Source: Podarcis melisellensis (lineage: Eukaryota). From it: a DNA stretch of 64,000 nucleotides. Made by a program: the position numbers and the translations under genes. The notes beneath the pieces were generated by a model, which worked only from the letters and a program-made list of their open reading frames with translations, had not been told where the DNA came from and did not search any database. Position 1 is the stretch's first letter; every line of letters starts with the position of its first letter. Where the stretch lies: assembly GCA_964234715.1 (NCBI GenBank), contig OZ174278.1. One strand, given 5' to 3'. Positions 1 to 64,000 of the stretch are shown one piece after another.

Positions 1-849
1 CAAACCATACTTGGCACTTGCATAGCTGAAGGGCCATGACAAAGAAGATTCTAGGTTTTATAGATACCCGGCACACTTCAGTCAGCAGAGCAGGGGTGGC
101 CTAAGACATTTTGGCACCTGAGGCAAACTCCAAACTGTGCCACACTCCTTCCAGGGAAGAAGGGTTGAGTGACGATCTACATCAGGAACAAGAGAGGAAT
201 AAAGATATAGATCTTTATTCCCTTGTGAATCCTGTCACCTGAAGCCTCATGGGTGGGTCGTCCCTTTTAAAAAAAAAATCCCCTTGAATAATCTCAGTTC
301 AGAGTACAGGTGGGGAGGGACTGGAGGGAGGGATGTTGTTACGCTTGGAAACTGAATCCACCAATAGAATAAAACAGTAAAGCTATATCTGGGCTGTACC
401 AGTGGTATGTTGCTGGCATGGATGCTTTTATAGAGGGTGGGGTGAATGGGGACAATTGCCCTGGACCAAAACCAGAATGAAAACAATGCTTCCTGCCTTA
501 ACTCTGATCTTTTGCCAAGAATAATAGCACCCACCAGTGCCCATAGAGAGTTTACCTTAATGATGGATCCTGTGTTTATTTTCTCGTTAACTACATGGAA
601 GGTTTGGTGAAGTAGGAGCATAAAGGTTTGAGATATTACAGACTGTCGGCAGCTAGAAGGTTATGTAGGGAGAAATGGAGAGTTTTGGCTGTACCATCTG
701 CAAATAGAATGGCTTAACAAAGTATTGGAGTTTGGCTTCATGGCCAAGTTAACAGATAGATTCAGGGAAGAAAAACAATGACAATGTAACTTTATGGCAA
801 ATTGGATTGATTTTATTGAATAAAGTAACGCCACCCAGTCTTCAAGCAG

Positions 850-1090
850 TGTGAGGCTCCAGGATTTCCTTGCGCTTACCCAGGGTTTGGTTTCCTTAGA
901 ATGAGGAACAGTGGAGACGGATGTCTTTATGATATATGGTTTATTTACACAAAAATGCAACCTGAGCCTATGATGGAGGGACTCACAGCATTTTCACCCC
1001 AAGAGGGTCTTGCTTCTTCCATAGCCACAGCCTTGGATTCACACAGAAATCAAGCATGGCTCTCACTCTGCAGCTTCTATCTGTTTCTCA
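850..1090 (-). mobile_element. LTR-like repeat fragment (copy 1)
   Basis: Clearly homologous to 30096-30320; starts TGT on + and has AATAAA on -, like an LTR 3' end. Confidence 0.5.
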
Positions 1091-1625
1091 CTCATTCTTC
1101 CTTTCTTATACTAATGACCTGTATTTAGGGCCGTTAACTCACCAAGAAACTTCCCTGTCTTCTTCAACAGTGGAATCTCCCAAACTCACCACAACACATT
1201 CAGCAGTAAACCCTAATATAATGGGTTTTGAGGTTATGGTTTACAAGTTTTTGATAGTAGGGACATCTTTGTTATTACCATATGTAGGCAACTCCACTGG
1301 AATATAGTTTGATTATATAGCTACTAATTATAAGCTTAATATGATTATATATTAATCAGGGTAATTTAAATGAATAACCTCCAACCATAGTTTCAGCTTC
1401 TATCTCTATCTCTCTTTGAAAGCCTATGTGTATTGAGTGGTATTATACAGGATGTATAACAATGTTTATATTTTGTAACATATTGCAAAACTCATTTAAA
1501 ATGGGAAGAAAAAGGAAATCCATTTCATATTGCTGCTCTTTTGACCTTTTGCTCCAGTTGTCAAAATGGCCCCTATTTCAGTATGCAAACAGCATAGCAA
1601 AGCTGGGGGTGAGGGCATATCAGTA

Positions 1626-1851
1626 CAGTGGTACCTCAGGTTACATATGCTTCAGGTTACATATGCTTCAGGTTACAGACTCCACTAACACAGATATAGT
1701 GCTTCAGGTTAAGAGCTTTGCTTCAGGTTGAGAACAGAAATCGGGATCTGGCGGCGCGGCGGCAGCAGGAGGCCCCTTTTAGCTAAAGTGGTGCTTCAGG
1801 TTAAGAACGGACCTCCGTAACGAATTAAGTACGTAACCCGAGGTACCACTG
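1626..1851. mobile_element. Tc1/mariner(pogo)-type MITE
   Basis: TIRs CAGTGGTACCTC...GAGGTACCACTG; TA target duplication; internal (gcttcaggtta) repeats. Confidence 0.85.
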
Positions 1852-3135
1852 TACTGGAATCAACACAAAAATATCACAAACGGGCTTGCAACAATGAGAA
1901 TTACAAAATAACTATATGGCAACTATATCCCACCCCTTGTCAGCCAGCCAATGAAAACCCTTTCCAGAACAATAACAAGTCACAATTCTGGCCGTGAAAC
2001 ATCAGTCATTATTTAGCCAGTTGGAAGTTGTATGTCTTCAGGGCCTTCTACAGGGCTTGAAGCCTGAAGGCCTTGCATAGATCTGCTGACAGGGACCTGG
2101 GGAAAGCTACGGTAGTTCAAGGGAACAATAAGGAAGTAAAATAGGTGACAGCTTATCCAATCCTATACTATACACACTCTCATAAAGTCCCTTGAACTAA
2201 ATAGGTTTTAATTGAGTAGACATGCATAGGATTGGACTAGAAACGTTATTTATCTACAGTATATTTAATGCCACTCTTTTCATAGAGCACTCAGAAGAGT
2301 TTATATCAATGAAAGTACAATACAATAATCCCAAAACATAACAAAAACTAAGAAGGGAATACAATTAAAAAAATCAATGCAACCCAGTTTAAAAACAGCA
2401 GAAATTACACATTCCAATACAAACATTTTTAATTTTTGTCTAAAGGACAATGAAATATTTGACGAATCAAACTTCTAGCAATAATTTCACTTCCTTTAGC
2501 TTGGTTTACTGATGAAATAAAAACTTTCTGCCTTCTTTCAGTTTAGTGTTTTCCAGTTTTAAAGTATGAGATGCAGACTCTGTACACAAAAAATAAAAAT
2601 AAACTCAAAACAAATCTCAGCACTTGAAAGTTTCCTTTGCTTACTATAATCATGTAACCACAGAACAAAGAGATGATCTGAACCATCTGCTACCAAGATT
2701 AGTAAATTTACCAGAATTCACTAAGATCTCTTTTGTGCTTAACTTTAATCCTATCAGCAGCTATGTATTATAGCTCAGCAAGCTGTCTGTTTCCACAAAG
2801 GAAACCTAAACAAAAAAACAAAATACCCTACTTGGAAGAGATTATTAAACAGCCAAGAATGGATGAGTATACAAGATTCTATCCTGAAGAATACAATATT
2901 ATGAAGAGAAAAAATTAGATTGGGAAGGTCCCAGCTTCCATACTCAGCATCTCCAGATAGGGATGGGAGAGATCTTTGTCTAAAAGCCAGAAGAGCTGCT
3001 GCCAGCCAGTGTAGGGAATACTGATCTAGATGGACCAATGGTCTAACTTGACATATATACCGGTAATCATGGTGCTTCTACTACATCATATCTATCCACC
3101 CAAAGTCGGCCACGTTGCTTCAGCTTTGGGAAGAT

Positions 3136-3663
3136 CAGTGCTTTTTCGGGGGGGGGATGACGCAGGGGTACACATACCCCTAAACATTTTGTGAAGCTAA
3201 GTTTGGCTTCATTAAGTGGCAATATTTAGATATGAGTAGGAAAATTAGAGTACCCCCTAAACATTTTTTGAATTATGGTGTTGGAGGAGACTCCTGAGAA
3301 TCCCATGGACTGCAAGAAGATCAAACCTCTCAATTCTTAAGGAAATCAGCCCTGAGCGCTCACTGGAAGGACAGATCATGAAGCTGAGGCTCCAATACTT
3401 TGGCCACCTCATGAGAAGAGAAGACTCCCTGGAGAAGACCCTGATGTTGGGAAAGATTGAGGGCACAAGGAGGAGGGGACAACAGAGGACTATATGGTTG
3501 GACAGTGTTCTCGAAGCTACCAACATGAGTTTGACCAAACTGTGGGAGGCAGTGGAAGACAGGAGTGCCTGACATGCTCTGGTCCATGGGGTCACGAAGA
3601 GTCAGACACGACTAAACAACTAAACAACAACAACAAAACATTTTTTTTAGAAAAAAAGCATTG
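3136..3663. mobile_element. hAT-type MITE interrupted by Bov-B
   Basis: TIR CAGTGCTTTTT...AAAAAGCATTG; near-perfect 8-bp TSD gggaagat/ggggagat; related uninterrupted copy at 20761-20915. Confidence 0.7.
3266..3635 (+). mobile_element. 5'-truncated Bov-B (RTE) LINE
   Basis: Encodes the Bov-B C-terminal peptide KLRLQYFGHLMRREDSLEKTLMLGKIEG; (CAA)n tail; 11-bp TSD aaacatttttt at 3259 and 3636. Confidence 0.92.
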
Positions 3664-3789
3664 GGGGAGATCGTGTATCTTTAGATCAGGGGTGGCTAAA
3701 CCATATGTATTCATACCCTGGTCTGGTTCAGGCATTGCTCTAAATCAGAGTTTAATTTGATAAGAACAAGTTGCACCAACTATTGGGCT

Positions 3790-3828
3790 TGTGCGTGCGT
3801 GCGCGCGCGCGCACACACACACACACAC
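3790..3828. repeat. Compound (GTGC)n(GC)n(AC)n microsatellite
   Basis: Directly visible. Confidence 0.9.
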
Positions 3829-5705
3829 TTTCCTCTTCCAGAACAGCCACAAAGAAAAGTTTGCCTCCATTTTTTGTAACCATAGCTGTTGCTTCCATTT
3901 TTTCTAACCGCAGCTTCTCACAGCTTACAGTTCTCCTTTCAATGTCAGTTCCCTCTTGCATAAAAATAAGTTGCTTAATAAAATCTGAATTTGTTAATGC
4001 TATCTGAATTTTCTTGTCAGTGGGCGTTTGCTACCTACTGTTTACACTTTTAAAAATGGCCTTAATATATTCCTGCCTTGCATTAATCTGTCTATGGTCA
4101 TGTTTTTGGGAACTGCTTAAGGAGTTGTCAATCATTAACTTGAACAAACCCAGAAAAAGAAACTAAAAGACGGTAGAAAGGATTGTGCTTTAGGGCAGGC
4201 ACAGAGCTTCCACATTCATTCAGATCAGTGGAAGTATTTCTATTGCTGCAGAACTTAGGGCAAGCACAGCTAAAGAATTATAGGCAAGGGAGTTCTTTCT
4301 GGAATTAGTCCTTACAAAGTGTTACATGCATATACTAATCCTGAGTAAATTTCTGTTGTATACTGTCTATTCCCCACCACCACCACCAAGGAGTTGGCGG
4401 TAGGCAGGAAGGAAAGCCATAATAAAGGCCATTTATTAAGGCCATTTTAAGAATGAAAGATATGAGCCGTCTCCCACAGCACGTTGTTGTCAAATTTTGA
4501 GCTTGCTTACCACCACCAGCAACAACAAGGCAGTGTGCGGCCTGCAAGTTCCATGTCAAAGTACTCTTGCAGTCCACTTGGTATGAAAAGTTGGACCAAC
4601 CTGTGTTATATGCTCCCAACTTCTCCAACTGATGGGAAATTCCATGGGCACCACAACCCAAGTTCTTTTCCGCACCACTGGAAAGTGGTATGCTTTAACA
4701 CCCTCCACCTTTTCATACCACTTTACAATTTTAAAAAGTCCTTATGAAAATCCATTAGCAAATTTCTCCATTTTTAAGAAAAAAATTCACATACACATTT
4801 CAAGGGGTGGCTGTGTTTTGGTTCATATAGTTTTGGAGTTGTGCATTTACATGCAAATAATCCGATTTCACCCCATCCCTATTTAAGTGCACACAAAGAC
4901 ACACCCCTCTGGAAATTAGATACATTTTCTCATGACTCATGCATTTAATTTTCACTGAAATGCATCAGCATTCCACCACTAAAGTTCTGTTTGATTTATG
5001 CAAGTCCTCAGCGGGGAACTCTGCAATAAACACTCAAAACTTACTATAAAAATAGTTTATTATAGGGATATCAGATTTTCTCTAAGACAGCTGACAGATA
5101 TGAAATATGCTTGCTCCACTGTTTGTACAGTTTCAGGAGATCAAGATTAGCTTGGGCCTGAAGCAAATTTACTATTGAGCTTTATGTATTTGCCTTAGAA
5201 CTGCTGCCCTTGAGTTACATTTACAGTTACAGTTGAACTGGGAGATGAGCACCGTTTCTCTCCTGTAACCCTACACCCCTGCCTATGCTAAAGAACAGAA
5301 CATGAGATATACCACAAAGTAGAGTCACAAACAGAGTGGTGGTACTGTAGATGGAACATCAGAAAAAAACAACAGACAAAAGATGCTACCATTATCCTCA
5401 TCTCATGATTCAACCATGAATTAAAAGGCAAAGGAATAATCTCCGAGTCCCAAACTATGATGTTTGCCAGTTTTTGCTAAAGCTTTAAGAAACCAGCATT
5501 TTTAAATTGCTTCAACTAAGGTTAGATAATAAAACATGTCGCTAATAAGGCTGCAAGTACTTCGGTTTAACTTGAGGGGGAAACACACATGTACACACAA
5601 ACACATGTATTCCCCATGTGCAGAGTTCTTAATCCAGGCAGCGTATCTGTTTTAGGAAGTTAATACTTGATGCACAACATAAGGGAAAGAAACATATACC
5701 AGGTA

Positions 5706-5929
5706 CAGTGGTACCTCGGGTTAAGTACTTAATTCGTTCCGGAGGTCTGTTCTTAACCTGAAACTTCTTAACCTGAAGCACTACTTTAGCTAATGGGGCC
5801 TCCTGCTGCTGCTGCACCGCCGGAGCACGATTTCTGTTCTCATCCTGAATCAAAGTTCTTAACCCAAGGTACTATTTCTGGGTTAGTGGAGTCTGTAACC
5901 TGAAGCATATGTAACCTGAGGTACCACTG
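5706..5929. mobile_element. Tc1/mariner(pogo)-type MITE, inverted copy of 1626-1851
   Basis: Same TIRs and TA flanks; reverse-complement similarity to the first copy. Confidence 0.85.
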
Positions 5930-7138
5930 TATTTTGTGCTGTTCCACACATAATCAGACCCTTGGAAGCAAATCTCACTCCCTCTTGTGTACCTGACTGC
6001 CATTCTCCTGACCACGTCTATGATGAATGGATTCTGATGAAAGGCAAATGAGATTCCTAAACCTTATGTGAAAAGGTGGTAAATTCAGCAAACACATTTT
6101 TTCTCCCTGCAACATAGTGAGCTGTGCCTGCCAGAATCCTGTTTCCTACACAAAGAGGCAGGAGGTCACCCAATTTATTGAAATGCCAATAAATATTTGA
6201 TTTTTTAAAAAAGCCTTTCTTTTTGGCATGGGTTATTTAAAGATGGGATATTTCCAAAATAATTTCTTCATTTCCCTTCCACTTTCTTGACTTTTTTGTT
6301 TTTGAAAGAAGATGCTCAATTAGCGTTTGCAGTGACTTCTGAAAATGCTGACATGTCCATTTTATCATTATTTATGATGTTTTTAAAAACTAGAAGCAAA
6401 CTGCCCTGCTAAAATATAGAATTGGTAACATTTACAAGACAACTGGGAAAGCCTGATAAACACCAGCGGGCCGCTGCATGCATTGTCTGAAATGCACAAT
6501 CCCCCTTTTTGTCAATAGTTGGTGCTACTTAGCCTTTGAGATAGCACCTCTTAAATCAATACATCCTTTTTAATTTTTAATGTCCCCCTGCCATTAGCTC
6601 ATTCTCATGTCCCCTTTTTATTGCTTATCAAAGCAATTGGCTATGACCTTGACATTTTTTCTGTCTCTCTTCCCTTCCCTGGTTTTTGAGCAAAGCTCGT
6701 GTTTCAAGCACAGAAATCCCTTTCCAGTGATTTGGCAGCCCTCTTCCAGTCTAATGCTTTCAGGTGTGTACAGTGCATTGTTTTGCTGAAAGGCAGCTTT
6801 ACAGTTCCCAGGATAAGGTATATAAAGCCTGGGTTATGGGGCTCTTCACAATCCCATTCTTGTCATATGTAAACAGCCAGTGGCATATGATCAGAGACAC
6901 TTTTGTTTCACCATTACTGCAGGAAAGAAAGAAACCAAGGGCTGCACATTATTTAATGAGATGACATGGCACAAACATGTGTTCCCCTCTTATTATTTCT
7001 TCTCATTCTGATTTTCTCTGAGGAAGTTTGGGGAAATGGTCCATGTTTTCATCTCCTTGATTGCAACAAGTCAGGATTGAGGCTTTTATGCTTTTCAAAA
7101 GCTTATTTCACACTCTCATGATTTCAGGAATATTAACA

Positions 7139-7140
<2 letters not shown>

Positions 7141-7177
<37 letters not shown>

Positions 7178-7193
7178 CGCGCATGCGTGTGTG
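7141..7193. repeat. Compound (GT)n(GC)n microsatellite
   Basis: Directly visible; alternating purine-pyrimidine. Confidence 0.92.
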
Positions 7194-8840
7194 CAGGTGC
7201 ACACACACAAAATTTGCATAAACAAGGATCATAGAAATGATACATATAGGTAGACCAAGTCTTCTCATGTCAATTGCTTATCACAAAAAACAGCAAATTT
7301 GCAGCAATATCTACAGCATATTCTTGGTTCGTGGATTAGTTTAAACAAAAACAAAGGGGAAACAGGATAGAACAGAATTAACTCTTAACATTCAGCATCA
7401 CATAGCTAAACACCTAATCACTTACCCTTGTAGTTGTGCTTAGTTAAGTATGAGTAATAGTCATTTTCTTCTTTGTCCTCATTAGTCTTCAGCCCAACAA
7501 AATTCTAGATGGAGCCATCACAGAGATAGTTTCAGGAAGGAACGTGGGAGCTCTCTCTTTTTCTGCTCTTTTAGAAATGGCAGCCATTTTTTGTCATGCT
7601 GTGCCATATATCAGCAATTTTGTGTTATGCCACACACCCTCACCAGATGTTTTGTGACTGGCATCCAGAGCACTTTCTCAAAATTCCAGATGCGCCCACA
7701 TACCCAAAAGGTTTGGTGACCCCCATGACTCTGTTTTATTTGTTGACTGTCAATGGACTCATCAAGCCTTATTTTCAAAAGTCTGTACCTTCTGATTTCA
7801 GAAACATGTTTTTACAATTCCAACGAAGAATCTAAATGGGTAGATTTAAGAAATTATGGACTCTTAGTGAAAGTACGTCGCAACAAGAAAGGAGGAAAGT
7901 GTTCATCATGCTCTCATGAGACAAATCCTGGCTCAGAAGACCAATTTTGGAACTGAGTACAGAAGTGTGTGTGACTGAAAACATGTATTGGATTCGTTAC
8001 AACTCTAGCTTGGAAAATTCTGGCTTCCCTAACAAAAGGAGAGAGGAAAGAAAATGGAACTGGGGGAAAAGGCAAACCGGAGAGAAAAATGTAACTCCTT
8101 TTCAGCATTTAGCACCTTCTCAATTTTCCTCAGTGTCCATTGCTCCATGGCAAACATAAGACCTTCTATCATTATAAATGCTTCCTTAGGGAAATTATAC
8201 TGTTATAGCAAAGGTAGAGATCCCAAAACTTGCTATACAGCGAGCAAAGATCCACCCACTATAGGCTCAGAATCAGGGACATTGGCTCCCCAATTACTGG
8301 CTGGGGTTGGTGGCTGGCGCCGTGGCAAGTGTGGGTGTGGTGTGCTGGGGGCGTCTCAGAGAGAGGCGCTTCTGCTGCAAGGGATTGCAGCATTGGAGAG
8401 GGGCACTGTCACCTCTCCAATTCCACCCCCAGATCAGGCTTGACTGGGTGAGGGGGTAGAGCTGCAAGTGATCTCAGCATCAGAGGAGGGGGGGTGCTGC
8501 TACCTCTCCACTGCCTGTGGCCAAGTGGCAGATAACCCTTCCCTCTTGGCTGGCCCATGGGCGGCCATAAGGAGAAGGAGATGCTGCCACCATCGCCCCA
8601 GGCCCAAAAGTGCAACTTTCCTCAATGAGGGAACTGTGGTGGGGGAGCCGCCTCCAAAATGTGCCCAGGGCAGTGGCCCCCCACACTACTCCACTGCTTA
8701 GAATGTAAACAAACAAATATAGTGTCCAAGTTATGCCTGTGTTGCAGTACTTGTGAATGAATTGAATGAGCTTTTCAGTGGATATTGAGAGGACATTCCT
8801 TCCAGATTCTTAGGAACTTAGCTCTATGGGTTATCTAGGT

Positions 8841-8976
8841 CAGGCATAGGCAAACTCAGCCCTCCAGATGTTTTGGGACTACAGCTCCCATCATTACTGA
8901 CAACTGGTCCTGTTAGCTAGGGATGATGGAAGTTGTAGTCCCAAAACATCTGGAGGGCCAAGTTTGCCTATGCCTG
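8841..8976. mobile_element. Palindromic hAT-type MITE
   Basis: Near-perfect ~50-bp inverted arms; 8-bp TSD atctag(g/a)t; decayed relatives near 11490, 19433, 32030, 32930 and 39750. Confidence 0.85.
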
Positions 8977-9639
8977 ATCTAGATATTGTGGAAAGCAAAT
9001 TTAAGAAAGGAATTGAATAAATAAAAAATTATGGCAAAAGACTTGTGATTAATCTGGCTGAACAAGCCATAGACTTCATTTGCAAGTATCTTTGGTAACA
9101 GTTAGTGCAGCAGATAAATATATTTTCTCAGTGACCATAGTGCCAATTAATTCCAGTTGAGTGTTAAGCCCAGGTTCCAACCTCTTCTATAGAAAATTAT
9201 TAATTGCTTGCTGTGATGACTTTGTTCCATTATCTGCTGATTAAGTCTCTCACCTTCAATCAATCAGTCTTGGATTGCTAGTATTATGGAGTTCTTGAAT
9301 ATTTTTTAAAATAAAAATGATTTAGATAAATATTTAGCCACGGTTCCTTATTGGATTATAACAACTCTACATTTTCCTGATTTAAGGTCCAAATGTTTCA
9401 TTCATTAAATTAACATTTTAATTTTAGGAAATAAAATATGAGATTTAAAAATATAACAGCTTAGCATTTTCATCACTCATTTGGGTCTCCAAATGATTGT
9501 GTCAATTATCCATGATTCCCTATGTTTCCTAAGGCCACCAGCAATTCAATAAGAAAGTTCCCCAAAGGTATCAGCCCCTAGGATTTGCCATTTTAGCAGG
9601 TCATTCAGTAAGCCTAAATCCTACTAGAAATTGTATGTC

Positions 9640-9697
9640 CTTCTGATCGGCAAGTCCTAGGCTCTGTGGTTTAACCCACAGCACCACCCACATCCCT
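9640..9697 (-). mobile_element. Sauria SINE 5' head fragment
   Basis: Matches the 5' end of the 40941 copy in reverse complement. Confidence 0.7.
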
Positions 9698-12600
9698 GTA
9701 CACCACCAGAAACTGCATTCAGTCTCACATATCTAGTACCAAGTATATACTCTTGAAATCAGGGCATTTGTACAACCTGTCCTGAACCTTGGTGTACCTG
9801 GTGGCAAGTCCTGATAGCACACAGTCCCAAAGACAACACTAGAGTGTAGTTAGACAGTCCAAATGGTCAAATACCAGTCCAAGTCCAATACAACAAGCAA
9901 GGTTCAAAGTCAATTCATAAGGTTAGGTTCTCACCTCTGCAGAAAATCCAGGGTTGGAACATATGGGGTCAGTCCCAAAGTCACAGTCCAGTGACATTCC
10001 CAAGGCAACCAAGCAGTGATCTTGAGTTTGCTCCTACTGAGCAGCTATGCCTCTCCACTTGATGAAGCATGTGACCCTCACCTGCCCTGAGCTTAATCCA
10101 GCTGAGTGATCTCAAATATCCTTCCAGACCTAACGAGTCTCATGATCTTCACCTGGTCTACTACTGAACTAGGCTATGTTCTCTTGCCTGCCTCAGTCTC
10201 CTGGAGTACACTTCTTGCAAAGCCTCAGAGTCCGCTGTGTCTATAAAGACGGGGGCACCTCTGGTTCTCCTTCCCCAGGATCCTGTGAACTGTCTGCAAG
10301 CCCATCAACATCCTTCAATGTCCTGTGAGTACCTCCTAAGTCCCCAATCTCCCTCTCCTCATATTCAGCCTGTCCTGGTGTGTACCAGTCATGGCTACAC
10401 CCCTCGCTGGGATCCTCCTCCCCTTCCTTGGTGTCCTGCCAACTCATGCCACAACTCCAGTTAACCGTCAGTAGCAGCTATAGCCACCATGGCAGCACCA
10501 ACCTAATGCTCTAGGTCAATGCATGATGCCAGCACCATGGGTTGTAATATTTCACTAATAGTGCAATAATTGTGCTCCACTCTAAGCAGCTGTGCAGCAA
10601 GTAATCAGAAGAATGGTGCACTAGTTCATAAGGATGGGAAATCTGGTGTCATGGTTTTGAGTGGTAATCAGACTTGCAGAAGTTGATGTTTCTGTTTTGA
10701 ATTGAGAAGACCATGCAGACATCTTGGTTTATTTCTGTATATGGTCTGGAGTAATTCTAAGAACTCAACCAACTGGACTTCCAGAGTTTTCCTCAGGAGA
10801 AACAGTTCCACAGCATAATTCACTGTGAAAAATCTAGAATGAAGAGCGGGGATAAATAAACTGTTTGCTCAGTTCAACATTTTGGCAGGTAAAAATACAA
10901 ATTGGCAGTTCTCTAATTAAGATAGACAAATTACCGACTTAATTGACCATACATAATGGAAAACAAATGCAAAGAGCATCATTATCTATAAAATTGGGGG
11001 CGGGGGACAGATGTTTTCAATCTAACAGAGATAAGAGTTATAGGCATAATTTATTTTAATGTGTTAACTTCAACTATTTTTAATTTTGTGTGTGTGAAAA
11101 ACAAGGACCAGATATGAGCTTTATTAAGTTAAAAGTGCAAATAACTGTTCCTTATACATAGAACATAAATATTTGCTATACGTAAATACAGGATGGTTTC
11201 CATGAGTGAATTGGTAACTATAGGTAAGAGTGTGCCTTTACAGGTACCTCTAGCTTCTTAGATGAATGGAGGCATTTGATATTCAAGCTACAGTGAAGTA
11301 AGCTCTATGGAGTCAGACTGTGAAGCAGTTACTCTGGGGTGCCTGCATTGAAATAGCTGGCAGTGCAATCCCAAATACCTTATTTTTACAAGAAAAGGAG
11401 GAGCAAAGGTACCTTCGATTTCACAGATTTCTGTACAAATGTACTTGGACTTACTTTGAATTAGTAGGGCAGAAGAGATATGCATCTAAGCAGGGGCAGC
11501 TAATGTAATGCTCTTCAGATGTTGGTGACCACAGCTGTAATCAGTCTCAACCAGCATAGTCAATGGTCTGGCATGATGGAATTATTAGTTCAATAACATG
11601 TTGACAGCACCATGTGGGCTACTGCTGAGCTAAGGGGTAGTATCGCCTTCATATTGTAGCTTCCTACCTGTCCCATGCAAGGTATGACTATAACCAGCAG
11701 CAAGTTGGACCCTTGGGTCAAAGGGAGTCAAAGGACAGTTAAAGGAGGATAAGGCTATTGAAGAGAAACTGAATAAATTATTTGCATCCATCTTCAAAGC
11801 ATCTGATTAAAAGTTTTGTTGCCTGTCTGTTGTTAAAACCCTGAAAACAAAGGAAAGAAGTGTTAGACCATGTTAGGGTGTAAGGAGTAGAACTGTTGAA
11901 CAGCCCATGGTGGCTGGGACTGAAGGCTGTTGCAGTCCAAGACATCTGGAAGGCAGCAGGTGAGCAAAGGCTGTTGTGAAATAAGCAGAAAAATAAAGGC
12001 ATTCTGGCCTGGGGAGCCAGGTCAGAAATAAGGATGTTCTTCAAAGGATGCTAGGCTATGCCAAAATAATAATGAGTGTTGTTTTATCAAATAAGTTGTC
12101 ATCCTCGGATGGGAAGCCCTCCTGGCTACGATCCCATCAATTATATAAATTAGTATGAATGTTTCTTACTTTCATTATCTATGGTATATTTAAATATACC
12201 CCCAAACTAGCTTCCTCTTCTGAAGTGTAGGAGTAAAATCTGCCTGTCATCTTAAAATACAGCTTTTGTGGGATATTTTCAAAGGTCATCAGTAGCCTAT
12301 AGAAAGACAGTTTTGCTGATCCTACTAGTTGAACAACACCATCTTCATCACTCAACTACGTATTATTTTAAACAATTTATTTCGGGCTCAAACCATCCAG
12401 GAACATTTTGGACTTCTATCTGGAACTTAAACCAAGGACAAAGAATGAATAATTTGTTTAGCAGACCTATGTTAGAAGGCAAAATACAGAACATTCACAT
12501 TCAGTGCAAATTCACATTTAATTCCCTGTGCTGAAGAATAGAAGGCCAACAAAGTTTTAGCTTCAACTACTCATTTTAATTCTATTTTATAAAACATTTA

Positions 12601-13216
12601 GTGGTATTTGAGGCCCATGCTATTTAGCAGAGGCATTTTCAGGAGAACAATGGGATGACAATCATGCCTGTACAGGATGAGTCATGCTGGATACTGCTCT
12701 TTAGTCAAGATTTCCAAGGCAGTTTACAAATATTAAAAACTCCAAAACAAATATGCCAAGCAATATAACAATTGAAACAATAGGCCAGCAAGATGCATAC
12801 CAGCAATAAAGCAAAACAATAGCAAGAAACAACACCAGATCTTTAAAATAGCAAAAATGCATGGTTATTCACCTGTTTCCTAAAGCTTCTAAATCAGTAG
12901 TGTATTTCTGAAACTTTCAGCTAGTCAGCTATCACCAACTTGGTGGGGTTGGAGAAGACCAAACTAGGTCATGTCCACTGATGATGGGGAAGCACAAATT
13001 ATTGTTAATACAAACCAGTGCTTCAAATGTTCCAAATACACGCTACAGAAAATTCACTATGGTTAACACATCAGCTAAGTTGAAATTTGGTGGGTTGCAA
13101 AGATGCTCATATATATTGTCATAACCAGTTGTTTGTGTTGGAAATCATGAATGCTGCAGAGTGTGGATGGCCATCATTCTGCCAGAAAAAAGTCTTCATC
13201 CCTAGGTAAATGATAG

Positions 13217-13564
13217 TAAGGTACAGCTAAAGAGACCCCTGACCATTTGGTCCAGTCATGACTGACTCTGGTGTTGCGGCGCTCATCTCGCTTTATTGGC
13301 CAAGGGAGCCGGCATACAGCTTCTGGGTCATGTGGCCAGCATGACTAAGCCGCTTCTGACAAACCAGAGCAGCACACGGAAACACTGTTTACCTTCCCGC
13401 CAGAGCAGTACCTATTTATCTACTTGCACTTTGACGTGCTTTCAAACTGCTAGGTTGGCAGGAGCAGGGACCGAGCAACGGGAGCTCACCCCGTCGCAGG
13501 GATTCGAACCGCCGACCTTCTGATTGGCAAGTCCTAGGCTCTGTTGTTTAACCCACAGCGCCAC
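13217..13564 (-). mobile_element. Sauria SINE, near full length
   Basis: Reverse complement of the tRNA-like head (GTGGCGCTGTGGGTTAAA...GGTTCGAATCC) and body shared with the 40941 copy. Confidence 0.9.
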
Positions 13565-14187
13565 TGTGCAAAGAGTACACTGCACAGGGGAAAAAAGAGA
13601 GCTGTTTTGGGGTTGAGGTAGAGTCATAGATGATTCATCTAGAAACTATCCAAAGGCATTCTGAGGAGCAACCTGTTCCACCTTTTCACAACTATACACC
13701 TGCTTTATGGTGATGAGTATTTTAACACTATGGTGCATCTGTAACAGGGAAACCAGACAGACTCATCTGCCCCAGCTGCAATAAAACATGTCTCTTCCAT
13801 ATCGGTCTCTATAGCCACAGCAGGTGCTATTACTCTCCAGCAGTTTGACTTCACCCCTGCTAGTGCACTCTTCCATTGTCTCTGGAGACAGATGCAAACA
13901 AGTTTCAACACTAATAGACTAGAATTCAGAAAGACCTGTCTGCTCACTATGATGACACTGGGACATGCCATTGACAGCTATAGATGTGCATACATTTAGA
14001 ACTGAGTTGACAGAATGGAAGAGTTAGCGTGTAAGAGATTGAGCTATGAACCCAGAAGCTATGCTTGCCATATGTCAGGTTTTCGGGTGTAAAAATGGCA
14101 TCGGGGGAATTTTGCCGGTGTCAAGAATTTTACTTTTTGAAATATGGCAACCCTTCCAGAAGTGCCCATTTCAAATGTCACTTATTT

Positions 14188-14320
14188 CATGAACCTATTT
14201 ATCTACTTGCACTGGTATGCTTTCGAACTGCTAGGTTGGCAGAAGCTGGGACAGAGCAACGGGAGCTCGCACCGTTGCTTGGATTTGAACCGCCAACCTT
14301 CCAATCGGCAAGCCCAAGAG
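14188..14320 (-). mobile_element. Sauria SINE internal fragment
   Basis: Aligns to 13410-13540. Confidence 0.8.
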
Positions 14321-14349
14321 GCTACAGTAAATGGCGTTTCTGTGCACTC

Positions 14350-14515
14350 TCGCATCTGCCTTTTGTGTAAAGGCCCCAGGTTCAAATTTCCAGGTGAGGC
14401 TGGGAGAGACTTCCTGTCTTTGATTCTGGAGTGCAGCTGCCAGTCAGTGTAGACAATTGTGAGCTAGATGGACCAATGGTCTGACTCAGTATAAGGCAGC
14501 TTCCTATGTTCCTAG
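14350..14515 (+). mobile_element. tRNA-derived squamate SINE (Squam3-like, CR1-type tail)
   Basis: B-box ggttcaaat and tail gagctagatggaccaatggtctgactcagtataaggcagcttcctatgttcct; relatives near 2920, 44185 and 58358. Confidence 0.65.
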
Positions 14516-17500
14516 GAATAAAAAGCATGTTAGATTGTAAACTTGCAGGCGGGGACTGTCTTGTTTTAATTAATTGCTCGTAAACCACTCTGGGAGTCTT
14601 TTTGGCTGAAGAGCAGGGTACAAATGCTCTAGATAAATAAATAAATTAAATAGCCTTAAACACTTGGGGGAGCACATCCCTGCCCAAAGGGTGCGCTTCA
14701 TGTTCTATCCCACATAGATTAAAAACAGCTTTGTTACATCAGCAGTGAGCGGTGAGTATTTGTGATTTTACACATACTAACAGCAACTGGATGGGAACTT
14801 GTCGTGCACACTGATCTCTACATCTAAAATAAAATACAGAGATAGCCTCAGGGGGAAGGAGAGTGAGGATGAGAGAAGATGGGTGTGCTTATTTTTACTA
14901 GAGAGCTTCATCCCATCCTGGGGGAGTGGGATCAAAACAAACAAGGCTCTTATGCTGGGCATGGTGATTGAAAGTGCTCAGACTTGTCTTGAAAGGGTTC
15001 CCGATTTGAGTGTGTGCATGTATTGGTCACAGTCACCATGGTAACCAACTGGTTCTACATAAAGCTATGGTGCAAGCCAGCAGAACTGTAATGGAATACA
15101 TTCCTTCGGATGAGACAATACTTTCGCTGAAACTGAAGCACTCCTGTAGAAACAAATTATTAGGTAGTGCTAATTTAGGTGGAAATTAAAAATGGCTAAA
15201 CGTAAGGTTGATCCTCTATCTTTTGTCTCGTTTGGAAATTATGAAAGCTATTCATTCATGCTGCCTTTATGACCCAATTTCCCCAAAATGTTTCAAAATG
15301 ATAAGTTCGTTTATGCATAGTTACTGAGTTTCATCTCTATCAAACACTCTAATGCAACCAAGAAACAGAAGCCAGAGTCAAGACTCTGGAGATAAAGGTG
15401 GGAAGGCTATGTGGATAGAAATGGCTGGGTCTGTTTCTCAATGACTTCCATACCGAATTCAATGAGCTGCAATGGCCAAGGCTGTTTATGGACAGAGCGC
15501 TTTGAAACCTGAATTCTGAGCTTGGCTCTTTTGGTTTCATTTTGATTATCTTCACAGAATTTTCAGTAACAGTGCTACAGCTCATCAGTCTAATCCCAGT
15601 CCATGCCAATTTTGTATGTGTTCATTCATAGTCCATTGTGTCCTGTTTACACATCACTATTTTGCATTTTGAAAAGAATCTATAGGAAGACATGTGTTTA
15701 AATAAATTGTATGTATTATTTTGTACCTATTTCTAAACACAACTTATCCTAACACATTAGTAGTTTTTTTGAGCCAAAAGCTATAGCACCAAATTCAGAA
15801 AAGCATGAAGGATAATTGATTACATTCCAATCCATGTATTAGTCCAAGAGGTTCAAATTTGGTCAGTTTGCTTAAAAATGTGGCCCAAACAAAATATTCT
15901 TCCATACCTAGCTAGAGGAAAGAGAGGCATTTTGCACAACAACTGTACACTTTTGCAAAGCAAATTGGCTTTGTTTCCAACAGCTCAGCTCCGCAGTGCT
16001 ACTTTTTTTTATCTAGTAAGCTCAGCACTTGGAACTAGACACCTTTTTGGAGACTGTAACTAGAAAAAAAAAAGTTTGGCTAAATCCAAGGTGCTAAATG
16101 GATCATATTTAAAATCTTGAAAATAGGTCATGCGGGAAATGCCTGACCAAACAGAGCAGAATAAAGTCATTTATCCTGCAAATACTACAGTTTAGCCCTA
16201 AACCATTGGATTAAGAATAACCTTTTCTTTAAGGAAAAACACTGGTTTATATTTTTTACTTTCATTATATGTCACACAGAAGCAGGGGCGGCTTGTCACA
16301 TTTTGCCGCTTTAGGCAAAACAGGAAGTGCTGCCCTGCTGCCCCCCGCTGTGTCACCACTGCCAGTGGCGCCAACATCAGCGCTGATTTCTGGTGAGATC
16401 TCATCACAATCTCATGAGATGTCATGCACCCTGTGAAATCTTGCAAGATCTCACCAGAAATCAGTGCAAACGCCACTTATCCACCAGCAGTAGTGGGGTA
16501 CCTGCAAGGGTGCCCCCGCAGGGGCTTCCTCTACTCAAGACATCTGCTTCACCCCACCACATGGGAGGGCTGGGTCTGCACAGAAGACAGAGGGTCCAGA
16601 AGATGAGGACTACAAGGGATAGGGAAGACCTGCTCAATTTTCTTTTCTGTACAGGAGAATCCCCACTTACGCGGGGGTTCCATTCTCGGCCACTGCGCAC
16701 ATCAGGGGGATACATGCAACTCTGTTCCGCCCCGCCCCCTTTTGGCACTGAAAAGGGTCACATGTCAGCAGTTACATGCCTGCTGGTCACATGCGAGTGG
16801 GAAGGTGCTTGTATTTTTCAAAGCTACAAAGTGTGTAAGTGTGTGAGAGAGCAATCTACAAGCAGAACTAGGCTTCTTGGTATTTATAGCTGGAATTTTG
16901 CAGTGCCTTCTACAAATTAGTCATCAGATAGGTTCTCGGTTTCCTTGTATTACTGTACGCTATTTAAACTAGAAATTTGTTCTAAATTGTTGCTGTGTGA
17001 AATATTAAATGTTACTTTACCTCACATTTTCCTTTATAAAACGAAGCTAAAACTCTTCAAAAATAAAACCAGATGGCAAGCTGCACTTGCTCCTTTGCCA
17101 GTCAAAGGCAAGGAAGACTTAATTAGTGTTAAATGAGAGCTTTAATAGTCAGACATAAATTACACAGCAACTGTACTATTTCTGCCTGAGCTTTTAAGGC
17201 CCTGGCAGGTCTGTCTCACTGTTAAAAACACTTAGATTTCCAAATATAACTCTGAATGTTGGCTAGTCTGGTACTAATTTTATTTCCATTACTAATGGGA
17301 TGGATACATATTTAATTTATTTTTACAAGTGCTCTGAAGAGAATATCTCGTGGACCCTGTGACTTTGTTGACATTTGAGGGTGCAATAATCAATTATCCA
17401 GCTAATTAACTTTTTTTTTAAAAAAAACAATGTGACTCAATCATTTCTGTACCAAGACAACTCAGCAGGGGAACATTATGTTGGGGCATGATATGGCATC

Positions 17501-20500
17501 ATTCTCATTCCTGCAAAAGGAGTAGTTTAAGGGAACTTTACTGAAGATCTAGTAGCTTGTGGGCCGTAGGATTTGGCAGAAGTCAGTGGAACAGCTGAAA
17601 TGAAATAGGGTTGTTGGTGGCACAGGAGAGGAACACAAACCATGTCCCATACCTCTTCAGTACTTGGCCACACCCCCATCAACTGCATTACTTAATACCA
17701 ACCCAGATCTAACACAGGAAGCACCATTTACATCAGCAGGGAACCAAACCACCAGAATAGCTGCTCACATGTTGACAACCACCTCACCCTTGTTGTCACA
17801 ACAAACCACAGAATATGGTGCAACCGCCTCTCCCTGAACTGACCCAGACCCTGCAGTCATCTGAGGCCCTACTTCATGTGCCCACTCCGTGAGAGACTCA
17901 GATGGTGGTAACATGAGACTGGCCCTTTTCTTTGGTGGCTCCCCATTTGTGGAATGCTCTCCCCAGGGAAGCTCACCTGGTCCCTTTATTACATATCTTT
18001 AGGTGCCAGGCAGAAACATTCCTCTTTGACGAGGCCTTTGGCTGTTAAACTATCTATATAGCCTTTTAAAGATGAAGAGTGGCATATGAATTTAGTAAAC
18101 AAACAAACAAACTGCACCTAATCACAGTATATAAACCCGACTCAAAGAGACCATAACTAAAATGACAGAGTTCATCGCATAGGGCTATATCTCTCTGGCC
18201 TCATGTTGTGGGTGTTTCTTGCATAGGGGAACTTGGGAGATGGGAAACAGGGAGAAAGTTTGCACAAAAAAGGACCACATGAAGCCATTTCTAACACTTC
18301 TCTGCCTAGGAGCCTAACAAGTGCTTCATCTTAGGACTCCAGATACAAACACCCAGCACCAAGCTTCACTCCAACAACTGGGTTTGTTTCTCTTGAGTTT
18401 AAAGGAAGAGCAGCTCTTAGCCACCTCCTAAAGTTATTAAGGGAAATGTCAAGAGTCAAACCCCTACAACCCTTAACTGTATCAAATACTCAACTTGAAT
18501 TTCCCCCACCAACTGTAAGGAACATTTTTACTTCTCCCCCTACATATGATTGGAAGGGGAAACTCAGGCAAAAATATTAGTTCAGCTTGCCACTGAATAA
18601 CTATCAGTGGGAGGCAAAAGCACAGAGGACTTCCCAGAGGCATCTAACTGGCCATTGTGATAAGCGGGGTGCTGGACTTGAATGGTCTTTCTTGTGGCCC
18701 AGCAGTGCTCTTCAGTTCCTGTTTAGTTCCCAAGGAACCTGACTGACTAGAAGCTCCAGTCTGTCCTTAGCAGCCAGCGGCTTTTCATAGGCTTCTTTCC
18801 CAGGACTGGCTGAAGATGAAGCCCAAAGGCAGAGCGATGTTTTCTTGCTTAGTAAGACAGTTTTACCATCTGTTTGCTCACTAAGCCAGTTCTCAAATAA
18901 CTTTCAGCTTTTTGCAGCAGTTGGCTTGTCAGTGAATGAAAATTAGCTGGTAAAAATTCTGAATCAAAAATATTTATTGGGGGGTGGGGGTAGGAATCGC
19001 CTGCAGACTCCTACTTCTGGCTTGAATTGATTATGCAGATAGGCTTCCAGAGGAAGAGGGTCAGCTTTCAGCAGTGTATTGGACTGTTGTTAAACAATTT
19101 CTGTGGTTTTCAGTTGCAATAGTTTGGCTTCCATATATGAGAAAATTCATGTGTGATGAAAGTGTCTTACATGATGCTGAAGAAAGCATTAAATGTGTCA
19201 AGAAGTAAGTGGCCTTTTCCGACATGTAGATCCTGTCTCAAAGTCCTGGCTCACTGTGCTTTATGCACACAAATCTACACTTGGACCGAAAAGGATGTTA
19301 AAGGAATTACTGGTGAGAGGACTTGATGCATGATCAACATAATTAAGGATAGTGGAGATGTGTCAGATGTTTGGATTTGAGAATGAACAACTCAGACTGG
19401 CTGAAAACCAAGTCTATATTGTTATACCATAGACCAGGAGTAGCCAACCTCTCCAGTGGCTGTTGGACTACATTTCCCATCAAACCCAACTGGCCTGGCC
19501 AATGGTAAGGTCTGATGGAAGTTGGAGTATGCCACAGTAGATACCTCTGACATAGACCATCTCCCTTTAAAAAGGCAGCCAACATCCCAATTGCTTCCTT
19601 GAAAGAATCCTAGTAATTGTAATTTGTTTAAGATGCTTGCAATTCTCTTTCTCTGAGAACTTTTCTCCCAATCGCAGAGCTACACTTCCTAAGGTTACCT
19701 GAGACTAGGCAATACCTTTAAGCCAGTGGATATGCTCATACAACTGCATCAAAGGTGCCATTCTTTTAGAGTTGTTCCCCGTTAGAAAACATGGCAAATG
19801 ATGGGGAAAGTCACGTCTGACAAAATCCTCTGTTTTATATAGCCCTCAAAAGCAGAAAAAGCCCTCAGAGTCTGGACCAGGCAACCCAGTGTAGCATAAT
19901 GTTTATTAGCAACCCTGGTATGAAAATCTGCTGAAATAACACAGTCATGCTCTCAGCAGTGAATAATCACTTCCGTGGTCTACTGCAGGGTTTTCCCATC
20001 TGTATGTATTTGAGGCTGTTGGCCAAGTTGCAAAAGGGGCAGGGCTTGGATACAAACTGGTCCTTCTTCTTCTTTTATTAACCAAATGAGTAATTTATTC
20101 CCAATTTGATGTCTGGGAAAAATGGTGGACCAGAAGGTAATTGGCTGGTTAATATATTCCAGACTTTTGCAGGAGGAAATTATGCTCTTGATTTTCTCAG
20201 TTGTATATCCAACTGGAAGCTGTCTGGCTATGTGCATATTTATAAATATTCTTTCAACGGTGGTAGAAGCCAAATAGTAAGAACAGGGGTATTATCCAGA
20301 TAATCCTTGAAAGTCTTGGCACCTAGGAGCAAATGAGTAGGAGTCATGATATAAATCAGGGCAGAAATGGAAAAAAATAATACTAAATCTAAGGATATGA
20401 AAACAACTGTTGACCTTGACAGCTAACTAATTCTGTGATCATAATAAAACTTATACCCACTATTCTCATATTACTCAAAATTTGTCCTAGGTTTGTCACA

Positions 20501-20760
20501 TCTGTTATAATTCCTAAAACACTATGTTGTTCTCCCTTCCATTCTCCATGTTGTACATGATAATACAATGTTGTACATGATGATACAATGCTTCTCTAGT
20601 TTTGGAATTATTGTGTATTTTAAAATCTTTAACTGAGTATCTTTCTAGTCATATATCAAAAGCACCCTAGGCAAAACTGTGTTATCTATCAGTGTGACAA
20701 TCATATACCTCAGTTATTTATAGTGCCTTAAAACAACTTTGCTAAGTTTTCGAGCTTGAC

Positions 20761-20915
20761 CAGTGCTTCTTTTCTAAAAATATGTTTAGGGGTCATCTCA
20801 CTTTGACTCAAGAAAATCACCATTTTAAATACAGTAAATGGGCAAAAGTACAAAGATTCACAAAATGTTTAGAGGTATGCATACCCCTGTGTACCCCCCA
20901 GGAAAAAAAGCACTG
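20761..20915. mobile_element. hAT-type MITE (family of 3136-3663)
   Basis: CAGTGCTT...AAGCACTG TIRs; shared caaaatgtttag.ggta core; imperfect TSD. Confidence 0.7.
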
Positions 20916-20929
20916 GCTATGACCATTCC

Positions 20930-21195
20930 TAGACACGGATAGTCTTGCCACAGTGCTATGGAAACCTATCAATTAGAGTGCTGTAGTATGTTGCTATGGG
21001 GCTGCCCTTGAAGATAACTCAAAAGCTTCAGCTGGCGCAGAATGTAGCTGCCAGAGTTTTAACCGGTAGAGTCAGATGGAACCATATTTCATCAATTCTG
21101 AAATAATTATACTGGCTGCTTGTTTGTTTCTGAGGCCACTTTAAGGAACTGGTCCTTACCTCTAAAGCCTTAAATGGCTTGGAACCCAGATGCCT
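20930..21195 (+). mobile_element. L2-type LINE RT 3' fragment
   Basis: Decayed YGLPLKITQKLQLAQNVAARVLTG-type coding remnant, similar to 35755-35973. Confidence 0.7.
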
Positions 21196-22845
21196 CTTCA
21201 TCATCAAACTACAGGGTTGGAAAGGGACCCCAATAGTAACCTAGTCCAATCCTCTGTAATGCAGGAATCACAACTAAGTAGTCCCTGACAGATGGTCATC
21301 CAATCTCAGTTTATAAGCCTTCTATGAAGGAGAGTCCATCACCTTCCACTGTACCTGAAAAGGCACTTCTCTCTCTCTCTCTGCCAATCTGCCTATGTCT
21401 TAAGATCTTCAGAACAGGCTCTTTTTCATGTCTCTGCCAGGGAATATTTAACCCTTGTTTTTGTATTGGTACTGAAGTGGAGCTTGCTGTTGCCTACTAT
21501 GCCTTCTTTACATATAGTGACTATAATGAAACAGAACATATTTTACATGAATCCTTACATATTTGAAACATACACCCAATCCAACATAGATTGATTTGAA
21601 CTTCTAGCATTAACTTAATTGGCCAGGCTTATGGACTGATCACTGGGATGCATAGTAACAATTTAAGCAGATGACTCTGGCCACAAAACACCAGGAATGG
21701 TTCATGTGCAATCCTCATTACACTTAATGAGAAGTTTCCAGTGGATTCTGCCTCTGGTCATCTGTTTCAACCATTTGGAAATGCTTTTAAGTCTTCTCTC
21801 TTTCTCTTTCCATATTCATTTTCCTCCCTTCCCAGCCCAGCCCCCAATCAAGGGAGTTTACCGCAGATGTGAAGAGTCAGCCTGGAACATAAAAGCTTCC
21901 CACTCAGCTATCTCTTTCCTTTTGATTTCCTGCAAGGAAACCAACATTGAAATAGTTTGCAATTACTATCCATTTGTCACAAACTACCTTTAAGAGTCAG
22001 TGAGGGCAGATGGAATATAGTGTGGAAAATATTTTCCAGCAAAGTAGGGTTATTCCCCTCAAAGATATCTAGACTGGTTTAACTGAAACTGAAAAAGGAA
22101 TGTATTCTGCAACTAATAATGCAAAATCCATATTTGCAAGATGTAATTTATTTATGATTTAAGGTCTGGCACACGCCATTCTTTCCATACCCTCAACATT
22201 TAATAAGCTCCTTTCTTTTAGTTATGCACAAATATCATGGAAACACACTCACCCAAACATACAATCTGTTTGTCTATCCTTGTTACATATGAAACAGTTG
22301 AAAAAATAATTGGTACTATGAACTTCCTTCCTCGCATATCTCTCCAATAGGTTCCAAATGCCTTTGCTATAAAGTTACTTTCCACTTCTGTTGCTGTGAG
22401 TGTGTCACCCCACCCCAGTCCTCACATAGATTTAAATTTTGTAGTCCTTGCTTTTAAACTGTGGTGGGGCAATCTTTTCAGTCTTAGGGGCCACATTACC
22501 TGTGGGAACTTTCCAGATGCCTTATCCAAGAGGTACAACCAGGCAGTCGATGTGGTTTCTTGTAGAATAGGCTACTTTCTAATCCCACAGAGTGTTGCTC
22601 ACACCCATACCTACCCTTCATCTAGGAAGCAAGACCTGGGACCAGGGGTGGACTTTGGTAATATGGCACCCTGAGCGAGAACAACCCCCCCCCCTATATA
22701 TTTCTTATTTTCACAATAACTGATTAGGTATCTGTATAAAGATAGTTGTTTTGTTGTGTTGTTGTTGTTTGTTGTTATGTACCCCCTCAGCTCAGCGCCT
22801 TGGGCAGGAGAACTGCCTACACTGCCCTAAATACAGCACTGCTGG

Positions 22846-22847
<2 letters not shown>

Positions 22848-22896
<49 letters not shown>
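22848..22896. repeat. (TAA)n microsatellite
   Basis: About 16 perfect units. Confidence 0.95.
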
Positions 22897-25159
22897 CAGT
22901 TAGAATTGGTTGCTCTGATATACTGAGCTGAAGGCTTGGCTGGCAGAATGCAATGAAGAACCAACTGAAAAGGGAAGTAGCTAATTGAGAAGAAAATGAA
23001 GTCAAGTGGTGATATCCCACAGTTTAAAAAAACAGAAACACCTCCTAGAGAATCTCAGAAAATTATGGATAGACATATTGTTCAGACAAAGAGTGATTGT
23101 CAGCAAGTTGTGTGGAAGTACAGAAATACGCAGGGTTGCAGTCATCTTTTGCATGCCACCACCAATGTTACCAAAAGATATTCGCAACTGTGTGCATAAA
23201 AACCCTAATTCTCCACATGGTGGCAGTTGTACACAGTTGTTTAGCAACACAGATAGCACAGGAATCTGACACAGGGTGGATTATCAAGTACCTACCATAC
23301 ATCTAATTGTTCATGTGAATTGGCATTAACATTACACTTTTTTGCAGTTTAACACAATTCATTGTTAACTAATAACCTGATACTATAATTCACACAGTTA
23401 GGCATGCTTCAGCCCACTGAAGCACATTGAAAGCTGGTGTGATGCAGTGGTTAGAGAATTGAACGAGGTCTGGAGAGACTCAGGTTCAAATCTCCACTCA
23501 GCCACAATGCTCACAGGTTGACCTCTGGCTCTCACCTCACGGTAAGCCAAACTATGGCTTACTAGGCCTGTGTGGGCTCTTGAAGAAGAATTTGCTGCCT
23601 TTTGCGCCTCCCTTAATTCATTTATTGTAATGTAAGAAGTTTATTGATAGAAGTTGTTAAAAGTCTCTCCCCCCCACCCCCGCATTGGTATAATTATCTT
23701 GAAGCTTAACTCCATTGATTGTGACGGGCCTGTTCTAAGTCATTGTCTGTCATGTATTTTTAATGGAATTCTGAACATTTTGTTAAATGAGTGCCACTTC
23801 ATAGGTATAAAAAACATGTCCTACATATGCACAGTAAATATTTGTAAACATACTTTTGTGTATCAGGGACCACAATGGTGAGATGAGTAGAGGCAAGCAA
23901 TTGTATAATTCAATTTATTACCACTAATGACTCATTGCCCAGGAGAGGCTGCATCTGGAGCAATTTATTATGGTCAGCTCCTCCTATTTACAAATAAAAC
24001 AAGTTTGTTAGATGTTTGCAAGATTGATGCCTTCTTATTCTGTTATATAAGCTTGATTTTGTGCCTCCTTTTTCTTAAGCTTTTGCAAACCCTTTAATGA
24101 GTAATTCTGAAGTGTAGGCATTTGAATTTAACTTAAAGTTACATACTCTTCTTTCCCTTTTTCAGTTTTCTCCTATGCTGCTTTCTGTCATGTCTGAACA
24201 ATCAATTTTTCTGTATATTCATGTCAATTTCTAAAGAAGCAAAAGTTCTGGCATCAAGCTCCTACCAGACAAATAGCTGGGACTGCTTTAGGAATTCTGT
24301 TTTGCAGTGAAATTGAAAGGGACCACAACCCCAGATCCCTTTGTCCATTTCTGACAGTGTAATAGTGGGCGGGGGGGGGGGAGAGGAGGTCAAGATGCTG
24401 AATGAAGAGACAATAGGTGTTTATGACAGTTAGAGATGCCACACCCCAGCCTTTGGGGTTTTCCAGTACTCCAGGCAGCTGGACAGTTTGGCACATTGCT
24501 GACTGATTAGTCCCTGCTTCTACACTTTCCTCCTCCCTTGGCCCACCCTGTCTTCACCCTGCACCAGTTTTAATATTTGCACAATATTGACATGAGAAAC
24601 GTTTTAATATTTACCCTATATTGACATAGGGAAAAGGTTGGGGGCTTCTAGAATGCATCATGTTCATGTGCAATATGCATGCTCAGTGTCTGGAATACAC
24701 CGTCAACCAGTTTCTGGAATGCCAAGTCAACAAGGCGGTGTAGAGTCTGAGCACTTTCACTGCTGTATCCATGCAGACCTTTGCCCTCTGTCTAGCTCAT
24801 TTTAGCCAGCTGAGCCACCCTTCACACAGCTTGGGTGAATGAAGCCTACAAATGACAGTGAGGGGAAACTTGTTTAGTTCTATCCATTTTGACTGATTCA
24901 CTGTGAAAGTGAGGGAATTCTTTCGGCCAGCAAGCAAGACATGATGTCTTGTAAACAAAGTTGTGACTTGCTGGATTTTAAAAAGTGCTGTATCTCAAGC
25001 CTCGTCTAGCTTAGTTTTTGTATAACTATGCACCAGTTCCACTTTTGAGACGTATGATGTAGTAGCACATTGAACATTCATTTTCTGGTCTGCAGACATT
25101 AGGGAATTTAAATCTGCTGAGATGCAGCACTAACAGGGAGAGTTTGGTCACTGTTATTC

Positions 25160-25370
25160 CAGTGGTTAAAGGGTTAGACTAGAACCTGAAGACCAGGGTT
25201 CAAATCCCCACACAGCCATAAAGTGCAGTGGGTGACCTTGGGCCAGTCATTCACTCTCAGCCTAGCCAACCTCACAGGGTAGTTGTGGGGGTTAAATTAG
25301 ACAGTGGAGGAACCATGTAAGCCTCCTTGAGCTTCACGGAGAAAAAAATGGTACATAAATGTAGCAAACA
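25160..25370 (+). mobile_element. MIR/CORE-like tRNA-derived SINE
   Basis: A and B boxes plus CORE-like gggtgaccttgggccagtca...acctcacagggt; decayed relatives near 23435 and 33760. Confidence 0.7.
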
Positions 25371-27555
25371 AACAAACAAAGGTTGGAAAATTAATCCTGA
25401 AAACATCACTTCTTGATTAGGATAAAACTTGCACCTGCTTGGAGGCACTGAATGTCTGGGAAAGACAAATAAAAGTGGTTTTATTGTACCTTCAAAAAAG
25501 GAGGAAGGATACAAACTTTAAATGCTTGTTACAACTAAACAACCACACCCTTTGCCCTGAAAGAAGTTTGTTCTTGGGCGGTCTCATTAATAATGTTGTA
25601 ATACTAATTTTTTCAAGTAACCAAGCAACCTATAGCACATGAATTACTGCTGTTGTTATTATTCTGTGCTTTAATAACCACTTGAAGAGGGCATCTGAAC
25701 AATGAAAGGAAAACTATATTCCTTAAGTCATAGTGCCACCATATGGTGTGCCTGATACATCATTTAGTTTGTGTGGAGAGGAAATTTTGCTTTCACTTAA
25801 AAGGGTGGTAGAGGGGAGAAAGGACTGTATTGTGTCCATCATATAACCAGGGCTTGCAGCACCTCTCAGGTGGGTGCCATTGCCATTCTAAGAGAATAAG
25901 GGAGGTATTTGTGGTGAGTTCTGGCACCTCTTTTTCTAGAAAAATAGCACTGCATATAACAAATACGTAATCTGGCTAATTTGGTAATGCATACACAATA
26001 CAATTCTGTATGCCACCATGTCCACAACTTGGTCTGCTGAAGAGTGATCCATTACAATCAGTGATTCACAGTAATCTGTTTTCCAGACAATTTGTATGCT
26101 ACAGTTTGGAAAACAAGCAAAAGGCCACACAGTGTGATCATATGATTTGGCTTTCCATCAGAACAGAAAAGAATCAAAAGCATTTTAAAGATTTTTTTTT
26201 CTAACCTGATGTAACTACTTCTGTGGACACAGCCACAGTCTTAAGCAGTAAGCAGTATGATTTTTTTAAAGCAATTAAGTAACTTCAAAGAATGGGAAAT
26301 GTGATTTTAAAAAAGAGGAATATATTTTCTGTTATGATGTTTCAGCCAGAATTAGGAATCCTAAATTCATCCAAAACATGATGGTGTTCCCACCCAGGAT
26401 TATTGAAAACAATGACCATTTTACCTCATATAGTCCTTTGGGTGCAGTAATACTAAACTAACACATGGCAGTGCATTCTTGCTCAACAATTAAATGTTGC
26501 ACCAAACAGTTACTTTCAGCTGGGAGTATCATGATGATTGTTTGAAAAATATTCTGCTGCCTTTCCAAACCTCCCCCTTTGGTCATTTATCATATTGACA
26601 TTCCTGCCCTATTAGCACTAGCATATACTTGTGCAGCACTTTAACATTACGTTACTAATGACTGAATTCCAACATGTATATAGTTACCTTTTCCTGGCAG
26701 TTTCAGTTATGTGAAGTGCCAAGTTACGGAGTAACTGCTATTAGAACATGAATCCCACACGTTTATTGTAACACTAATCTTAATGCCGTGTCAGTTCTTT
26801 TCAACGCCACAGTTAAGCTATTGTTTAAAAATATTTTCTGTGACTGTGGAAAGAGTGCAGAGCATCCACATTCCAAGAGGGTCCTGTTCTTTCCATGGCT
26901 GCAGCATCAGATTCCAAGAGACCTAAACATTGTGTCTGACCCTCTCTGCAGCATAAAACAGACAGCCCACCTTGTGCTCTGCGCTCCTCAAAGCTTTCAA
27001 AATGGACACATTTCCCCCCTGTTCACTTATATCAGGCAAAGTGCAACCCTAAACCAAAACTACTAGTCTTTTGTCTTACTGTCCCTCATTTGTAGCTGAC
27101 ACAGCCTTTGCTTTGCTGATGGCCAATTTTGGGAGAGGAGCAAAGCACGCTTCCCTCTTAGAAATTGAGTACTTGCTGACCAGGAGCGAACTTTCTCTTG
27201 TACTGAAGCATACTGCTTGCTGGATGCCACACTTCAAGAGAATGCCAACTGCTTGCTGAGCACTCTGCAGCTGGCACACCTGCACAGACTGGGAGTTGGT
27301 TTTCTCTTGGATGGGTTGCAGGTTTTCTAGGCTCACATTAGGCTGAGCGAGGCTGCTGATTTTTGGTGTCATAAAAGGGCAGTGAGCTGTTAGTGACTTA
27401 ATGTATTCTTACTGTATTCTTACTGCCAATGTGGGGCAAAGTACTTAGGGTGTTTTTTTCTTAGGTGCCAGAATAATTTGATCAGCCTTGGGAATTTGGG
27501 TGGTGAGGGGTTCCACTAGCTGTGTCTTGAGCTGGCCTTGTAGTTTATGCTTATA

Positions 27556-27811
27556 CAGTGGAAGCTGCGGGTTGCGAACATGAACCATGTGGGATGCACG
27601 TTTGCAACCTGCAGCGTTCGCAACCCGCAGTGGCACATCGGCGCATGCATGGGTCGTGATTCAGCGCTTCTGCGCAAAGCACGATTTAGTGCTTCTGCGC
27701 ATGCGTGACCACCGAAACCCGGAAGTAACCCGTTCCAGTACTTCCGGGTTTCGGCAGGTGCGTAACCCGAAAAAACACAACCTGAAGCAGCTGTAACCCG
27801 AGGCATGACTG
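27556..27811. mobile_element. Tc1/mariner(pogo)-type MITE, CpG-rich, upstream of PDHA1
   Basis: TA|CAGT...ACTG|TA ends; end motif gtaacccgagg shared with the 1626 and 5706 copies. Confidence 0.75.
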
Positions 27812-28263
27812 TACATTATGCATCCCCTAGAAGGGGGATGGGAAGGAGGGGGCGATAATAGAATGAACAGTCAGCAATTGCTACAAAAGGGCTATAAGCA
27901 AGAAAGGGGGAGCTTTGGAAGGCAGTAGTTGATCTAACTCCCACCCACCCCTTTAAGTGGAAAACGCCGTTTTGAACATTTGGCACAGCCCTACTCATAA
28001 CACTACTGCTCTCAAAATAAGGGTCACTGCTTGAGATGCACACACCCTGCAGCACATTGCTTAAGTAGAGGAGGAGGAGGAGGACAGCCTCCAGCCAATC
28101 ACACCAATTCCCTTTTTTGTTTTCATAATCTCAAGACTGTTTACTGCAGAGATGGGGATTTGCATCTGGCCAGCAGGCCAAGTTCACAAGTGGCTAACCC
28201 TTCAAGGGCCATTCTGAAGCCTGTCTCAATAGGCCAGGGTTACATTCAACGACCTTTTACTCA

Positions 28264-28330
28264 AGAGTAGACCCACTCAAATTAATGGGCGTGGCTAACT
28301 TGGGTCCATTAATTTCAGTGGGTCTACTCT
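28264..28330. repeat. Short imperfect palindrome (MITE-like hairpin)
   Basis: agagtagacccact.aaattaatgg ... ccattaattt.agtgggtctactct. Confidence 0.7.
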
Positions 28331-28439
28331 TAATAAACTTTTGCGGAACACGGTCCTTGATGTCAGGTGACTGAAGCCACGACAGCTTCTTAACAGCTTT
28401 TATTTTAATAAATTAATTCGATGGGGCTAATTCCAAGGT

Positions 28440-29480
28440 TAGTGTTTAGGATCGTAGCCTCTCTAACCGAAGCGCTAGCCCTGGTCAGGGACGCTCTCCC
28501 TGTGCAGTGCACAAGTCCCTTTTAATATTGTTCCTTATTAGAGCAGTCCCTTTAAACGACGCTTCTGGCCGTTCGGGTTAAAACCAAACCCAAGAAAACG
28601 TAATAATTATATAATCTGGTTTCCCCTCAGGAAAGAGGGAACCTCCGGGAACTGCGTCTGTTGGCCTTTTATCGTGGCGGCAACAGCCGCTAGAGGGAGA
28701 GCGAGAGCGACCTCCTCAGCTGACAACTCCGGGCAAGCTGCTAGTCGGCCAGGGCGCGGCGGAGGAAGGCGGGGCATGAAGGCAGACGCCTGAAGGAGAC
28801 TTGCCGGCCTTCGTTGTAGCGCCCCAGAGGGCTTGAACCCGGGACGCGGGTGCCGGGTTTCAGCGGCGACCACTCAGCACCCCATGCGCAAGATGCTGGC
28901 CGCGCTCTCTCGCCTGCTGCAAGGCCCGGCTGCTCACAGACCGGTGAGTGAGGCACTGGGGACGGAAGGTCGTGAGGGAAGGGCGGCGGCGGCGGCTTCT
29001 TCTCCAGTATTTGGAAGCTTGTCTCGAGGCGGGGGTGGGGTGGGGGCTGTCCTCGAGCGCCAGCTGCGAAATGACCGTTATTTCTCTCCCTCCTCCTCTG
29101 TCGGCGGGGAGGCCTCGCGAGAGGAATAGAGCGCGAGCCCCTCGGGACCGAGGCCTCGTGGCAAATTCACGCGCGCGCGTTGGTCAGGTGCAGATGGTAC
29201 AAGAGCCTCGTATTTCGCAGCGGTTGCATTTCAACGAGTGAACCTCCAGAAGCTCCTTGGGCGCCTTATTCTTCTCTTTTTCTTAATAACCCCCCCCCTC
29301 ACTGTGTCCTCCATTGCGGTGCGTGTTGTCCGTCGGCTTATCGTGGGCCCCGCAGTAGAATTCTGCCGCGTCTCTCCAGTTTCCATAGGAGTAGGGGGAT
29401 TGGGGAAAAAACCACCCACACATCTCGCAACCAGTGCGCCCCTTTGGTTTCAGGTGAGTCTAAAAAGCCGGGACGCAAAT
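28440..29480 (+). promoter_or_regulatory. CpG island / PDHA1 promoter and start of intron 1
   Basis: Sharp rise in GC and CpG around exon 1; GC box GGCGGGGC at 28768; near-BANP motif CCTCGCGAGA at 29113; no obvious TATA box. Confidence 0.85.
28884..28943 (+). CDS. PDHA1: PDHA1 exon 1 (MRKMLAALSRLLQGPAAHRP), mitochondrial presequence
   Basis: ATG in the CpG island; typical vertebrate PDHA1 N-terminus MRKMLAA; donor CCG|GTGAGT. Confidence 0.95.
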
Positions 29481-30095
29481 TTTCACTGCCCACTAGTGGC
29501 TATGGTGGCTCATTTACCAAAAGTAATGTATTCAGCCTTAACTTTGGAAGTGTATATGTACTCGATTCTGACCAAACGAAGCCTCTTCTATTTGTGTCCC
29601 TGGCTTTTTAGACTTCTCTACCCATGTATTATCTGAAACCAAAGAGGCACATTGGGAGCCAGATGTGAAATATATCAGCATTAATTTCAGCTCCCCAGCC
29701 CCACTAATGTTACCCAAGCATAGAAGACAGGTGTCTCTGCTCTTCTGTTGCTGCTTAATTAACGTGCAAAAAGAATGAACGGGAGGAAGAACCGCATTAC
29801 AGGACTGCCATAAATCATTATCTCAACTGAAACAGCGTTCTCCTCTCCTGTCACAAGTATATAATACTGTACTAGACTGCACTGCAGGGCTGTTGTAATC
29901 TCTCTCCCCCCCTCTCTCTCCCCCCTCTCTCTCTCTCTCTGCTTCAGCCCCACCCCCCACATGCAATAGAGGTCTACATTTGGACAACACTACAGGGGTC
30001 CTAAGACTGCTTAAAGCTGGGTCACACTCAACCACAGCCCTTTTCTATCTGCAGTATGGGGGCAATTGAGGCACACCACCCCAATCTCTGAGTGG

Positions 30096-30320
30096 TGTGA
30101 GGTTCCAGGCTCTTACCCATGAGGGATAGCAGACTGTGGTGTATTTATGATAGATGGTTTATTTACACATATATACATCCTAAGCCTATGATGGGGGTGT
30201 TGACAGCATTAACACCCCAAGAAGGTCTTTTTTCTCCCATAGCCACAGCCTTGAAATCAAGCATGTCTCTCTCTCTCTCTCAAAGGTTTCAGTCTGCTTC
30301 TTCCCCCTGCTTCTAGCTTA
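30096..30320 (-). mobile_element. LTR-like repeat fragment (copy 2, PDHA1 intron 1)
   Basis: Shares tgtgagg.tccagg, atggtttatttacaca and ccatagccacagccttg with copy 1. Confidence 0.5.
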
Positions 30321-31840
30321 CACACACAACTCAGCTCTGGCTTTTGTCTTTTTCTAGGGCACTATCAGTGAATTGAGGGAAATGGATATACTGGTGCTTA
30401 ATTCCAGCTACGTTAAAATCTTGGATTTCTCCATTGATTTATATGAGGACATAATAGAACTTATTTACTGCTTATTGCTACATGTCTCTCTAATACAGTA
30501 CTCTTGCTGTCATCCAGCCTCACAGCTCACTAGAATGCCAGGCAATATTGTGGGCTCCATACTACACAGGCGTGCTCTTATCCCAGCCCTTCTCTTGTCA
30601 TTCCACAGTGAGCCTCAACAGGATCACCTACTCTATCCATTAGGAAGTCCCCTAAAGCATTCAGGAATCTTATCAGCCTCCATAAGCCTCTGTGATTCCC
30701 CCACCACTGCAATGGGAAATAGCTGCTCTGACACACACACACACACACACCCCACATATTTTCAGACCACCCCTCACCCCACTTGGGACAAAAGTCAAGT
30801 CAAGGGTATATCCTGCTGTGCATGTCAAGCTGGTAACAAGCTGATACAGTCCCTGGAAGTTATGAAATCTGAACTGGTCCCAGACTAGCCTCAGCATGGA
30901 TGTTGAAGTCAATCAGGATCATGGTTTGCTCAAGAGTACCTTTGTCAGGGAGGCTTTCCTTATCTATCTCAGTTCCTTTACAATTCACTGTAAACCTCTA
31001 CCTACTTAGCTAGGAGCAAGTGCCATTGCTGTTTCTGACTAAGCACGTAATGTTTATAATTCACTTTCCCCACCCATAATACAGAAGACAAGATAATCTA
31101 ATTATTTTACTGTACTTCTGAGCTTTGGCATACCATAACGTACCAATCAGGCCAATCATTGTACTTACTTACAGATGTGCAATTTGCACATGTAACACAA
31201 TGAGAATAGGTACTCAAATAGTGCTCAACATTTTAATACATATGCAATCTGGGTGGGTTTTCTTTCCTGCCAGAAGTTTACAATGGGGTTTTGCTTTGAA
31301 TAATGCACACTCTAGATGTCAGTTTTATACTTGGCAACAAGTTCTAAACTACGTAAAGGTTACAAAGGAATTTTTCCTTAGATTCCTTTATCTTCTAGCA
31401 ACCCAACATGTGGAAGCTTTGGCTAAAGGATTCTTCACACATCATGACTTACTTGCACAAGATGCATTTCTGTGTTGTAGTTTGCTTGTAATGTAGATGA
31501 TCACAAAGAGAGACAGTATTGCATAGGTGTTGTATGCAGTTGTATGCAATACTTTTAAAGCAATAAGAGACACCTCTTATTGCTTTAAAAGTATTGGCCT
31601 TTATTCTGTTGAACTGGCATACTACAAAATTAGATTAACATTTTCAAGTCTATTTTTCAATCTGTTTCACATAGAGAAGAATCCATTGCTGAATAAAAGT
31701 AAATAGGCCTAATTAAAAACAAGAATTAAAATTTGATGCTCCTAATTGGTTCATGGGGAATATTTTCCCCAAGATTTGTGATAGTATCTGACATAATTTT
31801 CTGTTTTGTTTCCCCACCCACCCCAATTCTGCTGCTCTAG

Positions 31841-31855
31841 GGAGCTGTTAGTGAG
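31841..31855 (+). CDS. PDHA1: Candidate PDHA1 15-nt alternative microexon (GAVSE)
   Basis: Pyrimidine tract followed by ctgctgctctag|GGAGCTGTTAGTGAG|gtaaga; phase 0-0 and frame-preserving between exons 1 and 2. Confidence 0.75.
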
Positions 31856-34800
31856 GTAAGACCCACACGATTATATTAATTGTATGTTCTTTCTGCATAC
31901 ATAATTTGATAAAGGAAAAAAAAAGTTCTGCCTGTCATTCTGACTAGTTTTCTTTTTGTGTTCACATGCAACACTAATCCAAGAAGCATTGTTTATCTGT
32001 AAGCAGCTTATACGCTTACAAATATATTTACATATTTGTATATGGTGCTGTTGGACTTCCTCCTGCAGTCAGTCCAGCCAGTGTGACCCGTGGTTGGGAA
32101 TGGTGGGAGCTGTTGTCAAAACAACCTCTGGAGGGCCACAGATTCTTATCCCTGTAATAAAGTTTTTTACTGCATCTCCATATTATTAATTCTTTGGAGG
32201 GGACAGTGGTGGAGTGGGGAATAAGATAAATAAACAATAAACAAACCACCTACATTTAGTGTAGGAAGTGTTAACTTGATATGGCATTTCTGTTATGCAC
32301 TGCTGAATTGTTCAGTGAGGATTTTTTTCTTAATTATTCTTTAACTGTTTTTCTTTCAACATTGTGAAGTGTGTTATAGTTTTATACCATCCTGGAATGA
32401 ATGGTGGTTAAGAACTGTACAGTAATAATACTAGTTATGTTCTAGTGCATGCAGCTTGAGCATTTCCTCTTCTTGAGTGGGGACAAATCATAAAGAATAG
32501 TTTCAAACCAGCGCTTATTATTCTCTGCAAGTCAGAATCAAAAAGCAAGATTTATTTTTGGCTTAGGAGAAATAAATCATGAATGCTAGTTTAGACATAA
32601 TGCTGTGCCAGCTGGACACTGCCTCACTTTGCATAAATGTCACTTTATATTTTTTTAAAAAAAGTTCTTTCCCTACCACAGAGGAAAACCTTAAGAATGG
32701 CTACCATAGAAACTAATTGGGGATTGTTAAAATATACAAGCAATCCTGTAGCTATTAAATATTTCTGGTTAGCCTATTGAAAAAGGTCCTACACTTCATG
32801 AAATCATAAAGCAATATTTTTTTACCACTCCAAAGAAGGTGTTACGACCTCCCTTAAATTCCTCATAATGGTTCCTGTAGTCATATGTTCTGCTGTCATT
32901 TAGTTATGGCTGTGTAAAAGGGGTGGCTAAATTGGGGCTGTCCATATGTTATTGAGACTCTCAGTTCTCATGAGCCAGCATGGGCAATGTGTGAGCTTAG
33001 GAATAATAGTCCAGTGGTATCTAGAGGACTGCATGCTAGTGACCCCTGCTGTACAACTGATTGTAAAAAACTCGACTCTCTACCTATCCTGCGTAGACAT
33101 TACATGGCATGAGGATCACTGCCAATCATTGTTTGCATTTATATGTCGTAACACAGCTATAATTGGCGGGAGCACTGGGAATAATATATATTGCATAGTT
33201 CCCTAAATTCTGTACAATATTTAAAGAAGGGAAGAATATTACCTATTCTAGCGTGTCCAGCTTTGTTCCTTAATTCTTCTTCCCATCTATACCAATTATG
33301 CAAATAGAACAGTGACACCTACTGCTATAATATACCTAGTAAACAGTGCTTGTTTGCTGCTATGATATGCCTCTCTTATTTCAAATTCCTCCAGGCCCCT
33401 GGATTTTCCTACTCCAGTTTTTCCTCTGTGTCTATCCTCATGCTTTTGCTATTCATCTTTGATTCCTTGTGACTAGTTCCTTCCTTTAATTTTGAATTAT
33501 GGTTAGTTTAGTATTGTATTTAGACAGTTATGTGAACATCTTTGAACAGAAATCTGTATGAAATGTGGTATACTGTATAAATGAACTGACTACGACTATG
33601 ACCTAATATACAAAAAATACTTACTGCAACTTAAATAGTGCAGTTGCCTGCAGACTGAATTTCCTAAACACGAACTTAAAACACAAAAGCCAACACATTT
33701 AATTATTTACCCTTATTTTATTTGTGACATGTTTATTTCTTCCTTTATGGAGATCTAGTTAGCTTATGTTGTTTTTTCCACTCTTCCATGTGAATCTCAC
33801 CAAAAGATTACGCTGACTGATGGAGACTAGTCCAAGATTACCCAGGGCACTTTATGCCTGAGTGGAAATTTAAATCCAGGTTTCCCCAGTTTTAGTCCAA
33901 CACTCACCACTACACCACCAGTACTCTCACACAACACCAGCTGGGGCTTATTAATAAATTACCTATGTCGAGTACGCATCTTGTCGTATGATGACCAGTG
34001 TAATTGGTTTAGTGACCAGTTCTTTCTACCCTGCTCCAGCACCATATACAGCAGGGGTGACTAACCCCTGGAGGGTTCTTTTGTGGACTTTTAAAAAAAG
34101 AAATTAAAAACCTCTCTGCTTTTATGAGTGTGCGCTGTGGTGCCAATGGGTTTTTTTGGCTGTCCAAGGCCCCCAATTGGTTCATTTTAAAAAGAAAGAT
34201 TATTTAAATATAAATTAAGGGTGGTTTTTTAATACATTTTTTAAATTAACAGTACCTACAAGTACCACTGTGTGTCAAAAGGATCCACTAAAATCTATCT
34301 TTTCTTCTTTGTCTTTTAAAATTAAATTTGCTGTGCCCACTTTGACATGTAGGCTCTGAAGGGTTGACTATGAGTCAATGCCGCCCTTGTCATGAAAAAG
34401 ATTTGCTGTCCTTGCTATTCCACTTTTTTCCCTTAACCATAAGTCCTCTCTCTTTCCTGCCCACTTCTTTAAAAAGCTCAAGCGAGGCGTGTGACTTATT
34501 CCTCTGTTGCACAGGATGTCATTCTCTCTTCTGCATTAAGGGTTGCCAGATTTTTATTTGAATCTGAGCACTGAAACACTGGCGTTTGAAAAAAGTAACA
34601 TCCTTTTTTAAACATGATAATGATCTAGCATAATGGAACAAACAGATGGGAAATTTTGGGCAGAGCATGGATTAGGCGGAGAATATATTCTTTGTTGGGA
34701 AAGGATCAAAGGGCTTTCACCCTGCTTGCTCTGACTTTTCCATCATGGCCAGCAGAGCATACGGAGTTTGTGCACCTGTGCCCATGTGTGGAGTGAGGTC

Positions 34801-35083
34801 ACAGAGCAGCTTGTTTGAACCTTAGCTGTTCAGTGGTTGTAAGCATATATGTTTAAACTTTTATATGGTTTTAGAAGTGTGACAAGATCATACAGGATGA
34901 TACTTGATGTTTAATTCCTTTGCATGTAGAAACATCGTTTCTGGAGCATAGATTGCAGTCTGCAATCATGTCAACTGTGTTGTATGTTGAAGTTGGAATC
35001 TTCTCTATATTGTGAAGGCATGAACATCTTTAAAAAACAAAAGTGCCTTAAACTAACAGCCATCTTTTTATTATCTTTAAAAG

Positions 35084-35152
35084 GTTGCCCGTGTAGTTGT
35101 TGCATCTCGTAATTATGCAGATTTTGCAAGTGAGGCTACATTTGAAATTAAG
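35084..35152 (+). CDS. PDHA1: PDHA1 exon 2 (VARVVVASRNYADFASEATFEIK)
   Basis: aag| acceptor and AAG|GTAAGC donor; contains the R-3-type presequence cleavage motif SRNY/A. Confidence 0.93.
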
Positions 35153-35391
35153 GTAAGCAACTTGATTACTTTTAAAAATGCTAATGTATATAGTGTTTCT
35201 TACATAATTTATAATTTAAAAGTCAGTAAGATGTAGACAAGGGATGTAGACAAGGTACTCATTCAGGGCGACCACTTATGCTCTGGACCCTTGCCCCTCG
35301 TGGCTGATAAAAACTAGCAGGGAAAGGACATCTGGCTGGGCTAAGGAAGTGCTTAATGCCTCCTTGTGAGAGGGGGCAGCCCCTGCCTTTA

Positions 35392-36033
35392 ATTATTTTT
35401 ATTATTTATTATTTATACCCTGCCCATCTGGCTGGGTTTCTCCAGCCACTCTGGGCAGCTTCCAACAAAATATTAAAATACAATAATCTGTTAAACATTA
35501 AAAGCTTCCCTAAACAGGGCTGCCTTCAGATGTCTTCTAAAAGTATGGTAGTTGTTTTTCTCTTTGACATCTGGTGGAAGGGTGTTCCACAGGGCGAGTG
35601 CCACTGCCGAGAAGGCCCTCTGTCTGGTTCCCTGTAACTTGGCTTCTCGTAGTGAGGGAACCACCAGAAGGCCCTCAGCACTGGACCTCAGTGTCCATGC
35701 AGAATGATGGGGGTGGAGACATTCCTTCAGGTATACTGAAGGCCATTTAGGGCTTTAAAGGTCAGCACCAACACTTTGAATTGTGCTCGGAAACGTACTG
35801 GGATCCAATGTAGGTCTTTCAACTGCTGTTACGTGGTCTCGGTGGCCGTTCCCGGTCACCTGTCTAGCTGCCGCATTCTGGATTAGTTGTAGTTTCCGGG
35901 TCACCTTAAAAGGTAGCCCCACATAGAGCGCATTGCAATAGTGCAAGCGAGAGATAACTAGAGCATGCACCACTCTGGCGAGACAGTCTGCGGGCAGGTA
36001 GGGTCTCAGCCTGCGTACCAGATGGAGCTGGTA
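35392..36033 (-). mobile_element. L2-type LINE 3' end
   Basis: ORF 35755..35973 VHALVISRLHYCNALYVGLP...QNAAAR is the typical L2-clade RT C-terminal motif; AT-rich tail at 35392. Confidence 0.85.
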
Positions 36034-36515
36034 AAGAAGAAGGCAGTGCTAAAAAGAAACCCTCCTTGGAATGGGAAAATCTAAGTTACTACCAGCCAAT
36101 TGCTAATATCATGTTCTTAGGCATGATTCTTGGGTGGTTGGTTGCAGACCAGATTCAAATGCTCTTGGAGAAAACTGATTTTCTAGATCCATTTCAATCA
36201 GGGTTTGGGCACAGAAACTGCTATGGTCAACGTATAATAACTTATGTCGGGAGAGAAACAGGGGAAATGTATCCATGTTAATTCTTCTTGACTTCTCAGT
36301 GGCTTTGATGCCACCAGCCATGGTATTCTTCTGTGCAGCTGTCCAAGTTGGGGGTGGGTGGCACTGTTTTGCAGTTGTTCTGGTCCTACTTGTCTATGCT
36401 CTGGTAACCTCTAGGTTAGAGTACTGCAACACATACATAGGGCTGCCTCTGAAGACGGTTTGGAAACTTCAGCTGGTGTAGAATTCAGCAGCCAGGTTAC
36501 TCACTGGGACAAGTA

Positions 36516-37540
36516 CCGTATTTTTCGCACCATAGGACACACCGGACAATAGGATGCACCTTGTTTTAGAGGGGGGAGAACAAGAAAAAAAAATTCTCTC
36601 CCTCTCTGCCCAGCGCCCCTTCAGCGAAGCGGCAGGAGGCGCTGCACAGAGAGGGGGAGAATTACCCCCCCTTGTTTTCCCCCTCTAAAACAAGGTGCCG
36701 TTTAAGGTGCGTTCAGACGCCTTCAGGCAGCTACCTTAGAAGCCTGGAGAGCGAGAGGGGTCGGTGCACACTGACCCCTCTCACTCTCCAGGCTTCAGGT
36801 TCCTTTCGACCTGCTCTTTGGGGCTGGCAGGGGGAAGCCCACCACCAGCCCCAAAGAGCAGGTCGGGGAGCAGCGGAAAGGCGTGCGGCTATAGAGGTTC
36901 CTGCCATAGCCGCATGTCACCTCTCCAGCCGGGAGAGGGTCGCGGGGGCTTCTTTAGTCCCGTGCGCGCTCTCCCGGCTGGAGAGGTGGCGCGTGGCTAT
37001 AGAGGCTCCTGCCATAGCTGCGTGTCACCTCTCCAGCCGGGAGAGGGTCGCTGGGGGCTTCTTTAGCCCCGCGCGCACTCTCCCAGCTGGAGAGGTGGCG
37101 CGCGGCTATAGAGGCTCCTGCCATAGCTGCGTGTCACCTCTCCAGCCGGGAAAGGGTCGCTGGGGGCTTCTTTAGCCCCACGCGCGCTCTCTCAGCTGGA
37201 GAGGTGGCGCGCGGCTATAGAGGCTCCTGCCATAGCCGCATGTCACCTCTCCAGCTGGGAGAGGGTCGCGGGGGGAGCCCTGTGCGTGCTCTCCCAGCTG
37301 GAGAGGTGGCGTGCAGCTATAGAGGTTCCTGCCATAGCCGCATGTCACCTCTCCAGCCGGGAGAGGGTTGCGGGGGGGGGGCTTCTTTAGCCCCGTGCGC
37401 GCTCTCCCGGCTGGAGAGGTGGCGCGCGGCTATAGAGGCTCCTGCCATAGCTGCGTGTCACCTCTCCAGCCGGGAGAGGGTCGCAGGGCTATGCTGTCTT
37501 CGCTCCATAGGACGCACACACATTTCCCCCTTCATTTTTG
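36516..37540. mobile_element. Tc1/mariner (Tc2-like) MITE with internal minisatellite; distal TIR missing
   Basis: TA|CCGTATTTTTCGC start; subterminal sequence shared with intact copy 63032-63377. Confidence 0.8.
36880..37490. repeat. GC-rich ~109-bp tandem repeat (~5.6 units), each unit palindromic
   Basis: TATAGAGG recurs at 36890, 36998, 37107, 37216, 37318 and 37431. Confidence 0.95.
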
Positions 37541-38794
37541 AGCATATTACACTGATCCTAGCATGACTGCACTGGCTGCCAGTTAGTTTCTGAGCCCAAT
37601 TCAAAGTGCTAGTTTTCATCTCTAAAACCTTAAATGTCTCTGGACAGCAATACATCAAGGTCTACATCTCTCATATGAACCTACCTGGACCCTCAGGTCA
37701 TCATCTGAAGCCCTTCTTTGTGTGCTTCCTCTGTGAGAGGTCCGGAGGGTGTAGTAACATGAGAACAGGCCTCTTCTGCAGTAGCTCCCCGTTTGTGGAA
37801 CGCTCTGCCTATGGAGATTTGGCTGGTACCTTCATTATCCACCTCTAGGTGCGAGGTGCTCTTCAACCAGACATTGGACTGATTAACATCCCATACCCCT
37901 TTAAATGTTTTTGTGGAACGAGGTGTGGGGAGGAAGGTTTATTGGTTAGTAGTTTTCTGTTCTTGTTTTTATCATGTATGTTTTGTTTTTATATTGTGAA
38001 CTGCCCTGAGAGCTACTAATTCAATCAATCAATCAATCAATCAATAATGTAAGGCTACTTACAACACTCAAAGCAGTTTACAGGAAATATGTTTGCTGTT
38101 TCACAAAAAACTCCAATATCATGACAAAATACAATCAAATCATATTACTGTGCTATTCAAGTATTGTCTTTCACACTGAAATAGGCTTGGATTTTTAAAC
38201 ATTTTTTTTAAAAAAGCATGACTTCCCCAGGCCCTGATTTTCTTATACTGTAAATATATAAATCGTAGATCACAAATCTTTTTCGACCCATGGACACATT
38301 TTGATTTTAGAGTGAGTGCTATAGACACCCCTCACCTTTCCCCAGCAGTCACTACTTTCCATCAGATACACACACGAACACATATATGTACAAAGAAAGA
38401 ATGAATAGCACACATTTATACTTCATCTTTCCAGGGGATCTGTGTAAAAGTTAGATCCAGGATAATTAATCTGAGGTCTGAAAAGCGCATAAAGCTGAAA
38501 GAGGAAATGGAAAAGTACATCACTCTTCCAACTTCCTGCTTCAGCTCTGTATACTTTTCAAAGGAGCAAAAGTTAACCACTCTCATTGGATGCCAAGGAA
38601 AGACCTCAAAGGCATCATGGTGCCCACAGGATCAATACCCATTTTTTATAGCACAGATTTTAATTACATTTAAAGCAAGTAGTTATTGCCATACTTTGCC
38701 AATACCAAAAATTAATTACATATTTTGTAAGGAAATAGTTTCTGTGGTCTGCCCTGTTTATCAGTTTGTTGGATGATAGTTCTGTCCCGTGTCA

Positions 38795-38900
38795 GCAAGA
38801 TTTCCCTTGGTTTATCTACCTTTTCCACCTCCTGCATAGATTTATAAATCGTTGTCATGTCCCCCATTAAGTCTCCCGTTCCCCTGAGCAGAAGAGGCCC
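38795..38900 (-). mobile_element. CR1 LINE 3' fragment
   Basis: Peptide LMGDMTTIYKSMQEVEKVDK resembles the CR1 ORF2 C-terminal LRGDMIEVYKIM motif. Confidence 0.55.
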
Positions 38901-39248
38901 AAATATTTTCCCCTTTCCTTGAAGGTACTCTAATCCTAGAAACAGGTTAGGATTGCCCTGCTTATCAAGCATCTTAAGAGAATTGGAGGTCCCAGTCAGT
39001 GAAGTTACTAGCTTTTAGCATGGTGGTTCCAGACCACCTACCAACTATGTCTTTATGCTCTGTGATACTTTCATGCTAGAGCCTTGGCCACATGGGCACA
39101 GTAGGCAAAGGCAGGGGAAATATGGAGTAGTATTAGCTAAGAACGTGTTACTCTGATTTTCTTCAGGACTAGTCTGCAACCAGTAAGATTAAATAATCAT
39201 TTTGATATGGGAACCCCCCCCCTGACTTTTTTATCTTATTTCTCCCAG

Positions 39249-39422
39249 AAACATGATCTCCATCGCTTGGAGGAAGGACCGCCCACCACAGCTGTTTTGA
39301 CTCGAGAGCAGGGTCTGCAATATTACAAAACTATGCAGACTATTCGACGCATGGAATTGAAAGCAGACCAGTTGTATAAACAGAAAATTATTCGAGGCTT
39401 TTGTCATTTATATGATGGTCAG
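39249..39422 (+). CDS. PDHA1: PDHA1 exon 3 ([12 protein letters not shown]...[10 protein letters not shown])
   Basis: Within ORF 39207..39434; AG/GT boundaries; 174 nt. Confidence 0.97.
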
Positions 39423-40739
39423 GTATGTGCCTAAGAGACTTTATGCTCAAGACCTCTAGGTTTTTGTCGTCTTCTTCATTTTAATGAAGGCTTTTATAGG
39501 GCAGGGTGTGCATGAAGAAATTGCATGTCTCCACTCTCCCATACAGAGAATTAAAAGTACTTGCAAAAACAGAGAATGAAGAGGTCTTCCATCATGGCAG
39601 CTGCATTTGTAGTTCCTCCCATGCTAGTACTTTGTGGATCCTCACAGAGTATTGATGAAGTTTCCTTCAAAAGAATTCCAGCAATTTTAGCCCTGTCAAG
39701 TTACACCTACTTCTGAAATAATTAGACCAGATCACATTGTGACCCAGCTGTAGGTGAGCCAGTGGCCCTCCAGATGTGACTGTACCATCTTTGACCATTG
39801 GTCTTTCTGGCTTGGACTGATGGGAGTTGGACTAAAACAAAACCTGAAGAGCCATGGGTTTTCCACAGAACTATAGTTTTTCTTTCTGGTGTTTCTTGCT
39901 CTGCTTTTGTATCTCTACAGAGGACCAGATATTAGCACTAAATAGATTAAATAACTGGCTGAACTGGGTCAGTTGATAGGTTTTAATTAAGTAAGCAAGC
40001 AAGCAAGCATATGTTTACGTCCATTCTCCTGATTTGTATTACTTTTGACCATAGACATAGCAGATGTAATGTGAAACTATATTTCACATTGTACCAGCTT
40101 GCTGTTTAAGAGTAGTGTATAACAAACTCTTCTCCATCTGTTGGAACTAAAGTTAGAACTAAAGTGAATGATTAATCTGTGCATTACAGCTATATTCAGT
40201 AGTTTGTTCACAGCAATAGTAATGAGCAAAGGAACATCTGCTATTCTTTGAAAGATCTACACCTGCCATGTTATATGAAGAGTCTGTGCGCACACACACC
40301 CCATCTCCCCAAGAAGGGCCAGGTAGGATAGGAACTGGTTGAGCCCTGCCAGTGATGCTTCCCTAGTTTTCCTCCAGGGAGGGCCTCCAGGCAGTGGTAT
40401 CCAACCCCCAACCATCTTTCCTGCTCTGGTGGAAATATTTCCTGGACAGTGTTTCATAATATCATGCACACACACTTAAATATCACTCTTTTTTCATATT
40501 CTCCACTAAAACCTGAAGATCCTTCATTGCCAGCATTTGACTATGGCATCATGTAACATATTATGCATATGTTGTTGTGACAGTAATCTTCCCTAGGTAG
40601 TCTTTGTTTATGTTTCTTCAGTTCCTGAACTGAGGTGGAGCTGCAGGTACAAGGTTGGTATACTGTTCTTCATTTTATTACTTGCCTGTGGACAATGGCA
40701 CATTGCACACTGTTTTCAGGCATGTTTTCTTCACCATAG

Positions 40740-40883
<144 letters not shown>

Positions 40884-40940
40884 TGATATGTAAACAGGAA
40901 AAGGAATGGGATTATGTAGCATGTATAGTGCATAGATAAA

Positions 40941-41303
40941 GGGACACAGGTGGCGCTGTGGGTTAAAGCCTCAGCGCCTAGGACTTGCCGATCTAAAGGT
41001 CGGCGGTTCGAATCCCTGCTGCGGGGTGCGCTCCCGCTGCTCGGTCCCAGCGCCTGCCAACCTAGCAGTTCGAAAGCACCTCCGGGTGCAAGTAGATAAA
41101 TAGGGACCGCTTACCAGCGGGAAGGTAAACGGCGTTTCCGTGTGCAGCTCTGGCTCGCCAGAGCAGCGATGTCACACTGGCCACGTGACCCGGAAGAGTC
41201 TCCGGACAGCGCTGGCCCCTGGCCTCTTAAGTGAGATGGGCGCACAACCCCAGAGTCTGTCAAGACTGGCCCGTACGGGCAGGGGTATCTTTATCTTTAC
41301 CTT
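40941..41303 (+). mobile_element. Full-length Sauria SINE in PDHA1 intron 4
   Basis: tRNA-like head, (ACCTTT)-type tail, perfect 14-bp TSD tatagtgcatagat (40924 and 41304), many CpGs retained. Confidence 0.95.
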
Positions 41304-41703
41304 TATAGTGCATAGATGGAGGGGGGTTTAGGTTCAATTATTATCTCAACAATGAAACCTAGTAGGACTTTGCTGAATTGCAACACACATATTCTACTCT
41401 TCTTCCAAGGAGCAGTAGGCTGGTTCATACCTGCATGTACAGCTTTTGTTTCTCTACACTTGATTCAAATTTACCAGTGCACTAAATTCTTGTGCTGGGA
41501 TGCCTACCATAAGTTAGCATGTGCTGTAAATGTGTCCCTTCCTAAGAACATGAGTTTTGATGAAACTCTAACCTTTATTATTCTGTAATCATCTTAAAAT
41601 CCATCCAATTAGCGAGTTTGAGGTCGGGGGGGGCTTCATCTTAATCTTATTGTCTTAGTAGACACCAGATCACATGGTAAAGATCCATTTTTAATCATTT
41701 CAG

Positions 41704-41795
41704 GTCGGGTTGGTGGGTGCGCTAAAGGCAAAGGAGGCTCAATGCATATGTATGCCAAAAACTTCTATGGTGGTAACGGTATTGTTGGAGCCCAG
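41704..41795 (+). CDS. PDHA1: PDHA1 exon 5 ([16 protein letters not shown]...GIVGAQ)
   Basis: GKGGSMH motif; AG/GT boundaries; 92 nt. Confidence 0.97.
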
Positions 41796-42329
41796 GTAAG
41801 GCTCACCGATAAAAACAATATTTTTCTTTGGAAAGAGACTATATGTTGCTTTTAATCTGGGCCATAACCTAATTCATATATAGTTAGGTGTATTAGCCCA
41901 GTGACTTTAGTGTACTTAAATATGTCCAGTTTATGCTGGAAGCCCAGTTCTGGCTCTAGTATTTCTTCCATGTAAATCTAACACAGCTCAAATTTCATCC
42001 ATTCCTGGATAGAACTAATTAGCTAGGCCCATTTCAGTTTGGCATCTAGCCTGAGCTAGAAACTGAAAAAGGCTTGGTAGTCTTGATGAATGATTTTCAG
42101 TGGGAGAGAGTCAGGTGAATGTAACCCTGTTAATTCTGCTGGGTGTCTCGTCAGGGGTTTTTTATACCATTGTCCACAGTATCCTTCCATATTAAGTGCC
42201 AGGGATGAGAACTGGAATTGTAGTGTTTCTCTTCTCAAGTAGTATCTTATCATATGGTTCATTATTGTTGGCTGCTGATCATTATCTTTGTTTGTTTTGA
42301 CTACCTTTGCATGTTGCAATTCATTGTAG

Positions 42330-42455
<126 letters not shown>

Positions 42456-42771
42456 TAATTAAGAGTCACATAAGTGGAAAGGAGATTTCAATTTTCAATT
42501 TCATTGTTCTGCAAGGGACAATGACAATAAAGATATCGTTATTGAGATGTAAATGCTATGGATCATGCATGATAAGTCCAGTTTTGTGCAAAGTGAAATG
42601 AAACTGCCCAAGTTGTTCTCCCAGCTATCGGGGGGGGGGGGGAGGAGCACAGAAGCCCAAGGCTCACCAGTTTGTTCCTCCTTGGTCTAGTGAACATTCA
42701 CTGTATGTGTAATTCAAGGCTGATGGCTACATGAGAGAACTGAAAGTGTACCAAACCTTTTATTCTTCTAG

Positions 42772-42951
<180 letters not shown>

Positions 42952-43034
42952 TGAAAGTTATACTGTGTCCATTCAAGGAAGTTCAACTTTATTCTTAAAT
43001 GTAATTGGCTTTTTCTTTTTTAAAAAATCAACAG

Positions 43035-43106
43035 GTTGATGGCATGGATGTTCTTGCTGTAAGGGAAGCAACAAAATTTGCTGCTGACCACTGCAGATCA
43101 GGAAAA
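43035..43106 (+). CDS. PDHA1: PDHA1 exon 8 ([24 protein letters not shown])
   Basis: AG/GT boundaries; 72 nt. Confidence 0.97.
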
Positions 43107-43473
43107 GTAAGTTATGCTTTGTGTGTGTGGCGGGCCTCTCCTGCTTTACCAATTATGTAAGTATAGCTGAGGTTTTCAAGTTAGAAATATTACTATTTTA
43201 TTTCACAAAATGTATACCCAAAACACAGGGTTTAGAAGGTTCTCTATAATTACCTTGTGAACCCCAAAGCAACCTTCAAAAAAATCCCAGTGTTTATTGA
43301 GTTAATAATGGAATAGGAAAGAGATAGTCTGTGGCCCTCTGAAGCAAGCTGATCTTAAACAGCCCTAAAATACATGCACACAATTGATTGAGATTAGTTG
43401 TCATGACGTCTTATCAGCAATTTTTTGTCACTATTTTAAAGTTATTAACACCTCTGAATTTTAATTTTGTCAG

Positions 43474-43541
43474 GGTCCTGTTGTGATGGAGCTACAGACA
43501 TATCGTTATCATGGACATAGCATGAGTGATCCTGGAGTCAG
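43474..43541 (+). CDS. PDHA1: PDHA1 exon 9 ([23 protein letters not shown])
   Basis: PDK phosphorylation loop (sites 1 and 2); AG/GT boundaries; 68 nt. Confidence 0.97.
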
Positions 43542-45296
43542 GTATTTCTCTCTGTATTACAAACGGTTCCTCTCTAGATAGTATAGGGGAAATAGCTGTA
43601 TGTTCAAATGTCCCCTTGTTTTCCGTCTATATCTTCTACATTTTCTGTTAGTAGATCAGTAGTCTCCTCTTACAACCCTATTGTTGGCTTTTTAACAGAT
43701 ATCAAGGGCATGTTGGCCCTTTGTGGCTAGTTTTATTATTTATTCAAAGCAATATCTGAAGAATGATTGACTGTACAAGTAACAACAAATCATTATCTCC
43801 TGTTGAGAGGAAATATAAGCTTTGCACTTATACCCTTCCTCTGTTGAATAGCTATAGCCTGCAAACCGTGTATTTTGGTGTGTGTGCTTCACAGTGGCAA
43901 GCTTTGCTTCTGGTTTAGGATCCTAGATTGTGTGTAAACTGGTTTGTTATGCAAGAGGTTGCACAAAGGGAAAAAGAAGATGGAGCATATAAGCCCTTGG
44001 CTTGTGTCTGGTCATACTAATAATAGCAAACTATGATTTGCTATTACATCTGAATACAACCATTCTAAAAAAATAATGACAGTACCCAAATTTTATGAGG
44101 CAAATGTGAAAAATACCCAAGAAACTTGTTTCCATTATCTTGCTTTTATTTTGTGTGCTTCATTATGGTTAACAGCTACCTACAGGAACATAGATATCTG
44201 GGCTAACACTGAGGCAGGGCATTGGTTCCATCTAGCTCCATAGTGGCTGCACTGGCTGGCAGCACCTCCCCAGATTTTCAGGTGTGTCTCTCCCAGCTCT
44301 ACAAGGTTATGCTGGGTAGTGAACCTGTGACCTTGTGCTTGTAAAGTAGATGTGCTACCATTCAGTTATAGCACTTTCCTGAAGGGGACCTAAAAAACTA
44401 AAACTGCAAGCTGGTATGATATGCCATTTAATGTAGGCAAATATCTGGTAAAAGGTTTTAAGTAAGCATATGCTTAATTTTGTTCTATTCCTAATTACAT
44501 CTGCTATGCCCATTTCCCTTTTTTGTATTGCTTTTAATTCTTCACAGTATGTTTGAACGAAGGTGAAAACTCTTAAACTCAACTTTATAAATTCAAATGC
44601 ATGTTATAAAATAGTACATAGAAAATATATCTAAGAGTAGCAGTACTTAAGGACTGTTTGTTTAATTGATATACTGTGGTTCTAAAATAGTTTGCCATGA
44701 AATGAAATTTGCCTAAAGTCTCTCATGAGTACTCACTGAAAGAGGAGCTGCTTCCTCTCCCTCCCTGCCCCACAATCAGGAGGGAGAGCTGGTGGTCCTA
44801 TCCCACATTTGTGTATCATGTGTGATAGCAGTAAATGCACTTGGTGCTAAGAACTATCTGCTGTTAGTGGCGCCCTGCCCAGAGCTGTGATGCAGAGGTA
44901 CAAGGAGTATGCTCTTTGAAGGTTGATAGTTCTTACTCAGTATTTGATTTTTAGAGTGAAATGTGCATTTAATTTTTAGTTCTGGAAAAAAGTATACTGA
45001 AACAATAATACATATTTGAAATGCTTAGGCCACTACACGCTGCCAGCTCATATGCTTGTTTTACCTTGTGGCTTACTCCCCTCATTAAAGAAATATAGCC
45101 AAGAGGAGCAGTCTGCTTTGGTGATTAGCAGATGTAAAAACTGCTCCTGAAAGCTCTCCTCTATTACTTGTCATGCCTGTTGGCGAATACCTGACTTGCC
45201 TCCGTATACTGTTGCAGTAAGAGTACCAGTTCTTGGCAGAAACAGTTATTGCAAACAGTTCAGCAGTCTGCTACATTGTCTCGTCTTTTTTTACAG

Positions 45297-45405
45297 TTAC
45301 CGAACGAGGGAAGAAATTCAAGAAGTGAGAAGCAAAAGTGATCCCATTACACTTTTGAAGGACAGAATGGTGAACAACAACTTGGCTAGTGTGGAAGAGC
45401 TAAAG
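45297..45405 (+). CDS. PDHA1: PDHA1 exon 10 ([17 protein letters not shown]...VEELK)
   Basis: Within ORF 45196..45462; AG/GT boundaries; 109 nt. Confidence 0.97.
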
Positions 45406-46297
45406 GTAATAAACCTTCATTTCAAATTTGATGAAAATCATTTTACAAAAGTAGATCAATAGGAAGTCTTCACCTCAAATCAGTTACAGCAAGCCAGAAT
45501 TGGTATAGGATATATCCTGTGGGGTACATGGCAGAATTTTTAATTTTACCTAATCATTGTTCTTTTAGCTATAGAAAACAATTTAAAGATTAAATAGTTT
45601 TATTTAAACTACCAAATTATCTTCAACTGAGAAGGGGTATATGATTATTGTAAATTTGGGAAACACTGCTATTTTGGTACAGGGGCCTATATTGCCTAGT
45701 GAAACATGGCAGTTTCCTCAGGGAATGACATTTGCACAGCCATTGCCTTCTCATATTTATAACCCGACTTTCTGAGGAGTCATGGTATATGGGATTTGTC
45801 ACAGTTGGCCCTTCCATCAACCCTGCTGGTTTAGGTTGAGGAAGATTTTAAATTGGGATTCTGCTAGTCACTACAGCTGAAATCGTTTGCTGCAGCAACA
45901 GGGTTAGTGGATTTGCTAGGAGAGTCCCAGGTCTGTTGCCAAAGTGGAAATAAAGAGTGAGGATCATTGATGAGCATGATTGGTCATACATCTCTGTCAG
46001 CATGGGAGATGTGTTCTGCTCTGCTCTAATCTATAGCTTATGAAAACATGCCATGTCCTGCTACAGTTGGTAACTTGTAAGTTATTTTAGTAGTTTGCTG
46101 GCTAGTTGTTTGAATATAAAAAGGTAAAACATTCCATGTACAGCATACATGTGAGAACTGCTTATCAGGATTTCATCTTAGGGAGGGCAGAAACTCTTTA
46201 AACGCAACTGTGGCTTAAATGTTTCCAGATTTACTTTGAACCCCAACATGTACTACAGAGGTAAATAGTACTCTGAGGTTTTATAATGATTGATCTA

Positions 46298-46654
46298 CAG
46301 TGGTGCCTCGCAAGACGAAATTAATCCGTTCCGTAAGGCTCTTCGTATAGCGGTTTTTTTCATCTTGCAAAGCAAGCCCATTGACAGCTTAGCGGATTAG
46401 CGCTACAGCTGTCAAGCGGCTTCCAGCGATCAGCTGTTAAGCGGCTTATCAGTGGAACAGCTGATAAGCGGCTTAGCGGCTTAAGAAAAGGGCGAAAAAA
46501 GCGGAAAAAACCCGCGGGGGGATGCAAGATTTTTTTCGTCTTGCGAAGCAACCCCATAGGGGAATTCGTTTTGCGAAGCGCCTCCAAAACAGAAAACCCT
46601 TTCGTCTAGCGGGTTTTTCGTCTTGCGAGGCGTTCGTCTTGCGGGGCACCACTG
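46298..46654. mobile_element. Tc1/mariner(pogo)-type MITE in PDHA1 intron 10
   Basis: 22-bp TIR cagtggtgcctcgcaagacgaa (one mismatch); TA flanks; CpG-rich. Confidence 0.88.
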
Positions 46655-46712
46655 TATTAGGAATCTGTGGAGTCTTTTGTTTCCATTAACAATGTTTCCC
46701 CTTTTCATACAG

Positions 46713-46877
46713 GAAATAGATGTGGAAGTAAGGAAAGAGATTGAAGACGCAGCACAGTTTGCCACAACTGATCCTGAACCACCTCTGGAAGAACTAGGCA
46801 ATTATATCTACTATAAGGAGCCACCCTTTGAGGTGCGTGGCCCAAATCAGTGGATTAGATATAAATCTGTGGGCTAA
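46713..46877 (+). CDS. PDHA1: PDHA1 exon 11, last coding exon ([16 protein letters not shown]...WIRYKSVG*)
   Basis: Acceptor catacag|; ends at TAA 46875-46877. Confidence 0.97.
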
Positions 46878-47182
46878 GTGAATTGTCACTCCAGCAACCA
46901 GTTAAATTAATCCATTTTATACTGGGCTTTAATTCTTTTATCTGCTCTAAGAACTAAGAGCAAAACTATTTCTCATGTACATGGGGAAAATTTATTTGGC
47001 AGCAAAATAGCCATTGTATGAGACACAGCATTATATAGTGTGGAATTCTAAAAAAAAGCTGCTCAGAAAAGGACAATAAGCATTGTTTATTAATTTATAT
47101 ATAAGCTTCATCGTGTTCTGGATTTCTGTATTTATGAAAGTTATTTAGCTGAAACCTCTTATGCACAGTAAAAAAAAGGCAT

Positions 47183-47240
47183 ATTAAAACTTCCTGAGCA
47201 GATATTTCCCATGAGCTTTTTGTATGTTTTTGTATTTGCA
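47183..47240 (+). terminator. Likely PDHA1 polyadenylation signal (ATTAAA) with downstream U/GU-rich element
   Basis: ATTAAA at 47183-47188, followed about 28 nt later by tttttgtatgtttttgtattt; no + strand AATAAA was seen between the two stop codons. Confidence 0.55.
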
Positions 47241-47290
47241 TCCCCCCATCCCAAATGATTTTGCAACGAAAAGAAGCCTTTTTAGCATGT

Positions 47291-47296
47291 TTTATT
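47291..47296 (-). terminator. Candidate MAP3K15 polyadenylation signal (AATAAA on - strand)
   Basis: First canonical hexamer downstream of the MAP3K15 stop; ATTAAA alternatives at 47606 and 47304. Confidence 0.45.
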
Positions 47297-47736
47297 TTAC
47301 CTTTTTAATATGCACCTAGAGTGAGTCTGAAACGCACTCTTTGCATAGGATCTTTGTACCAACTGGTTTTTTCATCTTATAAAATTATACATAGTAATAA
47401 TTTATATTAAATCAGAAGGAAGCAATTATTGTTTTTAAAAAGCAGCTGGCATGCCTAGAACACTATGTATTTGATATGAGTGGTTAAAGTGCACAGGCTA
47501 CATTTTAGTCTATAAGGCAAGCAGTTTCCAAGCTACTGTATTATATACACATCTGAAAAAATACATGATTAAGTATACTAGTAGAAAAGGCTATCATCAC
47601 ATGACTTTAATATAACTTCATATATATATTAGTGCAAACCTGTAGGACCAGTATAAACAGTATGTACAGTAATCAATAACTTAGTTGGAATGTGTGCTCT
47701 CTTCCCCTTTCAATTTCTCAGAACTTGGCATAAGAG

Positions 47737-47815
47737 TTATGCTTCCAATTCCAAGAGTTTATTCAGTTTTCTGTGCTTTAATATTTCATTCCATATTCGA
47801 CAAAGAATACCACCA
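47737..47815 (-). CDS. MAP3K15: MAP3K15 last coding exon (GGILCRIWNEILKHRKLNKLLELEA*)
   Basis: RGG..C..W SAM end; stop TAA at 47739-47737. Confidence 0.92.
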
Positions 47816-47903
47816 CTGTACGAGGAAAAATAAGAATAGTAAGTTTCTCAAACTCTTGTTTGGAAGTCAAAACACTTCTAGAATCATGCAATTATTTTCT
47901 TAC

Positions 47904-47980
47904 CGGAGTCTAAGGAATCGCAAGTCATCTTTAGTGATGTGGTTTAGAACATCACTGAGTGTATAATCCTCTTGAACAAA
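47904..47980 (-). CDS. MAP3K15: MAP3K15 exon (FVQEDYTLSDVLNHITKDDLRFLRLR)
   Basis: SAM domain; AG/GT boundaries; 77 nt. Confidence 0.93.
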
Positions 47981-48061
47981 CTGAAAGACAAAATTATTTC
48001 AGTGTTTCTAAACATTATTCAGAAAATGCATTTTGAGGGTCTTTCCCACTCTTAATCTTAC

Positions 48062-48159
48062 CCTATCAATTGTATCTGAATCAGCTTTCTGTTGCTTCAA
48101 CCACTTGATCAGTTCTTGGTCTACGCAGTGCTGCAGAGCAGCTGGAGGTGGATGAATTT
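48062..48159 (-). CDS. MAP3K15: MAP3K15 exon (IHPPPAALQHCVDQELIKWLKQQKADSDTIDR)
   Basis: Start of the SAM domain; 98 nt. Confidence 0.9.
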
Positions 48160-48301
48160 CTGCAACAATTCAAAGTAGGTTAATCAGATTCATTCCATTG
48201 TTACAAATTCAAAAGCTCTACTCAAAAGTGTTGTGTGTCCTAAAGCTCAAGCCATTCCTATCAACTGATCACACACATTTAATGTACATTCTCATATCTA
48301 C

Positions 48302-48414
48302 CAGCAGTTTTCAACTGTAGCTGAAGGAGATGCAAGTCTTGAATTTTTTGATCCAGTGTTTGCCTTAGCAGTGTCTGGTATTCTCTCTCCCTCTGTACCA
48401 GGCTCTCCAGTAAC
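48302..48414 (-). CDS. MAP3K15: MAP3K15 exon (LLESLVQREREYQTLLRQTLDQKIQDLHLLQLQLKTA), coiled coil
   Basis: AG/GT boundaries; 113 nt; ASK C-terminal coiled coil. Confidence 0.92.
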
Positions 48415-49268
48415 CTATTAAATAAAAGAGGAGTCAGACTTGGGTATGACATAACATTTCCCCCTTAAAATGTTTCATGATAGTAGTACACTTTTAATGA
48501 CAACAAAACCTAGTTCTGCAACACAAGTATTTTGGTGAATCTGATACTTATATTTTAGTTGTAGTATAGCTTGGTATGTCTAAAGCACATGTAAAAGTGT
48601 ATCTCATCATATGAATTAACTCAAAACAAATCCTACATATCTTTGAATTACTGGCTACCTGGTAGCCTTGATTTTCAAATGCTCTCCAATGTAGATTTCT
48701 GTGCTGAAATGGTTCCTAGAATTTCTACTTAACCCCAGGCTTCATAATTAAATATTCCAGCACTATCAGCGTGTTACTTGCTGCTGCTATAGTGATAGAA
48801 AACCACAATACAGACGGTCAGGCTATATGAAAGGAATTTTATACACACTTTCCGTCAGTGTTGGCTAAAGTAAGTGCTGCTCTCAAAGCATACATGTTAT
48901 AGTTCTCCCTGTAAAGTCACCCTAGAACATTTAGGACACATTTTACATTTACATTTGTAACATGGAAAGGTAATATTTAGCCTGAAATAGAGACACTGCA
49001 CATGGAGTGCCGCTCGGGGGGGGGGAGGGGCGAGGAAAAGACATGATACAGCCCTCAGCACTGAACAATTGGGTTTTCTAGAAATCTAGAAGAAAGAACC
49101 TGAGTACCAAATTAACTCTGTATAAACCAAGAGTAGCTTAACTGGCTACATTTTAAAATCTAGCCAATAACCAATGTAGGCTCATCTGATTGCCTGAAGG
49201 TGTTTTATAAACTAGCGATGATCAGTAAAATGGCTGAATAAGCCTGAGCACACTTTAAAGCTGTTAAC

Positions 49269-49479
49269 CTGTTTGTTTCTTGCTTAAGCTTGCCCAGCTG
49301 CAAGCTGAGCTGCTGCTGAGTGTCAGGGGTCACAGAAGACGTGAGCATGCACACTCCAGATGTGATAACTGTTTCTTCGTGTGTCTTTTGCTGCACTTGC
49401 TGGTAATCCTCATCTACTTCATCTGCATCTTTGTCAACTCCTTCAGTCTCTGATGCTGGTTCAAAGTGAGCTCGAAGTT
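49269..49479 (-). CDS. MAP3K15: MAP3K15 exon (LRAHFEPASETEG...LKQETNR)
   Basis: Within ORF 49205..49516; 211 nt; phases fit. Confidence 0.92.
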
Positions 49480-50000
49480 CTGCACAGAGCAAAAGAGAAT
49501 TGCAGAGGTCAAGCATTTCTTACATTTGCCACTTAAATATCATCTAGTCAGCAAGCTTTTTCTAAGTATATATATCTTTTTAAATAAAATGCAGCTGTCC
49601 TTCCTAGTCCCATTTCAGAAAATACTGGTGCCTAGGGAGTTCCTTGATTTTAAGAAATGACAAACTAATAATGGGCTAATGTGTGGCAGCCTTTCAAAAG
49701 AACAATTAGTGAAGATTTGTAGTGAATGTTTCTGTCCAGACTAATATTCACAAATGTGCTAGTCTGTAAAGCATGTTTAACAAAAAAATTCAGTTCAAAA
49801 AATCAGAACTTGTTTTATGAAAGAACTGGCAGCCATTTACAACTTTTCGCCAAGGAAAGACCGAAGTACTACTGCAGTTCCAGCACACCAGCAGTACCCA
49901 CCCTGGGGCACTCATTCCACAGGTTAGACATTTATTATTGCTTTGCTCACATCATATTTAACCATCCCACTTAGCAGTTTACTACTTTGCTTTTACTTAC

Positions 50001-50106
50001 CTGGAATGAGAATAGTGACAGCAGCTTGAACAGCACGTCGTATTATATTATCCATAGCAAACATCCAATGAGGTCTGATTAAATGATTCCTTAGTACTTT
50101 GTTAAC
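50001..50106 (-). CDS. MAP3K15: MAP3K15 exon ([35 protein letters not shown])
   Basis: Conserved ASK PHWMFA motif; AG/GT boundaries; 106 nt. Confidence 0.95.
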
Positions 50107-50864
50107 CTATAAGAAAAGTGTCAAATAAAACAGGGTAGTAGTTTGCCTTAAGCTATAAGCTTGTCATTTAGAACAAGAAGTTTGGGTAAATGTAGGATGA
50201 CAATAAGTCCACGTGGATTAAGAGCTAGAACACATATTGGAACATAAAAGCAGCCCTGCTGGATCAGACCAAAGGCCCACCTAGTCCAGTATCCTGTTTC
50301 TCACAGTGGCCAACCAGATGCCCAGGGGAAGCCCCCAAACAGGGCATGAGTGAAGCTGTAGCCCAGTGACTGGTATTCAGAGCCATGCTGCCTCTGATCC
50401 TGAAGGGATACAGCCTTTGTTTCCACTGTGATATAGACACAAAGAAAGCTATTGCAAAGCAACACGTAAGGTACTGTGTTGTACATCAACAATGCACAGA
50501 TATTCGACTAAGTCATACTCGGAGCAGACCCCCTGAGGTATCACACTGTGCTTCAAGTTCTTTGCACAGAATTGTGCATTGTATGCTATATTCCAAAGGC
50601 TTTCTAGAAAGCAAAAGAGGAGCTCATTTCTACAATTGAGCAGAAGTGAATAAATACATCTTCTCTGGTCAGCAGGTCAGCTGCTCCATATGATATTCTA
50701 CAACTCCTTTGTCCTCTTTTGCTCTCCTCCCAATAGTATAATTTTAGTATAATTTAGTATAATAAATAGTATAATTTTAGGGTTTTAAGTTTAAATAGCA
50801 GCAAAAGGTATTGGGTGGTGGGTCCCTCCCCCCACCCTCAGATATTACACTCGGATGAACATAC

Positions 50865-51050
50865 TGCATCTTGAAATCCAAACAACACTAGATGAATCTG
50901 ATTGATGGAAGTACTGTCAAAGTCCAGTTCAATTTTCAACTTGGATATAGTTGATGCCATAACTCTGTGTTCAGGAGAACGTATGAAATCTCTTAAAATC
51001 CCAATTATCTGCTTGATATGAGCAACTGAAAGGTGCAGTTCTTCAGAACT
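50865..51050 (-). CDS. MAP3K15: MAP3K15 exon (SSEELHLSVAHIKQII...LFGFQDA)
   Basis: Within ORF 50838..51125; 186 nt. Confidence 0.94.
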
Positions 51051-51804
51051 CTGAAAAAAAGATGAATATGCAAAATGTTTAAAAAGGCACATCAGCAAAC
51101 TCCACCAATGTATGTATGTATGCATGTTTTCAACCTTGCTGTCACTATTCTGGAAGACTCATTTTTACCAATTCGCAGCAAGAGCAGCAGAGGGCAGCTT
51201 TCAATCAGGCACATCACAAGTGGTTTGATTCATGGATTACATTAGCTCACGAGAGAGGAAACAGAACATGAGCTAAATTCAACACTGATGTAATCAAACT
51301 GCAGGACTGAATTTGTCCTACCAGAGAGCAGCTTTCTGCCATTCAGTCCTTAAGCAAAAATTCATATTACAATCTCTTAATACCATGGGAAAGGGGTGGC
51401 TAAAACAAAAATTGGTTGCAGAGGTCAAGGCAACAAACAAGGCGGTCAACAAACTTTAGGTGACCAGTTAAATAATAAGCAGCTCCATTTTACTACTTAA
51501 AGGTTGTGATGGACCCCTCTTTGCTTCTCCGTGTTTGTAATCTCTACACAATTTTGTGGAAGAGGAAGTTAGGATGAACAGACTTGCCCCTGTCTCTTCC
51601 AGGGTTGTGCTTATAATCCAAGCCAGAGGCCAGCTATCCACAGCACGGATCCTGCTTTCTTCATGCAGGTTCCTCGAGTGATTTGGAACCCTACATGATG
51701 AGCGCAGCAGGCTCTTCACCCCAGACACCCTCCAGATCATGGAGTAGGAAAGGTGGTAGAGCAATAATTTTTACCTCTTCCAAACAAGTGAATAGTCGTA
51801 TTAC

Positions 51805-51979
51805 CTGTGCTACACATTCTCTTAAATTGGAAGCTACTTGGTTTTGCTCTTCCTTGAGGATTTTATACAGAATTGCACGTCGTTCGCTGTCCTTTCGTAG
51901 CAAGAAAAGACCAGAATCCCGTTCCTCAAGTGAAGGGGAAGCGCTTCGCTCATCTGAAATGGAGCTGTCGTCGGGAACA
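51805..51979 (-). CDS. MAP3K15: MAP3K15 exon (VPDDSS...GLFLLRKDSERRAIL...CVAQ)
   Basis: Within ORF 51691..52005; 175 nt. Confidence 0.94.
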
Positions 51980-52458
51980 CTGGGCCAGAATGAGACAGCA
52001 TTCACAAGAAACTATAAATGACAAAGTTGGAGTCCAGAAGAAAACAGCCCAGTTTTTAAAGCAACTTTCCAATTACTTAAAATGAATGGCTTTTATCTTG
52101 TGTGCTACAAAGATGCCCACCAAATCCCAAGTTCTATAGTAGCTGAGAACACAGCTTTCTATGAAACGAGACACTAATTCAACATCTACAGTAAGAAGAC
52201 AAATTGATCATAATGTGGACTGCATTCATTTGAAGATGCTGCAATTGCTGCTCTTTTTTGTCAGGGTCTCTTTTTCCAATTAGACTCTTATAATGAGTTT
52301 TACTTGCAGGGGCCTAAACAAATCCCATTCGATACTTTACATTTTACTATAGATCTTGTAACGGAATTAGCTTTGAGCACATCGTCCCACCTAAACTGTA
52401 AGGACAGCTGGCATCGTCTGTGAACCTAACATGCCATTTTGCATAGGTCAGGTTTTAC

Positions 52459-52636
52459 CTTAGTAAATGGGAGATAGGACTCTTTGTCTGAACCTCTGAC
52501 ACGGAGCGCTTTGCCTTATCAAATAGCATGTCATGTGGCATATCAGAGTCTGGTGAGACTGAGCCGTGTTCACTGCTGCTGCTGCCAGCCTGCTCCCCCT
52601 GGACTGGCAACGGGAGTGATGTGCTGCGGTTATAAT
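52459..52636 (-). CDS. MAP3K15: MAP3K15 exon (DYNRSTSLPLP...SSSSEHGSVSPDSD...ISHLLS)
   Basis: cag|ATTAT...CTAAG|gtaaaa; phase fits both neighbours; 178 nt (a different frame from listed ORF 52460..52645). Confidence 0.9.
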
Positions 52637-53426
52637 CTGGAGCACAAGAAGAAAAGGGGAATGAATAAACAGGTCCAGCTATCTTTTAAGCAAATGAAAC
52701 AAATGCAGTTTAAAAAATTGACAAGGTGTGAAATGAAACTACCGGATGTGAAAAAGGTGTGTGTCTGCAAGCTGCAGAAATAAATTGTGATGATTGATGG
52801 AAAACCCTTCTCAAACAAACACTAGCAGTGGGGGTTTTTTTACCTTTCTAGTGTAGTTCATCTAGGAATTGGGGTGGAAGGGACCTTGTTCTGAGTGATC
52901 TCCAAGCACTGAAAGAATTACTTGAGATCCAAGAGGCTACTAGCTGGTAAGGTGACATAACCTTGCTTTTACAGCTCATCCACAACTGAAATTTTGTGTA
53001 ACATTACTCTCTTTGTGAAGCCAAATCAGCCCTTGTTCAGGGTTACTAGTTGTATAATTTATTTGCCCTCCTTTTCGGTTTACAACTTGAGATGCCTTAC
53101 ACACCTTAAACTGCTGGGTGCATGTCTACTGAAAATAGACTTCATTAAAATTTCTCCAAATGTCATTTTGGAGAGAGAAGAAACCTAGCACTGAATTTCT
53201 TCATCCTTTATTCAAATATAGTGCTCTAATTTCACCAAGTTTGTTATTTCTTGAATTTGTTATATTAACTCTAGGATGAACCTGCCCCATAAATATTCTT
53301 TTCATAGATTGCTGATTGCTTGGCACATCCAACTGATTTCCTGGTATGTTTAGAACCCAAGATTAAAGAGAAGGATGATGGTTAATATCTCTTTACGTAC
53401 AAATATGTTGACTGATAATTCCTTAC

Positions 53427-53610
53427 CTGAAGGCTTGAATGCAATTCTGTTTTTCTTGCCCTTGTTCAACTGTTTCAAGAATGGGTCCTTAAGTAAGTCC
53501 GATGCTGTGACTCGTTTATTTGGATCAGGTTCAAAGCAGAGCAAAATAAAAGCTCTTGCCTCAGCAGATAGTGATTCAGGAATTTCAGGGTGAATTTTGA
53601 ACATTCCAAC
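53427..53610 (-). CDS. MAP3K15: MAP3K15 exon ([13 protein letters not shown]...RIAFKPS)
   Basis: Within ORF 53350..53616; 184 nt. Confidence 0.95.
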
Positions 53611-54161
53611 CTGCAAGAAGAAAGGACACTCTGCATCACTTCAGCAAGGTAAATTACTTTAAAGTTGATTCATGCTAGGGCTCATCCACACTTACCTTTT
53701 GCCCCCTCTTTCCAGGCAGAGGTGCACACACTTTAATGCTCTGTGTATTTTTTGCCCCAAACTTCCCCCACAAAAACCTGCTCTTTAAAGCTGAATTGGA
53801 GCAAACGTCAAGTTGGCCTTTCGCGACGAAAGCTCCAAACAAAAAAAAAGGGGGCACTCAAGACACAAACCTTTGTTTGTGGGACATGGTAGGAGCCTGT
53901 GGAATGATTTCCTTGCTGAGGCAGACATCTTTCCTTGAGGGACTTTTAGAAGAGCAGCAAAACACACATATTCCCTCTAGTTCTAACTTGGCTGGTTGTG
54001 AAGCAGCTGTAGCTCCCGGCATCCTTTGCATGCCAGTCGTCTCAGATCTGCCCTTCCACATAAATTAATAGATGCTGCTAAATAATCCATGTCAGGAAGT
54101 ATTCTAGCAGTATGGTAATACGTGGAGCGGCGGGAGGTGGGTTAGTACATACAACACTTAC

Positions 54162-54319
54162 TTTGAACATAGCTGCCTGTGGTTCGCCCAGTTCATGAAA
54201 GGGAGGCTTCCCTGTCGCCATTTCAATGGTAGTGCAGCCCAAAGACCAGATATCAGCTGGTGCACCATATCCTCGAGGTCCCTTATCAATAATCTCTGGT
54301 GCCATGTACTGCAAAGTGC
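54162..54319 (-). CDS. MAP3K15: MAP3K15 exon (GTLQYMAPE...QAAMFK)
   Basis: Within ORF 54078..54347; APE motif; 158 nt. Confidence 0.95.
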
Positions 54320-54943
54320 CTAAAGTCATGAAAAAGAATAGGTACAAGTATTATTATTATTATTATTAAAAATCCCTGAATAGATCACACTTAATATTAA
54401 TAATAAACCTTTATTGTCACTACACTCCCTGTGTGCAGTGAGATTAAACGAGCCCCCCCCCCCATACACTCAGTCTTGTTCATGCTCTGTGTGCTTGTCG
54501 GAAATCAATTACACCATTTCCCCCCCATTCAGCAGCCCAACAGCCCACGGATAAAAACTGTTCTTTAACCTGTTGGTGCAGCTGACTATACTTCTTTGCA
54601 AAGTACCACACTTCCTTAGGTACTTTGCAAAAATGGCATTTCCCATACAGATGGGCTTAACAGATGGATTAAGTACCAGTGCCAAGAACTCTCAGCTATT
54701 ACACTGCATTCTGTCACAAATCTTCTACATGACTGCCTTGGCTTATGCAATATATTTTAAATGGAAGACAATCCATTGAGTCCACTATAAGATTAAGAAC
54801 AAGCTAAAAGCATTTTTGTATGTTGGGGTAATTTTAATCTGTTTTAGTATTTTAACTTTTGTATGTTTTTAAGTATAGTTGTGAATTTTTCTTAATTTTA
54901 CTTTTTATCTTTTGTAAACTGCTTTGAGCTTTTTTGCAGTCAA

Positions 54944-54946
<3 letters not shown>

Positions 54947-54988
<42 letters not shown>
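54947..54988. repeat. (GT)n microsatellite
   Basis: About 21 perfect units. Confidence 0.95.
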
Positions 54989-54990
<2 letters not shown>

Positions 54991-55408
54991 GTGTAATAAA
55001 TAATGGAAAGTTTGAGAAATGTTATTGGGATGGATAATCGTAGACAGAAATTACATTTTGGGTAGTTATTCATTATTAAAGAATAAGTTGCTTATACTAT
55101 TTACAGCTCTGTTCTTTGCCAGACTATCACTTTTGGGGATGAATGAAGCATTCTCTCTGCCTCTGCAAAAACATATTTGATTTTATTTCCCCATGTACAC
55201 ATTAAAATGCAGGCAATAAACGTATTGGTTTTGGACCAAGTTGCTCTCTCCAAGGGCTTTCTCCACAATGTTGATCACAGCTTTACTGACTTATTTTTGT
55301 GTATAAGCAACAGACAAAGAAAACATTGATCTGAAATCTGTAACCAAGAAAGACTTATTACTGAACTTTCCAAGTACAATACTTTCTACAGTACTTATAT
55401 AAAGAAGA

Positions 55409-55626
55409 AACGAAAAAAATTCATTCCAGTAGCACCTTAAAGACCAACTAAGTTAGTTCTTGGTATGAGCTTTCGTGTGCATGCACACTTCTTCAGATAC
55501 ATGTGTGCATGCACACGAAAGCTCATACCAAGAACTAACTTAGTTGGTCTTTAAGGTGCTACTGGAAGGGATTTTTTTTGTTTTGACTATGGCAGACCAA
55601 CACGGCTACCTATCTGTAACTGGAAA
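55409..55626. mobile_element. Penelope-like retroelement remnant with inverted terminal arrangement
   Basis: Perfect 65-bp inverted repeat (55424-55488 / 55503-55567) and 13-bp TSD tatataaagaaga (55396 and 55627); family assignment from recalled reptile PLE termini. Confidence 0.7.
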
Positions 55627-57208
55627 TATATAAAGAAGATTATGTACATATATACTCACTGTGCAAACAAAACCCAGAATACAGAATAATCTTAATGTAA
55701 CAAGTAATAGACATATATAATTACAAGTAAAGCAAAAGCAATAGGCATTGCCATCTTATCTTGCTCAAATAAACTGCAGCTTTGCAACTGCATGTTTGGA
55801 CATAAGGGTTGTTCGATCATGCTCATCATCAGTGATAAACATTCATGGAAATGATAACTAATATCTAAAAGGGGTGGGGAACCTTTTTTAGACTGAGGGC
55901 AACACTCCAGGAAACCTGGGGTCACATGCCAGTAGTTGGTAGAGCAAAGAACACAATTTTTATCCTCTTATAGTACATATAAGAAAGCAGCTTTATTAAA
56001 GAAGAAAAAGGGAAGGAAAAAATTGATAATGCAATGTTTTAGTGTTGTGCATTTATTTTTCTTTATTGAAAGATGAAAACAATTCAGTGGAAAACAAAGC
56101 GAGACGTGTTCTTGTTTTGTACTGGATAAATGATGCAATCCTAAGCACACTTGCTTGAAAACAAGTCCAAAATATGGTTAGGGTGAAACTGAGAGACTGA
56201 AGGCCCCCTTAGACTGGTGGTTTTTTGCTGCTGCAACATGTCACTGGCACAGTAATAGCGCATTAGTGAGGAATTTATGCTAGCCTATCCACACATCCTT
56301 TATAGGCACAAATGGTGCTGAAAAGTGCTGATTGTATATAATCACCTGATAACTTCACCAGTGTAAATCATGACAAATCGCCTGGAGGAACTCTGAGTAC
56401 TTACAGCAGGAGATGCCACAAAATCAGAAAATGTGGTTTAACAAAAACCAGAAAGGCTTCGAACCTACAGGAAGACCAAAGCGAGCTGATGTGCAATCCC
56501 ATTTGAACTCCCCCAAAGCAATCTGTCTCTGCAATCTTGTTTGCAGCACTGGCAGACTGCACAGGCAACATGATAATCTGGGCAAGCATTACCTCAGATA
56601 GTTCCTGTGGGCTATGCACTTTGTACTATCTGTATCAGCTAATTAAGGTTTTATAACATTTAACTATTGTATTTACTGTTACTGTGCAGGCAAATCTTCA
56701 CAGCAGAACTGGGTGGAGGCAGGGAAGCAGCTTCTAACTATCAGCACAAAAGCTGCATTCAGATGTGGATTTCATACTGTTAGTTTTACCAGTTATAGTG
56801 CTAGCGCTTCTGTTCTGATTTCTAACTTTCCTTTTACACTAACAGCTTTTTATGTTATGGACCTGTGGCTTTTTGAGCAATACATATTTTTGTCATGCAA
56901 AATCTTAAATGGCAGAAAAGAAATACATGCCAGGATACAGTCCCCAATTTTGCCAATAACTCAATTTTCCGAGTTAGTGGGGTTGCAAATGGATTATTTT
57001 TTCTGGAAATAACTGACATGGTAAGGAGTACGGAAGTACCACTAAATTTCCAGAAGTGACTTTTACATTGTGTGAGAGCTCACATAAAAAGTGAAATGAA
57101 CACACATATAAGGAAACGTCGTGAAGGTGAAATAAAATGCCATCTGAGTATAGCCTAATTCTAACCACAGAAGATTATTAAAAAAGAAAAAGTTGTTTCT
57201 GTTCTTAC

Positions 57209-57314
57209 CTGTAAATGTCTCTGTACATGGATTCACTCCTGCAAGGCGCTTGGAGGTCCCAAAATCAGAAATCTTTACTACTCCACTGTATGTGTTCACT
57301 AAAACATTGTCTCC
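57209..57314 (-). CDS. MAP3K15: MAP3K15 exon ([35 protein letters not shown])
   Basis: DFG and activation loop; 106 nt. Confidence 0.95.
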
Positions 57315-57463
57315 CTTAAATAAACAAAGAGTAAAGCAATTACCAGAAACTTTGGTTATCGGGGATTTTATTAAGCCTTTCTAAAAGAGCAACTAGTGGG
57401 ATCTTAAACTCTGCATTTCTGTAACACACAATTAAAAATATAAGGAAGCATGCATATGCTCAC

Positions 57464-57594
57464 TTTTATGTCTCTGTGGACAATCTGGTTCTCATGGAGA
57501 TACTTCAGGCCCTCTAGGATTTGCTTGGTGTAAAACTTAATTGTGGGTTCTTTCATTGGTCCCCATTTTGATCTTAGTAATGCAGAAAGACTTC
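57464..57594 (-). CDS. MAP3K15: MAP3K15 exon ([22 protein letters not shown]...IVHRDIK)
   Basis: HRD catalytic loop; AG/GT boundaries; 131 nt. Confidence 0.95.
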
Positions 57595-59928
57595 CTGGGT
57601 TTAGGCAGAAAATACAGGATAAAATATTATTCTGTCCAGGGTATCAAGGCCTGTAATCATTGAATCATCAGTACAGTACATAAGTAAAATCCCATGCAGA
57701 GTTACCTGGGATTGAACACGCACAGTTCCTGTATTAGACAATATGTGACTAGCTGCAGAGTAAACATGCAGAGAATTGAGTCACACACTTTGTTAACTCT
57801 GAGCCAAACTCATATGCCCCATTATACACAGACCTAAAAGAGCAAATACTGTGCACTTACACACGTATGGCATATATCTAATGAGATAATTCTAGAAACT
57901 AGAGACAGAGTAATCTCAAATCTGTCAGCATTCTGAGGCTAGGTTTGAAGTCACAGTAAACCACAGTTAATGATTTACCATGAATGAACAGGTGGGGTCC
58001 TGTTTCCCTCTTCCACTAGCAAAGAGTGGAATCAACAAACCACAACCCCTGGCTTAGCTGAACTGGAGGTCATGGTTTCCTTCACTTGACACAAACCATG
58101 AAGTCAAAGCTTGTTCTTCGCTTCCTAATTGTGGTTTGTTTGAGTGAAAATGCTAAGCCAGAGATTGTTATTCACACCAGGGGAGCAGTGAATCACAAGT
58201 GATCGCAAGATTCATGGGTAAACTAACTATGGCTTACCATCACATGTGAAGTGGGCCTGAATGTTTTAGCATCAGCTCTGTCAGTCTGTTAAGGGATCCA
58301 GTCTAGCAGGCCCTCTAAGACTGCAGGAAATTTACTGAAACCTTTGCTTGGGAACAAAGGAACCTGCCTTATACAGGGTTAGACCATTGTTCCCTCTAGC
58401 TCAGAATTCTCAACACTGACTAGTAGCAGCTCTCTAGGCAAAGCCTTTCCCTACCCTGTATTGAGATGACAGGGCTCAAACCTATGCATGCAAAGTATAA
58501 GCTATGAGCTTTCCCCTGGGTCCATGATCCAAAAAAAAAAAAAAAGACACCTCGTAAACACTATAAAACTCATTCATTCTTACATCAGGAATATGAATAT
58601 GGGAAGCAACCACAAGGATTTGCAGAAACTAAGATCAGGTAAAAAGGGCAAAAAACTGAATCATTAATAAAACCCCTCAAAAATGTTTTTCAGTATATGT
58701 TCTGTTTGAGCTGAGACTCAAGGCCTTCCAGTGAAAATTCTTGACACATCATCTTTTTCAATTTGTGCGTATCTCTACCAAAGGAACTCCCGAAGGATCA
58801 TCTTGCACTGAGGGGAGTGAGAAGCAGCAGTAAAACTAACAAGCAGTTTCTTCCCTCCCTTTATAGCTTTTTAGAAATAAAAATAAGCGCTTATTGTTAT
58901 AATAATCTCATGTAAACCACTTCCAGCTTTTCCTGAAAAGCTGTACTGTAAATAAGTAAAATAAGTAACCTCTCCCCACTGCAGTGAGAAACTATCCAAT
59001 TAGGTGGGCCTTATTAGAATGCTGTATGTTCCCAACCATCTGATGTGACCTTATCTTTTTTTCTTTCTCTGTATGCTGGTTAAGAATACAATCCTCTCTC
59101 ATTTCACCTGTATCTTTCCCCCTACCACTGGAATGCCCTCCCACCTGAGACAGCCAGGTCTCTTCTGTTATATTCAGGAGTGTCCTTAAAGATGAATCTG
59201 TTCACTTCAGCGTCTCCTTTATTCTTCCTTTCTCTCTCCCTTAAGTGCTATTTTTAAAAAAATTGGTAGAATGCTGAATGGTTTTTTGGTGCTTTATAAA
59301 TAATTATGATAGAAAGAAAAGAGAGAAGAGTTTCTGAACCTAACAGTTCTCTCCAGGAATCAGTGTGTTTGTAACTAATTACAGTCACCGTAAAAATGCT
59401 ATTTATGTGAGACTAAATTGCACCAGAATTTGAATATACAGCCTTGATTCAGGAAGCAATATGTGTATGGATTGGGTTCATGCTGATTTAATTATAGACA
59501 GTCTAAAATATTCTACAGAGCTTTGAGATATGAATCATTCTACTCTGAATGTTATGTTTTACTCTGATTTATGGGTTTGCATATTACAGGGATGGCTCAG
59601 TCAATAGAACATGAGTCTCTTCATGTCAGGGTTGTAGGCTTGAGCCCACATTGGGCAAAATATCCATGCATTGCAGGGGGTTAGACTAGATTACCATTGT
59701 GGTCCTTTCTATCTCTACAATTCTTTTATTCTAAACCTTGGGTTCATGTGAATGTGTGAGCTGCTGGAGAAGAGCTCACAGCCATTTTACTCCTCCCTGA
59801 TCCTCTCTGCTGCCACACCAAGCTTAGCTAAGGTTTGGTGTATTCTAAAGCCAAGGTCTGGCTTAGCATGGCGTGTGAACCAGATCATAGGAAGGTGTCA
59901 TATGAGGCGAAAACAGTAAGATACAAAC

Positions 59929-60056
59929 CTCCAGGCACCTGTTCCATGAAGATTTTAATATATCCATCTTCAGAAACAGAACCAAGATACTGGACAATAT
60001 TTCGGTGCTTCAAATACTTGTGGAGGGCTATTTCTTCATGCAGTGGCTGAGAATAT
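59929..60056 (-). CDS. MAP3K15: MAP3K15 exon ([26 protein letters not shown]...EQVPG)
   Basis: Within ORF 59885..60073; 128 nt. Confidence 0.95.
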
Positions 60057-60289
60057 CTGTCAATGAAGAACAACTAAAAATCAGAAGAAAACATACTAAC
60101 CTAAAATTTCCATGCCACCCACATAAAGATTGAACTTATAAATTGGTAGGTCGGAGGTCCACAGAAAGGATGGAATAACAATGTAAGATAATTAAAAAGC
60201 CCCAATATGGTCAAAATCACCTCAACAAACATATACCATGCAGTGAAAATATATCCTCAGCCAGAGCTGGTAGGCAGAAAGCTACAGCC

Positions 60290-60930
60290 GCATTGTTTGC
60301 ATCTACTGTCTTGAGAGACAATAGAGTGTACCTCCGGGGGTGAAGTCAAACCTCTGCATTTGCAGCACTGAAGTGACCTCCCCAGGGCACAAGTCTGAGC
60401 AGTGTGTAATGGAGGTCCTGGGATGCCTAGACAACTAGACACGTGCCCCTCAGCCTTGCTGATGTGATCCAAAGGAAGGCAGAGCAATACATCTGGCACC
60501 AGCTGGGCTGCAGGAATTGCTGCAAGGAGGAGTACATGGCACCATCCAACAGTCCTGGGGACTCCACTCCGGAATTGGGTAGGGTTTACTCCTTGGCCTT
60601 TTCTTTGCCCCAAAATATCCCATAAGGCAGTGGAGATTTAGGATCAGAGATATCCTTCTCCTAAATGGGCTACCTTCCCAGGTTGACAAGCCCTATTGGC
60701 CCCTCACTTCCCTCTACAGCACACGCAGAAACCGCCTTCTTGACCGCTATTGGTCCTGTCGGCTCAATCAACCACAGCCTGTCTTCACATGCAGGGGAAA
60801 TCCCTAACTCACCAAGGGTTTGAGACCCATGGGCTACTGTTCACCTGGTTTAGCCGGCCATTCCTGGGGTGTGGCCACTGTTGCATACAGACCACTTCTA
60901 GGAGCCTCCGGTGAGAGCTGAGAGCTGAGA
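60290..60930 (-). mobile_element. Probable RTE-type LINE 5' fragment
   Basis: GC-richer block resembling recalled squamate RTE 5' regions; no intact ORF. Confidence 0.35.
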
Positions 60931-61253
60931 GCAGGGTGGGGCCAAAGGTGGATAAACAACTGCAGAGGAAGCACGTGTCCCCCAGCAGAACTACTACGCC
61001 TCCCCTAACACCCCCAGCATATACCATAGCGTAAAGCAGTAGTAACAACAGTGGGTTGGGGCAGTTGCAGTTGCTTCTTTGCTTCTCTGTCTGTGAATGA
61101 TTTATATATTGAATAATGAATGATGTAAGACCAAATTAGGCAAAGCACACTTCATACTTATGTCTGAACTTTAAAAGGTTACTCCTCCTCAGGACTGAAA
61201 TGAATAGCCCACCCCCCATATTTAGTGTGTAAGAATAAAATATCAAGACTCAC

Positions 61254-61387
61254 CTGCTGTCTCTCTCTGGTATTTCCTTGATGGCTATTCGGACCTGATT
61301 GCTAAGATCTCTTCCAGCATAAACTATCCCGTAGGTTCCTTTGCCTAACACTACTCTGTCTCCATTCTCATCATAGTCATACTCATA
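61254..61387 (-). CDS. MAP3K15: MAP3K15 exon ([44 protein letters not shown])
   Basis: Gly-rich loop and catalytic Lys; AG/GT boundaries; 134 nt. Confidence 0.95.
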
Positions 61388-63031
61388 CTGAAAGCAGAAA
61401 GAAACAGAATTCAGCTCTCAGACACAAAAAACCACAATATCAAAGCCACCAAACTGATTTTAACGTATGCCTTAAGATCAACAGCTCTAGTAGAAATTAA
61501 AGAGCAAGTGTTTCTTATAATGTTTGCAGGCAACTGTGGTGCGAGATGAACCTACAAAGACTACTTTTGTCTTATAGAAGAACTGCAATGTTCTAATTAA
61601 CAGGCACTGATTTTTTTAAAAAATCAATTCTTTAAACATTATATAAGCAGCTGCCCATAATAAGAATGTGCGACATAAGAGGAATACCTCACAAGTAAAA
61701 GATTATTTAATAAAGGGGTGTGTCTTTTTAAATCTGAGTGAAGAATACATAATGGGAACAAATAGCATAAAATGGAAGATAATGTCAATGGGGGCAGGTG
61801 GGCAAGTACTGTAAACCAGACTCCTACAAGTATGTACAAATCCTCTGTCAGTTAAGTCCTTGAAATTCTTCCACAGTTCATTTTGAAAGTGATTGCCAAG
61901 CTCCCGGTTTCCACACAGAGTCCTCCAGGGAGGTATTTGTACACCCTAACATGACCTGCCCACTAACTTAGTTCAACCTTTCAAACCGTTTCATTTTTCA
62001 TGCCTCAGCAGTTCACAGTTCATCGTCCTGTGCTGTTATGTGATATGTGCTATTACCCAAAATGACACAACCAGAACCTGTTAATGTTTTTTTTTAGCAC
62101 ACCCATATTTCACAGCTACGAAACAGTATTCAGCTGATAGCGGTAGCTTGAGGACAGCAACCAGATTCATAAAACGTTAGCCTGAATATCACTGATAGCA
62201 CATTTCTGACAGAGCAGTTGTTTACCCAGAATAAGTCCTACTGTGTTCACTGTGGCTTACTCTTAGATAAGCATGAATAGGAACACAGGCTTTGCATGCA
62301 CAAAATATCTGAAGATAAACATTTCAGTGCAATGGGCAATTCCACAATCTATTCTAATGACTTCATTTTAAAGCAAATTCAAATTGAGAAGCGGGAGGGA
62401 GGCAGAAAGAAATAAGAATTGTATGCCCTTGAATACAAATGTTACTTTTGAACAAAGAAGGAGAATTTTCTAAATGATGTGCACACTGATGTCAAAGAGC
62501 TGTTCAAATTAGAGGATTTTCATTGGCATCTGCCTCTAAAGTACAGATATATCAGCTAATTCCCACTTAGTCCAGAGAAACCCAAAACATAGCCTTGGCT
62601 TCTCTGATATTTGCTAACTAATGTCTCCTTTTAGGCTGCAGATATATTGGAATGCTACCTAGAAGCATCCTATATTACTCAACTCTCAAGCAATACTTGA
62701 TCCAAAGCACTGAGGCATTTCAAACTTTATACTTTTGTTGTTTTTCTTTAACCTTTCAAATAAATGTATATTATCCCCTCAAGCATGCAAGTTGTGGGTT
62801 AACAAACATTAAAAACAAACAAACCCAACCCACTCTTAATGTGGGAATAATGGGAACAAAGTTTCATGGCATGAACTTATGTATCTCTGTGACAATCTTC
62901 TTCTTCCCTATTTTATCCACTAGACTTACATGGAAAACAATAACTAGAGTTGCGAAATATGCCTCACTTGTAATGCAACTTTAGATCCCTTTGTAACTAT
63001 AATTTACAAGGACTGGATTTGGGACATTATA

Positions 63032-63377
63032 CCGTATTTTTCGCCCTATAGGACGCACTTTTTCCCCTCCAAAAATGAAGGGGAAATGTGTGTGCGTCCT
63101 ATGGGGCGAATGCAGGAGCGCTCCCGCTGCTTGCGGAGAGTCGCCTGCATGCCGAAGCCTGCGCGCGCTGAGCTCAGCGCGTCCAGGCTTCGCGGACCTC
63201 TCCGCAAGCAGCGGGAGCCAGCGCTGGGCTCCCATGGCTTGCAGAGAGCTGCCTGTTTGGGGTCTGGGGTCGGGGAAAGCTCGGGGGGGGGGAAATAATT
63301 TCCCCCCTTTATTTCCCCCCCCAAAAAAACTAGGTGCGCCTTATGGGACGGTGCGTCCTATAGGGCGAAAAATACGG
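63032..63377. mobile_element. Intact Tc1/mariner (Tc2-like) MITE
   Basis: Perfect 27-bp TIR ccgtatttttcgccctataggacgcac; TA TSD; CpG-rich interior. Confidence 0.92.
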
Positions 63378-64000
63378 TACATGGAAAGCTGACAACTCTA
63401 CCACTAAGGTGTCCCCTCTCATTGCTATTTGTGAATTTAGTGCCCTACACTGTTTTCAAATTAATCTGTCATAGCATCCATGACAAAGCTTCCACATAAG
63501 GGTGTTTCTGTCTTTTCTCAGGTACCAATGCATTGTCAAATGGACTGTGGGGATAGAATAAATAAGTGCTATTAGTTCAGTACACAATTATCCATTGCCA
63601 TGTATGAAAATCGTAATTGTACAAACAAGCAGTTGGGAAAAGTACTTTTCTAATCCTTAATTCCAGTAAGCAATTGGGAAAATCAGAGATTCCTATAACT
63701 GCCATACTTTTTGGATGAAAAGCTTTAAGTGTGTAACTCTCAAACTATGTTAATAATGTGATTTTCAATACATTTCAAGCTCCATTCCACAAAACTCCAA
63801 CATGTTTCTTTCAAAATATTTTACCCTGCTCAGACAAACAAGAGATCTGAGTAGCAATAACACACACATAATATGTAAAAATATCAAGTATATCAAACAT
63901 TATTATAGAGGAAAGATATTTCCTCCTGTATCTGATGCTTAGATATTGGATTCTAATACTACATACTTGGAAAAAGGGATTATTATTCAGATAATAGGCT

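Follow-up and report, generated by a model that had tools for sequence, protein, structure and literature searches.

PDHA1 and a microexon in its first intron

We examined a window of 64,000 nucleotides (the whole stretch of DNA analysed) from Podarcis melisellensis, which contains an intact PDHA1 gene of 11 canonical exons on the + strand. A tblastn search of the window with the P0292 protein recovered all 11 exons in colinear order. Intron 1 also contains a 15-nt coding microexon, by which GAVSE is inserted after residue 20 of the PDHA1 precursor (Table 1). The unit has the length of a microexon (no more than 27 nt and a multiple of three) and canonical AG and GT borders, in the arrangement TAG/GGAGCTGTTAGTGAG/GTAAGA (slashes mark splice or cleavage sites throughout), and 8 of the 9 positions of its donor, GAG/GTAAG, agree with the consensus. 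The coordinates, the 0-0 phase, and the CTGAC, TGCTGC, TAG, and GTAAGA motifs given in a preliminary description of this DNA all held when the sequence was checked again.

Table 1. Positions of PDHA1 exons and of the putative splicing signals around the microexon in the window
Feature	Position	Strand	Remarks
PDHA1 exon 1, coding part MRKMLAALSRLLQGPAAHRP	28884..28943	+	ATG at 28884; full-codon end ..AHRP, followed by donor GTGAGT
Branch-point-like CTGAC	31788..31792	+	A at -50 from exon start; motif match only
Pyrimidine-rich tract	about 31797..31829	+	79% C+T over -45..-4
UGCUGC (TGCTGC in DNA)	31830..31835	+	UGC present twice, at -11 and -8 relative to the exon
3' splice site AG of microexon	31839..31840	+	TAG context
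15-nt coding microexon GGAGCTGTTAGTGAG (GAVSE)	31841..31855	+	Phase 0-0; in intron 1
5' splice site GTAAGA of microexon	31856..31861	+	Directly after GGAGCTGTTAGTGAG
PDHA1 exon 2 VARVVVASRNYADFASEATFEIK (VARVVVASRNYADF..FEIK)	35084..35152	+	Carries the mature N-terminus and, after SRN, the inferred cleavage site
PDHA1 exons 3-11	39249..46877	+	Exon order colinear with P0292, a 399-residue isoform X1 from a related lizard
PDHA1 exon 3	39249..39422	+	Matches PF00676-type E1 alpha proteins
PDHA1 last exon	starts 46713	+	Last sense codon ends at 46874; stop codon TAA at 46875-46877

The sequence pattern of the microexon by itself lies within chance expectation and is not significant. The + strand of the 64 kb contains the pattern YAG/N15/GTRAG five times; three occurrences are open in frame, and one of these three is the start of the last PDHA1 exon (46713). 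PDHA1 intron 1 likewise holds four other splice-site-flanked units of in-frame length, two of them free of stop codons. We judged the microexon to be real because of spliced contigs and conservation in ten vertebrate genomes, not because of the pattern alone. A structure search with the 23 residues of PDHA1 exon 2 gave no match. Among the protein matches were a few short fragments of human or primate-like appearance (P0009 and P0021).

Splicing in related lizards and conservation in genomic DNA

We examined contigs over positions 29200-35199 in four bulk, transcriptome-like runs (X1, X10, X13, and X18; organisms A-D), which represent four related species and three studies. These runs were taken as cDNA because splicing crosses three introns, their RNA origin being itself a guess. 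We found that contigs of all four runs read from exon 1 through the microexon into exon 2. One overhang of the exon-2 contig carried the end of exon 1 and then GGAGCTGTTAGTG(AG), and the opposite overhang entered exon 3; the exon-1 side was taken from the loose-end consensus, in which the last 17 nt of exon 1 were joined to the microexon. The exon-2 contigs had depths of 140 (run X1), 92 (X13), and 119 (X18), and the bin depth in X10 was about 77. In 4/4 runs, the contigs of the inclusion form had the highest contig depths seen on the stretch. The skip form was absent among the loose ends listed, where contigs drop rare variants and give no inclusion level, and some skipping may occur in these samples. 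The inclusion form is the predominant mRNA contig in four related lizard species.

The DNA comparison covered ten genomes, namely those of squamates, a bird, a turtle-like sauropsid, a marsupial-like mammal, two frogs, and a teleost, and included seven amniote sequences. The arrangement AG/exon/GTAAG was present in all ten, with an invariant GAG/GTAAG donor. The exon DNA was identical in lizard, snake, gecko, and turtle-like sauropsid, and differed by one change each in the manakin and the marsupial-like mammal. Majority identity among the amniotes was 98% in the exon and 84% in the block from -20 to -1, compared with 51-54% in the flanks. The conserved block of 40 nt reads CCAAYUGCUGCUAYYUAG, then the exon, then GUAAG. 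The preliminary description had placed UGC between the pyrimidine tract and the 3' splice site and had proposed an alignment of intron 1 across sauropsids, fish, and mammals; in our alignment, the exon and its splice sites are conserved across sauropsids, frogs, the marsupial-like mammal, and the teleost, and UGC is retained 8-14 nt upstream of the acceptor in 10/10 species (all inside -20..-4), against a background of 16-28% of the YAG sites in the same loci. The motif takes the form UGCU or UGCC in all seven amniote sequences and in Scleropages, whereas the two frog sequences keep UGC as UGCG, which is not YGCY.

Further upstream, a YTNAY motif resembling a branch point (a motif match) lies at -42 to -50 in 7/7 amniote sequences, with no AG between it and the acceptor. 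The AG-free zone upstream of the microexon, which is 56 nt long in the window, has a range of 44-80 nt among species, but by itself it is not distinctive, because the zones at six other acceptors of PDHA1 range from 20 to 87 nt. No conserved GCAUG (RBFOX) motif was found within 300 nt of the microexon. In intron 1 of Callorhinchus, a simple and crude pattern search returned no AG/G..E/GT unit of 12-24 nt.

Annotated isoforms and the presequence

We found GAVSE in database proteins of squamates (snakes and gecko included), the turtle-like sauropsid, and birds (P0267 from Anser, P0268, P0295 from Pipridae, and P0297 from Columba), the last group as stated in the preliminary description. Frogs, including Xenopus, carry GAASE, GAANE, or GAAGE at this position, and two marsupial-like mammals carry GAASE, the second of them coming from the P0306 protein search (three matches). 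In sauropsids, frogs, and marsupial-like mammals, the exon measures 15 nt; the teleost version has 21 nt. The 390-residue eutherian forms that we saw (P0302 and P0307) are devoid of the insert, in agreement with the same description, which had noted none in the canonical human form. A further eutherian entry, P0305, is an intronless retrocopy (L010). Dated by the teleost-tetrapod split, the exon is more than 400 million years old.

Many species have annotated models of both kinds, one containing the exon and one lacking it. The exon can be included or skipped in frame, and the inclusion forms are labelled isoform X1 in most species. Forms without the exon include a 394-residue isoform X2 model of another squamate (P0282), P0263, P0290, and P0291, the last being a UniProt skip form from Crotalus adamanteus; an Agkistrodon entry (P0272) has the exon. 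Some of the annotated skip isoforms could derive from cross-species protein evidence and not from RNA. The exon is already known from public gene models, and the window carries another species' copy of it, while our literature search on PDHA1 microexons, splicing, import, and targeting sequences (papers and supplements) found no paper describing it. Together, these observations show that the coding microexon is genuine and evolutionarily old, so that PDHA1 effectively has 12 exons, of which the microexon is the second. The spliced contigs of the four runs and the database proteins also bear out the earlier proposal of an in-frame presequence microexon that adds one Glu.

By a simple calculation of charge and helical moment on the joined exon pieces (not a trained predictor), the skip-form presequence has 30 residues, 6 K+R, 0 D+E, and a net charge of +6, and the inclusion form has 35 residues, 6 K+R, 1 E, and a net charge of +5, with one Gly and one Glu added. 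In the same calculation, the helical moment is greatest at residues 3-13. The presequence has the features of a cleavable matrix-targeting signal, namely positive charge, scarce or absent acidic residues, and an amphipathic helix at the N-terminus. Presequences tend to evolve fast, because what matters in them is limited to such general features (charge and amphipathicity).

The position of the insert relative to the cleavage site was considered by homology to the human protein. The solved human E1 alpha chains, of 365 residues, begin 14 residues before the exon-3 lysine, as would be expected if the mature protein started about 10 residues ahead of exon 3 and was preceded by a short tag, and the motif ..SRN/(F/Y)A.., with Arg at -2, is conserved around the mature N-terminus. 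Judging from this homology, GAVSE probably lies upstream of the cleavage site; the insert would then be inside the removed part, and both forms should therefore yield the same mature E1 alpha.

Recognition, alternative readings, and known systems

Taken jointly, the data are very probably best explained by an old PDHA1 microexon with an SRRM3/4-like recognition layout and a difference confined to the precursor. With its 15 nt, the exon is short of what ordinary exon definition requires. Its recognition probably depends instead on the invariant strong donor GAG/GTAAG, on an extended 3' region (a putative branch point about 42-50 nt upstream plus the long pyrimidine tract), and on the conserved UGC-containing block just before the AG. 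In the precursor, GAVSE would sit in the linker that joins the N-terminal amphipathic helix (..LSRLL..) to the cleavage site (..SRN/Y..), and it would be removed after import, so that precursors alone would differ. The likely effect would be on how efficiently or how fast import and processing proceed.

How the exon is used can be read in several ways. The possibility that it is a chance 15-mer flanked by splice sites, suggested by the five occurrences of such patterns in 64 kb, was rejected as practically nil given the spliced contigs in four species, the conservation in ten genomes, and the annotated proteins. We lean against, but give some weight to, the reading that the sauropsid exon is effectively constitutive, with skip annotations reflecting minor splicing noise or homology-driven models and no regulated switch behind them. 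The inclusion form alone was seen in the contigs of four runs, the donor is strong, the pyrimidine tract is long, and isoform X1 is the inclusion form in most species, all of which speak for a constitutive exon. Skip forms nevertheless recur independently (gecko isoform X2, Crotalus isoform X2, several birds, frogs, and teleosts), a UniProt skip entry exists for Crotalus adamanteus, and the synonymous positions and the upstream intron are strongly conserved, as is typical of regulated exons.

Another reading, close to that of the preliminary description, is a tissue-restricted switch, in which SRRM3/SRRM4 would activate the exon through UGC in neural, retinal, or endocrine cells, tuning the import of E1 alpha there, and the exon would be skipped elsewhere. 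Such a switch is consistent with UGC at -8 to -14 in 10/10 species against the far lower background, with the combination of a long AG-free zone, a distal branch-point-like motif, and a strong donor reported for SRRM3/4 microexons, and with the wide annotation of isoforms with and without the exon. However, the inclusion form was unbroken in 4/4 runs from four species and three studies, all of which would need a neural or endocrine origin, UGC also occurs near about a quarter of ordinary YAG sites, and PDHA1 was not found in the microexon literature that we searched. Two entries that presumably derive from venom-gland transcriptomes, one from Agkistrodon that has the exon and one from Crotalus adamanteus that lacks it, were likewise counted against this switch, which we regard as unlikely. 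A neural-only switch fits the four bulk runs less well than inclusion that is broad or dominant, and the dominant inclusion in these runs speaks against a rare form confined to certain tissues. YGCY (UGCU) is also a motif of other splicing regulators and is contained in the UGC block, so that MBNL/CELF-type proteins acting on YGCY, or PTBP acting on the pyrimidine tract, could confer a developmental or muscle/heart pattern. The UGCUGCU sequence holds two UGCU motifs, UGCU or UGCC is found in the seven amniotes and Scleropages, and the upstream pyrimidine tract is long, but YGCY is missing in the two frog sequences, which retain UGC (as UGCG), and we consider regulation of this kind improbable.

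Under our preferred reading of an old microexon that affects the precursor only, a presumably discarded insert has been preserved with hardly a change of letter from teleosts to marsupial-like mammals, and this extends to synonymous positions and to 20 nt of the upstream intron. Such conservation of a discarded insert implies selection on something besides the mature enzyme, for which import or processing kinetics, precursor stability, and regulated splicing itself are candidates. Because the entry of pyruvate into the TCA cycle is gated by PDH E1 alpha, even a modest effect on precursor supply could matter physiologically. The apparent absence in eutherians offers a natural contrast. A bolder proposal would be a regulated switch dating back more than 400 million years, in which SRRM3/4-type factors read the UGC block, import or processing changes by cell type, and the switch was lost in eutherians. 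We hold this to be decidedly unlikely; if true, pyruvate entry into the TCA cycle would be linked directly to a splicing programme. The structure of the PDHA1 exon is ordinary for a conserved microexon, and its value lies in a clear, cheap, and testable question and not in a new kind of element.

Among annotated proteins, isoform X1 of other species (XP_053243089.1, P0292; XP_048349061.1, P0293; XP_039213147.1, P0286; and XP_027594051.1, P0295) has the same exon at the same position. The squamate, bird, and turtle X1 forms share GAVSE with the window, and the frog X1 forms have GAASE or GAANE. The presequence of P0292 (isoform X1, 399 residues) is identical to that of the window through ..ASRNYADFASEA, with the first difference later in exon 2 (T/S), and its gene (L001) shows 91-95% DNA identity to the window. 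We found no structural difference between these annotated X1 forms and the window, the entries being predictions that carry no functional annotation of the insert. In teleosts, pdha1a/pdha1b have a 21-nt version, two codons longer, that encodes GAQTVSE, GAELVSE, or GAQAVSE (P0179, P0189, P0201, P0203, and P0237; L009). It shares with the window the position after exon 1, the GA..(V)SE frame, the AG/..GAG/GTAAG ends, and the upstream UGC. In many teleost isoforms, a further large proline-rich alternative exon, which tetrapods lack, comes directly after it. The canonical eutherian PDHA1 (390 residues, with a 29-residue presequence) has the same exon 1/exon 2 junction and ..SRN/(F/Y)A.. region, and an unrelated VRQPG occupies that junction in a single eutherian model of 395 residues (P0299).

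In microexons that depend on SRRM3/4, UGC between the branch point and the AG has been reported in 74-79% of cases, and the branch point lies at a median distance of 45-47 nt from the 3' splice site (versus 34 nt); strong 5' splice sites and long AG-free zones have also been described (bioRxiv 10.1101/2024.09.17.613571, 10.64898/2026.01.16.699960). Neural or endocrine examples dependent on SRRM3/SRRM4 (eMIC) include protrudin/ZFYVE27 (PMC5247714) and TAF1 (PMC6948980). Similar to eMIC microexons, the PDHA1 exon is no longer than 27 nt, in frame, and deeply conserved among vertebrates, with UGC before the AG, a long putative distance from branch point to AG, and a strong 5' splice site; in these sequence features, it matches the SRRM3/4-type architecture. 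The classical eMIC programme has been defined largely in human and mouse, whereas the PDHA1 insert is missing from the 390-residue eutherian forms seen. Unlike eMIC microexons, moreover, the PDHA1 insert would lie in a cleaved targeting peptide and not on a protein interaction surface, and its inclusion was dominant in four bulk runs.

The PDHA1 microexon and its surroundings

The + strand of the window contains PDHA1 in full, with all canonical exons colinear with the 399-residue protein P0292 (tblastn); the window contained no N stretches. The intron 1 layout given in the preliminary description (CTGAC, tract, TGCTGC, splice sites, GAVSE and phase) matches the window exactly. A 15-nt splice-flanked pattern is by itself unremarkable, since YAG-N15-GTRAG occurred five times on the + strand of the window (three stop-free, one of them marking where the last PDHA1 exon begins) and intron 1 holds four further splice-site-flanked units of in-frame length.

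Coordinates of PDHA1 features and the neighboring gene in the window (the microexon is excluded from exon numbering)
Feature	Position	Strand	Remarks
PDHA1 exon 1	ATG 28884, end 28943	+	closes on a full codon (..AHRP); GTGAGT next
CTGAC	31788-31792	+	PDHA1 intron 1
Pyrimidine-rich tract	up to 31829	+	PDHA1 intron 1
TGCTGC	31830-31835	+	PDHA1 intron 1
Microexon	31841-31855	+	TAG-GGAGCTGTTAGTGAG-GTAAGA; codes GAVSE; phase 0-0
PDHA1 canonical exon 2	35084-35152	+	VARVVVASRNYADFASEATFEIK
PDHA1 exon 3	39249-39422	+	eight more exons after, to stop codon 46875-46877
ASK-family MAP3K exons	~49200-61420	-	PF20302 (HisK-N-like globin domain of ASK signalosome) and Pkinase PF00069

The promoter region around exon 1 was CpG-rich (28001-32000: 99 CpG per 4 kb); other 4-kb bins mostly held 18-56, except 36001-40000 with 89. 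Intron 2 carried a G+C-rich tandem repeat (36880-37488; 109-nt unit, 5.6 copies, 87% matching), which gives rise to long spurious open frames. The ASK-family MAP3K gene lies tail to tail with PDHA1; in mammals, MAP3K15 adjoins PDHA1.

Conservation of the exon and its insert

We compared the microexon at the DNA level in 10 sequences, namely the window and the genes of nine proteins with introns. The exon, flanked by AG and GTAAG, was found in 9/9 of these genes. The exon DNA was identical in two lizards, rattlesnake, gecko and a turtle-like sauropsid, whereas manakin differed by one synonymous change and a marsupial-like mammal by one replacement (Val to Ala). In splice-site-anchored alignment, amniote majority identity was 98% in the exon, 93% at +1..+6 and 84% at -20..-1, and fell to 51-54% on both sides at distances above about 40 nt. 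The upstream conserved block approximates CCAAYUGCUGCUAYYUAG, and the donor GAG/GTAAG was invariant. UGC before the acceptor, described previously for this lizard, was present within -20..-4 in 10/10 sequences (at -8 to -14), against a background of 16-28% for YAG sites across these loci. A YTNAY motif occurred at -42 to -50 in all amniotes; no conserved GCAUG was found near the microexon. The AG-free zone upstream of the microexon spanned 44-80 nt in the ten sequences, but other PDHA1 acceptors have zones of 20-87 nt, so this feature alone is not distinctive.

For the protein survey, exon 3 was searched against a representative library, database proteins were then used as queries together with cluster members, and N-termini were compared. 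Because clustering at 90% identity makes the representative isoform arbitrary, the insert's presence is informative, whereas a single row without it is uninformative. GAVSE was present in squamates (P0292, P0279, P0286, P0272 from Agkistrodon and gecko isoform X1 P0293), turtle-like sauropsids (P0261, P0298) and, as stated in the preliminary description, birds (P0267 from Anser, P0268, P0295 from Pipridae, P0297 from Columba, P0314, P0321). The presequence of P0292, an isoform X1 model, was identical to that of the window. Frogs had GAASE (P0213, P0283), GAAGE (P0304) or, in Xenopus laevis, GAANE (P0275, P0325), and two marsupial-like mammals had GAASE (P0306, P0328). Teleosts had a 7-residue insert at the same junction (GAQTVSE, GAELVSE, GAQAVSE or GAQVVSE; carriers include P0179 from a Logan assembly, P0189, P0201, P0203, P0237 and P0248). 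Proteins without the insert, from the same species or relatives of them, included the squamates P0282 (394-residue X2 model), P0263 (gecko X2) and snakes P0290 and P0291, several birds, frogs P0198, P0228 and P0324, and teleosts. The eutherian 390-residue P0302 and P0307 also lacked it, in agreement with what the preliminary description says of canonical human PDHA1. It was not seen in the shark, chimaera, sturgeon and paddlefish representatives compared.

Other N-terminal variants were observed. Many teleost pdha1a/pdha1b isoforms (430-730 residues; P0014, P0154, P0160, P0163, P0200, P0205, P0222, P0245 and P0259 among them) carry a large extra alternative exon that immediately follows exon 1 or the microexon. 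Positioned between targeting helix and cleavage region, this exon is shared by many orders of fish; it opens with a conserved LLIDLSEYVSLTS / LQLLAVQSEYANLT motif and continues as a long proline-rich stretch. In two 385-residue isoform X3 models of a bird/turtle-like cluster (P0309, P0319), GAVSE directly follows an alternative first exon (MMQSLP) that takes the place of the normal targeting helix; should these models be real, they represent a PDHA1 form lacking the usual N-terminal presequence. The frog isoform X1 P0323 (408 residues) has a second, 8-residue insert, VFGFLLVK, between exon 1 and GAASE. The 395-residue eutherian model P0299 has an unrelated VRQPG (5 residues) at the exon 1/exon 2 junction; this may represent a separate cryptic exon or a degenerate remnant of the microexon. 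The gene for the 390-residue eutherian "PDHA1-like" P0305 (locus L010) is a processed retrocopy of 1173 nt without introns.

Spliced transcripts in related lizards

The PDHA1 3' end was present in 18 transcriptome-sized contig sets, none labelled RNA, from four relatives (organisms A-D). We aligned the contigs of four runs (X1, X10, X13 and X18; one per organism, three studies) to window 29200-35199. Exon 2 was covered by a contig in 4/4 runs, at depths of 140 (X1), 92 (X13) and 119 (X18), with a bin depth of ~77 in X10. The alignments start at 35082 because the microexon ends in the same AG dinucleotide as the exon 2 acceptor. In all four runs, the 30-letter consensus of the upstream overhang comprised the final 17 nt of exon 1 plus GGAGCTGTTAGTG, and the contigs ran on downstream into exon 3. 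The exon order in the transcripts is therefore exon 1-microexon-exon 2-exon 3, confirming that the proposed microexon is spliced in, and splicing across three introns indicates that the contigs derive from cDNA.

Low-depth unspliced contigs of run X10 covered most of intron 1; one (31599-31983) had 12 substitutions relative to the window, with 0 of the 11 listed falling in 31822-31864. At 30065-30194 and 29450-29680, also in intron 1, 34-60-nt pieces of many unrelated high-depth contigs matched at 90-95% identity in all four runs, probably reflecting an interspersed repeat transcribed elsewhere, outside PDHA1 mRNA.

Presequence, regulation and likeness to SRRM3/4-dependent microexons

Exon 1 gives a basic amphipathic start (..KMLAALSRLLQ..) with the highest helical moment, and exon 2 gives ..VVVASRN/YADF... 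The human presequence is 29 residues long, with the mature protein beginning FANDATFEIK. In solved human structures, the 365-residue E1 alpha chains begin 14 residues ahead of the exon-3 lysine, as expected if a short tag precedes the known mature end some 10 residues ahead of exon 3. By homology, lizard PDHA1 would be cleaved after SRN, with Arg at -2, which would place the microexon wholly within the removed presequence, about 10 residues upstream of the cut. The computed skipped precursor has a 30-residue presequence with six K+R and 0 acidic residues; the included one has 35 residues, a net charge of +5 and additional Gly and Glu, so the anticipated extra Glu is there. These two residues would sit in the linker between helix and cleavage region. 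Both forms would thus be predicted to yield an identical mature enzyme, with the cleavage site placed by homology to the human protein.

The microexon is already known as an object from public gene models, including the isoform X1 of a close relative; no mention of it was found in the papers and supplements searched. All features tested place it among the conserved vertebrate coding microexons. For an insert located in a targeting peptide that is cleaved off, such strong and old conservation is mildly surprising, as is its apparent loss in eutherians.

The preliminary description proposed a tissue-regulated switch. Alternative use, i.e. inclusion or skipping, is favored by the recurrence of forms with and without the insert in independent annotations of many species, by pit viper UniProt entries of both kinds (P0272 with, P0291 without), and by synonymous-site and upstream-intron conservation typical of regulated exons. 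The four runs' contigs were continuous through the microexon junctions, and no skipped form appeared among their loose ends as far as listed; since minor variants are lost from contigs, some skipping may have escaped detection. What argues against a narrowly neural switch is that, in four bulk runs of unlabelled tissue from four species, the contig obtained was the inclusion form. We read the microexon as broadly included in sauropsids yet skippable.

In 74-79% of SRRM3/4-dependent microexons, a UGC lies between the branch point and the AG, and UGC facilitates the SRRM3/4 response without being strictly required (bioRxiv 10.1101/2024.09.17.613571). In human and chick, their predicted branch point-acceptor distance has a median of 45-47 nt versus 34 nt (bioRxiv 10.64898/2026.01.16.699960). 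SRRM3/4 dependence of the PDHA1 microexon is possible, albeit rather unlikely in our estimation. The class is defined functionally, by tissue enrichment and factor response; because the likeness of the PDHA1 microexon is one of cis-architecture, we do not count it as a member. As judged from sequence, that architectural resemblance is real: the PDHA1 microexon appears to share with SRRM3/4-dependent microexons both the UGC before the AG and a distal branch-point-like motif.
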